Positions 1-64,000 of a DNA stretch of 64,000 nt are shown here, piece by piece. How positions within the stretch are numbered: position 1 is the stretch's first letter; each line of letters starts with the position of its first letter. The DNA is from Raja brachyura (taxonomy: Eukaryota): NCBI GenBank assembly GCA_963514005.1, contig OY740813.1, positions 8,928,001 through 8,992,000 on the forward strand. Direction: 5' to 3'. The notes below the pieces were generated by a model, which worked only from the letters and a program-made list of their open reading frames with translations, made no database searches and was not told the DNA's origin. The position numbers and the translations under genes are program-made.

Positions 1-1127
1 TAGAGAATAGAAATAATTGCGGGCGGAAATAATTCTCTGGCTATAATCAGATGGGGGAAGATACAGGAGCTTGAAAGATCGGATGTCCAGACTTAAGGAC
101 AACTTCTTTCCCACTGCTGCTGACTCCTGAGCCAATCACTTCCACGCTCCATTCCCGGAGGCGTTGTCATTTACTTTTACTTTTAGGTCTATTTCATTGG
201 TTATTTGATTAAAATACTTTAATCTTCTTTTGCACAACTCAGTTTTTGCACTGCAATCATGCACCATTCTGCTGTTTTACATTCATTGTTGTATTTATTG
301 TTGTATTTGTCTTTACGGATTGTATACTGCTTACTTTGTGAACTTCAAGTGAACAAGACATTTTATTGAATCCTGGTTTTAATGACAATAAATTTATCTG
401 TAATCTGTAATGGCTAAGTGTTTTTTTAAATAGGCTTATAATTGTTTAATGTCATCCAGAATCTCAGGATTTATCAAGGCAACTTGCTGTCAATAAAGTA
501 TATTTTAAATATGATCGCTGTTGTGATGGAAGAAACATTGTAGCTAATTACTGCATTGCAATCTCCACCATCAGCAATGTGATAACAACTAGGTATTGGT
601 TGAAGCATATATATTAAGCAGCACTGCATCAAACTTGATCCACAGAGCCTTTAACCTGGAAGTTCAAGTGAAGGTTTAGTTTAACATCGCATGTGAAAGG
701 GGATGTAACATCCTCAATACTGCACCAATGTGTCAGATTCTTGTGCTTAAGTCTCTATTATCATTTTTTTTTAACAATATTGATGGATCTGCTTCCAATG
801 CATTTTCAGCAGAGCATTCCAGGTCATAACAGCTCACTGCATAAGAAGAATTATCCTCAGGAAACATGGCTTTTTTTAGCCAGTTATGTTAAAACTTTTC
901 TTTAATTTAACAAATTCTCATTTCCAATATCGGTGCAGTTAGCCGATTTTCATTCCATTTTCAAGGCTAGAATTCTTTGAATACATTTTCGAGGCATGTT
1001 TGTTTTTCTTCACTAACCTCTCCGTTCCTCCATTTAACTTTGGGTTTCATTTATGGTTGAGATGCTGAGTAGTTAACACACAGCACTAGAGATCCTGAAT
1101 TGGACAGGGAGTCACCTTTATATTACA

Positions 1128-1434
1128 TTAGTTTAATTTAGTTTAGTTTAGAGATGCAGCGCGGAAACAGGCCCTTCGGCACAACCGAGTCCGTGTCGAC
1201 CAGCAATCCCCGCACATTAACGCTATCCTACACACTAGGAACAATTTATAATGATAGCAAGCCAATTAACCTACAAACCTGTACGTCTTTGGAGTGTGGG
1301 AGGAAACCAGAGAAAACCCACGCAGGTCACGGGGATAACGTACAAACTCCACACAGACAGCACCCGTAGACAGGATTGAACCCAGGTCTCTGGCACTGTA
1401 AGGCAACAACTCTACCGCTGCGCCACCGTGCCAC
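1128..1434 (-). mobile_element. tRNA-derived V-SINE (HE1-like)
   Basis: On the minus strand: A box GGTGGCGCAGCGGTAGAG, B box GGTTCAATCC, V-domain core and a (TAAAC)n tail. Confidence 0.88.
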
Positions 1435-4129
1435 TCCAGTTAATACAATGGGCATCTGGGGCAAAATGTTTCAGGCAATAGCCAGATTTACAACAATTAC
1501 TAACCAGAAATAGTCAATATACATAGGTACGTACTGCAGGCTACAAATCTTAATGTATTTTACGAGTTTACTCATACAATAAATAAGTAACAAATGAGAA
1601 AAGAATAGTTTTACAAAGTCATACTCCACCACCCTCTCAGTGTACTCCTGTCCCTGAGATTTCCAAAGCAGTGGACGTAACTGTGACATCAGGGGTGCAC
1701 AATTGAATATGTGTTGTGCAAATGAAGCTCACCTGAATTGATGTAATTCACCCATGTTGAGTAAAGTTTTGTACCAAAAATCAAATCATAGAGTTACCTT
1801 TTATGTGGTTGAAAACAGAGCCAAGATTTAACCACAAACTACTAAATCAATGATAAGAAAAATACGAACTCATCGAAGCTAACTCATATACTAAGCCGAT
1901 TCTATGTGGAATTAAGTTCAAGGGTTAGAATGATTAGAGTTAGTGCTTGGTCAGGGATCTCCACTGCTATCTGATATTGGACCTTTGTTGCTGTTGCCTT
2001 ATTTTTGAGCATTGAGATGTACAAGCTACCGGATTTGAAGTCATTCATTTTTTTCTATCTTTTGTTTTTTTAAATGTAATCATGCAAGGCACTAACATAC
2101 CTCAGAGGTTCAAGTAAAGGTTCACATATGGTGGCTCCAATCCAAATTCGGAACTGCTGCCCATTCCAATTGAAAATTCACAAATTTTAGGAGTTAGCCA
2201 TATATGTCCTACCATGAAATTAATTTTCAGGGAAATCTGTGGCAAAAGAAGGAGAGCAGCTGGAGTAACTCAGCATCTGCATCACTCAGGCAGCATCCAT
2301 AGATGGAAATGGGACTGTTGATATTCCTGGTCAAGACCCTTCTTCTCGACTTGCTGTTCTCCTACTTTTGCTTCTGACTCCAATGGTATGAAAATAGTAA
2401 TCCACTATTTCATTAGTAATAAAGCAGATTGGGATTTTAAGGTTGTGACTGATACTAAATAAACATTACTTCCTGCTGTAGTCTACAACACCCAAATTAA
2501 CTGCCTTTATATTGTTCCCATCATTTCTGCGTTAATAGTCATAAAACAGTTCCCAAGAAACCACAGAACTAATGAGGGCATTAGTGCTCCCTCCATATCT
2601 GTGTGGAAGACTCTACATCATTTACCTCTCAAGTAGAATTACCTCCCCCTCACATCCTGTCTTGCCCACCACTTTTTTTTCCCATAAGAAAAAATATCCT
2701 TTTATCAACTCACCTCACTAACTGAATCAGAAACTGGAAGGTAAATCTTGCTCCTTTTGCTTTTTGTATTGGTGATGAACACACGGCCTGTCCAATTCAT
2801 CCGCATAAATAGTTGTGACGTTTTTTTCGGCAATTATATTTTCCCTCCCTCTGAAGACACTTGTTGAAGCACACATCCCATATTTTACCTTAATGTTCAG
2901 TTTTTACATGTGAGGTTAAACATCAGGAGTCAGCATATTGAAATTTATCATTTAAAACAGGAAGTTATCGGCCTTAATTGCCTCAACACCACCAACAATC
3001 TTCTATCGTGATGTTGATATGTTTCAGAACATCACTTTACACTTTTCCGAATTCCCCATCCTCCATAACCTTCTCCACAGTACATACAGATGAGTCATAG
3101 AGTGATACAGCGTGCAAACTGGCCTTTCGGGCCAACTGGCCCACACCGGCCAACACGTGGCTGCCCACATTTGGCCCATATCCCTCCAAACCTGTCCTAT
3201 CCATGAGAAGTAGTAATTTTGTTAATAAAGTGCCGACTATATTTCTACTGACAGAAAAAGTTAACTTAAAATTAATAGAATAGTGTAAATAGGAAAAGAA
3301 AAAGGTGGTTGGTAATATTCTTTTGCAAAAAGTATTAAGGATATAATACCTGAAAGAGTGGTAAAAGTAAGAACTGCCAAAATTGGAATGGGATGTATAT
3401 CTTATAAGGAAAGGTTTGCAAGAATATGAGGAAAGAGCAGGGAAGTAGGACAAGTGTATAGCTCTTTCATAGAGCTGGCGTGATGAAGTATAATGCCTCC
3501 AGCAGTGTTGTAAGATTCAATGGGCTAGAAACTCAATTAAATAACACATGGTTTTTCTGTGTCACATGGATGAATGTTGGAGTAAAATAAATCACCAAAT
3601 GCAGTCAGGACTTCATGGTTCACATTGGAACATACCATTCTATGCACATGATGCACCTACATATAAAAGGCATTGCAATACTATGCAGGGATATCAATCG
3701 TGATATGCGATGACATTTGAGATTATTGCTACTGAACTGGACTTCAAATGTGCAACAAATAAACATCAATGGTCATGAACAGCAAAATAGCACCTAACAG
3801 ATGTAAAGTTCCAGGTAACCCCAGAACTGACTACACTATCAATATCACTATCAGCACCTGTGGAGAAGACTGGACATAATTTAATTCTCCAATAGAATGG
3901 CCACAGTCTTACATCCGCACACTCTGCTTCATTTCTGGGAAGTCTATCACAAAAATAATCCATGCACTCTGCTCATACTGTATACAATGCTAGACTTGAT
4001 TTCATATCATTATTCGGGTGATGCTTTCTACATTTACTGCATATCTATTTCTGCACCATGATACCCAGTCTAGCCACAGAGAACCATGGGGCCTCAGTAT
4101 ATTCTGATACTACTCACCCCAGCTACATT

Positions 4130-4172
4130 CCTACCACTACTACCTCCACTACTACTACTACTACTACCACCA
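4130..4172 (+). repeat. (CTA/CCA)n microsatellite
   Basis: Read directly from the sequence. Confidence 0.85.
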
Positions 4173-4805
4173 ATAGAGGTTCCTATAGAGAACTGCAGTT
4201 TTGAGAACTCTAAGCAAGACAACGTATCTCAAGTCACTTTGGCCTCATTTTGAACTACTCACCTGGTCCTGGACTCCCTATCAATGCAAACGGTCCTCTC
4301 CATTCATCCAATTACTTCTCTTAATACTGTGAAAGTTATGATTAAATAATTTCCCAAATATCTACACTTGTAAATGGAGGGGAGGGCTGTTGGACCAGGT
4401 TGAGTCTGTCGCTTTCTGCAACCTGCATTGGAATTTGCTTACTAGGCCAGGTTCTTTTTGAATGGTGAAGCAAGGCTCCAGGTACTCCTGCTTTTTTTCT
4501 TGTGTTCTTATGTTTTCTTCATGAATGACTTCAGATAGGACAGATTATCTGCCTCATATGCCATCAACGTCTAAAAAGACAATAAAAAGGTTTATATCTC
4601 AGATGAATACCCTACACTATAAATAAATTAAGATAAAGGCGGGCAACTTACACATTTATCGTCAATCTTTCAAATGCTAAATTTGCAACTCATTATTTCC
4701 ATTAACAACATTTAATAAAATACATATCTAATTTAGGTGAAAAATCGAGGGTCACTAGTTCACACAGGGGAGTGTAGAAACCTGGACCATTCTATTTCAC
4801 AAGAC

Positions 4806-5305
4806 TACTTAATTCCGGGATGGCGGGACTGTCATATGCTGAGAGAATGGAGCAGCTGGGCTTGTATACTCTGGAGTTTAGAAGGATGAAAGGGGATCTT
4901 ATTGAAACATATAAGATTGTTAAGGGTTTGGACACGCTGGAGGCAGGAAACATGTTTCGGATGTTGGGGGAGTCTAGAACTCTAGAACTCCCCCAACTCT
5001 AGAACTAGGGGCCACAGTTTAAGAATAAGGGGTAAGCCATTTAGAACGGAGACGAGGAAACACATTTTCTCACAGAGAGTGGTGAGTCTGTGGAATTCTC
5101 TGCCTCAGAGGGTGGTGGAGGCCGGTTCTCTGGATACATTCAAGAGAGAGCTAGATAAGGTTCATAAATATAGCGGAGTCAGGGGATATGGGGAGAAGGC
5201 AGGAACGGGGTACTGATTGGGGATGATCAACCATGATCACATTGAATGGCGGTGCTGGCTCGAAGGGCCGAATGGCATACTCCTGCACCTATTGTCTATT
5301 GTCTA
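4806..5305 (+). mobile_element. CR1 (HER1-like) LINE 3' fragment
   Basis: ORF2 C-terminus GLSYAERMEQLGLYTLEFRRMKGDLIETYKI and an (ATTGTCT)n tail. Confidence 0.9.
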
Positions 5306-8300
5306 CCGATTAGGTAAAAAATTAACTTTCCATTCTAAGATTGATAGATCTTTGTTGGATATAGGGTCATGATGTGACAATGGAGTCAAGGTAGAAATAA
5401 ACCATGATGTTTGGGAATGGCAGAGCAACTTCAAGGGCTGAGTGGGCTACTTCTGTCCCTGTGTATTTTTCAACGTTCCCAGTCATTCTTCAAATCTTCA
5501 TGCTTTAAATCCACTGAACTTGGATATATGACATTAAACAACATTAAACACATCACCAGCAAAAGTGAGTCAAACAGCAGATTGAATGGCGTGAAGCTAA
5601 CACATTTAATCAAATGGCAGATGCAATTAGCAGTTTTGCCTTGCTGAATTAAACTGTGATATGATGCTTTGAAACAAGCATACACAAAAAAATAACTGAG
5701 CCTCATGGCCTGAATACACAATTACATCAGGGGTACAGTTGTACACATTTGAAGTGAACAATTTCTCTTCTTTCGTGTTCCTCTCTTGCCTTATAGCAAG
5801 CCCTCACTGACAGGCAAAGGTTATTTAAATCGTTATGTGGGTGGGGAAAATCCCCGGTGCCTCGCTTCAAAGCAAATCCTCCACTCATTTTATACACATG
5901 CACATACACACTCATACTCTCACATTAACCACAGAGCTACAGCACCCACGCCCAAAGCTCACTGGAATTAACCCTTTCACTGGCAAACTGTGTAATACCA
6001 AAGCTATAAATTTAACACTAAATAAATTATTTATAGATGTGGTTTAATTTGGTTTTGTCAATTCTTTTATAATTTCTAACTTTACACCAACGAATACACT
6101 TCAAAGGTAATTGATAGTAAAGTGGCTTGGCCTGCCCTGACTACATGAAAGGCACTATACAAATGCAAGTTCTTTCTTTTTCTTTGAGATCATTAGTCGA
6201 GTTCCTGCGGTGTTGCACACAGGTTGGCAAGACCAACTGCCGTGTTCAGGGAAATGGATTTAAGCATTGAGGGATATTTGGAATTAAATATGCAAATCTA
6301 ATTCTTAGCTGATAGCATTAAGAACTCACATCTGTCCCTACTTTTATAAGCTCACATTTAGACATGAAAATACTTATGTAAACTTTTCATGATGCCATTA
6401 CAATCTCTTGTCAGTGGTGGCACTGTAGGAGCTCGATTGGCATGAGTGGAATGAGAGCATAACAGGATTTGAGTGTGACAGTTTTATAGTTTTTTACCAT
6501 TATAAAAGGAAACATAGTAATTCACAACAGAAACAATTAAATTCAGCCCACATAGATTAGGATTTGTTAATATATTGCTAGATGTATGTGGGGTGTGCAA
6601 AGGCAACTGATCTAATATTCTAATATTACTCATATTACACAATAGACTGATTACAATTAACTTCAGAGAATCAAGATTAAACGTGGGCCTGAGTGTTGCT
6701 GACAACTGGACCAAATCGCCAATGAAATTTGTTTCCCAATGTAAACACATATTCATTCATTGTTTTAGAATTTCCATCGTAAATTGCCATGTCCATATTT
6801 TCAATGAAAATTGCGCATGTAAACATATCAAGCTGTAATTACAAATTCTCCCCATTGGTGTTACTGCATTACATTTACTGTAACAAAATGGTATAAGTGA
6901 CAAGTGGGTTCTACAATAAATGTGGATACAGGAACCTATAATGGAAAAAGTGACTTGCAGTACTTGCAGACTTACAATTTGCTATATTTATGAAGATAAC
7001 AACAAAGAACCATTTTAACGATATTCTAAATCTCTTCTGGAAGGGGGCAATGAATAACAATGAAAATTAGTTGCTAGTCATATGATGTTTGGACCTCAGC
7101 TGAAGTATTAATTTGCTCGCTATAATTAATTTCCAAATTAATTATGCCTTTTTCTCCAACAAATCCAGAACATTCCTCACTCTTGCTGTTAATTTATTTC
7201 AATGAGGTTCCAACACATACATCTGGACAGTTCCATAGTACACAAACATCCCTTTCCCAAATGGTTGATCATGGATGAGCCAAAAGAGTGCACGCTGGCA
7301 AGTTCAGGTGGATGGAGAAATTATCATATCTCATATTTGCCAAATAAATCTTCACGAAAGGTCAAAAGATCATAATTATAACCAAAAACTCCAATTAACT
7401 TTTTTTCAATGTGTTCAATAGCACAAAGGGTAATTTGCCTGTCATCCTGGCATTGCCCCTTTCTTGGGTTAAGATATAGGAGCTTGATATAGATATAGGA
7501 GTATGAAAGCTCAGACATCAAACCTAAGAATAGCTTTGTCTCCACTGCACTCCAGCCATTGCACCAATCACTAATTTTACACCCCACTCCTGGAGCTGTT
7601 GCCACAAACTCTTACTCTTCCATCAATTCCATCAGCTATTCTGTTATTGTACTTTAATATTCTTTTCAACTATCTGGATTTTGCACCACAATCATGCATC
7701 ATTTTGCTGCTTTGCACTTGTCATTCTATTTATTGTTGTATTTATCATTACAATAAGTATACTGTATGCTCTATGAACTTCATGTGAACAATGAATTTCA
7801 TTTCACTCTGGAGTATCTGATAATGAACTAATCTGACAACCTTGCGCATAAATTGTCATCACATTTCCTACATTATATTAGTGACTCCACGGAAAAGTAT
7901 TTAACTCATCTGCTAATGCCTTCATCCAAAGGCTTTTTCATTTTGTGCTTTGCAGTAGACTAACAACCTTAACATTTATGGCCAAGCCACAATTCTGTAT
8001 ATAATGCCTAAAATGGCTATACCATAAGAAAAACTTGCATTTTGACAAAACCTTTCATGATTTCAGGTTCTCCCAAAGGGGTTCACAGCCAATTAAGTAT
8101 TATAGAATTGCAGTTACATTATAATGTTTTGTAGAGTGATGTTTAAGGCAAAATATTGGCTAGAATATCAGGGATAACTTCGACCCAACTACAATCCCCT
8201 ACCGTGCTCTTTCTCAAAAGAGCACCATGTGATTTTTCACAACCAACTTAGAGAGCTTTATCTGAGAGACTGTACCTCCAAGGTTGTAGACTTCCTCAGT

Positions 8301-8527
8301 GCCATATTGGTTTGTCAGCCTGGAATTTTGTGGTCACGTTTCTAGAATATCCAGGTAGCTGTTGAGATTGCCAAACATGACCATTGCAGTATGTATGCAA
8401 ATTCCTGGTCAGTTCTTAAGGAAATAGTTCCAATTTAATATTGATATGATGCATTTGACTTTACACAATACCTAATAGATCTAGGGGTGTTTTGTGCTAA
8501 TAAATAGTAAGCACCTAATTGCATTGA

Positions 8528-8832
8528 AGGAAACAGCATGGAAATGGGCCCTTTGGCCCACCAAGTCCATGCAAACCATCAATCACTCCTTCACACTCTT
8601 TCTATGTTATCCCTCCTTCACATCCACTTTCAACACTTACAGAGGACAATTCTAAACGGTAAATTGTAGGTACTACAAACCCGCACTTTATTTGGATGTG
8701 GGAGAAAACTGGAGCACGCAGTAAAAACCCATGAGATTGCAGGGAGAACGTATAAACTCAACATAGACAGCACCAGAGGATAGGATCAAACCCGGGGCTC
8801 TGGTGCAGTGAGACAGCAATTCTACCAGCTTC
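8528..8832 (-). mobile_element. V-SINE, older copy
   Basis: Same head and core layout as 1128-1434. Confidence 0.7.
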
Positions 8833-10116
8833 ACTTAAAGGATAGTTCACAAAACGTTTGAGTTTTGAGAAGAATATTTGAAAATGCAATTTATCTTTAG
8901 CTTTATTATTTTGAGGGTCTCCAAGACCACTGCGATGCCCTATCTGCACATTCACACTTTGTGATTCAATTGGTGTATCCATATCACTCCCTCGGGTATT
9001 TGTGCTGAAACTTCCAATAGATGGAGTAATTCACACTTAGAGCTCCACCATGACTCATAACCCATGCCCTCTATTTTTTAATGTTCTCCTGAATCCAACC
9101 CAGACTGCTCTTATTGATTGAGGGATTTAAAACAAAGAACGTCCACTGATTTTGATAATTTTCCTCATTGTCCTGCAAATAGAGAAGCAGTGCGAAAAAG
9201 TTTCAGATATTTTAAGGTCATGCAAAACCTCCTTATAAATGCAAATCTTCCTTCAGGCCAGGAAATATCAAGATGTCTTCCAAACTAAGGCTGGTTACCA
9301 TATCATGGTATCAAGTAATAACAAAACTATTCAGTGCTTCAGTGATCATTGCTTCTTGTCATACTGGTACATACTGACTGAAACAGCATAAATGTAGCTG
9401 TTTCTAAGCTTTATGTGCTTTATGCAGTTAATTATTGTCACTTCAAATTGACCAAGTGGTCAATTTAAATTACAATTCAATATTTATTTCTCAATAAACA
9501 TCACAGAAACAGATTATCTGGTTTTTAATACTGCTGTACATTTTTCTCTATTATAATAGTGAATACACTTCATTACGAAGTGATTAGCATATCCCAAGCT
9601 CATCAAAGTGCAACTTGTTTTCCTTTCTTACTCTACAGCTTAAATGAAAAATTGTTCAACTTAATTGCAAGATAACCTCTCCATAGCATCAGTTTTCAAT
9701 GGTCATTTTGAAGTGACGATAAATAATTGTATAAACCACATGAAACCTGGAAAGGCAAATATTTTACCCATTGGTTAATACACTGATATGTTAATCACCA
9801 TAGTTTGGCAGACTTCTTTACATTTCAGTTACGATAGTGGCATTTAAGAGACTTTTGGATAGGCATATCGATATGCAGTAAATGGAGGGATACGGATTAC
9901 GCAGTCAGATAAGAGGTGGTCTTGGCATCATATAAAGCACAGATATCATGGGCTGAAGGGCTTGTTCTTGCGCGGTATTGTTCTATGTTCATCATCTTAG
10001 TGAAAATTGGCATTTATGAGGCATCTCATTCATTATTATCACAAAATATCACAAAGTGATCTCCAGTAATGAATGTTGATGTGACTACAATTCAGTTTTT
10101 GAACTAGAAAGAGTAA

Positions 10117-12413
10117 AACCCCTGTCTCACGGTGCGAGTTGGCCCACGAGTTACCCCGAGTTTTCACTCGTGGTGATCACGTCGTGGGAATGTCGGAACT
10201 CGCACAAGCAACTTATCGACTCGTGGCGCTAACGGCAGGTACTCGGGAAACTTGTTAACTCGTGGAAAAAAATCAAACATGTTTGATTTTTTCCATGAGT
10301 CAAATTAACTCTTCAAGTTAAAAATTGAAACATTTAAACTCGTTGTAGTAACGTAGTGGCTACGTTACTACTACGTACTACAACGAGTTTAAATGTTTCC
10401 TTAGTGACTCGTAAGTCTACCGTGGGAACTTTCTTATAATCTGTTCGTTCGCTCGAGTAAAGACTGACCCAAAGATAGAAACTCAGCGGACCAGGCAGCA
10501 TCTCTGGAGAGAAGGAATGGAGTCGAGACTCTTCTTCAGACTTACCCGAAACGCCACCCATTCCTTCTCTCCAGAGATGCGGCCTGTCCCACTCCAGCAT
10601 TTTGTGTCTATCTTCGGCCTTTCTGCGATGATCTGCAACTTGTCCTTTATTACTGAGGCACCTGCCCCGTGGCTTCATATTCATCTCAATGAACGGCTGT
10701 AGGATTACACAAAAAGCTGGAAAAACTCAGCGGGTGCAGCAGCATCTAAGGAGCGCAGGAGATAGGCGACGTTTCGGGTCGAGACCCTTCTTCAGACCTG
10801 CTGACTTTCTTCATGCTGCTGCACCCGCTGTTTCTCCAGCTTTTTGTGTAACCCTCGATTCTCCAGCATCTGCAGTTCCTTCTTTAACACGAACGGCTTT
10901 ACGACGCGGTTAAAGACCTGCCGGAGGGGCAAGTCTGGGGCGGTGGGTGGGTTGTGTCCACGTGTGATGCTCCATCCACTCCCCGGGGCCGAGAGTGTGG
11001 GATTGGGAAGGAACTGCAGATGCTGGTTTACACCGAAGATAGACACACACAATGCTGGAGTAACTCCGAGGGTCAGGCAGCATCTCTGGAGAGATGGGAT
11101 GGGTGAGATTTCGGGTCGAGACCCTACTTCAGACTTCTCCAGAGATCCCGCTGAGTTTACTCCAGTAGTTGGTGTCTATCCCGGTGGCGGGGAGCCGGGC
11201 TTGGCCACCCCGCCGCCTCTACTTGCCGGTCAGTCGGGTGATCATCGTCTTCCACCCGGGATGCAGCGGAGTTTTGCACCAGGTGAGTTGTCCAGCGCTC
11301 ACGGTGGACGAGGGAGGACAGCAACAGGCCAGGTAAATGAATAGCAGCACATAAATGAGTCTAGGATTTCTTGTTTTTATGTTTTAATTTACAAGCCGCT
11401 TCACGCGAGGCAAGTTTTATTTTCAGTCCGAAGAAGGGTCTCGACCCGAAACGTCACCCATTCAACGATAGACACAAACAAGCTGGAATAACTCAGCAGG
11501 GACAGGCCGCATCTCTGGAGGGAAGGAATGGGTGATGTTTAGATCCAAATGCTGGAGAATTTCAGCAGGTCGAGACCCTTATGTCACCCATCCCTTCGCT
11601 CTATAGATGCTGCTGCACCCGCTGAGTTTCTCCAGAATTTGTGTACGCTCGATTTTCCTGCATCTGCAGTTCCTTCTTTAACACTGCTGGAGTAATTCAG
11701 CGGGTCGAGATCCTTCTTCAGAAGACGAGCCCATATCCGAAACGTCACCTTCACCTACCCACGTTCTCCAGAGATGTTACCTGGCCCGCGTTGTTACTCC
11801 AGCTTGTTGCGTCTGCCTTCCGTCTGAAGCCTTGGGATAGTCGCCAATATGAAGACGGTGCGAAGCTGGAGTTTAATGCTGACAAGTGGGATCGTTGCCC
11901 TTTGTGTTGGCGTGGAAGGGGACGTGGAGGGAGACACAGCGGCTTTTGAGACTGGTGGGCAATCACTACCAAAGTGTCTGCCTGCAGTCAGCACACCTCT
12001 CCTACACGTCTCCCGCACAAAGACCATCCCGCAGAGAATGATTCAAGCACCCAAGAGCCTTGTCTGTCAGCCACCTTCCACCTCAACTTACGCCTGGGCA
12101 CCAAAGCAGCTCAAGAGGCGAACCCTGAGCTCCGTCTCCCAACAATCTGAACAGCAGCTGCGGCCGGCCGGCACCCGGCATGGACTTCTCACCCCTCACA
12201 CACTTACCTTCATTCACGGTTGGCTCAAGAGTAACGGGAGTGGAACTTGTTAACTCGGGAGAGTAAGTTGGAACATTGCAGCAATGACATACCCGTGGGA
12301 ACTCGGTTAAACACTTGATCATAAACTTGAAATCTCGTACACAACCACGAGTCTGTTTTTTTTCTTTCACTTGGGGTCACTCGTGGGATGACTCGCACCG
12401 TGAGACAGGGCCT
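10117..12413. mobile_element. Non-autonomous PIF/Harbinger-like DNA element with cargo
   Basis: ~45-bp imperfect TIRs (CCCTGTCTCACGGTGCGAGT / ACTCGCACCGTGAGACAGGG), TAA and GAA flanks, and repeated ACTCG(T/G) subterminal motifs at both ends. Confidence 0.75.
10702..10890. mobile_element. Fold-back PLE-end mini-element, opposite orientation, centre deleted
   Basis: Same subfamily sequence as the copies at 22170 and 42186. TSD GAACGGCT(G/T)TA at 10691-10701 and 10891-10901. Confidence 0.8.
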
Positions 12414-14761
12414 GAATGGGGGTCTCCTCACCTGACAACATTGCAATTTAACAATCAGTATATGGAATGGACCTAAGAGTTCTTCACTGCATTTTTGCAC
12501 ATAATTTGACTTACTTTCAGATGCCAGAGATGATTCCCAACACATCAATTCGAGATTGGCATCAGGGGTTACTATCAATATTCCTGTGAGATGCATTCTA
12601 CACTCTTTGATCTTTTATCTCTGCACTGAGCAAAAATTCTTAATCTTTGCTATTTAATAGCATTTTTTTTAAACCTGCCTCCTACATTTGCCTATAAAAT
12701 CATAAATTAACTAATTTATTAAGTGTTTATTTAATTCAACTTTTTGAACATCCTAAAAATATAAAGAAAACTAGGAGTGAAAAAAAAAGTTTAATTACCA
12801 CTGGAGTTGGAATATCATTCTATTAGAATGAAAAAAAAACATTCCAACGTCTAAACACTGGGCTTCAGCCCCATCCTACTCTTTCGGGCTTTGATTACTG
12901 CAGTTTTTTTTTCTTGAAAAATTAGCTCAAAAAACTATGGAGTATGTGATTTAATATATTAGAATCCAACTAATATAACTTTCTTTACCTCTCCCCGACG
13001 AAAGCTCACAATGCCACCAAATATCAAATTAGAAAACCATAGGTAGAGAGAAATAAACACATCAAATTTCCAGCTCCACTGCGATTACAACCAATAACCG
13101 CTTTAATGGCAATGCCTTTTTTAAGTATAGAAAAATATATACAAATATCTGAATGAATTAAGTAATTCACCCTTCATTCACCCCTCTAGTTTCATTCACC
13201 CCAAAATAATTGCATTCCCCCTTGGGTGAACCATTCACCAGTTTAAGAAGCACTGATTTGGAGAACCTGTGGAAGAGACACAACTAACCATAAGGAATAA
13301 CACCATGGTTCAAAATAACTGTTAGATAAAGTAGAAAATAATGCCTGAGTAACACCAAAATTTGTAGAAGAAAGACTGAAGAATTCCACGACCCTGAAGT
13401 CTTTAGAATAATGAGTTATACCCAGAAAATTGTGATAATTACTGATTTTAACAGAGTGAGAAAGCGGAGAAGAGAAAAATCATGAAAAGTGGAGTATTTA
13501 TGAAGTTATGAGGAAGGAGAGAAATGTGCAGAGAACCACATTACAAATGAATATCAAAAATGTTCCTGTAAAAAAACCCTCCCATGCAAGGTTGTGATGA
13601 ATAATAGTAGAGTGCAGAGGTGATAAGAACTATTAGACAACAGACTTATACATTCTGAATTGCTCACACAAGCCAAATGTAGAATGCAGCACACCAAATG
13701 CAAATGGAAAAAAGGAAATTTTAAATAAGAAGTGTTGATGGGCAGACAGAGCTCCATTAAATATTTAGAAAATTACCTGACATAATTGTTCAACTTTTGC
13801 ACGGAAACAAAAAGCTTACTATGCCTCAGAGAGAAAATACTGCTGTGAAGCAACTTTAACTCCCAGCTGTGAGTGAGGATCCTTGATCAGATAACGCTGG
13901 GGAATTACCATCTGCACTGCAGAGCGAACAAGTCTTAAATGTCAGGTGACAAAATTATTTCCATTTTCAAAATATGCTGAAGTGTTCTTAGCATGGTTCT
14001 GTCAGCTGCATAACATCATCAGTTGGGCGCTGAATCTACTGACTTTGTTTCCAGTGATACTCCAGTGACCTCGATTGGAAGGAATAGGTGAAGAAACTTT
14101 GTTTTAGAAGAGGATTAACCTTGGCAATGTTGGCCACTGGTAATCAAATTCTGTTTCCCCTCACCATGAGAAAATTTCAGATGACAAACAAAGTTAATGG
14201 AACATTGCCTCTACGAGCCCGTCATGAGTCCGTGAGCCTAATTTATCTCAAAAGATAAAACAAACCGCATATGCAGGAAATCCAAAACAGAAACAGAAAA
14301 TATTGCAAGCAATCAACAAGTCAAGCAGCATATACAAAAATAAAATCAAAATTAGTGTTTCAGATCAAAGACTATTTGTCACAACAATTCAACTGGAAAT
14401 ATTAACTGTGCCTTTTTCTTTTCATGGATGCTGCCTGACCCACCGGGTATTCAAGTCAGGTGTCAAGTCCGGTGAGGTACAGGTACAATGATAAACCTGC
14501 TTGCAGCAATAGATTCAGACAACAAGTGGGCACCATCAGACTCGGGGACAATTTTTTTCACTTCTATTATCAGGTTTCTGAAGGGTCCTTCATAAGCTAG
14601 GCTACTGTCCGAAGCACCTCTACCCCATTGCAGACATTGGACTTTGTCTATGGAACTGGTGTGCTACAATGCTGAGAACTATATTCTGCACTGTGTCTTC
14701 CCCTTTGATCTAACTATTGTACTTGAGTTTGACTTGATTGTATTCATGCATAGTGTTATCT

Positions 14762-17700
14762 TTTAGCGGAGTTGAGAACGTGAGTTAATTCAATGAACTT
14801 TATTACGAACGGTAAAACAATGAATAACGCAATAAACGATGTTGCATCCACAAGCTCGAATGAATGAACTTGACAAAAAACACGCGAAACACGCTCCCCG
14901 CGCCCGCCCAGCAGGTGCCGCTATAGGACCCCCCCCCCCCCCCCCCCCCCAAGGTACGGAACCGAGCAGGGAGCCGGACACAACAACCAGAATGCGTGGA
15001 CAGCGGAGGCGGGGCGGGAGTAACAATTGGGAGAGGCCGAACAGGGCCAGGAAACTGCAATGGGGCAGAAAGAACGGGGACGACCAGGTCGGGGGAAACA
15101 GGCACAACTGGTGTGGCTGGATCGGCCGGCAGACAACCTCTACGTCAGGGTAGTACGACCACCACCTGTACACGTACAAGTGGGCTGTACACGTCGACGT
15201 GGGCGGGCTTGAGACGACCAATGCAGAGGAACTCCTCCCGGCCACCCACGTCCAAGGTGAAGGTGGCGACACCGGACCGCAGCACCCGGAACGGCCCCTC
15301 GTAGACCCGCTGCAAGGGGGATCGGTGGGCATCCCTGCGAACAAAAACATAAGCACATTTCTGCAGAACTGACAGCACATGCACCACCGGCAACCCATGC
15401 CGCGAAGTAGGAACGGGAGCTAGCCTGCTCACCCGCTCCCGGAGGCTCGCCAGCAACACCGGGGCAGAGTCCACCCACCCGCAAGCGGCAGGGAGAATAT
15501 CCCTAGGCACCCGCAGGGCCGAGCCGCACACCAGCTCGGCGGAGGAAGCGGCCAAGTCTTCTTTGGGTGCAGTGCGAATACCGAGGGGCACCCACGGCAA
15601 CTGGTCCACCCAGTCCGGACCCGTGAGCCAAGCCTTCAACACCGACTTAAGGTGCCGGTGAAAACGTTCAACGAGCCCGTTGGCCTGCGGGTGGTAGGCG
15701 GTGGTATGGTGTAACCGCGCCCCGTATAGCTGAGCCAGGGAAGGGCCCAGGCCGCTACCTGCTTGCAGAGCCCGTGCCAAATGAACTTGGCCTCCACCAG
15801 TGCAGAGGTCGCCCGTTTGGATGGATGGGCCAGCCCGTGGATGGAATCAAAAACCCGGCGACGCCAACTGGTGGGGACGATGGGGCGAGGCATCGCAAAG
15901 GACCACAGTGCCCGAAGCACCACATGGGACCTCAGCCAACTGGAGGCCAGAATTAGCGGTGTGGTAGTCCGCCATTTCTGCGTCCGCAAGCTGTGCCGCA
16001 GCCAGCTCATCGTAGTCCACGCCATGGTCTACGGCCGAAATGGAGGGGAGGGCCGGGCGGGACAAGGCATCAGCAATGGTGTTGAGCTTGCCCGCGACGT
16101 GCTCGACATCCGTGGTGAACTCCAATATGTAAGCGAGGCGCCGCTGCTGGCGGGCGGACCACGGGTCGGAGACCTTACACAAGGCCAAGGTAAGGAGTTT
16201 GCGGTCCGTAAAGGCAGTCAATACATGTCCCTCGAGGAAATATCAAAAGTGCCCGATGGCCAGGTACAACGCCAGGAGCTCTCGGTCAAAGGCGCTGTAG
16301 TTGCACTCAGGGGCTCGCAGTTGATGGCTAAAAAAGGCCAGCGGCTGTCGACGAGCTGCTCCAGGATGCCGCCCACAGTCCGAGGCGTCTACGGTGAGAG
16401 CCGTTGAGGTTGAGGCCCGCGGGTGGACCAACATGGTTTCATTGGCCAGGGCCGCCTTAGCACCCTCGAACACCTCGTCTGCCTCCGAGAACCATTCGAG
16501 CTCCCACGGCTTGCCCACGAGGCACTGGAACAGGGGGCGCATGATGTTGGCAGCTGCCGGCACGAAACGGTGATAGAAATTCACCATGACGACAAACTCC
16601 TGCAACCCCTTTGCCGTGCACGGCCGGCAGAACTGCCGAATGGCCTTGACCTTTGAGGGTAGCGGGGCGCCGCCTTGAGGTGTGATGCTGTGCCCCAGTA
16701 ACGAGATGGAACGGAGGCCGAAATGGCACTTGGTGGGGTTGATTACGAGGCTGTGATCGAGGAGGCGCTGGAAAAGGGTCCGCAGGTGGACGATGTGCTC
16801 ATCCTGCGTGGGGCTTGAACCAGGATTGCATCGAGGTAGATGAACACAAACGGCAGACCCCTCCCGACCCTGTCCATAAGCCTTTGGAATGCCTGCCCGG
16901 TCGTGTATCGGAGGGCCCAGGGTGGGGATGTGATGTACGACCCCGTGTTTGGGGGCTGCCGCGTTGAAACAGGGTGAGGGAAATCGGTGAGGAGGGAGGC
17001 GTAGGGGCCATCGACTTCGGCGAAGACACTGAGCTGTGGGTGGGGGCGGGGGCCGCACATCGACTACGAGGGAAAATGCCCGCAGGAAATTGGCACCCAG
17101 GAGCAGCTGTGTGTCGGCCACGATGAACGTCCAGTCATACAAGCGGGAGTGGAAAGCGAGCGAGGGTCCACCTGCCGATGGTGCTCCTATTAACGGCCGT
17201 GAGCACTGGGCCCCGCTTACCAGCATGGGTGTTGCGTCGTCGACGTGAGGACCCTGACTATAGCCCTGGAGTCGACGACGAAGCGTCTACCAGAGCGATG
17301 GTCGCGGACATAGAGACAGTTGTTTGGGCCGATCGTGATTGCCTCTACAGACGATCGGCCAAGGCATTTCTCTGAAACAAGCAGGGATGATGGCAGCATC
17401 GAGCCTCAGCACCCCAGCGAAGGTGATAGAAGCACTATTTGAGCATACCCCCCCCCCCGGTGCGCTGCTGTGGCTCTGCAATGGAAGCCATGGGTGGGGC
17501 GTTGCCGCGGTCTTGCCGAGGCGAATGGCGCTCTGGAGCGGAAAAATGGTTATTGGCGCCGCCATCTTGTTGTTTCGCCAGCCAGAGTTCGTTGGCCCTT
17601 TCAGCGAGCTGTATGGGGTCGGCAAAATCGGCGCCAGCGAGCATGAGGCGGATGTTGTCCGGCATCTGCTCCAAGAAGGCCTGTTCAAAGAGCAGACACA

Positions 17701-18221
17701 GACGGTGGCCGTCCATCAGGGCAAGCATTTCCGCCATCAGCACGGACAGCTTGCGATCGCCAAACCCGTCCATGTGTAGGAGGCGGGCAGCGCGGTCTCG
17801 GCGGCTGAGCCCGAACGTGCGAAGAAGGAGGGCTTTGAGGCCTTCGTATTTAGCGAGTGCCGATGGGTCTTGCAGGAAAGGCAATAACCGCAAAGCCGTC
17901 CCTGCGTGAGCGCGCCTACGACGTAGAAGTACTTTGTGTCGTCCACCACTATGTCACGGAGGTGGAATTGTGCCTCCACGTGGTCGAACCAAACCTGTGG
18001 CTGTTCGGCCCAGAACACCGGCAGCTTGAGGCCGACGGCATTCTGTTGAGCGTCGGGAACAATGAATAACGCGAGTTTGTAAGACAGCGAAATAAACAAG
18101 TGTGCCGTTCGAACGAATGAACACAACAAAAAACGCGCAAAACCAACTCCCCGCGCCCGCGTGACTGGAGTAGTCAATCCGAGGGTTTGACTACCCCAAG
18201 GCACCAGCAGGTGCCGCTACA
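14762..18221 (-). mobile_element. Gypsy/Ty3 LTR retrotransposon, internally deleted
   Basis: 4-bp TSD ATCT at 14758-14761 and 18222-18225. Termini are T(T)TAGCGG...CCGCTACA. A poly-G PPT (14929-14950 on -) lies next to the 3' LTR at 14762-14925. Confidence 0.9.
15145..18056 (-). pseudogene. Gypsy gag-pol remnants (gag, protease, RT, RNase H, integrase)
   Basis: gag KLPVFWAEQPQVWFDHVEAQF; protease FVVDSRA; RT QAFQRLMD...YLDAILV; RNase H TVDASD and YSAFDRELLA; integrase TTAYHPQANGLVERFHR and YEGPFRV. There are many frameshifts. Confidence 0.9.
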
Positions 18222-19259
18222 ATCTGATCTGATTGGACAACACACACAAAGCTATCCCTGCCATTCAATAAGAATATTGCTAACTTGATCCATTAAAGCA
18301 GCAAGAAATAAAATAAATAATTAATTAATATCAACCTCTGTCGCTCCAGTAAGATCTTCGTCAAAAATATCTGGGGTCCAGTGTCTAAATTGGAAGGTTA
18401 AAAACAAAAAAATGCTGGAAATTTTCAGTACGTCGGGCAGCAAATGTGGAAAAAAATAAAAATTAACGTTTCAACTCGAAGGATCTGATGGAGAATCAAC
18501 CCATAGATTAATCAAACAGTACCTTCATATACTTATAGAACTCACTCAGAGGATTTCTTCAGGGCACTTCCCTCGTCTTCTGTCTTCAACTGCTTCATTA
18601 ATTACCTTTATGGCACGATAAGAAGTGGAGATATTTGCAAATAATTGTTCAATATTATTTGCAACTTCTAAGCAAATAAAACACTCCATGTTTGCCTTTT
18701 GCAAGACCTTGAAAACAGTTTGATATGTGAATTAGTGGCAAGAAACATTCATGCCACAGAAGTGCCTGTCATGACTATCATTGACAAACAGTCCAACCAT
18801 CAATCCTTGGATATTCAATAGCAAAACCATCACTGCACCTGGAGGTATCATTGACCAGAAACACATCATATAATTGGCCAACCTTATCCATCAGACTGAA
18901 CATTCATTCCACCCTACCACTGATGTACCATGGTTGCTGCACATACTATCTTAAAATTCACTGCAGTTACTTGCCTCATTGAATCTAACAGCAAAATGCA
19001 AATACACAATTTTAATCAGCAGGAAGAACAAGGACAGCAGGCCCAAGAGAACACTATCACCTAGAAATAGACACAAAATGCTGGGGTTACTTGAAGTTAG
19101 AGAAATCAATATTCATACTCCTGTGTTGTAAGCTGCCCAAGCAAAATATGAGGTGCTGTTCCTCCAATTTGCGTTTAGCCTCACCCTGACAATGGAGGAG
19201 GCCCACGACAGAAAGATTAATGTGGGAATGGGAAGAGGAATTAAGGTGTTTATACATCT

Positions 19260-19515
19260 CTGGAGACCCCGACTATGGGTGCTGTCTGTACAGAGTTTAT
19301 ACTGTATGTTCTTCCCGCGTGGGTTTTCTCCGAGCTCTTCATTTTCCTATCACACTCCAAAGACATACAGGTTTGTAGGTTAATTGGGTTAGGTTTGTAT
19401 ACTTGGTATAAGTGTAAATTGTCCCTAGTGTGTGTAGGCTTGTGCTAATGTGCAGGGATCGCTGGTAAGTGGGCCAAAGGGCCTAGTTCAGCACTGTATC
19501 TCTAAACTAAACTAA
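19260..19515 (+). mobile_element. V-SINE, 5'-truncated
   Basis: V-domain and a CTAAA tail. Confidence 0.75.
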
Positions 19516-19984
19516 AAAAATCTGTTGTTGAAGATGTGGACTCATATATCCTCGTTGTTCCAGATATGGAATCTTCTACATCTCTGTTTTTCAAGATGTG
19601 GACTCTTATACATCGGCAAGACCAAAAGTAGACTTGGCTGATCGCTTTCACTCAGTCTGCCTGGACATACCTGATCTCACACTTGCTAAACACTTTAATT
19701 CCCTTTCCAACACTGACCTTACTGTCCGAGGCCTCCTCCATTGTCAGAGTGAGGCTAAACGCAAATTGGAGGTACAGCATCTCATATTTCGCTTGGGCAG
19801 TTTACAACTCAGGGGTATGAATTGTGATTTCTCTAACTACAAGTAACCCCTGCATTCCCTCTCTCTCCATCCCTCCCCCACCCAAGTTGCACCGGCTTCG
19901 CATTCTCACCCACCCAACAGCTAACAATGGCCTGTTTCCTGTATCATTATTACTTTTTTGCGTATCTTTCATTCATTTGTTCTG

Positions 19985-21531
19985 CAGTGGCTTGCAAAAG
20001 TTTTCATACCCCTTGAACTTTTCCACATTTTGTCACGTTACAACCACAAACGTACATGTATTTTATTGGGATTTTATGTGATAGACCAACACAAAGTGGC
20101 GCATAATTGTGAAGTGGAAGGAAAATGATACATGGTTTTCAAATATTTTTACAAATAAAAAACTGAAAAGTGTGGCGTGCAAAAGTATTCAGCCCCCTTT
20201 ACTCTGATACCCCTAACTAAAATCCGGTGCAACCAATTGCCTTCAGAAGTCACCTAATTAGTAAATAGAGTCCACTGGTGTATAATCTAATCTCAGTATA
20301 AATACAGCTGTTCTGTGTAGGCCTCAGAGGTCTGTTAGAGAACATTAGTGAACAAACAGCATCATGAAGCCCAAGGAACACACCAGACAGGTCAGGGATA
20401 AAGTTGTGGAGATGTTTAAAGCAGGGTTAGTTTATAAAAAAATATCCCAAGCTTTGAACATCTCACGGAGCACCAAACCTACCAAGACATGGCCATCCAC
20501 CTAAACTGACAGACTGGGCAAGGAGAGCATTGATCAGAGAAGCAGCCAAGAGGCCCATGGTAACTCTGGAGGAGCTGCAGAGATCCACAGCTCAGGTGGG
20601 AAAATCTGTCCACAGGATTTAGTCGTGCACTCCACAAATCGGGCCTTTATGGAAGTGTGGCAAGAAGAAAGTCCCATTGTTGAAACAAAGCCATAAGAAG
20701 TCCCGTTTGCAGTTTGCCATAAGCCATGTGGGGGACACAGCAAACATGTGGAGGAAGGTGCTCTGGACTGATGAGACCAATATTGAAGTTTTTGGCCTAA
20801 ATGCAAAACGCTATGTGTGGCGGAAAACTAACACTGCACATCACCCTGAACACACCATCCCCACTGTGAAACATGGTGGTGGCAGCATCATGCTGTGGCA
20901 ATGCTTTTCTTCAGCAGGGACAGGGAAGCTGGTCAGAGTTGATGGGAAGATGGATGGAGCCAAATACAGGGCAATCTTGGAAGAAAACCTGTTAGTCTGC
21001 AAAAGACTTGAGACTGGGGCGGAGGTTCACCTTCCAGCAGGACAACGACCCTAAACATACAGCCAGAGCTACAATGGAATGGTTTAGATCAAAGCATATT
21101 CATGTGTTAGAATGGCCAAGTCAAAGTCCAGACCTAAATCCAATTTAGAATCTCTGGCAAGACTTGAAAATTGCTGTTCACAGACGCTCTCCATCCAATC
21201 TGACTGAGCTTGAGCTATTTTTCAAAGAAGAATGGGCAAAAATTTCAGTTTCTAGATGTGCAAAGCTGGTAGAGACATACCCCAAAAGACTTGCAGCCGT
21301 AATTGCAGCGAAAGGTGGTTCTACAAAGTATTGACTCAGGGGGGCTGAATACCTTTGCAATTCACACTTGTTTGTTTTATATTTGTATCATTTTCCTTCC
21401 ACTTCACAATTATGCACCACTTTGTGTTGGTCTATTACATAAAATCCCAATAAAATACATTTACGGTTGTGGTTGTAACGTGACAAAATGTGGAAAAGTT
21501 CAAGGGGTATGAATACTTTTGCAAGCCACTG
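19985..21531 (+). mobile_element. Tc1/mariner DNA transposon (Passport/PPTN-like), full length and decayed
   Basis: Long TIRs CAGTGGCTTGCAAAAGT...ACTTTTGCAAGCCACTG, with TA on the right flank and TG on the left. Confidence 0.92.
20364..21334 (+). pseudogene. Tc1 DD34E transposase pseudogene
   Basis: MKPKEHTRQVRDKVVE..., [25 protein letters not shown] and [14 protein letters not shown]. The catalytic E is replaced by TAG at 21146-21148, and there are frameshifts and a deletion near 20474. Confidence 0.9.
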
Positions 21532-22169
21532 TATATCACTCTACATCATCATCCATATCTCTAGTTTCCTTTTCCCGTGACTTTCAGTCTGAAGAAGGGT
21601 CTCGACCCGAAACGTCACCCACTCCTTCTCTCCAGAGATACTCCCTGTCCCACTGTTACCCCAGCATTTTGTGTCTATCTTCGGTTTAAACCAGCATCTG
21701 CAATTCCTTCCTACACTCTCACCTGGAGGTTCCCCTTAAAGTTACACATTGACCTGTCTTGGTAATCTATCACAATTTCTTCATTGTTCATCCAGGAAAT
21801 CTCTACCCAATAGTCTCATGAGAGTATTTTCGCAATAAGGGCTGAAGTGGTCTAAGAAGGCTGCTCATCATCATCTTCTCAAGTGTAGTTAGGATGAACA
21901 ATAATTGTTGATCTTGCAAACAAATCCTATATCCTGAAAATGAATTCAGGTCAAGTTTATTATCATATGCACTAGTATGATAAGGTACAGGTACAATGAA
22001 AATCTTGTTTGCAGTACCTTCACAGGCACATAGCCTCACACGGCATACAACATATAAATTCTGCATAAATGTTGCATAAAGAATAAAACAAGACATTTGT
22101 GCAAAACAGAATTCGAAACAAAAGTTCTTAGTAGTGCAAGAAGTGTTCCCAAGTGCTCCATTATATAAG

Positions 22170-22393
22170 TGTTAAAGAAGGAACTGCAGATGCTGGAGAA
22201 TCGAGGGTTACACAAAAAGCTGGAGAAACTCAGCGGGTGCAGCAGCATCTAAGGAGCGAAGGAGATAGGCGACGTTTCGGGTCGAGACCCTTCTTCAGAC
22301 TGAAGAAGGGTCTCGACCCGAAATGTCGCCTATCTCCTTCGCTCCTTAGATGCTGCTGCACCCGCTGAGTTTCTCCAGCTTTTTGTGTAACCC
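22170..22393. mobile_element. Fold-back PLE-end mini-element
   Basis: ~94-bp inverted arms (one mismatch) around A22299. TSD CTCCATTATATAAG at 22156-22169 and 22393-22406. Confidence 0.9.
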
Positions 22394-23157
22394 TCCATTA
22401 TATAAGGTTGGATTAGGGTTGTGCAGGTTGGTTCAAGAATCTGATGGTTGTAGAAAAATAGCTGTTCCTTAAGACGTCTTTAGTGACTTTAGACGTCTGC
22501 ACCTACCCATCGGAAGGTGACATGAGCCTCGTAATGATAGATACCGTCTTCCTTGACGCAGCACTTCATGTAGATGCTTTTATGATTGGGGGGACTGTGC
22601 TCCTCCTGATGGACTGAACTGAGTACTTATTTTAACATGTTTGCATATATTGGTGGCATTTACTATAGATAAATACTATTTTTCATCGACATGCAATTAG
22701 AAAGAGGAGCTGTTGCTATTTTTTTCCCATATGCATTCCAAGGCCACAGAAAATAGCTCCAACCGCCTAGTTGCAACTAGTGGATAACAGACAAGAAATT
22801 AGACTCACCACATCTTAAAAATAGTTGTTTTTCAAATTGAAAAACTGTAACCAGTGGTGCTGCATCCTGTATTGTTCACCATATACATTAATGGTTCGAA
22901 AGAGAAAGTGAGTGGTTTGATGTTAGTGACCTTATCAGGACGAAATAATGAGAACACAGGAATACAATAAATTTAGTAAATTTCCTCCATCTCTGTGCTC
23001 TTCTGATTCCAGTTACTTGCACATCCCTATTTTCTTCCTCTCATCATTAGTGACTCGGCCTTCTATTCTCCTGGCATTCTCTCCCCAAATCTCTCCACCT
23101 CTATATTAATTGTCCTTTATGAGGTGCTACATTTTGACCAGATTAACCTGTCCTAAT

Positions 23158-23365
23158 GTAGAAACAAGGAACTGCAGATGCTGGTTTACGCAAAAGGAGA
23201 CAAAGTGCTGAAGTAAATCAGCGATCAGGCAGCATCTCTAGAGAGCATGGGTTGGTGAAGGTTCTGTGTCAGGGTCCTTCTTTGGACTGATAGTAGGGAA
23301 GGGAGAGAAAGTTGGAAGAGAAGAGAGGCAGGACAAAGTGTGGCAGGTAATAGGTGCACACAGGC
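23158..23365 (-). repeat. PLE pLTR fragment; related pieces at ~2255-2350, 10455-10620, 11008-11180, 11424-11810, 31350-31405, 50668-50790, 57197-57320, 59795-60012 and 62715-62806
   Basis: Recurring GGAACTGCAGATGCTGG...GCTGGAGTAACTCAGCGGG...CAGCATCT...GTTTCGGGTCGAGACCCTTCTTCAGAC motif. Confidence 0.75.
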
Positions 23366-26300
23366 AAAGATCTGCCCTAATATGCCTTTTGCCTGTGAGG
23401 CAAAATGTGACTTTTTATTTATTATGTTGAAGAAAGTAAATAAATGCAAGTTGTCTTTCTGTCAGTGGAGATACAATCATAAACCCAGCAATGTAAGAGT
23501 CAAGAATCAAGAGTGTTTTATTGTCATATGTCCCAGATAGGACAATGAAATTCTTACTTGCGGCAGCACAACAGAACATGTAAACATAGTACACAATGGG
23601 AGAAAAAGAAAGTTCAGAGTGTGTATATGCATACATTCACACATACTCAATAAATAAACAAATATAGTGCAATAACAATAATGGTCTGTTATATTTCAGA
23701 GCCTATTTGCTGTTGTGTTTAATAGCCTGATGGCTTTATGGAAGAAGTTGTTCCTGAGCCTGGTCATTATAGTTTTCAGGCTCCTGTACCTTCTTCCCGA
23801 TGGCAACAGTGAAATGAGTGTGTGGCCAGGATGGTGTGGGTCTTTGATGCTGTTGGTGATGTTTACAACAATCATACCATTTTAGTTATGCTAATACAAC
23901 TCCATCACATTTTCCTGTATTAAAACTTTTCTTACAAAGAACAGTTCAGCCGTTGCACATGTGAATAATGTTCTTAAATTAACATGACTCCTGCACACTT
24001 TATACCCATTCTGGCTTTTATGCAGATCAGTTTTGCAATATTTAAAAACAATATTTATCAACCATTCTTGAAGTCTAAGGTATTAACTTGCAAAGAAAAA
24101 GCAGCAAAACAACGCACAAAGACTATGAATAACAATTAGTCAAAAGGCAGCTGAATGTCAAAAAATAGTTTCAACAGTTCTAGTAGTTTATATAATCAGA
24201 AATTTAAATTCTGAGCTCGTTTTGCCAGAAACTATATATGATGCCTACAAATTTTCTCTAAATAAAATGAAGTAAATTTTATATTGCTCTTTCTATAATT
24301 ATTTATTTAAGTTTCCTATTATTTAATTATGGATTCATTGTACACTTGGCTGACTCTCACACAGTTAACCTCACCTCTGTATTTTTTACTTTTCTTCTCC
24401 TATGGTTCAGACTCTTTCTCATTCTCGCTCTTTCTCTGCCTACAACTATCCCTTTTGCTGTCTTCAATGTATTCCCTCCAAATGAGCCTTCTAAAACTAA
24501 ATATGCAAAACTCTTACTATTTATTACCCCTAGATATTGTCAGATCCCCCCCAAGCTATGAGCTTATTACTCTTTCCTGGACATTAGTGTAATCCTCAGC
24601 CATCTTTTGGGAAAAGCAATCAGATTATAGACTATGTGGAGCTTCTATTAACAGCCATGAGGCATTTTGCTCTCACCTACAATACTAAATGACAATCTTT
24701 CAAATTAAACTTAGCAACTTAGAGAAGGGAATTTCAAAATGTTGAACAGCACTGATCTCCTATATCAGTGGCGGTTATATATTGTCACTAAAAAAGCTTA
24801 TAATAGCAAATTACTTCATATCTTAGATTAGACTACACTTGCAGTGCTCTGAATTGATCCAAGCACCACATCTTAGAAAGGGTAAGTCGCAGAGAATATC
24901 AGGCATAATATTCACCTGAATAATATGTGTACCATGTAAATTAATTTACACAAACTACAGTGACATGTTCAGAATTTCCCACGGTGAAGAGTTGCCATTA
25001 AAGTTTTCAAAACATTAAGAACTAATAAATTAAATAGAGGCCATGAAATGTATCAATTTAAGCTAAATTTGTACTGTTTGAAAGACGTGTCAATTTTGTT
25101 TGATGCCATCTGGACTTCTGTCCAAATGTGCACAATGCAACATGTGAACCTAATGATGTGTTCAGGTAACTGAGCATTAAACACATGGGATCAAGGGTAG
25201 CATGCAAACCACAACTTTGTCTCCACAAGCTTGCAGCCTTCCCCATTGTGACCTAGAGTGGTATTAAATGTCTGGATTGATATGGGTACATTTCTGACAG
25301 CTGTGGAAAGAAAATAGCAATTACGGTGGGTGTTCTGGGCAAGGATTGTGTCAGAGCCCCTCAGATAAAATGCCAGAACATACCTTCAGGAAGGTTAACT
25401 TCAGCACCATCCTAGAGGAACCTTCTCCTCTGGACACTTTGGCAACAGCCAAGTATGGAACAGATTATTCAGTTAATTTGAATTTAGTCACCAGAGTTGT
25501 TTCTGAAATCAAGCATGTGTTTCAATGCCAGCATGTAGAGGTGGGGATGCCGCCAGAGCCCAGCCTGTGCATGCGGAGCAGAACAGACAGCCAACCATAT
25601 CTCTCTGGGTGCCCGCTCTACCACCCACCAAATGGAGCTCAGGGCCTGGCAGACATTGACGCAGAGACAACAACCTGGCTGCTCAACACCCGGCATGAGA
25701 TCTAACTATTCCTTTGGTTTATATTTCATTCGCAAGAAGACCAGTTTACTTCTGAGAATCCCTAGAATGCCACCCATCATGGGTTTCATGCCATTTGATG
25801 TCACTCAAACACACCCATTAGCCTCATTGACAAGATGGACAGCGACGGAATTTCCAGAAACACAAAGTGCAAACACTGCTTTAGATTAAATTCCATCATG
25901 CAATGGATAAAATCCTTCTGACATTTTATAAAATTTCTGGCTCAATGTCACAACATGTTCTGTTGTGCTATGCAAAGAAAGATTTTCATTGTCCTATAAG
26001 GGACACATGACAATAAACTCTTTTGACTTTTTGACTTTTTTGACTTTTCAAATTACTATTGTTAGGGAGTCTAGGATTAGGAGACAATCTAAAAATGAGT
26101 TCAAGGCCTTTCAGGCGGGGTTAGGAAATATTGTTTCATGCAGCGGGTAACAGAAATTTGGAACACATTTCTGTAAATTAGCAACCAACATTAAATCAAC
26201 TGTTAATTTTAAATTGAGATTGATAAAATGTTGTTAACAAGTATTGAAGGGTATTGGGATATGGAGTAAGGTCACATAATTACCTCTGATCATATGGAAT

Positions 26301-27000
26301 GCCTGAACAGATTAGAGGATCTGTGGCCTAGCCCTGTTCCTATGTTTCTGTAGCAAACTGGATCAATATCTCATACCAACCAACTGCATCCAATATGACC
26401 AAAACAAAAAGCATTAACGTCTGCAGGAAATGAAGGTTGTGGTCTAGGATCAGAATCTAAAGGGAACAAATTAATGCAGCGTAGAATGAAATGAACAGAC
26501 AGATCAGGGCCTGGGAAAGCTTTACAGAACACTGCAGAGGGTTTCCGTTCTCTTGAGGAAAGAAGCCTGAGAGATAACATAATAGATTAATATAAAATTA
26601 TGAATGGTTTTGATATAGAAAATATTTCCATTTGTGGGAGAAAAGCATGACTACAGGTTATCTTTACAGTCACCAAGGCATCTTACAAGAAATTCAAAAT
26701 AAATGTCTTTACCCAAAGAGTAATGAGATTCAGTGCTCTACATCCTAAGTAATTTTCTGTGATCATGACAAAGAAGGAGATGGTCCTGAACAGGAACATA
26801 ACTGGGGAGCAAAGAAAGGAATATTTGGGGCAGGAAAGGTTCTCTTACGTTTTTTCCTCCTTAAATACAATTTGATAGAAAGCGTGTATTTGTTTGATGA
26901 AGTTCAGTTCATCTGAGATCCAAGCTCAATCCATTGTCCAATCTACCCGAATATCATACATAACGCTGGATTATCTAGTGTGGTTGAAGGCAGGGGATGA

Positions 27001-27243
27001 CAGAGAGTGGTGAGTCTCTGGAATTCTCTGCCACAGAAGGTAGTTGAGGCCAGTTCATTGGCTATATTTAAGAGGGCGTTAGATGTGGCACTTGTGGCTA
27101 AAGGGATCAGGGGGTATGGAGAGAAGGCAGGTACGGGATACTGAGTTGGATGATCAGCCATGATCACATTGAATGGCGGTGCAGGCTCGAAGGGCCGAAT
27201 GGCCTACTCCTGCACCTATTTTCTATGTTTCTATGTTTCTATG
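27001..27243 (+). mobile_element. CR1 LINE 3' fragment
   Basis: RVVSLWNSLPQK-type end and a (CTATGTTT)n tail. Confidence 0.88.
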
Positions 27244-27885
27244 AGACGGTTCCAGTGGTAAATGATCAAATAAGTTAAGTCTAAGCAACAATCCATCTGA
27301 CATCCAAGACCCTAGTGAGGGCAAAAGGGACTAATGCCTACCTGCTTCCAGCTTCCCAAACTGCCTTGATTCTACTTTCCCTTTTAGCCCAATGGGTGCA
27401 AGCAGGTATTTCTTAAAACACAGCAGTGACTTCCCTTCATAAAGCCTTTGTGACTTCCCCAACTGGCAACAGACTTTTAAGATATCAGAAAAGTCCAACC
27501 AGAAGGTACTTTTTTTCTTGAAAATAAAAGCCTGGACCTGTAAAATGTCTAAAATTATAAATGTAATGCAGCAGTTGTAGAAAAAAAGTATATTTACTAT
27601 TATGAGGAAACAAAACCTAGAGGGCATAAATAGACGCCAACAATCTAATAAATTTAGGAGAACCTATTTTACCCAAATAGATAATAACACAAGCCTTCCC
27701 TGGGAAATTCCCTCTATGCGTTTTTATTGTACAGAGAGATTTCTTGTGCATGGTTGTGTTGCAAGGATCAGTTCCAGAAAAAATATTTTTAATAAGCATT
27801 TAGTGCACTCCCAAACCCACTGAACAAGTTTCTGTTTGATATAAAAACTGTGGAAATTCTGAATTTCTGTTCCAGCAGTTCAAGA

Positions 27886-28218
27886 GACAATAGGCAATAG
27901 GTGCAGGAGTGGGCCATTCGGCTCCTCGAGCCAGCACCACCATTCAATATGATCATGGCTGATCATCCACAATCAGTACCCCTTTCCTACCTTCTCCCCA
28001 TATCCCTTGACTGCTATCTTTAAGAGCTTTGTCAAGTTCTCTCTTGAAAGCATCCAAAGAACCAGCTTCCATTGCCCTCTGCGGCAGAGAATTCCACAGA
28101 CTCACAACTCTCTGTGTGAAAAAGTTTTTCCTCATCTCCGTTCAAAATGGCTTACGCCTTATTCTTAAACTGTGGCCCCTGGTTCTGGACTCCCCCAACA
28201 TCGGGAACATGTTTCCTA
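27886..28218 (-). mobile_element. CR1 LINE 3' fragment
   Basis: MRKNFFTQRVVSLWNSLPQR on the minus strand. Confidence 0.88.
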
Positions 28219-28921
28219 CAGTTCCTGAACCTAAACCTATACTTAAGCCAAGACTTCTGCATTTATTACGGTTCTCCTGTGATTTGTTGCAGTTCTCTTC
28301 AAAATTGGCTATTCACTCCAATTTGGCATTATCCACAATTTTCAGTTGTTTTTGATTCCAAAGTCTAAATCATAAATGTAAGTGATCCCAGCACTACGTT
28401 TTATGGAACAGCAATATCCAATTTCTCCCAACACAGTTTTCTTTACTCATATTCTCTGCTTTAGGTCTTGAAGCCAGTTAGCTATCTTTTATATTAGTTA
28501 TCTCCCAGGCTCTGCATTCTCTGATCTTATTCGTTAGTCTTGAATTAATTTGGGTTGTCTTCATATCATTGCCTATTTCCACTGTCGCTTTGGAAATCCA
28601 TACTGACCATGATTATACTTTTCTTTTCTGTCTGTTTTATTTTCTCCTTTAATGGCAATTCTGTTATTTTTCCTATCCCAGTATTAAATTGACTGGTCTA
28701 TTATTGCCAAGAAATGTCCTCGTCCCCTTCTTCAATATAGATATTATATCAACTATCTGCCAGAGTCAATGTAAGTCAGCAAGCTAAAAGTGATGGGATT
28801 CAGGCAGTACAAATTTGAATGAGATCAAGTTTACATGAAATGGGAGATAAATGATCAACCAAGAGCCAAAAGTCTGGAGATTACAAAGATAATGAGAAAG
28901 AAATAGACACCTCAAGGTTGA

Positions 28922-29447
28922 GGTTGTGTTTAACAAGGGTTGTGTCACACACAAGGGTTTACACACAAGGCTTGTGTTTACCAAGGGCTGTGTTTACCAA
29001 GGGCTGTGTTAGGGTTGTGTTTACCAAGGGCTGTGTTTACCCAGGGCTGTGTTTACCAAGGGCTGTGTTTACCAAGGGCTGTGTTTACCAAGGGCTGTGT
29101 TAGGGTTGTGTTTACCAAGGGCTGTGTTTACCCAGGGCTGTGTTTACCCAGGGCTGTGTTTACCAAGGGCTGTGTTTACCAAGGGTTGTGTTTACCTGGG
29201 GTTGTGTTTACCAAGGGTTGTGTTTACCAAGGGTTGTGTTTACCATGGGTTGTGTTTACCTGGGGTTGTGTTAGGGCTGTGTTTACCAAGGGTTGTGTTT
29301 ACCATGGGTTGTGTTTACCGTGGGTTGTGTTAGGGCTGTGTTTACCAAGGGTTGTGTTTACCAAGGGTTGTGTTTACCAAGAGTTGTGTTTACCATGGGT
29401 TGTGTTTACCATGGGCTGTGTTTACCAAGCACAAACACAACCCTTGG
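28922..29447 (+). repeat. 16-bp minisatellite GGGYTGTGTTTACCAA with interspersed 11-bp units
   Basis: By hand count, ~26 full units and 4 short units (GGGYTGTGTTA), followed by one inverted partial unit. Confidence 0.95.
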
Positions 29448-30699
29448 AAAGAGAAACAGTTAATGTCTCACCTTCAGAAATCTTCGTCGGAACTGGGAAA
29501 GAGAAAGAAACAAATTACTTTTCAATAGCAGATAGAAAAGGATAGAACAAAATCAGTTTCTCTGATAGGGTGAGACCAAATAAATTAATGTTACACTACC
29601 GGTTGGATAAATATGTGTGAACTGGAGGCACATGATGAATCTGCAGCTGCTGCAATCTAGACTAAACGACTGCTGGAGGAGTTCAATGGGTCGAGCAGCG
29701 TCTTACTGTGGTTGGAAAGGCCTGACGCAGGAACAAAACCTGAAACGTCGATCCTTCCCTCCACAGACGCTGCTCGACCTCCAGCATTCGTTCTTTTATG
29801 TACACGTGTATGAACTAAATGGGCCGAATGGCCTGTTGTGGGGGTTATAGATTTTATTTGATGTAAAATGGATTAATCCAACTCATAATCTTCTGAGTGA
29901 AGGTAAGGATTGAATTCATGAGGTGGAAGTTTTCAAATGTTGGCCCTCGCTCGGCGTTACTTTTCTATTAAATTATAAATGAGGTGGGAAGGTTAATTCA
30001 CCCAGAGCCGAGGTGTTTTCCCCCTGCAAATCAGAGGCCAAATGTGCACATTTACAATATTCATCAACATTGCATTTTTATCTCCAGATACCTGCTCTCT
30101 GGCGGTTTTTACTTGGGGGTTTCCTCATGTTTTAAGGAGAATTTTTCTCTTTTTCCGCTAATTATTTGAATTTCAGCGCCTTCGCAGAGGCAGCTCATGA
30201 TGACTTTCCCGCCCTGATCGCGGCACCGGCCGAGCGTCCGCGAGGTCCTAGCGCCCGCCACCGCGTTGACAGTTGGACCCGGGATCCCGCGGGTCCTAGC
30301 AACCACCGGATCGCCCTTCATTCACAGCACTGCGCGCTACATTTATGCTGCACATCTTATCGCACGCTGATGTCTTAAAGCGTCGACCTGATGAGAATCT
30401 GTTGGATTCTTGTGCCTGCTCCTGCATCAACAGCTGTACCGAGCCAGCCTCGTTAACTAGCAGCGGCAATCATGAGTACTAAAACGCTCGGGCGCCTACG
30501 TAATATGTAAAATAATATGTGATTCTGTTTGTAGTTTGTTTGTTTTTTTGCACAAAGTCCGCGAGCATTGCAACGTGTCCTTTCACTGCACATCTCGTAT
30601 GTGTATGTGACGAATAAACTTGACTTGACATTGCATGGTATGGGTGCAAACCCTCAGCAAGTCCATGTTTGGCGACCACTTTATATACCAACCGCAAAC

Positions 30700-31090
30700 T
30701 GACACAAAAAGCTGGAGTAACTCAGCGGGGCAGGCAGCATCTGGAGAGAAGGAATGGGTGACGTTTCGGGTCGAGACCTTTCTTCAGTCTGGGACTAGTT
30801 TGAATAGGGCATCTTGGTCAGTGTGGATGGATAGGGCCAAAGGGACTTTATCCATGCTGTATCTCAACAACGCCACATAAATAATTTTCATTGTGTTCAA
30901 CAAGGATGTTGCTGGTTGTCCTTAATATCTCAAGATAACATAATAATTCTCTTCAGTCTGAAGAAGGGTCTCGACCTGAAACGTCACCCATTCCTTCTCT
31001 CCAGAGATGCTGCCTGTCCTGCTGAGTTACTCCAGCTTTTTGTGTCTATCTTTGGATTTAAACCAGCATCTGCAGTTGCTTCTTACACAC
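30700..31090. mobile_element. Fold-back PLE-end element (second subfamily) split at its centre by a ~155-bp insert
   Basis: Left arm 30700-30790 and right arm ~30949-31090 are inverted copies of one another. Confidence 0.8.
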
Positions 31091-32404
31091 AAACTGACTT
31101 TTGTGAGTTTTGCACCCAAATTTGACTGCACTACACAATCCCTCCAACTACTTATGCCGAATGGTTGTTGGGCCAGAGGTCTCCCAAACGTCCATCGTAT
31201 AATTTAGTTTTGGCACTAAACTGTGCAAAAACTTGACTCAGTGCTGATACTGGTACCTCCTAAGTACCATGCAACTCAGACTCAAAAGCATTCCAGTTAT
31301 ATTGCACATAGTCTTTTTTCCAGGGCAGGGGAATCAAGAACTAGTTAGTTCTCCAGAGATGCTGTCTGACCCACTGAGTTACTCCAGCTTTTTGTGTCTA
31401 TCTTCTAGTTAGTTAGCTTATTGTTACGTGAACAGAGAGCATGCTATCCGGTCAAATGGTACTAAACACGAGTACAATAGATCATCTTCTGAAACAAAGT
31501 ACAGGTTTAAAATGAGAGAGGAAACATTCAATGGGAACTCGAGGGGCAACTTTTTCATATAGTGGGTGATGGGTATATGAAACGAAGAAGTAATTGAGGC
31601 TGGTTCAATACAACATTTAAAAGACATTTGGGCAGGTACATGGATAGGAAAGGTTTAGAGGGATAAGGGGTAGGCACAGGATAATGGGACTAGCTTGAAT
31701 ATGGCATCTTGGTCAGTATGGATGGATATGGCCAAAGGCTCTTTTTCCATGCTGTATGACAACAACTCTACATAAATAATTTTCATTATGTTCAGCAAAG
31801 ATGTTGCCGGTTGACCTTAATATCTCAAGATAACTTAATTTAATGCAGATGCTATAAATCTGAAATAAATACAGAAAATGCTGAAGCCACTCAGCATCTG
31901 TAAGAGAGAAAGCATGTTCAATGTTTGAGGTCAAAAATTCTTTGTCAACAACAACTTTCCTGATTCTGAAAGTTGTTACCAGTTCTTAGCCTCTCTGGTC
32001 AGCCTGTTCCTGCTAATATTTACCCATCAGTCCATTCCTGGCATTCAGTGGAAATCGCTTTAGTTAAAAGTTGTGCCTTGCTGAAATTTAATTAATGCTA
32101 GCATTGAATGAGCTTGCAAAACCAGTCAAATGTACTTCTCTTTGAAAATCAAAATAGCTGGGAATCTAAAGTCAAAACAGAAAATGCACAGCTGGTCAGG
32201 ACTCATCTGTGGGATTTAAACAGAGTTAAAGTTTCAGGTTTATGCTATGACTCTCTTTGCCCAGTTAAACTTGATTTAATTTATCATGTTCTCCAAACAT
32301 TGCAGCAGCCAACACATATATAACAGCAGAAGATGCAGGAGTGGGACATTTAGACCCTCCATTGTGGCGGATCTTTCCACTTCCCTGAACTAACTGAATA
32401 CCTT

Positions 32405-32458
32405 GGTGTGGGAGATTGCAACCTTCACGTGGTCCACACTGTTTCGACGAATGCAATC
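32405..32458 (+). ncRNA. Minimal HDV/CPEB3-like self-cleaving ribozyme
   Basis: P1 GGTGTGG/CCACACT with a G1-U wobble, P2 GATTGCA/TGCAATC, P3 ACC/GGT, L3 TTCACGT, a tiny P4 around a TTCG loop, and J4/2 A-C-GAA with the candidate catalytic C at 32448. Confidence 0.85.
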
Positions 32459-32543
32459 AACCTGGCGTGCACAAACAGAAGATCAAACAGAACAAGTTGT
32501 CTTACAACTTTAAGCTGTGCACGCCACATGCTAGAAGAAGAAG
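32405..32543 (+). mobile_element. Short non-autonomous retroelement headed by an HDV-like ribozyme, with a (GAA)n tail; copy 1
   Basis: 12-bp TSD ACTGAATAC(C/T)TT at 32393-32404 and 32544-32555. It ends in GTGCACGCCACATGCTAGAAGAAGAAG. A homologous copy lies at 45584-45724. Confidence 0.85.
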
Positions 32544-35500
32544 ACTGAATACTTTGATTCCTTTAATATCAAAAAATCTCTTAGTTACTCCCTTGAACAT
32601 TCTCAGCAATGCAGCCTACACACCCCTCTTAGGGAAAGAATTTCAAAGATTCATTACCCTCTGAGCAAATAATTTTTTTCTCATCTCTGTCTTGACTGAC
32701 CCATCATTATTTTAAGGCCCCTGTGATCCCCAGGTTTCAGGGAAATATAATTCTGGAATCGACCATCGTAAATCTCATAATGTTCCAAAATGTTGTAAGG
32801 AAAAATGCAGCAGTTTAATCTTACAAAAGATGATTCAAAAAAAAATTGGAAAAAGCAATAGGACTGGTGGAAATCTAACATTTTATTTAAGAACTAAAGT
32901 CAATAGCAGGAAAATACTTGAATGTTTAGCCAAATATATATAAAAAACACACCAAGAAGCTGAAAATATAATAGAGAGTAATAATCACAGATTCCAAAGG
33001 GAAAAATCTAGTGCAGGCAGTCTTACTGAATTTTTGAAAGAAGTATCAGAAAGTATAAGGGTTATGCAGTAATTGTATATATATATGGATAAAATGGCAC
33101 ATAGTACACTCTCGTATGTAAGATTGTAAATTCTATAATCAAAGAAAAAACTAGAGAACATATCGAGGAACTGCAGATGCTAGTTTACACAAAAGGACAT
33201 TTCATCACTAGAAAATACATCAAGCTGGCTATAATACTGAAAACATGCTTGTCCAACAGTTCAAAGACAGTTACTCAGTTGGCAAAAGGCGGGAAATGGT
33301 ATTACAAGGGAATCTTGGTCCACTGTAAATTACTTTAAATAGGATATCAAAAGTAAAACTTTAGATTATACAATTAAAATATTAAGAAGCGACCGTGTTG
33401 GGAATTGTGTTTTATTCAGAAGACTTCAACAAATTGCAGGGGAAATATGAAAGATCTTTCTGAAATAGTGTCAAATTGGCAAATGTAACTTCTGTATAGA
33501 ACAGATACAACAGACAAAGACAAAGCATTTTGGTTGGCACAATTACAGAAACCTTATGAAAAATGAGTGTCTACATAGGTAAGGAGGGACAGATATGCAA
33601 ATAATTAAAGTTAGCCACACAGATTAATTATACCATAAAATACAGGATAGAATTGAAGATCAGAAAAATTATGTGAAACTACACATTAAGCATGTAAATG
33701 GTTCTGGTCATTTGGATTATAAAAGGACACAAAAATGCAAGAAAAAGTGAAAAGAGATTAAATGGAAATATAAAAGTTTAGCTAATAGAAACCAGGTTGA
33801 ATGGGCTTGAGGAAAGTGAGGAATGAGTGCGACATGATGAAGACTTTAAGGTTATGAAAGTGTTGGTTATGGTAGACGCAGAAACGTTTTCATATAAGCA
33901 AGGCTAGAACTATGGGTCATGAATATAAAATATGAAATAGTTACTAACAAATCTCATGGGAAGTCAGGAGAAAATCTTTTACTAGAATGTTTATTAATTG
34001 TGGAGGTGACAATAATAAGGGGTAGTTGAAGTAAATAAGGTGATATATTTAAAGAAAACAAAATAAACATATCAGAAAGAAAAGCATATGAAGATATAAT
34101 GGTGATGTGGCTAAAAATGGGTAATGGGAATCGCAAGTATTCACATATGTATCGCAAGTTTTGGACTCATTGAGCCACACAATTGTGCTTTAAATGGCAT
34201 GTTCTAGTTAGTCCACAAAATTATATTCTTTCTAAAGGTTTTAGGACCTTAACAAAGGAGAGAATAGTAGAAAGATACATGGCATGGTGGAGGTGGCAGG
34301 GATATATAGAGCTTACAACCTGGGCAGTTTATGAAAAAGCTTCCAAATGAAATAATAAGGACATTTGTGGGAGGCCAGAAATGTACATTTCAAAAGATTA
34401 TGGGGCTGGAGGAAGTTACAGCGAAAGGGATTGGCAAAAGACAAGGAGTGATTTGAAATCAAAATAAGAATTTTAAACTCAAAGCATTGACAAACAATGT
34501 AGGTCAATAAACTCAGGGGTAAGGTTGAAATGGGAATTGATGCAAATTAGAATACAAGCTACATAGCTTTCTACGTTAAAGTTTGTGGAGAGTGTGAAAT
34601 TAGGACACCAGACAACATAGTATTGGATAGAAAATGTGGAAATTATAGGGAATATTGATCAAATTATTGAGATACTGTTCCCTCTTGTAATGGTGTGGCT
34701 GAACATGACATAGTTTAAGATAATTTGCAACAACACTCAGAGGGAAAAATAAGATCATTTCAGTCAACAAATTGTCATGATCCATGATTTATTGTTTGAA
34801 AGGGTGTAGTAGCTGATTCAAACATATCTTTCAAATGAGAATGGGATAAATGCTCAGAAAGTCATTTGCGGGGCAAGAGAGAGGGAATTGGAATTAATTG
34901 GGTAGTTCCTTCAAAGAACCAGTACAAGCACAATGGTCCATATTATCTCCTAGTGTGCTGTACAATTCCATGATGCTGCAATACCAAATGGCCACTTGGA
35001 CATGCCTCCAAAGGTCACTGAAACCCCTCGGAAATCATACTCAAGCATAATTTACCAGCTCAAGGAAAGATGGCTGTTGTTAGGGATGGGGGAGGTGAAA
35101 ATGTGAAGGGAATAAAAATATTTTTAGAAGAAAAAACATCAAAAAGTTCAGGAATCTGAAATATTCATGAAGAAAAATGTTTGATTTGCAGTGAGGAAGT
35201 AACAATCCGCAGAAGAAATTTTCACTGCACATGTAATGCACAGTAAGATATATCGGCACAATCGGGAGATTGGGAGCCCAGAGACTAACGGCATTCAAAG
35301 AGCCCAAGCAAATTGATGGAGCTGCATTTCAGTTCAACACAGATTAATAACAAGTTATGAGCCAGGTATGGTAAATGTCAAAGGTGAACACATGATGGTA
35401 TACATGAGTAAAAAAGGTAAAAAGGAAATATATCTGATTATTATTCACTCATTATGTGCATCTCATTCACATTAAATTGTTATCAGCCAGACTGAGTAGT

Positions 35501-36129
35501 AACTAGAATGCCTATCATGAGCAATTCTTAACTGGGTCAGATTTGCATTATTATTTGCAGAAGGCTGCATAGCTTCAAAAGGATGTTGATAGCACTGACT
35601 GAATGCAGAAATTCGTCTTCTTCGCAGTCCTTCAGAATTAAAGTAGACTTTCTTACACTGAGGTTCCTAACCAATGTGGGACCCTTAATCACTGCCGCAG
35701 GTGAAGTAGGTGACAGGAAGTATGCAGGTGGTTTGAGAATGGGTGGACTCTTTGCACCAACCCCACTGATTTTCTGAGTGGTCTTAACATGTGGTCTTTA
35801 TGTTCTTAATGTGTTTCCGAATGCCCTTTATGTTACGTGGCCACGGGCTAAAGATTCCCACAAGTCAGTGGGGATATTACATTTTTTCAAGGAAGCTTTG
35901 AAAAATCCTTAAAATGTAACATTTGTACTCAGGTAATTCTCTTGCCATGACAATGTTCAGAATAGGCTATCTGTTTCAAGAATACGGTATCAGGCAAACA
36001 ATGTGGCTCGTGGGAACCTCTTGAGTTTTGGGCCTGAAAATGTCACTGATGTTGGTTTGCTTATTCTACCAGTGTATTTGGATGATTTTGCAGATATACG
36101 ATTGATGGTACCACCCATTGATGGTATCT

Positions 36130-36425
36130 CTGTGTGGAACCAAAGAACTGCAGATGCTGTTTGACACAAAATGACACAAAGAGTTGGGGATGTTGCCAGT
36201 GTACGACTGAGACAAGGACTGTTCGACATAACCGATGAAAAGGCGGGCATAGCTGGAGCTGATGCAAGACCCCATAGCAACCATGCATTGTTCTCCCAGC
36301 TATTTTCACACTCCCTCCCCTATAATCAGTTTGAAGAAGGGCCCTGACCCAAAACATCACCTATCAATCTTCACCAGAAATGCTGCCTGACCCGCTGAGT
36401 TATTCCAACACTTTGTGTTCATTTG
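36130..36425. mobile_element. Rearranged PLE fragment
   Basis: A minus-strand RT piece VAMGSCISSSYARLFIGYVEQSL lies between inverted pLTR ends. Confidence 0.7.
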
Positions 36426-39400
36426 GTGGTGTCTCTCCAGTGCTTTGAGGTGCCTGGTGGAATTAATCCACATCTCAGAAGTATACAGCAGGAGAGGGGT
36501 CCATGTTCCCCACTAGACGGTGCACTTTATATCAGTTTGGAGGTTCAACACTTTATTCCTCAGACTCCCATTGGTGAATTTCATCATCAGTATCTACCTT
36601 GAATGTGGGGAGTCTTCACAGATATAAGAGGTAGTCCATCTTTCCCAGGATCTTATTATGGATTATCTACTGTCTAATGGCAGTGTTTATTTTATGGATG
36701 AAAAGTGTGAAGTCCATGTTCTCTCGTGCTGCAGTAAAAGAGTCATCAACTTGGAGCTTCTTCTCAAAAGGTGCACATGAGCAAGTGTGATCTAGGTGAA
36801 ACAACTTACAGGCAAGGTTGAAGTGACCTTGGTATTGGAGTGGAGGCAACAAGAGATGAACATTTCCCATTTGTCCTGTAGATTAGTTCCACTCCAGCCA
36901 GAAGCTTGAAGTAGCTTACAGCATTGCAGCAAGTAAGATTGAGAAAGGTTTTGGAATGGTGACGCAGCCCTGCTTGATGCCAGTTCGCACAAGATTGGGT
37001 CTGTGGTGGATTATTAGACTAAGATCACAGCTTGGACGCCATCACGAAGCAAACACGAGACACAGATGAAAATTTTGCAAACGCCACAAATGAGGAAGAT
37101 GCTAAACAATCTTATTTGATTGCTTCTGTGAAGTGCAAAAATGCCATGTAAAGAAATTACATTTATATTTTCAACACTAAAACTAGGGATATACTCCACA
37201 TGAGCTGACTTCTGCGATACTTCAGCTAATTTTGTCAACATTCTTTAAAACGATTAAGAATCAATTAAAAATGTTATGTTTTGAGTTAAGGATCATAAGA
37301 TCTTTTAAGAAAAAGAAAAGGTTGATAAACCTTTTCATCTTCTCAAAATACCTCTCAATCTTTTCTATCTCAACTCAATTGCTTCTATAATGCTTTTAAA
37401 CTGCCTGATGTGATATACTCCCCTGTTAACATATTCCACAAGTTGTTTAAACTTTAGATGAAAATCTTTGCTTGATACATTATTCAACTAACTTCTTCGT
37501 GTTAAGTGAATCCCTATTGTATATAAACTCTTCAGTTTAGGAATATTGCATGGTCACTTCTGTTAACCTTTTCTTAAATGTAAGTCAGTTCACCATAAAT
37601 GCTCCATTTTCACATCACAAAAAGGGCAAACCCTATAAAAATCTTTACTGATTATTTTATCTGAGGTCTCTTTCTATTTCTCATCTACATGTTTTCCAGG
37701 TATTCACAGTAATCTTATCATCACATCTCTGCATTGTCTTAAATATGTTACACTACTTATCGAATGTCCAACTGGGATGTGTTAAAGTTTCCCACAAAAA
37801 TAAAATACTAAATTTAAAGAAGACTGAAACAATTTATTCTACCCCAAACCTTATTCCTTAACCTCCATTCCTATCCCAGGGTGTGAGAAGGGGGTGCAAG
37901 AATGAATGAATAAGTTTATTGGCCAAGTATTCACATACAGCGAATTTGCCTTGGTGCTCCGCCCACAAATGACAACATGATATACAGTGACAGTTAGGAA
38001 TGACGCATAAAACATTAAACATTAATAATAAAACATTATCAAGCAGAGATACCCTGCCACATCTTACCAAATAACCATTCAAAAATGTACATAAACATTT
38101 GCCCCATAAATTGCCCATACAAATGCTTAACATTTTAAATTCCTGTACACACACAACTCCTATAAAGAGGCTTAAAACATTTCATTATATTAGAAATGGT
38201 ATTGAAAATCAAGTTGTTGCTGTTCTGACTTGTTTTCTTTCGAAAAGTGGATAAAGGAAGGACATAGCTTGTCATTAATGTACTTTTCTTCAATTGTATA
38301 GTAAACCACAGGATATATTAGGTTTTTCTTAATGCACAAGAATAACCAAATTGAAAAGCCCCAAAAGAGCATAGCAATTAATGGTTTACTTAACCAAGAA
38401 TTAATATTTATCCATAATAAAGCATTACCAAAAGGACTAAAAATGAATTGGATCGTTTCCACAGTTCAGAGCTCCAAAACATTGGTCAGGACTTTCAGTG
38501 CATTTTACAACAACAAGGTACAGTTGAATTGCAGCCACCATTATGGGAAACATGGCAGCCAGGTTATGCACAAATCCCCTTCCTTTCCCTTCTGTCTTCT
38601 TGGACTGTCGGTCAACCTCAAGAGAAAATTAGCAAGGAACCTACTCCCAACCATTCAGTAAGAGATGCCAGATGCCCATTGAGTGATCAATTGAATAGCT
38701 CCTCTGCAGTTTGAACATGTTTGTAAATTCAACCATGCAGCAAAGATTGTGAACTGAGGCAGATGAAGTTAACCCTGCATATCATATCCATGTTCCCTCT
38801 TCAGGTGCCGTGAATGGTGGAACTTGACAATGAGTCTTCACCAACTGTTCAGTTGTGCACAGCAAAACATGATCCGGTCTTTGCTAACGGGTGCAAACAT
38901 ACTGTAGGAACCATTTATGTTGAGGCTAGCTTCTGTTAGCATATTATATTATTTTGTCTAGATATATCTTGGACACTTGGGGGCGGCCATTAGATGCACA
39001 GAGTGGCGTATATATATGGGCATAGGGGCCAGGAAGTGACAGACACAGGGAGGGAAAGCATACAGTTCTCACCAGACCAATACCTGGTACGTTCATCTCT
39101 TTGTTTGTACAACTACTTCAATAAACAACCAATTAAACTGGAAATAATTACTGGAAGATCTGTTCAATTTGGTCTGCGTAAGATCACTCCTACTTACCTG
39201 TGTAACAATGGCAACTGGGAAAGAGGTCACTGGCTAAGTTGGAAATTTGCCATTACACAGAGAGAGTTACACACTGATTCATACGCTTAAACAAACAAAG
39301 TACTGATATGTTTGGTTTGGTTGATTATTGTGTACTCTGAGATACAGTAAAAAATGTTGTGTGCTGTCCAGTTGAACCATACCATACATTAATACAATCA

Positions 39401-40955
39401 AGCCATACACAAGAACAACAGGAAATGCAAAATAGAAAATACCAGAATGCAGTGTTATGGTGTTACCATTACAGGGACAAAGTTACAATTACAAAGAAAG
39501 TACAAATTAAAAAGAAGTACAATATCCACAATGAGCTAGGTTGCAATATCAGGATTACATCCTAGCTTAAGAAAGGATGTAAAGAGACAAGTTTACAATT
39601 AATAGGATGAGTTTCCATTTGTGCTTGATTTGGATATTACAGCCACTCAACAATTCACTCCGTAAGAACATTATTCGTATTCCTTCTGATTCAGAGTTAG
39701 TCTATTTTCCTTCATTTCAGAATCCATTGCTGCTATGTACTTGTTGCCCTTGACTTTCTAGGGGAATTGCTGCTAAAGAATCCTTGGTAAGTTATTCCAC
39801 TGCATCACATGGATGATGTGCTGCGTCCATAGTGTGCTCGGGGTAGAGGCAGTGCATCAAGTCAGCTACATTGTTTTGGATGGTGTCAAGCTTCTTGAGT
39901 GTTATTGCAGCTGCACTTTATCAGGGAAGAGAAAATCATTCCATCGCACTCCTAGCTTGTGCTTTATAGATGGTTTAAGGAGGTAGGAGATGAATCCATT
40001 ATGAAGGGAGTAGTAGCAAAACCAGCGTGGTTTTATAAAAGGAATATCATGTTTGTCAATCTTATTGGAATTCTTTGAGGATGAAATGAGGAATGGGAAA
40101 TTAAATGAGAAATGGAAGCTAGTAAATACAGTATATTTTCATTTCTAAAAGGCATTTCATATTGTAACACATAAAATGTACACGGGATGTAAGGACATAG
40201 GCTTATGTAAAATGTATAAGAATATGGATAATGGATTGGCCAACTAATGGAAAACGGAAATAAAAACAGAAATTGCAGGAAACACTCAGAACGTCCAGCA
40301 GCGTCTGTGGAAAGAGAACCAGTTAACATTTTAAGTCTTGAACCTTTCATCAGATGACGGGCACTGAACCTGAAGCATTAATTATTTCTCTTTCCACAGG
40401 ATGCTGCCCGACCCGCAGTGTACTTCCAGTATTTTCCAGTATCATTGCATGGCATTTATGCTCCACAAAGATAATGTGCTGCTTCCCAGCCCGTGCCTGA
40501 ATATTATTCAAGTCTTGCTATAAGCAGACTCAGATTGATTCATTATGTGAACAGTTGAGAGAGGAACCAAACTCTGCAACTCTGCCCTATCATTTTTCAT
40601 AGCAAGAAGATCATTTATGAAGCAGCAAAAAGTGGCTGGAATAAGATCTGTGTTAAGGGACTCCTGGAGCAATGTTCTTGAGTTGAGATGATCTGGGGTT
40701 GAAATTATTAATCTCCATCAACCACATTCATTTCCCATTGTGCCGGGTATAGATCCAGTAATTTGAGACTTTCGTTCCCAATTAAATTAGTTCAATTTTA
40801 ATTTGGGCTTCTTGATATCATACTCAGTGAAATGCTGCCTCAAGGACAGAGACTTCTTCCTCTCCTCTGTAATTCAGCTCCCTATCTATATTTTGGACCA
40901 AGGCTGCCCAGTAGCATTGTTGCAGAGTCTTCCTTTCATATTACTAATAATATTG

Positions 40956-41537
40956 GAGGGTAGCTAATGTTATCCCACTCTTCAAGAAAAGAGGGAGAGA
41001 GAAAGCAGGGAATTATAGACCAGTTAGCCTGACATCCGTGGTGTGGGGAAGATGCTGGAGTCGATTATCAAAGATGTAATAGCGGCGTATTTGGATAGCA
41101 GTAAAATGATCGGTACAAGTCAGCATGGATTTACGAAGGGGAAATCAAGCTTGACAAATCTTTTGGAGTTTTTTGAGGATGTAACAAGTAAAATGGGCAA
41201 GGGCGAACCAGTGGATGTAGTGTACCTGGACTTTCAGAGAGCCTTTGATAAGGTCCCACACAGGAGATTAGTGGGCAAAATTAGAGCACATAGTATTGGA
41301 GGTAGGGTATTGACTTGGATAAAAAATTGGTTGGCAGACAGGAAGCAAAGAGTAGTGATTCATTGGATACATTCAAAAGAGAGTTAGATAATGTTCAAGG
41401 CTAGCGGAAACCAGGGGTATGGGGAGAAGGCAGGAACGGGGTACTGATTGTGGATGATCAGCTATGATCACATTGAATGGCGGTTCCGGCACGGAGGGCC
41501 GAATGCCCTACTCCTGCACCTATTGTCTATGTATCTA
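40956..41537 (+). mobile_element. CR1 LINE fragment with a large internal deletion
   Basis: RT NYRPVSLTS...QHGFTKGKS...YLDFQRAFDKVPH joined directly to the 3' UTR at ~41358. Confidence 0.88.
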
Positions 41538-42185
41538 TGGATCTTTTTATAATTATGTGCAGAATTTGTCATTATAATTTTAAACTCAATTCCACTAATC
41601 AGTCTAATGTTCTACTAGAAAGCAAACGTAACTAGTGAATTTGTCTTATGTTGGGGCAGGATATTATTATTTGCCCCTGGTTTGATCAAGGCTTCCTCAG
41701 GTTTATACAGGTGAAGTTCTAAGATGCATCATCAGTTATCTGGGTGCACAACGAGCCCTTATCCTGTTCAGTGTTGTCCACATGCTCCAGGGCATATTGA
41801 AGCTCAGTTGCCCAGGTGTTGAATAAGTTGGAAGGTATTTGTAAAGAGATTTTCTGGTGAAGCTTTCCTCCAGTTGTTGTGGAGCATGAAGTGCCCTCAA
41901 AAGGGTTTCTGAACCTGTGACATGTGTTCATCTGGCAGGTTCTTGAAGGTTGCTGTGAAAGGAAGGCCTGAATAGCTTTTTCTATGACTTGCGACATTGT
42001 TCATCTCATCTCATAGGAGACAACAACCTGGCTGCTCAACACCTGGCTTGAGATCCAACTATTCCTTTGGTTTATGTTTCATTCACAAGAGGAAGATAGG
42101 AGAGTGATATTTGAAAGAACTACTAATCACTGATCTGGAACTTATTTACATGCCTTATCTTTGGTGGTAGGGAGGGAAATTTAAT

Positions 42186-42409
42186 TGTTAAAGAAGGAAC
42201 TGCAGATGCTGGAGAATCGAGGGTTACACAAAAAGCTGGAGAAACTCAGCGGGTGCAGCAGCATCTAAGGAGCGAAGGAGATAGGCGACGTTTCGGGTCG
42301 AGACCCTTCTTCAGACTGAAGAAGGGTCTCGACCCGAAACGTCGCCTATCTCCTTCGCTCCTTAGATGCTGCTGCACCCGCTGAGTTTCTCCAGCTTTTT
42401 GTGTAACCC
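42186..42409. mobile_element. Fold-back PLE-end mini-element
   Basis: Perfect 94-bp inverted arms around A42315. TSD AGGGAAATTTAATTGT at 42173-42188 and 42410-42425, partly overlapping the element end. Confidence 0.9.
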
Positions 42410-43557
42410 AGGGAAATTTAATTGTAGTATTCAAAGGAAGCTGCATAAGAATCTGAAATAAAAAATAAAACTGCAAGGCTACATGAAGAGGTACAATGAA
42501 GTGACAATAGTTGGATAGTTCTTAATAAAGCCAGTACAAATGCCATGGAAATCTTTCCGTGCCATATTGATTCTGTAATTCTGTATCTTTCTACCTGGGT
42601 TTTCAACCCCCATTAGTTTTGAAGCAGCTGATCAAGTCACTGAGGACATCCAGTGTGATTGTGATAAAAGTTATATATTCCTTCCCTTCCATCCTGACCT
42701 CTGTTCTGCCCTTGACATGTTTGGCCATGTTGAATGCCCCTTGCTGGTTATCCAGCTGATCTCAGGGACATGCCCGGGCAAAGTCAAAGACAGATACTCA
42801 CCTACAATGGCTTCTCTTCCATTATCCATACTATTACCCCTGGTAACTCTTAAATAATCCATCCTTAATGCCCCTCCTATTTCCCATTCAGTGCTATTGC
42901 CTGGCAACATCATTTGAAGACAAAGTTTGCTAACATCCAGTTCTACTACACCACCACTTTGTTTGACCCAACATTATCTGACTGGCGCATTCAACACTCA
43001 TTGTGCACAGATTTCCTTTCATCCTATCACTATTTCTATTCCCAAACTACTGATTCCAGACAATTTCCTGGCAACTATCTGAAGTTTAACAAGATAGCTG
43101 AAGCTGCAAACCTTAGTGTCTTGTTTGACCCTGAGGTGAACTTTGGTTCACATAGCCTGATTATTATTAAAACCAACCATTTCCACATCTGACATCGCTG
43201 CCTCTATCCTTGCCTCAGCTCATCTGTTCTTGAAAGCTTCTCGTCTGCTTATCTTCTCTTTAGACTTGACTATTCTTGCATATTCCTGGTTAGCCTTGTT
43301 CATTATCTCCTCCATAACTTGATATTATTATGATTGCCTTGCCCTAGAAAACATTGCTTAGTTAAGCAAATTATTCAATTGTTTAATTATTAATCAGGTT
43401 TTGAAATATCTTCATAGCTCATTCCTCTTCAACTTGTGTACCTCTTCCTGACCTGCATCCATCAGAGGATATTCAAAAGGTACAATTTCTTGAATAACTA
43501 ACATTTTACTCACTCCACCATTCCACCATGAATTACTCCAGTGTTCCATAATTGCTC

Positions 43558-43790
43558 TGGCATGATGGTGCAACAATTGGTGCTGCTACTTCGCAGCTCC
43601 AGGGACATAGGTTCAATCCTGACCTCGGGTATTGTCTGTGAAGAAATTGCATGTTCTCTCTGCGCTCATGTGGATTTTCTTCACATGCTCTGGTTTCCTC
43701 TCTCCCCCTCTCCCCCTATCCAAAAACATTCTGGTAGGTTAATTAGCAACTGCAAATTACCATTTGGTGTAGGTTAAGGGCAGAAAAAAT
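43558..43790 (+). mobile_element. V-SINE, old copy
   Basis: B box GGTTCAATCC and a degenerate V-domain. Confidence 0.6.
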
Positions 43791-43973
43791 CAAGGGAGAA
43801 TTAATGGATTGGTGGGCTTGTATGGGAAATAGTCCATTGCAGGGGGATAGGGAAATGAGAAGAAGGAGAATTGGACTAATAGAACACCCTTCGGCTGACA
43901 ATATCTGTGCTGAACATGAGGACAAATTAAATTAATTGTCTGCCTACACTTGAACTAAATACCTTCTTCTTCG

Positions 43974-45221
43974 GACCTAGCGGAGTTGGTCCTTACCCTA
44001 AACAACTTCTCTTTTGACTCCTCCCATTTCCTCCAAACACAAGGCGTAGCTATGGGCACACGCATGGGCCCTAGCTACGCCTGCCTCTTTGTCGGGTACG
44101 TCGAACAATCTTTGTTCTCGGCGTACCAGGGCCCTACCCCCGACCTTTACCTCCGTTACATTGACGACTGCTTTGGTGTCACCTCCTGCACCCACGCAGA
44201 ACTGACTGACTTTATCCATTTCACCACCAACTTCCATCCGGCACTCAAATATACTTGGACCATTTCCGACATTTCCCTACCATTCCTTGACCTCACCATC
44301 TCTATTGCAGGTGACACACTCCTGACTGACATCCACTACAAACCAACTGACTCCCACAGCTACCTGGACTACTCTTCCTCCCACCCTGCTTCCTGTAAGG
44401 ACTCCATCCCCTATTCCCAATTCCTCCGACTACGCCGCATCTGCTCCCAGGATGACTTGTTCCACACCAGGTCATCGCAAATGTCCTCGTTCTTCAGAGA
44501 ACGGGGTTTCCCCTCCCCCACTATCGATGAGGCTCGCACCAGGGTCTCCTCCATACCCCGCAACACTGCCCTCTCTCCCCATTCCCCCACTCACAACAAG
44601 GGCCGAGTCCCCCTGGTCCTCACCTTTCACCCCACCAGCCAGCGCATACAACAGATAGTCCTCCGCCAGTTTCGCCACCTCCAACGTGACCCCTCCACTC
44701 GCCACATCTTCCCATCTCCCCCCCTGTCTGCCTTCCGCAAAGACCGCTCCCTCCGCAACTCCCTCGTCAATTCTTCCCTTCCCTCCCGCTCCACTCCTTC
44801 CCCGGGCACTTTCCCTTGCAACCGCAAGAGATGCTACACTTGTCCCTTCACCTCCCCCATCCACTCCTTTCAGGGACCCAAGCAGTCATTCCAAGTCCGA
44901 CAGAGGTTCACCTGCACCTCCTCCAACCTCGTCTACTGCATCCGTTGCTCCAGATGCCAGCTAATCTACATTGGTGAGACCAAGCGGAGGCTAGGCGATC
45001 GTTTCGCCGAACACCTCCGCTCGGTCCGCAATAACCAACCCGACCTCCCGGTGGCTCAGCACTTCAACTCCCCCTCCCACTCCGTATCCGACCTCTCTGT
45101 CCTGGGCCTCCTCCATGGCCAGAGTGAACAACACCGCAAGTTTGAGGAACAACATCTCATATTCCGCTTGGGGAGTTTGCATCCTCTGGGCTTAAACATT
45201 GAATTTTCTCAATTCTGTTAA
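43974..45221 (+). CDS. PLE reverse transcriptase (C-terminal part) plus GIY-YIG endonuclease; no genuine start codon
   Basis: GVAMGTRMGPSYA, YLRYIDD, LPFLD, Cys-rich linker CNRKRCYTC, and VYCIRCSRCQLIYIGETKR...RFAEH. The frame is open from the truncation point to the stop. Confidence 0.9.
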   Translation, partial: DLAELVLTLNNFSFDSSHFLQTQGVAMGTRMGPSYACLFVGYVEQSLFSAYQGPTPDLYLRYIDDCFGVTSCTHAELTDFIHFTTNFHPALKYTWTISDISLPFLDLTISIAGDTLLTDIHYKPTDSHSYLDYSSSHPASCKDSIPYSQFLRLRRICSQDDLFHTRSSQMSSFFRERGFPSPTIDEARTRVSSIPRNTALSPHSPTHNKGRVPLVLTFHPTSQRIQQIVLRQFRHLQRDPSTRHIFPSPPLSAFRKDRSLRNSLVNSSLPSRSTPSPGTFPCNRKRCYTCPFTSPIHSFQGPKQSFQVRQRFTCTSSNLVYCIRCSRCQLIYIGETKRRLGDRFAEHLRSVRNNQPDLPVAQHFNSPSHSVSDLSVLGLLHGQSEQHRKFEEQHLIFRLGSLHPLGLNIEFSQFC

Positions 45222-45450
45222 CCCAGACTGCTCCCTTCCCCCCCCCCCCCCACCTCTCCCTCGGGCCCTGACATTCCTTCTCCATCTCCCCCCCCCCCAA
45301 GTCGCACTAGCTTCTCATTTTCACACCAGAAACAGCTTACAATGGCTTGCTCCCTTATCACCAATACTTTTTTGCATATCTTTCACTCATTGTTCTTGCT
45401 TTATCTCTCCATATCACTGTTTATATCTCTCGTTTCCCTGATCCCTGACC

Positions 45451-45485
45451 AGTCTGAAGAAGGGTCTCGACCCGAAACGTCGCCT
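45451..45485 (+). ncRNA. Minimal type I hammerhead-like motif in the PLE pLTR
   Basis: CTGAAGA-A-GGGT(CTCG)ACCC-GAAAC-GTC. Stem III has no loop and is the palindrome ACGT, the arrangement of dimer-requiring PLE hammerheads. Stem I is weak. Confidence 0.65.
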
Positions 45486-45583
45486 ATCTCCTTCGCTCCT
45501 TAGATGCTGCTGCACCCGCTGAGTTTCTCCAGCTTTTTGTGTAACCCTCGATTCTCCAGCATCTGCAGTTCCTTCTTTAACAC

Positions 45584-45724
45584 CTTCTTCTTCTTCTTTT
45601 GTGTGGCGTGCACAGCCTAAAGTTGTTGGACAACTTGTTCCATTTGATCTTCCGTTTGTGCACGTCGAGTTGATTGCATTAGTCGAAACAGGGCGGACCA
45701 CGTGAAGGTTGCAATCTTCCACGC
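45584..45724 (-). mobile_element. HDV-like ribozyme-headed short retroelement, copy 2; its tail is interrupted by the Penelope insertion
   Basis: The reverse complement reads GCGTGGAAGATTGCAACCTTCACGTGGTCCGCCCTGTTTCGACTAATGCAATC...GTGCACGCCACACAAAAGAAGAAG. TSD AACTAAATAC(CTTC) at 43953-43966 and 45725-45738 encloses both this element and the PLE. Confidence 0.85.
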
Positions 45725-46394
45725 AACTAAATACCTTCATTCCTTGCATATCCATGTGCTTATTAAAAAACCTCTTAAATCCAAGTTGGTCCAACCTCTT
45801 TATGGGTAATACCATCTAATCCAGGCAGCATTCTGGTGAATCTCTTCTGCACTCTCTCCAAAGCATCCACATTCATCCTGCAAAACTGCAGATATCAATG
45901 CGATTGCCCCCTATAGACCAGTTGAGACCTATGTCGTTATACTTATTACTTAAGATGTCTTTGAATTGAATTGAATACTTTATTGTCACATGTGACAAGT
46001 TAGTGGAATTTTTTGCTTGCATAGCCAAGGTAGTCGCCCATAAAGGGTGCTTACAAAGTTACAAAATCTGGAAGCAAGAAATTTAAAATGAAACAAAATC
46101 CGCCTCCAAACTAGTTTCTCTGAATATTTTCCAATTGTGGAGATGATTTCTGATTATTTAACACGAGAACAGAAAAGTGTACTTTAATAAAATTTGGAAA
46201 AAATACAATAAATATTTTTTCTTCCAATTAAACTAGACGCTTTAAGTAATGAGTGTCAAATGTTATGAAGGGTTCTGATAAATGCTGGTTATTCTATTTG
46301 CGAGACTAATTTAGGAGTGAAGCTTTTCCTTGCTGAGCTGGTGCTCTGAGTTGCAGTGTAGCTATAGAAGGATTTTTTTTTTGCCTTCCCCAGC

Positions 46395-46565
46395 CTTGCG
46401 TCAGTTCAGCTTTCACAGTGGATTTAAACAGCAATGAGGAACCGCCTCGCTCCCATTGGTTCGATGCACACGGGGCGGGGCGGTGATGCTGTCTATCAGC
46501 TCACGATTCTGCAGTCTGAGTGGCCAGGGAAAATTGCAAATGACTCATTCATGCCATATAAATGC
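46395..46565 (+). promoter_or_regulatory. IER5L proximal promoter
   Basis: CRE-like TGCGTCA 46397-46403, reverse CCAAT (ATTGG) ~46455, tandem GC box GGGGCGGGGCGG ~46472-46483, AP-1 TGACTCA 46541-46547 and TATAAA 46557-46562, about 250 bp upstream of the ATG. Confidence 0.75.
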
Positions 46566-46642
46566 TGTGGCTTGCCCTAAACCTTCTTACTGCTCGCAGT
46601 GTCAGTGCAGGAAGAGGAGGGGAGGCGTATTGTGGGTTGGGA

Positions 46643-46669
46643 ACACACACACACACACACACACACACA
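46643..46669 (+). repeat. (AC)n microsatellite in the putative IER5L 5' UTR
   Basis: Read directly from the sequence; lies between the TATA box and the ATG. Confidence 0.9.
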
Positions 46670-46809
46670 GGCACTCAGAAAAAGGCGAAGGTGCTCTGCG
46701 AGCTCTGCTCCCCTCCCGCCCCAGTACAGGACTGGATTTTTGTTTGTGTGTGGGGGCAACTAACAAAAAGTGGCTTGTTCATTGAGTGGAGAACCAACGG
46801 CGGTCGGTC

Positions 46810-47661
46810 ATGATGGATTGTGCCGTCAATGCACAAAGCTTGATCACAATCTCTCTCCGCAAAATCCACAATTCGAGAACTCAGAGAGGAGGTATCAAGC
46901 TTCACAAGAACCTCCTGGTCTCCTATGTGCTCCGAAACGCCCGGCAAGTCTACATGAGCGAGAAGTACGCCGAGATCTACGGCATGCACCAGTACGAGGA
47001 GGTACACGACATGTTAGACATCTCGGGAGAGATCCAAGGCAATCACCCGCTCGAAGTGGTGGAAGAGATGGTGGAGGCAAACAGCGGCCAAGGGGAGAAC
47101 GTCTGCAGCCCGCTCGACCACCAGCCCGGCCACCTGCACACTCAACTCAGTAAGGACGCGGAACCTGAGCACCCTCTTTACCGGCTCTCTTGCTCGGCTT
47201 CGTACCCAGGCACGAACTATGAGCCGTCGGGAGGTGGTGGCGTTGGTGGGACCCACTGTACCAAGACCACAGTGCTGGATCTGGACACTCATACGGTCAC
47301 CACGGTGGACAACGGCTACCTCCAAGACTGCGCCTGTTGTTGCGCCAGCAGTCCCGGCGGCAGGAAGCGCAAGTCGGACTCTGGCAGTGGCTTTTACCCA
47401 AACGAAGCAGAAGACTTTTCTTCGCCGGTTAAGCGAGTCCGGTTCGAAGACTACTCTAGCTCCGGGCAAACCTTGGACTGCACGGACCCTTCCAACATCT
47501 CCAACCTTATCTCCATCTTCGGCTCTGGCTTCTCCGGCTTGGTGAGCCGGGCGGACTCGGAGCAGTTGCTTCAGTCAGAAGTCAAACAGAACGGGCAATT
47601 GTGCAGCAAACAGGCGCTCGCCAGTTTAGGGGCATGGACTAGAGCGATCGTGGCTTTCTGA
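46810..47661 (+). CDS. IER5L: Immediate early response 5-like protein (IER family), single exon, 283 aa
   Basis: The N-terminus MMDCAVNAQSLITISLRKIHNSRTQRGGIKLHKNLLVSYVLRNARQVY and the C-terminus SNLISIFGSGFSGL...KQALASLGAWTRAIVAF match the IER5L family. The central TTVLDLDTH motif and an RKRK NLS are present. The ORF track starts at a GTG (46786), but the first ATG is at 46810 (second at 46813). The region is CpG-rich. Confidence 0.93.
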   Translation: MMDCAVNAQSLITISLRKIHNSRTQRGGIKLHKNLLVSYVLRNARQVYMSEKYAEIYGMHQYEEVHDMLDISGEIQGNHPLEVVEEMVEANSGQGENVCSPLDHQPGHLHTQLSKDAEPEHPLYRLSCSASYPGTNYEPSGGGGVGGTHCTKTTVLDLDTHTVTTVDNGYLQDCACCCASSPGGRKRKSDSGSGFYPNEAEDFSSPVKRVRFEDYSSSGQTLDCTDPSNISNLISIFGSGFSGLVSRADSEQLLQSEVKQNGQLCSKQALASLGAWTRAIVAF

Positions 47662-48889
47662 GCGCTTTCCCCGGTGTGTGTGTGTATGTGTGTGCGCGAT
47701 GCGTGTGCTTGTGCTGTGTTTATTATTTTTATACTGTAACAGGCAGAACTAATCTGTACCACACTTCCAACTGGAGACAAATGTGTTTTTTTTTTGTTTT
47801 GGAGGTTCGGAACTTAAAAGCATAGCAACTTAAAAAGTCAATCATTTACAATGTAAGACTTGGAGGTCAGCACCCCCACGACCCCTCCCCCGGAAATTGG
47901 ATGATTGACTTGCGTGAATCTTTGATGGGGTTGGGGAGGTAGAATGAGGGTTTTTTTTTCCCCCCAGAGCTAAAAACGAGAAGCCACGGATTTTGAGTGC
48001 CACTTTTTTTCCAAACCAGCGCGAAATTGGTGTCGCTTTAAGAGGAGCGCGGTCCCTTTAAATGGTGTCAGACTCCCTGACGCCAGGGATCGTCGCCGTT
48101 GGGTTGAATGGGGGCGGGGGGAAGCTGGCGGCGTCACGTGACCCGGCCCTGCGCTTTTAAAGGAGACATGCACCGACTCTCCACAATGCGGAATTAAATT
48201 GATCTTGTGGCGCAACTTTTTCCCCCGAAAACGTCTCCTTTTAAAATTCAGCAGACTTCTAAACGTTTCCTAAATTTTAACTTTCTTATTTAGGATAACG
48301 CGACTTCAAATTGCATTAACTTCTCCTCCCTTTTGGGAGTGGTGGGGCCCATTGGCTCGCTATTGTTTTAAATGTTGATTTTCCTGCATTGGGAGCACTT
48401 TTTAAACGCTGTTTCTAAAATTATTTTCGTTCCGCGTTTTTTTTTAACGATGGCGAAACATCAACCAATTATAATTTGGAAAGATATTTACCCCTTTGTT
48501 AAAACTTTAACCCGCGCAATGTGAATCGCGAACAATTCGTCCAAAGTGTATTTGAAATTACATTAGTGGAAGACTTGTAATGTTGATTCTCCTGTGCGTT
48601 TGCTGCGAATTTTAAATGCAGAGCACTGAAACAGTGTAGTGATTTCTATTTTAAAGTCGATATTGCGCTGGTAACATCCCACCTAACATGGAAAAGTCAC
48701 CCGTCTGACACTGGTCTGCACAGTATTTTAACGCAGAATGATTTCCTACACGTTCCCACTCCCAAATTAAACTTTCATTTGGTTATATTCGGGGGCAGTA
48801 GTCATTGAAACGGCGCGAGGTGATGAACGCGGATTAAAACGCTACTTCAGACGAGCATTAGTCCAGATCAGGGTTGCAATTTTTATTTT

Positions 48890-48897
48890 TGTAAATA
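48890..48897 (+). promoter_or_regulatory. Pumilio response element (UGUAAAUA) in the IER5L 3' UTR
   Basis: Exact TGTAAATA directly after a U-rich TTTTTATTTT tract; it fits the UGUAHAUA consensus. Confidence 0.5.
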
Positions 48898-49247
48898 GAA
48901 CAGTTCTTTCCCCCACCCTCGATTAATCTGGTTCCAAAAGCTTTTCAACGTTTTGTTTTGTCGTCGAGCAGTTCAGCACAGTAAACCTTTTAACGTGAGC
49001 GTGCAGTTAAATGGTGAGGCTGTTAACAGTGTTTCCATTTTATGAATCGGTAAAACTGAACGAAATGTTACCCGATGCAAATTTTCTTGCCAAAGTTTGT
49101 TTGGCGAAGCCTTTTGTTGTAAAAAGGTGTTAAGGCTCAAAGTTTTTAATGAAACGTTTATAGCGTGTAACTGACCAGTTTTAATTTGGGAGGTTTCATT
49201 TGTCAACATCATCTCTACTGTGTTTGTATCTGTACTTTTGTGCTTTT

Positions 49248-49253
49248 AATAAA
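49248..49253 (+). terminator. Probable polyadenylation signal of IER5L
   Basis: AATAAA preceded by a U-rich tract containing TGTA motifs, close to where the CpG-containing, repeat-free 3' UTR-like segment ends. Confidence 0.65.
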
Positions 49254-49804
49254 CAGTATATCATTACCTGCTTGAACGGTTGATCCTTTTAGTGCACAAC
49301 TACTTTAAAGAATCTTGAGTTCCTTTCAAACTTGTGTCAATTCCCCAGCCGTGCGTTTGCAAAGTGTGCGCTTTTTGCTTTACATCCTAGTTTCGCTGTG
49401 CTGCGTCTTAAAAGGTTACATTGAGAACCGGTGTACATTGAGTTTAAAAGATTAAGGGAGGGTAGGGTTCTGATTGAGATCTTGAGTGAAATTTGTGTTG
49501 ACAAATTTACTTGGTGGGATCAAGGCGACTAAATGTGAGATTTGGAATCTCTTTGCACCACCTGAAGTCTGGGGTCAGTTAAGTGATTTCTGTCTGGCAC
49601 GGAGGAGTGAGTAGTCGAGATCACGTTGGCTGAGCAGAATGAGCCTTGTTCCCATGGTGATGAATGCTCAAGGTGGGAGAGTGCATCTTGCTGGTGGTTT
49701 TCCCATGCAACTGCTCCCCTGACCATCTGAGTCACTTAAGACTAATGTCACTTTATATTGTATCAAGTGGAAAAGTTGAGCAAAAACGTTGTAGTATGTT
49801 TAGG

Positions 49805-50085
49805 TTAGCAGTGGTGCAACTGATAAAGCTGCTGCCTTAGCACGAGACACCCAGGTTCGATCTTGACTTTGGGTGCTCTCTGTGGACCATGCACGTATTC
49901 TGTGCCCCTATGACCTGGTGTGTTTCCTCTAGGTGCTCTGGTTTGCTGTCACATCCCAAAAGCATGAGGTATGTAGGCCTCTGTAAAATCCTACTGTGGG
50001 AGTGGATGAGAAAGTGAGATAACACGGCACTATGGAACAGCTGATTAATAGTCAGCGTGGACTGAAGGGCCTGTTTCCTAAATTT
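49805..50085 (+). mobile_element. V-SINE
   Basis: B box GGTTCGATCT, V-domain and GAAGGGCCTGTTTCC end. Confidence 0.7.
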
Positions 50086-52319
50086 AACTGGTCTGTTACT
50101 CTTTCAAGCTTGCTTGCTCAAATTTTCTTAAACCTCCAAGCTTGCCAAGGATGATGTAAACCATTCTGGTCCTAACATTTTTCCTCCATCCTTTAAATTG
50201 TTTCCTGATGTTGGGTTTCTGATCCCACCAAAATAACAGTCCACTTGGCTGAATCTTGACACTTTAATGCTTGCAATCAAATGGTTATGGTTCTACTTGG
50301 TGAATTTGTATGGGGAAATTGTCATTCTTAAAGCTTATGGATCTCATCTGATCAGGTGGAACCTGGCTGCTGAAACTATTTCCCAAGCTTGGGAACAGTC
50401 TGGTTTCTTGCCGCCTTCCAGTGGGCCCCAATGGAATGTTACTGTAATTGGACAATGATATTCTGAGTAATTCACTCGGGAAGGTGGTTATATGGAAGGA
50501 TCTATCAGTCGAGGCAGCTACTGCAGCACTTTAAAGCTATTTGAAAAGGTGTGAAAATGAATGGAAAGGCTTAGAGGTATATGGGCCACACATAGACAAA
50601 TGGGATTATCTTGGATGAGGCATCTTGAACAGCTGGAAGGAGCTGAGCTGAAGACTGTGTAGGATAGTACTGCAGATGCTAGTTATACACCGAAGATAGA
50701 TACAAAATGCTGGAGTAACCCATCGAGACGGTCAGCATCTCTGGAGAGAAGGAATGGGTGATGTTTTGGGTCAAGACCCTTTAGACTGAGAAGCTGGGCT
50801 AAAGGGCCCATTTCCATACACTCTAATGCATTTTCAGTTTGGCACCTCTTTAGGCTTGGGGTGCAAACTCGTGAAAGCTCCGTGATTGCACAAATTTGGA
50901 ACTATTAGGGTTGGGCAGCAGATGGAGCAGTAAATAGTTTCAAACTTCCTAGAATTAGGTTTCATTGTTGCTCACTGCCAGCCCTGGTCTGGGGCTCAGT
51001 GCCACACTAGGAACAAGCACCTACAAACATGCTTTCTCTTTGAATATCAACACCTCCACATTATGGGATTTTCTAAACCAATAATATGTTAAGCTTGCTG
51101 CATAAAGCTCTCCAATTTTCCACATGGCATTACAATTTTGAAAAGTCAAACTGGCAAAAAGAAATGTAGCAAATGAGCAAACTTAAATGGGGGAGGGGGG
51201 AAATGCATGTAAGCAATTGATAATGTTATTGTACTACAATATTTTCTATGAAAGGTTCCTAATCTAGACCAGACAACTTTTGAAACTCAAGTTCACGAAG
51301 ATGGTTTTGTGTAGATGATTAGAATGACTTGGGGTAAATACAGAAACTATTCAATTTGGAATCCAGAACTGGAGGAAAGTAGGAAAATATAGCTATGCCG
51401 TTCAAGAGGAAAAGTGGGAAGTGTTTGCAAATAATGATTTGGAACTTTGTTCAAAACTGCAGCCTGGGATCAGTTGTCTAAATGGAGTATTGGGCTTGCT
51501 TCTGGACTGTCCATTTCTAGTCCTGCATTTTTTTAACTAAAATCGTTTTAACCTTAGCAGTCTGCTTTTGTAAACACAAGAATGAACTTGGTTATAACTC
51601 TATCTTTGACTTTTCAAATGTGCGGTATTCAATGAATTTATCTCTAAAGATGATATTTTTGGATAAAGGTCTATAGTTCAATTTTGTGTGGTATTGGAGA
51701 TGTATTCCAAACTTTAGACAATGTGATTGTGCTGTTGGCTAAAATAAGCTGATAGAGATGAGATCAATTAGATTATAGCTGGTCTCTTCATAACTGCCAT
51801 CTTTGCTAAATAAGTCTCTTGACTTCAATTTATTGCCAGGTTCAAATCATATTGGGGGCAGATTTGTATACTGATCCTTTGGACTGAATAATACTACTGG
51901 ATGTTGCTCATGAATGAGCTAACTCTTAGTTCATGATACATTTTCTTCATTGACCCAGTTTAGGAAATTATTTCTCTTCAACATTAACTTTTTAACATAG
52001 AGACATTTTAATTTTACAAACTCATGGATTAAATCTTTAGTTGAACCTACTTTGCTGCAGTAGCATTCCAGTGAATCTGACACTGCAACCACATAAAAAT
52101 CACTGCAACAACTTGGTTTTTAAGTGTAGGTGAGCTTTAATCTAGAGTTTTAACTTGACTTTAGGTAGGTGAGGACTTGAGGGCAACATTGCTTTGCCAA
52201 GGGGACATGGGGAATGCTATATACTCTAATTGATAGAGACATGACTTCAGCCCCAGCTCAAGACTTGACCCTCCAGACCACAGAGTTGTCCATCACAAGA
52301 ACTGAATGATGTTTGAATG

Positions 52320-52575
52320 ATACAGCATGGAAACAGGCCCTTTGGTGCACAGTCCATGCCGACCATTAATCAGCCATTCAGCTCAGTTTGTCCACTTTTG
52401 CATGCACTTCCTACATGTTTCTGGGTAATTTAGAGGCCAATGACCATGTGCGTATTTGGGGTGTGACGAAACTTATGCAGTCACAAAAAAATTATCCAAA
52501 TGGCATGCAGTCGGCACCCAGGTTTAAACCCAAGTCTCTGGTTCTCAGGCAGCAGCTGTGCCTGCCACTGTGCCA
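52320..52575 (-). mobile_element. V-SINE, old copy
   Basis: Begins with ACAGCATGGAAACAGGCCC and has a degenerate head. Confidence 0.6.
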
Positions 52576-53469
52576 AGTTGTCAGCAAAAGGAAGAGACAT
52601 GGTGCTGGGACATGGTGATTCTATCAGACAACTACTTCCCCCACACCCCACCTGGAACATCTAACAGTGAAGTGCTGTCCCTACCTTCCAGGGGTAGGGA
52701 GTATTGTAAATTATTATGAGCCTGGGTAGGCAATCGGCTAGCAGTTGAACTCTTCACCATGGTCAACAAACATGAGTTGGTATACACAAAATCTTTTCCA
52801 TCACTACTACAAACTTAGATTTCTAAAATATCCTCAACACGTTTCCTACACCATCAGAGGATCAAACATTCTCGTCCGCAGCTACCCCACATCAGTGACA
52901 AATATCACGCCACCCTTGCCTGCACTTTGGAAAATAAGACCTACTGCCTGTACCCCTTGGGCAATGAGAGTGCAGGTCTGAAGAACATTGTACAGAGCTG
53001 GCCAACAGAGGCTGAGCTGTGACTGCAACTGCTTGGGGCCCAGTACACTGGGTGATGTTCAAAGAGTTGGCAACAGGCAGGAATGAACATCCCATGACTG
53101 TTACTGACTTTAAAGAAATGTATTGAGTCCTCTAACCAGCAGCCTTGGATGAACCAGTAGAGCTGCAATCCACTGAGGACCAAATCTGTAGTGTTCAAAT
53201 TGGGTGATTGAGTTGTCCAGGTATGACCCCTGGAAGCCCATTGCAATCGGACACTTGCAGATCAAACTAGAGGTTTGGATAGTTGTTTGCCATCACTTCC
53301 CACAGTAGCTCAAATGAGAGTGATGCATCACTTTTCGACCAACTCGATGTTTACTATGCTCACTCTTAAAGGGAGTGCAATAATGTACATTCATGATGGA
53401 GCACACAGCCCCCAATTACTCTGGTCTCGGTCTTTGAGGCAGATGACCGAAGATCCTTCAAATAGTTGA

Positions 53470-54420
53470 ACCATCAAAGGATTCAGTCCTCATAATGCAC
53501 CTGGCTGCATTCTCAAAACCTGTGCAGACCAATTTGCTGGAGTTATAGCAGATAGCTTCAACCCCTCTATTACATTCTAAGGTACCCCACCACCATTAAA
53601 AGAACATCCATAATGCCAGTACCCAAGAAGAGCATGGTGATGCACCTCAAGTGACCAGCAGCGCACGTGACCATTCTCATGAAATGCTTAGGGGTCGACT
53701 ATGATGCATATTTGTTACTGCTGCAGTAAGGGCCTTGACTGCTCAACTTGCCCACTATCACAACAGATGACAGAGGATGTGATCTCACTGGTTCTCCACT
53801 CTGCACTGGACCTCTTGGAAAAACAGGAACAATTATGTCAGGCAGTTGTACATCAATTACAGATCACCATTTAAAACCCTTCCACACTAGCCCACAAACT
53901 ATAAACTGGATCTCTGCTCTTTACTATGTAACTGCATCCTCCACTTCCTCAAAGGGGGAGACCTTATTTATAATGGAATGGCAATAATACCTCACTAACC
54001 ATCGGTACAATGGCATGTCGACTTTGTGTTCAGTCCTCTGCTCGACACTCTCTATGACTATAGCTAGAGACCGCTCCAGCACCATCTTTAAATTTGTCCC
54101 ACACCCTGTGTGTGCATGCACCCTGATCGCACCCTCATCTTGCTGTTACCATTGGCAAGAAAGAACAGGAGCCTAAAAACAGTTAACCCAGGTTCAAGAA
54201 CGGCTTCCTCCCATTAATTATCCGATTCTTGAACCACGCTGCACAACCCTACCTGGAGCATTGGACCTCCATGGTCACTCTACATGTGGGTTTTTTCTGC
54301 ATCATTATGGCCTTACTGAAAGTAACCATATTTTTGTAGTCCTTGCATTTATTATGCATGTAAAGTGGCAGCGAGTAAGACTTTCATTGTTCAATGCATA
54401 GCACAATGCAATTGAAACCA
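53470..54420 (+). mobile_element. Decayed Rex1/Babar-like LINE; related 3' ends near 45-410, 14500-14760, 22420-22620 (-), 23490-23860 (-) and 54700-55030
   Basis: Degenerate LKTCADQFAGV...FN and IMPVPKK RT motifs, plus an RFKNGFLP-type C-terminus. Confidence 0.55.
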
Positions 54421-57400
54421 AAGTTTAGTCTTCACTTTGCTTGAGCTGAGCTGTGTAATAACTTGCTTGGGGGGTTGAGTTGGGACTCACTGGTACAAGT
54501 GCAGGACGAGTAAGCAGAAGAGACTCTAAGCTTGTTTTGACAAAGGTGTCTCCTGAAGGTTTAATAATTTTCAACAGGAAATGTGGTTTAAGGAGGCACA
54601 AGGATGGATTCACTGCTGATATGACAAGAAACTCAACACTATCTGAAAGTACCGTCAGGAATGGCTGCTGCCCCGGCTGGTCCCTTTTCTCTTTACTACC
54701 TGCTGAGAGATGGTACAGGAGCTTGAGAGTTAGGATGTCCAGACAGAAGAACAGCTTCTCCACAGCTCTCCAACTACGGAACCAATTGCTCTAAATACTC
54801 AATTTCTGGAGATGTTGCCACATCCTCTTAACTCTACATCATTTGGTTCTTCCAGTGTTGGACTTTAATTAATATTAATAGTTACCACTTCAGATCTACA
54901 ATCTTGCAACATTCTGTGTTGCACTTACATTTATTACATTTACCACTGCTGTGTGTATGCTGTTTACTTGTGAGCTTCATGTGAACGAGGATTTCATTGC
55001 GCCCTGGTGTATACAACAAACTCATCTGAATGTAATGTGACTAGTCAAGTACACCTGATTGTTCTAAGATTCTGGTTAGTTTGCTTTGAGTAATTTGCAA
55101 TTAGATTCCAGTGTTAGCTGGGGTGGTGCATGAGACACTGACTCTGAATCCATCCAAAGTGGAAGGGCTTTCTCTATCTTGCTCAAAGGTATTATGTTCT
55201 TGCATTGCTCCTGATCTCACACTTCCAGTGTGATAATGGACTTATTAACAATTGAACTAGTTATATTTTTAATCTGTTCATGATTTGCCCCTTCCTAGTT
55301 GCATTCTCTGGTGGCACGTATTTTTGTCGTTGATCATTCTTTCATTCAGTCACTGTAACCTTTTCTTCCCCACAGCTATCCAACCTTTTCCTAACTCCCA
55401 CTACCACCTCAGCCAGTCCTTTACATCTATTCATCAATCCTCTTGAATGTTTTACATTGGTTCCAGGTTCATGGGCACCTCAAACTTTATTTTTATTCTT
55501 GCATATTCCGTCTACTCTCTTTGTATCATCCTCCAGTCTGTCATCATCTTTGTATTCCTTCAATTCTAGCATCTTGCACATTCATAGGAACCTAAGATAT
55601 AAGGGCAGGACTTACAGACCCGTGGGGTCTGTAGATGGGGATAGTACAGCCCTTCTGTCTTGGTGTTGTTTGCCAGCACTATCTCCATCTTCCTCAATTC
55701 TATTAATGCCCAGAAATCTATGACTATAATGACTGAACCTCCTCAGCCTTCCATGGCAGAGAATTCCAAAGGAAGACCACCCAATGAGTAAAGCATGTTC
55801 TCCTCCGTTCCAAACTGCCATCATTCTCAAGTTATGCCTCCTGGCCCTAGATTCCTCTGCCAGTAGAAATCTCTTGTCTGCATCTCATCTGTCAAGCACT
55901 TTAAGAATTTTGTTTATTTTGATGAAAGCTCCTCTCATCTAAACTTAAGAAAACACTTCCAGTTTATGCAATTTTACCTTGATTAGCAAACCTGACATCT
56001 CTGGACCAAACTACTGAATCTTAGAACTTGGAACTGGACACCACAGGAACAGGCCTTTTGGCTCACAATGTCTGTGCTAAGCAATTATGCCAAGATAAAG
56101 TACTCATCAGCCTGCACATGATCCTTATCCTTCTGTTCCCTGCATATTCAATGACTAGTGCATCATCCTTGGGAAAGGTGACCAAAACCCATACACACTT
56201 CAGGAGTGATCTCATCAAGGTCTTGCACAATTGCTTTAAGACTTCCTTACTCCTGTATTCAAATCCTGGTTTAATTTGCCTTCTCCTTAAGCTCTGACGT
56301 TGACCCTCTAAACAGCTCCACCTCTCTTCTCTAGTACACTTCTTGCATTTCTGGTAAGATCCTAATGTCTCCTCGTGTGCTCCTGGTAATTTGTTAACTC
56401 TTTTGTGAAGCAGTTCTTCTAAAAACTGAAGTTTTTTTTTCTGTTAAAGCCAAAGAATAAACATTTTTTGAAATAAAATCTGTAGATACTGGAAATATGA
56501 AATAAAACGAAACATTCTGGAAATTCAGATGCTCCCAGGCAAGCTGAGTGTTCATAACACTTAATAAATGCAAATTGCTGTTTACTTTGGACTGCTGGCT
56601 GTTTTGTCAGATCTTTTTAAGCAGTGGTACCAGAATAGGTCCACTCCACACATCTCTGTATTATGTTTCATCCATCATGTATCTACCCATTTCACCATTA
56701 TGATCTGCTGCTTTGTTTCCAGTTGGTTTTTAAATTGTAAAATTTCAGAAAACAATGGGTGATGCCTGTGTCATTGATAGCACAGCGGAACCTTTCAACA
56801 GGTGGGGATTGCAAGATGGCTTCCCAATGGTCTAAGTTCAGAACGATGGGCAGAGGAGTTAGAGATCAGCTTCGAATAGTTTGGCGATTACCAGTGTATG
56901 CCGCGATGTGATTGTGCTGGAGAGAGTGCAGAAGAGGTTTACCAAGAAAGTTGCCTAGATCGGAGGACTTTTCCCCTGGAGCAAAGCAGTCTGAAGGTAT
57001 ATTAAAAATTGAGGCACAAGATCTTTTTCTCATGGAGGGGTATTGAAGTTAAAAGGGTTCAGGTATGAGGAAGGGGGTTTGAGTGGAACATTTTTCTTAG
57101 AGTGGTTGACATATGGAATAGGCTGCCCTAGGAGGTGGTGGAATCAGATACAACTTCAAGGTTTGAGATATTTAGACAGTCTAAACCTCTACATGCCAGT
57201 CTGAATAAGGATCCCAACCCAAAATGTCACCTGTCCATTTTCACCCCCAGATGCTGCCCAATCCGGTGAATTCCTCCAGTACTTTGTCTTTTGCTATGAA
57301 TCCAACATCTGCAGTTTCTCATATGACTATTTAGATGCTTGAATATATGAAGCATGGAAGAATACAAACTTAATGCATGTAAATAAGTGCAGTATAGACA

Positions 57401-57684
57401 ACAGAAAGATCAGCATTGATGTGGGGGATTAAAGGGCTTGTTTCTGTGCTATACAATGCAGATCAAGAAGGTACAAAGATAAAATGCAGGGCGCTATAAG
57501 CCTGTTAGTTTAATATCTATTGCTCACAGGATGCTGAATAATGTCAATAATCAAAAACAAAATAACTATTCATTTAGGAAAGTTGATCTAATCAACCCAA
57601 GACAACATGGCTTCATGAGAGGCAAATCAAAGTTTGACAAATATGCTTGAGTACTTTTGAGTAGATAGAGGGGAATCGGTAGAT

Positions 57685-57962
57685 TTAGTTAAGTTAAGAG
57701 ATATAGCCCTTCATTGCCTACTGACTCAATGCTGACCATCGATCACCAGTTGACACTAGTTCTATGTTATCCCACTTTCGTATCCACTTCCCACACACTA
57801 GTGGCAATTTACAGAGGCCAATTAACCACACACTGTGGAAGGAAACCCATGAGGTCACGGAGAATATGCAAACTGCACAGACAGTGTCTGTGGTCAGGAT
57901 AGAACCTGTGTCTCTGATGCTGTGAGGCAGCAGCACTACTCGCTCCGCCACAGTGCCACCCA
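57685..57962 (-). mobile_element. V-SINE
   Basis: Minus-strand head GGTGGCACTGTGGCGGAGCGAGTAG and B-box-like GGTTCTATCC. Confidence 0.7.
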
Positions 57963-58425
57963 CTGTTTCCTATACCGTGACTCTGTGATGGGATTTAGAT
58001 ATTGAGTGACTGATGAAATGTTAGCAAAGTGAGTTGAATACGTAAAGTGTGAGGTTGTGCACTTTGATAAGAGGAATCAAAAGCAAATTAATATCTAAAT
58101 GGAAAAAGCCTACAAATGATTGAATACAGAGGGATCTGTGTTCTTCGCATTAGGGTAATACTGTAGGTTCTGGTTCATCATGCTCAGCACCAAGTCTGTA
58201 CTGTTATCCCAGCCTGTGCTTTGCGTCAAGTGGCCCCGTCATTTGTGGATATCAAATGGAATTAATCAAATTACACAGAGACTGTGCTTTGTGATTGTGG
58301 AGGTTTTGGAAGACACCATGGTGGAGGATATAGATGCTTACGGGTCTTACCCTTGTTCATGTAATGTAAAGTAAGACACAATGCTGGAGTAATTCAACGG
58401 ATCTGGCAGTATCTCTCATTGCTTG

Positions 58426-59339
58426 ACAATAGACAACGGACAATAGGTGCAGGAGTAGGCCATTCGGACCTTCAAGCCAGTGCTGCCATTCAATGTGAAG
58501 CCATTCTTGCCGTAGAGGGAGCACCAGACTGATTCCTGGGATGGCAGGACTTCCATATGAAGAAAGACTGGATAGACTCGGCTTGTACTCGCTGGAATTT
58601 AGAAGATTGAGGGGGGATCTTATAGAGACTTACAAAATTCTTAAGGGGTTGGACAGGCTAGATGCAGGAAGATTGTTCCCGATGTTGGGGAAGTCCAGAA
58701 CAAGGGGTCACAGTTTAAGGATAAGGGGGAAGTCTTTTAGGACCAAGAGGAGAAAATCATTTTTCACATTGAGTGGTGAATCTGTGGAATTCTCTGCCAC
58801 AGAAGGTGGTTGAGGCCAGTTCATTGGCGAAATTTAAGAGGGAGTTAGATGTGGCCCTTGTGACTAAAGGGATCAGGGGGTATGGAGAGAAGGCAGTTAC
58901 AGGATACTGAGTTGGATGATCAGCCATGATCATATTGAATGGCGGTGCAGGCTCGAAGGGCCGAATGGCGTACTCCTGTACCTATTTTCTATGTTTCTAT
59001 GTGATCATGGCTGATCATCCCTAATCAGTACTCCGTTCCTGCCTTCTCCCCATATCCCCTGACCCCGCCATCTTCAAGAGCCCTATCTAGCTCTCTTGAA
59101 AGTATCCAGAGAACTGGCCTCCACTGCCCTCTGAGGCAGAGAATTACACAGACTCACAACTTCTGTGTGGGGGAAAAAGTGTTTTCTCATCTCCGTTCTA
59201 AATGACTTGCCCCTTATTCTTAAAATTTGGCCCCTGGTTCTGGACTCCCCCAACATCGGGAACGTGTTTCCTGCCTTTAGGATGTCCAAACCCTTAATAA
59301 TCATATGTTTCAATAAGATCCCCTCTCATCCTTCTAAAT
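58426..59339. mobile_element. Plus-strand CR1 (~58500-58998) nested in a minus-strand CR1
   Basis: The minus copy is interrupted at ATGTGA, duplicated at 58493-58498 and 58999-59004. Confidence 0.85.
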
Positions 59340-62009
59340 TACTGCTGAGTTACTCCAGTATTTTGTCTTTCTGTGGTAAAAACCAGCATCTGCAGTTCCT
59401 TGTTATCACATGTTATTCTTATAATGTGCTAGGCTCTGCCATCAATGTTGGAGCCTCTCTTTCCCATTTCTCTTTAATTAAGGATCACTGTTCATTCCTG
59501 GATTTGGCTTAGTGCATAGCGTTGGCCTGATCAATGGCAGCGGGATTGATAGTTCCATCTACACACTGCAGGGTCAGGTGATAAACATGTATGTAGTTCT
59601 CTGCTTTTGCTGCTTCAGATTTTTAGATATACCTATTTCTGCTCTTGACATGATCTTTTATACTCAATGACCCATGTTTGGTGCCTGCCTTGACAGTAAT
59701 GGTGAAGTGGGGAATCATTTGGGTCATGAAGTTATAGATTATACTGGAATACAATTCTGTCTGGTGGTCCACAGTGCCTTATGAGTGATAAAAATGAACT
59801 GTAGATGCTGGTTTATGTGGACACAAAATGCTAGAGTAAATCAATGGGTCAGGCAGCATCTCTGGAGAAAATGAGAAACATCATCTTGAGTGATGTTTCT
59901 CGTCCGGACTATTCAGACTGATTGTAGCGGGGAGGAACTGGAAGCAAGGAAAGGCATTTTCTCCAGAGATGCTGACTGACCCGCTGAATTACCCCAGAAT
60001 TATGTGTCTATCTTTTCGCGTTAGAGCACCCAGTTTTAGGGTTAGATCTTCCTTGAACCTCTCCCATTCATCAAAGTAATTCTGTCAAGACAGTAAGACG
60101 GAGGAACTTCTCAGAGTTAAGACGGGGCATTATTTCAGCAAGGTCAGTACAGTTATTATTCTCACCAATATGTCACAGGCAGATGCACCCTCAATTGGTG
60201 GGCTAGTGAGAAGGATAGTAAATTGGCTTTTCCCTCGTATTGCTTCTGTCTGGCGGCTATGCCCTGGAAGTCTCAGTAAGCAATGGTGTTATCAGAGCTT
60301 CATTATCACATTAAACTTCTCCACTCTTGCTGCCCACTGCATTTCTTCCAAGTGCATTCAACATGGCGAAAGGTGTATCATCATGAGGGTGGATGATGTG
60401 GCAATCCGTATCAATGTTACGAGCTTTGGAGCTAATGTTGGGGACCTTCCCTTCCATCTCGCCACTTATAGTGGCAATCCTTGCTGATACGTTATCTGAT
60501 CCCACACAGTCTTGAGCTTGTGTTGCGGTTTCCCAGGCATACTTCCTCCCTTTTGGTGGATCTTTTCCGCCATTTGGGAAGATGAGGTATCCTCTCAAAT
60601 GGGGATGGAGATATGAGAATAGAAGGCTATGGTATGTTCTCCAGGAATGTGGCATTAGATTGGATGGGATGTTGAAGAGTTTGGGATGGGATTAAACTAG
60701 TTTGCTCAATGGATTAAATGGTTTGACTGTGATGGAACATTTAAAGAATATATCGTATATGACAGAATCAAGTGCTAGGGTTGTAAATCTCCAGAAACTG
60801 TTTTGGTTTCTGCAACCTCCAGTAATGGTTCAGTTGATTAGTCTAACAACTACCAATAATCCTCACTCCACCTTCATTCAATGAGGGTTCGATTTTATAA
60901 CAGATGAAGAAAGGATGATACAACAGCGAGAGTTCATCTGACTGCGGAGAATTAAATCACCTGGCTGTCCCCGCTAAACCACGAATCAGCCACCCCAATA
61001 TCTTGCACAATCAAACAGGATGCCAACACGTGGTAACCATCATTGCCCAGTGGCATAGTTGTTGTAGCAGAGAAAGGGACCACTAGAAATGATCTGTCAT
61101 TTTATTTTTCAGAATCTGTGGGGTTGATAGTCTGACATGAATAATGATGTCGAGAACGGTCAGATTGAGGGTGATGTTCCATCAATGTACATGTTCTGTT
61201 CTTTCATGGAGTTTGAGAGTTGCTGGCAATGGCAACATGATCAGCAGCAGAAGGAATGGATTTATCAGGTGCTTGATGCTTTCTCCTGAATGATGTCAAA
61301 CTTTGAGTATCATAAAAGCTACACTCAACTACGTAAATGGAGCATTCCATTACGCTCTGAGCACATGGAAAGGTTTTGAAAATTCATTCATTATATAATA
61401 CCTATCCCTTGGGTTACTCAATTATTAAACAAATTATTTATTTGATTATCCAATTAGGCTTCAGGTCACTTATAATCCTCAAGATGTTGATCAAATCCCT
61501 TACTATTTACTGAAAAGGGAAGGTGGCTATATTCTCGCTTTGAGAGGGAGAAATAGTTTTGAGTAATAAAAACAAAATGTTAGAAATTGTTTTTGTCTTT
61601 TATTTCAAACATCCAGCATCTGCAGTTTTTTTTTGTGTTTTTAATTTGTATCTTCACATTTGAAGCAAGACTGTTCACCAAGCCTTTCCAAGTCAGGCTA
61701 TTATCATTGGTATTGTAGGTTATACTAGTAGTGTGTGTGCTATAGCAAGGTGCTCTTGAGAGTATTTTTAAGTGTTAGTTTGATGACTATGGTATAACAA
61801 TAGTAACTGAGGGGAAAGGGCAACTTAGAGAATGATAATAAAAATGATTGCAGTAACTCGGTGTTACCATGGGGGAATTTATCAGAATGTTTTTGTTGTG
61901 TTGTAGGCTATATTAAGTGCAGGGACGGTATGTACACCGTTGCCGAGTTCCTCGATTTGAAATTAAAAGCTTATTAAAGTTTAGGTACAAGATATCCTTG
62001 TGATTGAGG

Positions 62010-62471
62010 TTCACGAGATTGATCCCTGGGATGGCGGGACTGTCATATGAGGAAAGATTGAAAAGACTAGGTAGGCTTGTATTCACTGCCGTTTAGAAGG
62101 ATGAGGGGGATCTTATAGAAACATATAAAACTATGAAAGGACAGGACAAGCTAGATGCAGGAAAAATCTTCCCAATGTTGGGCGAGTCCAGAACCAGGGG
62201 CCACAGTCTTAGAATAAAGGGGAGGTCATTTAAGACTGAGGTGAGAAAAAACTTTTTTACCCAGAGAGTTGTGAATTTATGGAATTCCCTGCCACAGATG
62301 GATTTAAGAGAGAGTTGGGATAGAGCTCTAGGGGCTAGTGGAGTCGAGGGATATGGGGAGAAGGCAGGCATGGGTTATTGATAGCGGACGATCAGCCATG
62401 ATCACAATGAATGGTGGTGCTGGCTCGAAGGGCCGAATGGCCTCCTCCTGCACCTATTTTCTATGTTTCTA
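62010..62471 (+). mobile_element. CR1 LINE 3' fragment
   Basis: LGESRTRGHSLRIKG...RKNFFTQRVVNLWNSLPQ and a CTATGTTT tail. Confidence 0.88.
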
Positions 62472-64000
62472 AGATATTGTTGAATATTTTGTGGTGTCTT
62501 TTCTATGCATGACTGACTGCTATTCCACAGTCCAGCACTGTGGCTATTATAAATGGCAGAACCAGAAAAGTAATGTCCATAGATTATCTAACTGTATCAC
62601 TAATGAACCCATTACTGCTTTATTTACCACAGATTTCAATAAACGTGCCTGGATACTGATGTAGATGTCTGATTTTAACTCTAGATAACTCACCTATCTA
62701 ATTTTGACACAGATAGTCACAAAAAGCTGGAGTAACTCAGCGGGACAGGCAGCATCTCTGGAGAGACGGAATGGGTGAAGTTTTGGGTCGAGACCCTTCT
62801 TCGGACTCTCACTTTTGCCACTGTTCAGATTAGATCATGGTTCCAAATCTGTTTCCTTGCAATGTGTGGTTAGGACGTGCATTTAAGAAACTTTTCTATG
62901 ACTATGATACTGAACCAAGATATTGGTAGCAATACACTTTAGTGTCTCAATCCAAAGCCCTCACCACGGAGATACTCTTTATCCTTTGAAATCTTGCGGT
63001 GGTGAATCTGTGCTGGATTCTGTGATCCAGCACTCTCTAGTGGTACCTCATGTAAATGACACCTGCATCAAGTTCATCTAATGACTGTTGTAAAATGCTA
63101 TTTTTAGAAACTTGTTCAAAAGCCAGTGAGGATCGCCAAGTATCAATTTTACTGCATTACATTGGGTTGTAATATTGTCATCGTAAAAGTCATCTTAATT
63201 GGAGTATTCAGTTCAAGCAAATATTGTAGCATTCATTAAGATTTTAATCAACAAATTGAATAGTGGGCATCCAAACCAGACTTTCTAAAAGCTGTTGATA
63301 CCGTGGGTCACTTGAAAATGTCAAAACTGCACACAATAGATTTTTGGTGGGTGACGATATCAAATTACTCAAAGAAAGCATGTAGCTAGAGTTAAGATAT
63401 ATCTGCCATAATCTAATTGAATCACAGAACTGGATTGAGGTGATGAATACCTTCTTGTTTCTATATTCTGTATATACTTTAATTCTTCTGTAGGCACCAG
63501 ATTGCACAGGGTTTTGGTTCTACAGGCTCCAGCTACCCACTGTCTTCAGAAATGAGGCAAAAAGTAGATTTTACCCACACAAGATGACAAATTAACCACT
63601 GGCATTGTTGGGTGGAGATTGGAAATATTTAGCCAACAGAGTCTGGAGTCGCTTCTCATTTCCATTCCCTCTCTGTGATTCTTTCCCAGGTCTCTAGGGA
63701 ACTTATTATCATATCACCTATCTTCCCAGGTTTTGCCCCCTGTCTTCGGAAGTCATAATCTCAATGTCCTAAAGACTGCTTGAGCATGGTCATCCCATGA
63801 TGTAGGAAATGAACAGATAATTGGCACCAAACAAAATGTCTTAAAAATAAATGTGAAAATGGTCAGACAAATCTATTTTAATAGAATTTGCTAATGAAAC
63901 TTTCATTTGTGCCTTTGTTACTTCTAGATTTGCAACTTACACCCTCAATAAACCTGAGCATGTCCAAAACTACAGGGATCCTTCGATTCACGAAATGAAT

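Follow-up and report, generated by a model that had tools for sequence, protein, structure and literature searches.

We find that the short palindromic insertions in a 64,000-nt window of Raja brachyura DNA (the whole stretch analysed, from contig OY740813.1) represent the known Penelope 'inverted pLTR plus tail' insertion in its most reduced form; they are probably stubs rebuilt at each insertion of a Penelope-like element (PLE), from two cDNAs made on one RNA with starts 35 nt apart. The anatomy of the stubs hints that a single RNA is copied two times by the enzyme, with one copy begun on either side of the broken DNA. The genomic rules that we observe, a near-obligate pairing of long with short arms, a random centre base and genome-unique junctions found on both arms, are better explained by two cDNAs made on a single RNA than by the published self-priming model. 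The element is ordinary, and its family amounts to a large natural experiment on the origin of the inverted and tandem structures and one-sided tail of PLEs, features that PMC8557442 counts as still undefined.

Two such palindromes in the window (22170–22393 and 42186–42409, neither assigned to a strand) are real, at 224 bp each with net target-site duplications (TSDs) of 13–14 bp, and they differ at 1 of 224 positions (22324, GAAACGTC to GAAATGTC). In each, 94-bp arms flank one base (22299; 42315), directly 5' of CTGAAGA, and the long arm exceeds the short arm by 35 bp and matches window 45450–45583, the 3' end of a resident PLE, at 100% identity; the preliminary description had reported the near-identity, the arms, the axis and the match, and all hold. 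The long, tail-bearing pLTR arm of the first insertion (22170–22298, minus strand) faces a short arm on the plus strand (22300–22393), within a 14-bp TSD (22156–22169, plus strand, and 22393–22406), and in the second the long arm (42186–42314, minus) faces the short arm (42316–42409, plus) within a 16-bp TSD that includes 3 bp common to the element (42173–42188, plus, and 42410–42425). The 35-bp asymmetry, at 22170–22204 on the minus strand of the first insertion, is the known PLE 'tail' (PMC11167929; PMC8557442). Minimal hammerhead cores, recognised by eye in the sequence with the motif definition of PMC4209133, lie at 42316–42343 (plus strand; CTGAAGA, an extra A, a 5-bp helix II and GAAACGTC) and in mirror image at 42287–42314 (minus), and correspondingly at 22300–22327, with its one change at 22324, and 22271–22298.

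A third insertion (10702–10890, unstranded) had been described as a copy of the same unit, and is not: a minus-strand short arm (10702–10797) is followed by a 15-nt filler and a plus-strand long arm that lacks its first 50 nt (10813–10890) and therefore carries a single hammerhead core. Its TSD is 11 bp with one mismatch, so that the TSDs do differ among the three insertions, as stated. Genome-wide, counts based on exact sequence patterns give more than 55,000 pLTR matches for the family and 563 matches to the 51-nt axis against 0 for a reversed control, and the palindrome axis is thus not due to chance. Sampled loci are the first matches on three contigs, not random draws. Among these the short-arm end, taken earlier to be invariant, does cluster, with a mode of 94–95, and is not fixed, ranging from ~86 to 98 with a microhomology blur of 0–6 nt; the net TSD is 9–17 bp in 54 of 59 copies. 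Single arms or imperfect joins, the latter with templated or locally copied filler, make up most of the relatives, and beside the perfect axis stand many imperfect junctions. The ORF-less minimal two-armed form is abundant, and it lacks both ORF sequence and the TATA-like box found upstream in the parent. The same axis recurs in older subfamilies, where a sister-subfamily search returned nine old copies, several with damaged arms, in which the long/short rule was loosely checked.

The parent is an EN+ Penelope-like element of a young family, Neptune-type by its linker motif. The 5'-truncated copy at 43973–45582 (plus strand; 12-bp TSD, 43961–43972/45582–45593) retains the C-terminal ~420 aa, with an RT YIDD motif and a C-x4-C-x2-C linker before GIY-YIG, followed by the 3' UTR and a pLTR plus tail; the linker is a Neptune feature common to Nematis in the account given in PMC8557442. 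The full family unit is ~3.98 kb with a single 1,203-aa frame (RT and C-terminal GIY-YIG; L103, L101). RVT_1 and GIY-YIG matches in the parent protein fall below Pfam cut-offs, and the protein has 576 homologues, RVT_1 being annotated on most among the matches listed. The unit opens with the pLTR plus tail, which continues directly into the ORF, and a partial-tandem arrangement forms the pLTRs in L103, L106, L283 and L289. The family shows the optional 30–40 bp tail, ending at +94 or +129; in the parent it occupies 45548–45582 (plus) between two putative RT start sites (~45547 and ~45582). A TATA-like box with a putative promoter role (45420–45426, plus) lies at −31 to −25 from the presumed start A (45451), and CCAGTCT (45449–45455, plus), which we take to be initiator-like by comparison with the Inr consensus, holds a CAG-T-CTG micro-palindrome with the axis T at 45453, where cDNA 5' ends cluster. 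The native hammerhead core (45454–45481, plus; predicted cut after 45481) has a helix I of only 2 bp; the motif in the pLTR was matched by eye to the definition in PMC4209133, and Rfam returned nothing at gathering scores over the window, with chance matches only over the pLTR.

The arms themselves carry the record of assembly. Long and short arms are paired in 65 of 66 classifiable axis loci, with no long/long case, and L099 is short/short and lacks a TSD. The same pairing of a tail-bearing with a tail-less arm holds in 20 of 20 TSD-flanked head-to-head insertions of 186–5,190 bp and in 20 of 20 second-arm remnants, the two sets overlapping. The centre base derives from the long arm in 28 and from the short arm in 31 of 59 copies (p = 0.79), and nine centre-by-haplotype classes occur among these. 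Either arm may reach further 5' (L107 and L113 versus L039 and L111). Variant 42G>A is present on both arms in 16 copies, on neither in 40 and on one in 3 (p = 2e-11); recurrent variants are in general symmetric across arms, and one-arm variants are mostly private. Genome-wide, the L272 junction is present three times and that of L293 twice, in each case confined to the insertion itself and on both of its arms. Such unique junctions could also stem from source loci absent from the assembly.

These patterns weigh on each of the alternatives. The preliminary description proposed a fold-back element that moves as a fixed unit, a master non-autonomous, retrozyme-like parasite transcribed whole and retrotransposed. 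The single difference in 224 bases between the window copies, the 563 exact axis matches and the recurrence of modal ends all suit such an element, which is nevertheless largely refuted and very improbable: the 28:31 split of the centre base, the nine classes, ends that vary and variants shared by both arms in place of inherited asymmetries are not those of a lineage, the perfect axis is just one junction type and appears in older subfamilies too, and neither the TATA-like box nor the ORF sequence needed for PAc binding (PMC11167929) is present in the stubs. A snap-back, in which one cDNA or antisense RNA folds at the palindrome and copies itself into the second arm, builds on the antisense-RNA self-priming proposed by Arkhipova et al. 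2013 (PMC3846280) and accounts for identical haplotypes, for unique junctions on both arms and for a palindrome at the axis. It predicts, however, a centre base taken invariably from the tail-bearing strand, where the observed split is 28:31, and a tail-bearing arm reaching at least as far 5' as the other, which is violated in L107, L113, L035 and L053; it also has to be given a further rule for the copy to end at +94, and leaves the unequal repeat numbers of the L272 arms to be explained, and we regard it as quite unlikely. Somewhat less so, and still unlikely, are two cDNAs made on two RNA molecules from one source locus, where the combination of a long and a short arm would be imposed by an asymmetric dimer. 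Two RNAs would explain the split centre base, and haplotype concordance too if few sources are active at once, and they fit the three position-42 discordances and L195, whose arms come from two subfamilies; the genome-unique both-arm junctions of L272 and L293 would, however, require lost source loci that left no other offspring.

What sets the axis is a separate question, and a two-cDNA assembly whose axis reflects either a halt of the RT related to the ribozyme or a splice acceptor (a pyrimidine tract followed by CAG|T) is about as unlikely as the use of two RNAs. In its favour, the axis lies against hammerhead helix I and is preceded by a pyrimidine tract and CAG, helix I is where the intron of D. 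virilis ends (PMC4209133), and 30 of 100 copies read through the axis. Against it, 48 of 100 copies have 5' ends at −5 to +1 and a single one ends at the predicted hammerhead cut, which leads us to reject a ribozyme-cut origin of the ends. The splice acceptor is rejected because TSDs often lie 0–18 nt from the axis, leaving no room for an exon; the genome contains no match to the element's own donor-to-axis junction, and the single long spacer examined copies DNA ~330 bp away. The axis is better read as the point where cDNAs run off the RNA, and probably as the transcription start rather than a ribozyme effect, because TATA- and Inr-like signals and extra Gs are found there. By hand count, a non-native G precedes the run-off end in 9 of 14 jump junctions as compared to 1 of 8 jumps onto upstream starts; such Gs also occur in 8 of 12 short fillers adjoining TSDs, relatives' contigs show loose ends at the same three bases with a preceding G, and fillers made of an extra G or of an A-run+G are as expected of a real, capped end. 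The G addition may not be cap-specific, since G-rich filler also appears in two of seven internally truncated copies, and in D. virilis Penelope has an internal promoter with no TATA box (PMC2377424), which counts against a TATA-box start. The fixed template-switch point proposed earlier survives as a fixed point from the PLE machinery, and its tie to the ribozyme finds no support. The hammerhead would be a passenger, present because it is located at the RNA start, and the cores on both strands, as previously reported, are there as a trivial consequence of the palindrome. In silico, stub transcripts would indeed form dsRNA hairpins, the full hairpin being predicted at −201 kcal/mol with the cores buried inside; a hairpin between the 5' end and the tail of the native RNA appears in the MFE structure, yet is no better than shuffles (z = −0.91).

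The one-RNA reading can be cast as a sequence of steps. Pol II would start at the Inr-like CAGT, ~30 nt below the TATA-like box, so that the first bases of the capped RNA form the axis, and a dimeric GIY-YIG enzyme would nick both strands ~12–14 bp apart, as the TSDs and PAc biochemistry imply. Both 3' ends would then prime on the same RNA, with one start at the end of the tail (+129) and the other 35 nt inward of it (+94), a two-site pattern that is seen directly and whose chemistry is presumed. Priming on the 5' pLTR would carry the two cDNAs to the RNA start, where they would run off at lengths of 97 and 132 nt, and their 3' ends may meet at CAG-A-CTG, self-complementary with a central A·A mismatch (in general, CAG-W-CTG would be the joining micro-palindrome), where end-joining could retain either centre base. 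Loss of one cDNA would give solo pLTRs, the commoner form, and longer cDNA runs would give kilobase-scale head-to-head insertions. More tentatively, at somewhat less than even confidence, we propose staggered double priming, in which the dimer uses both nicks and a single RNA whose ends are held together or circularised, RT passing repeatedly from its capped 5' end to its trimmed 3' end; if true, one such cycle explains the one-end tail, head-to-head inversions and tandem pLTRs. Three position-42 discordant copies, the chimeric L195 and the short/short L099 count against the one-RNA reading. In its favour, the long arms of L107 and L108 have rare variants in common, with no disagreement at family polymorphisms. 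The native-pLTR 42A is found in 1 of 58, a count biased by how the loci were picked and given no weight here, and skip joints from 1831/1832 to 1983 were set aside as probable cross-subfamily matches. The rules give sharp predictions for the existing PAc in vitro system, and in annotation such palindromes should count as PLE stubs, not MITEs or retrozymes.

In LINE-1 twin priming, cDNA synthesis is primed from both nicks on a single RNA and microhomology joins the two products, leaving an inversion inside the TSD. The stubs likewise hold two opposed cDNAs in one TSD, joined at their 3' ends; L1 cDNAs copy different, adjacent parts of the RNA, whereas here both copy the same part from fixed starts 35 nt apart, and the arms overlap by 94 bp to 1.8 kb. 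Retrozymes and newt satellite 2 are short, non-coding, hammerhead-bearing and mobilised by a retroelement, as are the stubs, and retrozymes are tandem direct units that spread via circular RNA cut at the ribozyme; the stubs, unlike these, are inverted, end at the RNA start and have no lineage of their own, nor the fixed structure of a SINE. MITEs and foldback DNA transposons are, like the stubs, short palindromic interspersed repeats; they have symmetric TIR ends and fixed-length TSDs, in contrast to the variable asymmetric ends and TSDs found here, and the stubs derive from a retroelement.

The closest counterparts are canonical EN+ PLE insertions (Pen2a_Av and others, PMC3846280; Fig. 2 of PMC8557442; D. 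virilis form C, PMC2377424), which share head-to-head pLTRs, a junction palindrome, TSDs, partial tandems and a 30–40 bp tail at one end only. In contrast to those reports, the ORF-less minimum is abundant here and the near-obligate long/short pairing is quantified, and the patterns found here speak against the self-priming model put forward in PMC3846280. PAc (Poseidon, Anolis; Frangieh et al. 2024, PMC11167929) similarly has a pair of internal RT start sites, one on either side of the tail; a predicted dimer, it nicks both strands in vitro and extends them, and it neither needs the hammerhead nor yields RNA ends at the cut. It belongs to a different clade, and that study neither pairs the products of the two strands nor addresses inverted structure. 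It finds no strand difference in start-site use in vitro, which counts against our model. The hammerheads resemble those of metazoan PLEs (Cervera and de la Pena 2014, PMC4209133) in the extra base after A9, the lack of a true helix III, the palindromic ACGU and a short helix I. Opposite-strand hammerhead pairs 100–700 bp apart are noted there; unlike these, the two cores of the stubs are adjacent and fully base-paired together, with a helix I of 2 bp.

We find a single difference over 224 bases between the fold-back copies of the Penelope-like element (PLE) 3' end at 22170-22393 and 42186-42409; as the preliminary description held, they consist of 94-bp arms around a single central base (22299 and 42315, respectively), with one arm extended by a 35-bp tail and a distinct target-site duplication (TSD) for each copy; the assignment of the long arm to a PLE end is borne out by an exact match to 45450-45583. 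A third copy, 10702-10890, had been placed in the same unit and does have the two outer ends in common, but it lacks the first 50 nt of the long arm and carries a 15-nt filler, and is therefore not the same unit. Also in the window, an older-subfamily two-armed copy (30702-31090; short arm minus, long arm plus) has its axis split by ≈160 bp of other DNA with axis sequence repeated on both sides, and at least five fragments of the PLE terminal repeat (pLTR), from three subfamilies and several inverted, cluster within 1.4 kb (10462-11830).

The parent, a young PLE ending near 45583, belongs to a family whose ≈3.98-kb unit is defined by copies retrieved with the ORF of the window and is arranged in partial tandems (L103, L106). 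Its 1,203-aa frame starts directly after the tail, so that the "PLE 3' end" doubles as the beginning of the following unit. The frame has a YIDD reverse transcriptase motif, a C-x4-C-x2-C linker and a GIY-YIG domain (Pfam matches are weak), its best protein match is a bamboo-shark protein (69%), and the linker points to Neptune/Nematis (PMC8557442). Exact matches in the 2.7-Gb genome number 55,173 for pLTR positions 45-80, 30,305 for the family core, 8,779 with native upstream DNA, 597 for tail-ORF junctions and 563 for perfect axes.

The first 70 of these 563 axis matches, not a random draw, represent 69 insertions, since a duplication of one insertion accounts for both L004 and L005. A script classed the 70 as 60 long+short, two short/short and eight other; on inspection, L083, L009, L028, L064, L076 and L081 prove to be long+short pairs altered by indels or small duplications, and L099 has two short arms and no TSD. 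One tail-bearing and one tail-less arm are thus found in 65 of 66 classifiable loci (L013, L063 and L095, unclassifiable, are left out), and long/long in none. Among 59 clean copies, short arms end around 94-95 and long arms around 129-130, with 0-6 nt of microhomology; TSDs are present in 54 (net 9-17 bp, mostly 12-14), and the nick context is A/C-rich and similar at both nicks. The long arm supplies the centre A in 28 and the short arm in 31 (p = 0.79); 42G>A is shared by both arms in 16 copies, absent from both in 40 and confined to one arm in three; and the copies fall into nine centre-by-haplotype classes. The split centre base and the nine classes contradict the earlier proposal that the palindrome moves as a fixed unit and, with older-subfamily folds at the same axis (nine matches), rule out a single master copy. 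The two-armed copies are a real feature, a minimal PLE insertion and not a new mobile element.

Long+short pairing is general beyond these perfect-axis stubs. All 20 TSD-flanked head-to-head insertions counted among loci fetched for other reasons (186-5,190 bp; TSD-less pairs uncounted) combine a tail-bearing with a tail-less end, and five further TSD-flanked insertions follow the same pairing. A second arm is detectable in 20 of 76 TSD-anchored copies, a set that overlaps the head-to-head insertions, and is of the opposite end type in 20/20. Long arms are concordant at family polymorphisms and have rare variants in common (L107, L108). Snap-back, in which a tail-bearing cDNA folds and copies itself, would supply a second arm, but it cannot produce insertions in which either arm reaches further toward the 5' end, and either does, depending on locus. 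In mostly open-access literature, we found no publication stating obligate long+short pairing on one RNA. Two long PLE copies at L144/L145 lie tail-to-tail ≈20 bp apart, one short-ended and one long-ended.

Two loci bear on the template. One arm of L272 holds two copies of a junction from ORF +55 back to pLTR -6 and the other arm holds one, and genome-wide matches are exactly those three; a different junction at L293 is on both arms, with two matches genome-wide and nowhere else. The most economical explanation is that one RNA molecule, which was circular or had its two ends tethered, served as template for both cDNAs; the alternative is a lost source locus that left no other offspring. Identical junctions repeated inside one insertion (L272, with a unit of ≈191 nt, L287 and L293) look like the product of rolling-circle synthesis on a small RNA that is circular or end-joined, and are not at the ribozyme cut.

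The symmetry axis lies just 5' of the hammerhead CTGAAGA. Among the first 100 matches to pLTR 45-80, a non-random sample, 5' ends fall at -5 to +1 in 48, -8 to -6 in three, +2 to +26 in 16 and +32 to +44 in two, and 30 read through into upstream DNA (10 of these assigned from the native-upstream match list). Non-native cores are mostly solo pLTRs in which 0-18 nt separate the axis from a TSD. Counted by hand, the short fillers between axis and TSD end in G in 8 of 12 cases, three being exactly GG, and one of seven fillers at internal truncations ends in G, though GG lies within two of the seven. Many of 30 tail-ORF copies comprise pLTR, tail and 45-140 nt of ORF before jumping back to CAGT; a non-native G, often behind an A-run, precedes the landing point at 9 of 14 such junctions and at one of eight landing further upstream, counts that leave out L277 and junctions landing inside the core. 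In contigs of four public runs from other organisms, loose ends fall on the same three bases as the axis ends, and joints to these bases have a G between. The site reads CCAGTCT, which we take to be an initiator-like motif, with TTTATAT at -31 to -25. From these sequence features we infer that the axis is a capped transcription start. A splice acceptor was considered because a D. virilis intron ends at helix I (PMC4209133), and gained no support from a junction search or spacer analysis. A sequence resembling a splice donor, CAAG|GTATG, coincides in part with the long ORF's first ATG, 30 nt past the tail (L103:2141-2153), and no junction joining it to the axis was found in the genome.

Several minor forms occur at these 5' ends. 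A minor end near -43 behind an A-run and G (L169, L269/L270) is possibly a second start site. At L028, L064, L081 and L009 a second copy of the pLTR's initial 25-37 nt sits next to the axis, linked via G, GG, AGG or AAA, a 5'-end stutter that is not exactly at the hammerhead cut and is near in length to the 35-nt start-site offset; contigs from relatives show the same back-jumps. Most tail-ORF junction copies among L265-L294 break off after 45-140 nt of ORF and continue at a pLTR start, which implies that the template RNAs were short and had their 3' ends a little beyond the tail, some of them with A-runs.

The two-armed insertions combine opposed arms within one TSD, opposite end types, one haplotype, a random centre base and a common 5' stop. 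We propose a dual-priming assembly on an RNA whose capped start, read from sequence in first-match, non-random loci, would lie at CAGT: a dimer would make staggered nicks ≈12-14 bp apart, both would prime on one RNA, at +129 and +94, both cDNAs would run off it, and microhomology-mediated end-joining would unite their self-complementary ends across an A.A mismatch. This scheme fits the imperfect joins whose filler is templated or copied locally (L126-128, L136/L137, L162, L168); at L136/L137 (G000:C1:1207577-1207734, in this genome), the 148-bp inter-arm spacer is a 97% copy of DNA ≈330 bp away, joined through 2-4 nt microhomologies. Evidence against dual priming on one RNA comes from L099, from L195, with arms of two subfamilies, and from three discordant copies. 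At L195 a perfect axis connects two short arms, one of the young and one of an older subfamily.

Hammerhead cores on both strands had been linked either to a retrozyme-like parasite or to a template-switch point tied to the ribozyme. The motif does fit the minimal PLE type (extra A, palindromic ACGU, 2-bp helix I), but the functional tie is not supported, with one of the 100 5' ends at the predicted cut and a computed fold-back transcript (93-bp helix, -201 kcal/mol) that buries both cores; the cores are a by-product. In the minimum free energy fold of 45451-45583, the first bases of the RNA pair with the tail and AGATGCTG pairs with CAGCATCT, but the z-score is only -0.91. L1 twin priming, retrozymes and MITEs are further systems set beside the stubs. 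Opposite-strand hammerhead pairs are already known in PLEs (PMC4209133), and for PAc, an Anolis PLE studied in vitro, PMC11167929 describes two start sites with extension of both strands, cleavage that is not needed and no RNA ends at the cut. The stubs have in common with known PLE insertions an inverted pLTR, a junction palindrome and a one-sided tail (PMC3846280, PMC8557442 and PMC2377424). This population of minimal insertions offers unusually clear pointers to how PLEs integrate.

The young PLE itself is inserted in the terminal (CTT)n run of a 142-bp element (45584-45725) that has its own 14-bp TSD (43954-43967/45726-45739) and a second, inverted copy at 32408-32544. A tandem array of 16-bp period occupies 28920-29458.

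What the first reader, a model, noticed from the sequence alone, without database searches (positions are those of the whole stretch)
45672..45724. Second ribozyme copy varies at positions the HDV fold tolerates
Seen: the minus-strand copy keeps P2, P3, L3, the TTCG loop and the candidate catalytic C unchanged. J4/2 changes from CGAA to CTAA, and genomic and antigenomic HDV differ in the same way. J1/2 changes from GA to AA. P1 becomes GCGTGG/CCGCCCT, so one T-A pair becomes T-G, one position is a C-C mismatch and G1 is missing. The 3' hairpin AAGTTGT/ACAACTT keeps its stem (one mismatch) while the loop differs. Inference: the family is constrained on structure rather than sequence, and this copy may be impaired.
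Basis: partly seen in the sequence, partly recalled or inferred. Interest (0 to 1): 0.7.

Follow-up and report, generated by a model that had tools for sequence, protein, structure and literature searches.

The report
Minimal ribozyme heading a Vingi mini-retrotransposon
This is one damaged copy of a 140-base jumping element, present in thousands of copies and made from the two ends of a longer retrotransposon; its front end is predicted to be a very small self-cutting RNA of a shape so far described mainly from gut phages.

Summary
The sequence description is essentially right; the interpretation needs correcting. The 53 bases are the head of a ~137-nt non-autonomous retroposon with at least 7,695 copies, a (GAA)n tail and 8-15-nt target duplications. 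It joins the first ~77 and last ~40 nt of a Vingi-type LINE found in this genome. The head fits a P4-less HDV-like ribozyme laid out like tRNA-adjacent phage theta ribozymes, which show full P1/P2 covariation.

Copy 2's AA, CTAA and T·G are not its own: 1,320 copies carry that exact head, and CTAA is the parent's state. Only the lost G1 (a 5' truncation at insertion) and the C-C mismatch are private, so copy 2 is probably inactive. Private changes across copies are neutral and uncompensated; structural constraint shows only between source lineages and families.

Two points were not found in the papers searched. Other Vingi families here also begin with HDV-like folds. Six families show a predicted 5'UTR-3'-end helix with different sequences (cognate pairing ranks 1-2 of 720; individually weak in three). 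Catalysis was not tested.

The parts
45725..45738 (-). 5' target-site duplication (14 nt); its last T occupies the G1 position
   Evidence: exact match occurs twice in the window, 45738-45725 and 43966-43953
45672..45724 (-). Head of copy 2: predicted P4-less HDV-like ribozyme, subfamily B, lacking G1 and with G3 changed to C
45657..45664 (-). 5' arm (CGTGCACA) of the predicted end-to-end helix, inherited from the LINE 5'UTR
45620..45636 (-). 7-bp hairpin formed across the deletion junction; absent from the parent LINE and from two other deletion derivatives
45601..45627 (-). LINE-derived 3' end: last codons of the ORF, TAG stop (45619-45617), 3' arm of the helix (TGTGCACG, 45614-45607)
45588..45600 (-). 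(GAA)n tail
   Evidence: same tail in the Vingi-type families
43973..45581 (+). Later Penelope-like insertion into the tail/TSD (420-aa frame 43959-45221), flanked by a 12-nt duplication
   Evidence: (GIY-YIG E 4e-4, below the curated cut-off); the Penelope label rests on recalled motifs
43953..43966 (-). 3' target-site duplication of copy 2, displaced by 1.6 kb
32405..32543 (+). Copy 1 (subfamily A), fold intact, with a private compensated pair (T3-A) and a 12-nt TSD with one mismatch

Best explanation
The finding is the 5' head of one 5'-truncated copy of a ~137-nt non-autonomous retroposon made by internal deletion of a Vingi-type LINE, and the head likely folds into a minimal (P4-less) HDV-like ribozyme that would cut the element's RNA out of a host read-through transcript just before G1. 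Shown: copy number, boundaries, tail, target duplications, parent LINE, subfamilies, neutral decay of copies. Inferred: a source copy is transcribed as part of a host RNA; the ribozyme cleaves 5' of G1; a short helix pairs the 5'UTR with the 3' end; a Vingi protein supplied in trans binds the 3' end and inserts the RNA by target-primed reverse transcription. Only source copies are selected, so amplified variants keep the fold while each inserted copy decays. Copy 2 lost G1 at insertion, carries one private P1 change, later received a Penelope-like insertion in its tail, and is probably inactive.
For: 7,695 exact core matches; 1,320 exact subfamily-B heads. Exact TSD of 8-15 nt in 128 of 195 sampled copies, ending within 1 nt of G1 in 93 of those 128. 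Contigs from four public runs leave the element at G1 (46, 10, 29 and 1 contigs). Parent LINE: 3' ends share the last ~40 nt at 83-100%; eight copies carry the same head in front of the ORF; endonuclease and RT, no RNase H hit in the three stop-free frames scanned; tree groups it at 99/99 with RNase-H-less single-ORF elements, apart from the RNase-H-bearing pair and CR1/Rex1-like rows. 18 of 50 phage/metagenome loci found by core patterns fold the same way with 13 different P1 pairings, all CTAA, 17 of 18 at a tRNA 3' end. At the J4/2 CpG the tolerated half-change is 848 copies, the catalytic-C half-change 356. Two further independent deletion derivatives keep head, both helix arms and tail.
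Against: No cleavage or RNA 5'-end data: all runs laid were contigs and RNA status is mostly a guess. No Rfam match, even at E<=10. P1.1 has one Watson-Crick pair (TC/GT), whereas every published theta row I read has two. Pseudoknot-free folding recovers P2 and the 3' domain but not the full fold, and whole-element z-scores are only 0.29 to -1.5. Within-family evidence for constraint rests on three or four amplified events, and the 848:356 excess may be a single lineage. No intact parent ORF was found, and subfamily B (median pairwise identity 0.943, 22 copies) looks younger than the parent copies sampled (0.911, 10 copies), so its actual driver is unidentified.
Confidence: 0.8

Rival explanations
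1. The head matters as an internal promoter or as a protective or protein-binding fold, and cleavage is dispensable or slow; transcription start, not cutting, sets the 5' end at G1.
For: A G1 boundary is predicted by both models. Pr77 of L1Tc is both promoter and ribozyme (PMC3383444, abstract in listing). The R2 fold gives cap-like protection (PMC13708176 passage). P1.1 has one pair only. Sequence, not only structure, is almost invariant inside the family.
Against: No amplified lineage without the catalytic C was seen: 566 losses vs 7,695, mostly CpG decay. Other Vingi families keep the fold with different stem sequences and, in V1-V4, a C at J4/2 (the single V7 head has G there). The same one-pair variant sits at phage tRNA ends.
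Confidence: 0.14
2. The fold is a passive relic of the parent LINE; the short element needs only its 3' end, and the tolerated pattern among subfamilies is chance.
For: Copies decay neutrally. 5'-truncated copies without a head exist. Only 3-4 amplified changes fall in the head; by my hand estimate the chance that all are tolerated is about 0.02-0.04.
Against: Three independent deletion lineages all keep the whole head. The 3' half carries many more amplified changes than the head. A variant lacking half of the ribozyme spread only as a passenger inside another repeat, without tail.
Confidence: 0.05
3. Copy 2 has been kept by the host as a regulatory ribozyme for the IER-family gene about 1 kb away.
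For: IER-family ORF at 46786-47658 (+), with copy 2 upstream on the opposite strand.
Against: The copy lacks G1, has a C-C mismatch, is one of thousands and is interrupted by a later insertion.
Confidence: 0.01

Closest known systems
Bipartite non-autonomous LINEs / SIDEs: NARTc, RIME, R2 SIDE, Vingi-1_EE derivatives (PMC5786205 passages and section 23; PMC3414825 abstract; PMC4035085 passages)
   Same: 5' end plus 3' end of a LINE joined by internal deletion; HDV-like ribozyme at the 5' end in NARTc and R2 SIDE; mobilised in trans.
   Different: About 137 nt, thousands of dispersed copies in a 2.7-Gb genome, ribozyme without P4; Vingi is not among the six ribozyme-bearing clades listed in PMC5786205.
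Theta ribozymes / minimal HDV-like ribozymes (PMC10879173, sections 7 and 13, passages, parts of supplementary files 5 and 6)
   Same: No P4; 6-7-bp P1 from G1; 7-bp P2; ACC/GGT P3; L3 of the TyCnCGy type; short L4 (TTTCGA is common in their list); J4/2 CTAA or CGAA. A 19-nt stretch is identical to two tRNA-adjacent metagenome loci.
   Different: Not next to a tRNA; eukaryotic retrotransposon rather than phage; one-pair P1.1. The paper reports about 99% of hits in Caudoviricetes after searching bacterial, human, mouse and protist genomes. Convergence is more likely than transfer, since sister Vingi families here have P4-bearing versions (inference).
Vingi clade LINEs (definition from PMC13708176 passages)
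   Same: Single ORF, APE endonuclease plus RT, no RNase H, sister to RNase-H-bearing Ingi; donors for gene writing use both UTRs.
   Different: The review mentions ribozymes only for R2 in the passages read; it describes no 5'-3' UTR helix in those passages.

Membership tests
HDV-like ribozyme | Nested double pseudoknot: P1, P2, P3 paired | tested here: met
   Subfamily heads, parent head and copy 1 pair fully or with one mismatch; 10 of 17 pairs covary once three phage rows are added, rows picked because they fold. Copy 2 fails two P1 pairs.
HDV-like ribozyme | G1 paired with U/C at the cleavage site | tested here: met
   G1 in 175 of 195 sampled copies; not met in copy 2
HDV-like ribozyme | Catalytic C first in J4/2 and U...G in L3 | tested here: met
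   7,695 with C vs 566 without; descriptor features from PMC6326823 passages
HDV-like ribozyme | P1.1 of two pairs | tested here: inconclusive
   One C-G pair only; the same form in 15 of 18 folded phage loci; a one-pair P1.1 in CPEB3 is recalled, not checked
HDV-like ribozyme | Self-cleavage 5' of G1, lost on C-to-U | not testable with these tools
   needs an in vitro assay
Theta ribozyme | No P4, short L4 | tested here: met
   7 nt between P1' and the catalytic C
Theta ribozyme | Published descriptor (two-pair P1.1 in all rows read) | tested here: not met
   the descriptor itself is a figure I could not read
Theta ribozyme | Cleavage site at a tRNA 3' end in a phage | tested here: not met
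   no tRNA in L033 or L463; flanks differ between copies
Bipartite non-autonomous LINE (SIDE) | 5' part matches a LINE 5' end and 3' part the same LINE's 3' end, no ORF | tested here: met
Bipartite non-autonomous LINE (SIDE) | Dispersed copies with tail and variable TSD | tested here: met
Vingi clade (parent) | Single ORF, APE plus RT, no RNase H | tested here: met
   parent copies are broken, so three stop-free frames and database relatives were scanned
Vingi clade (parent) | Groups with named Vingi reference elements | not testable with these tools
   no named Vingi sequence was available; the tree uses unnamed proteins and has no RTE row
SINE with small-RNA head | tRNA, 5S or 7SL-derived head | tested here: not met
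   head is LINE-derived; no Rfam or ARAGORN hit

The most novel reading that the evidence does not exclude
Vingi retrotransposons as a clade use a two-part RNA device: an HDV-like ribozyme that makes the 5' end, followed at once by a short helix that closes the 5'UTR onto the 3' end beside the tail. One lineage shrank the ribozyme to the theta-type minimum independently of phages. Ribozyme, helix and tail are all that an RNA needs to be copied, which would explain why Vingi spawns bipartite mini-elements and would define a donor of about 125 nt for Vingi gene writers.
Probability: 0.45. Interest if true: 0.72.

Novelty: new variant of a known kind. Interest (0 to 1): 0.5.

Why it matters
The single copy is ordinary debris. 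The family is of interest on three counts. It would move P4-less HDV-like ribozymes, reported almost only from gut phages, into a vertebrate-scale genome at thousands of copies. It would add Vingi to the ribozyme-bearing LINE clades. It offers a testable answer to a question left open in PMC5786205, why only a few LINE clades give bipartite derivatives: the two ends may have to pair. Vingi elements are in use as RNA-only gene writers (PMC13708176), so a minimal cis-element has practical value. More than a thousand identical, probably active heads could also cut host pre-mRNAs where they lie in sense orientation (untested).

Tried and rejected
Parent search: five exclusion-pattern searches and one guessed junction pattern (0 hits) found no parent; it was found through protein searches after a chance Vingi-like fragment in L261. 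Compensatory C5-G subfamily: rejected, partner G 74 and A 24 of 100 listed vs background 80 and 18, p=0.38. Special mechanism for G3-to-C: rejected, 13 of 100 listed G3 changes are C, 98 of 100 leave the partner unchanged. Circular or double-headed form suggested by a joint: one nested locus in this genome. A ribozyme-less amplified subfamily (about 27 of 77 rows, counted by eye): a passenger in another repeat. The AAGTTGT hairpin as the LINE's recognition signal: absent from parent and two derivatives. First helix test with 60-nt windows and RNAduplex: cognate best in only 2 of 5 families; second test had the V1 window overlapping P2 and was redone. Rfam, phage blastn and a Vingi search of viral contigs (one weak 23% hit) gave nothing useful. 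Earlier scan findings: none returned. Ruminski 2011, Webb 2009 and Webb and Luptak 2011 were not held.

Full report
Observation. The other copy lies at 32405-32543 on the plus strand; the two are 88% alike over 137 nt. Rfam has no match in the window at gathering score, and none on the head at E up to 10.

It is a dispersed retroposon. The window lies in a 2.70-Gb assembly. A core pattern has 7,695 exact matches and 0 for the reversed control; 566 more lack the candidate catalytic C. Copies are about 137 nt, start at GGGGTGG and end in (GAA)n. Of 195 sampled copies with an ungapped head, 128 have an exact target duplication of 8-15 nt; it ends at G1 in 51 and within 1 nt in 93; 67 gave none. 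This sample is pooled from best-hit and pattern searches and is not random. Twenty-three public runs from eight coded organisms, a metagenome and unlabelled samples hold the element; contigs of the four runs laid leave it at G1. Contigs cannot show RNA ends.

Copy 2. Its 14-nt target duplication occurs at 45738-45725 and again at 43966-43953, pushed away by a 1.6-kb Penelope-like insertion with its own 12-nt duplication. The T at position 1 belongs to the target, so G1 was lost at insertion (or the first bases are untemplated). AA, CCGCCCT and CTAA mark subfamily B: 68, 69 and 74 of 76 copies classed by their 3' half carry them, and 1,320 copies have that exact 54-nt head with G1 and G3 intact. 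The private defects are G1 and G3-to-C, an ordinary change (13 of 100 listed among 217 copies altered at G3).

The parent. A Vingi-like fragment turned up by chance in L261. Protein searches showed at least seven related families, here V1-V7; for those with 3' ends read, all end in GAA repeats. The short element read in the frame closing at its TAG gives a Vingi-like C-terminus, which led to V6. V6 shares the last ~40 nt, and eight V6 copies carry the same head, 84-95% alike over the 43-77 nt matched, in front of the ORF. All eight have CTAA and the A partner of T5, so CTAA and T-A are ancestral, and CGAA, T·G and AA derived. Stop-free V6 frames match endonuclease and RT families and no RNase H. 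The RT tree puts V6 among RNase-H-less single-ORF elements at 99/99, apart from two RNase-H-bearing proteins and CR1, Rex1-like and L1-like rows (V2 and V5 left out as too short, no RTE row, outgroup labels from recalled motifs). The name Vingi rests on that architecture as defined in PMC13708176 (passages) and on recalled motifs, not on a named reference. Among 20 of 37 loci with the parent-type linker, most are further short deletion derivatives of two junction types (about 9 and 5 by eye); they keep head, both helix arms and tail but not the AAGTTGT hairpin.

The fold. A metagenome scan with 19 nt of the core returned two loci, both directly behind a tRNA. A looser pattern in viral contigs returned 48. 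Of these 50, 18 fold with a full 7-bp P1 from G1 and P2 of at least 4 bp, in 13 different P1 pairings; all have CTAA; 17 have a tRNA call ending at about G1. The other 32 were not parsed, partly because the parser misses a bulged P2. These match the theta ribozymes of PMC10879173 (sections 7 and 13, passages, parts of supplementary files 5 and 6 read). That paper shows cleavage in vitro and loss on C-to-U, and finds about 99% of minimal ribozymes in phages. All published rows I saw have a two-pair P1.1; this element and 15 of the 18 phage loci have one pair. With three phage rows added, 10 of 17 pairs covary and slid controls collapse (rows chosen because they fold). V1 and V4 heads parse as P4-bearing HDV-like folds with different stems, and V7 parses with G at the catalytic position. 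V2 (5'-truncated) and V3 were read by eye, because the parser failed on them.

What is constrained. Among copies, nothing: stems change 81/1798 and unpaired sites 23/806 in 62 copies picked by their 3' end (p=0.05, more in stems). Single changes break pairs 94 times and keep them by wobble 33 times; 0 of 2 doubles compensate (positions 1-3 and the wobble pair excluded). T5-to-C shows no partner preference. Among source lineages, the amplified variants in the head fall at J1/2, the P1 wobble and the free J4/2 base. At the J4/2 CpG, where decay should be symmetric, CAAA has 848 copies and TGAA 356; this may be a single amplified lineage.

An end-to-end helix. In the short element the 5'UTR stretch after P2 pairs with the 3' end over 8 bp (B, parent) to 11 bp (A, C); 3'-half z-scores are -1.5, -3.5 and -4.2. 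I noted the same idea for four other families before reading V7, and V7 then showed an 8-bp match. With corrected windows the cognate assignment of six 5' ends to six 3' ends ranks 1 of 720 in six settings and 2 of 720 in two. Against this: windows were chosen after seeing five families; single-family shuffles are 10, 15 and 21 of 500 for V3, V6, V7 but 37, 153 and 218 for V2, V1, V4; V2 and V7 rest on one 5' copy each; a first test with wider windows favoured the cognate in only 2 of 5; and in V1 the best complement is the P2 strand itself. Recurrent inversion could also create such complements.

Mechanism. Shown: origin by internal deletion, insertion with target duplications, subfamily structure, neutral decay. 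Inferred from known SIDE and L1Tc biology (PMC3414825 abstract; PMC4035085 passages; PMC6765202 passages): release from a host co-transcript by self-cleavage, then target-primed reverse transcription by a Vingi protein in trans. The driver of young subfamily B is unknown; no intact V6 ORF was found, and V3 copies are about as young (0.947).

Novelty. Ribozyme-headed bipartite elements are known (NARTc, RIME, R2 SIDE), and Vingi deletion derivatives are known (PMC5786205, passages and section 23). That paper lists six ribozyme-bearing clades without Vingi and leaves open why few clades give bipartite forms. Ten searches of the open library showed no report of a P4-less ribozyme in a vertebrate retroposon, a Vingi ribozyme or a Vingi end-to-end helix; I saw listings for most hits and read parts of eight papers. 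Ruminski 2011, Webb 2009, Webb and Luptak 2011, Kojima 2011, Riccitelli 2014, Repbase and patents were not readable and may already cover part of this; a short sea-urchin ribozyme, drz-Spur-3, is recalled as a eukaryotic precedent. One supplementary file of PMC10879173 and its descriptor figure were unreadable. That the host is a cartilaginous fish is my guess from recalled repeats, not a result.

Verdict. Observation confirmed; interpretation partly supported; the copy is ordinary, the family a new variant of a known kind. Interest 0.5.

Noticed in passing
L174-L175, L181, L189-L191, L198, L200, L210, L212-L215, L217, L179: Phage-type tRNA-adjacent minimal HDV-like ribozymes with a one-pair P1.1 (TC/GT); none of the published theta rows I read has this form, so the published descriptor may miss a subclass.
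   Followed up: partly
L438, L416, L422, L454, L457, L469, L539, L541 (V6) and L491 (V7): Many LINE copies carry the 5' head inverted next to a 5'-truncated ORF, often ending at or soon after the helix arm, as expected from twin priming.
   Followed up: partly
L312, L270 and other V1 copies: The V1 3'UTR repeats the 7-nt 5' strand of its own ribozyme P2 in 6 of 6 copies, so the 3' end could compete with the ribozyme fold.
   Followed up: partly
L317-L320, L322, L332, L334, L335, L338-L340, L342: A tail-less fragment of the element, mostly with half of the ribozyme deleted, is carried inside another, unidentified repeat with a shared upstream sequence and a C-rich downstream stretch.
   Followed up: partly
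window 46786-47658 (+): Intronless IER-family ORF (PF05760, E 5e-91) about 1.06 kb from the head of copy 2, on the opposite strand.
   Followed up: no
window 15148-18216 (-): Remnant of an LTR retroelement with RNase H and integrase family hits in separate frames.
   Followed up: no
window 22163-22399 and 42179-42409: Near-perfect 200-nt palindromes made of the same repeat that forms one end of the Penelope-like insertion at 45450-45583; similar units sit inside or beside other copies of the short element (L066, L081).
   Followed up: no
window 28920-29458: Tandem array with a 16-nt period.
   Followed up: no
L440:1502-1638 and L176: Short copies nested inside the parent LINE's 5' region (L440) and inside another short copy (L176).
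   Followed up: yes
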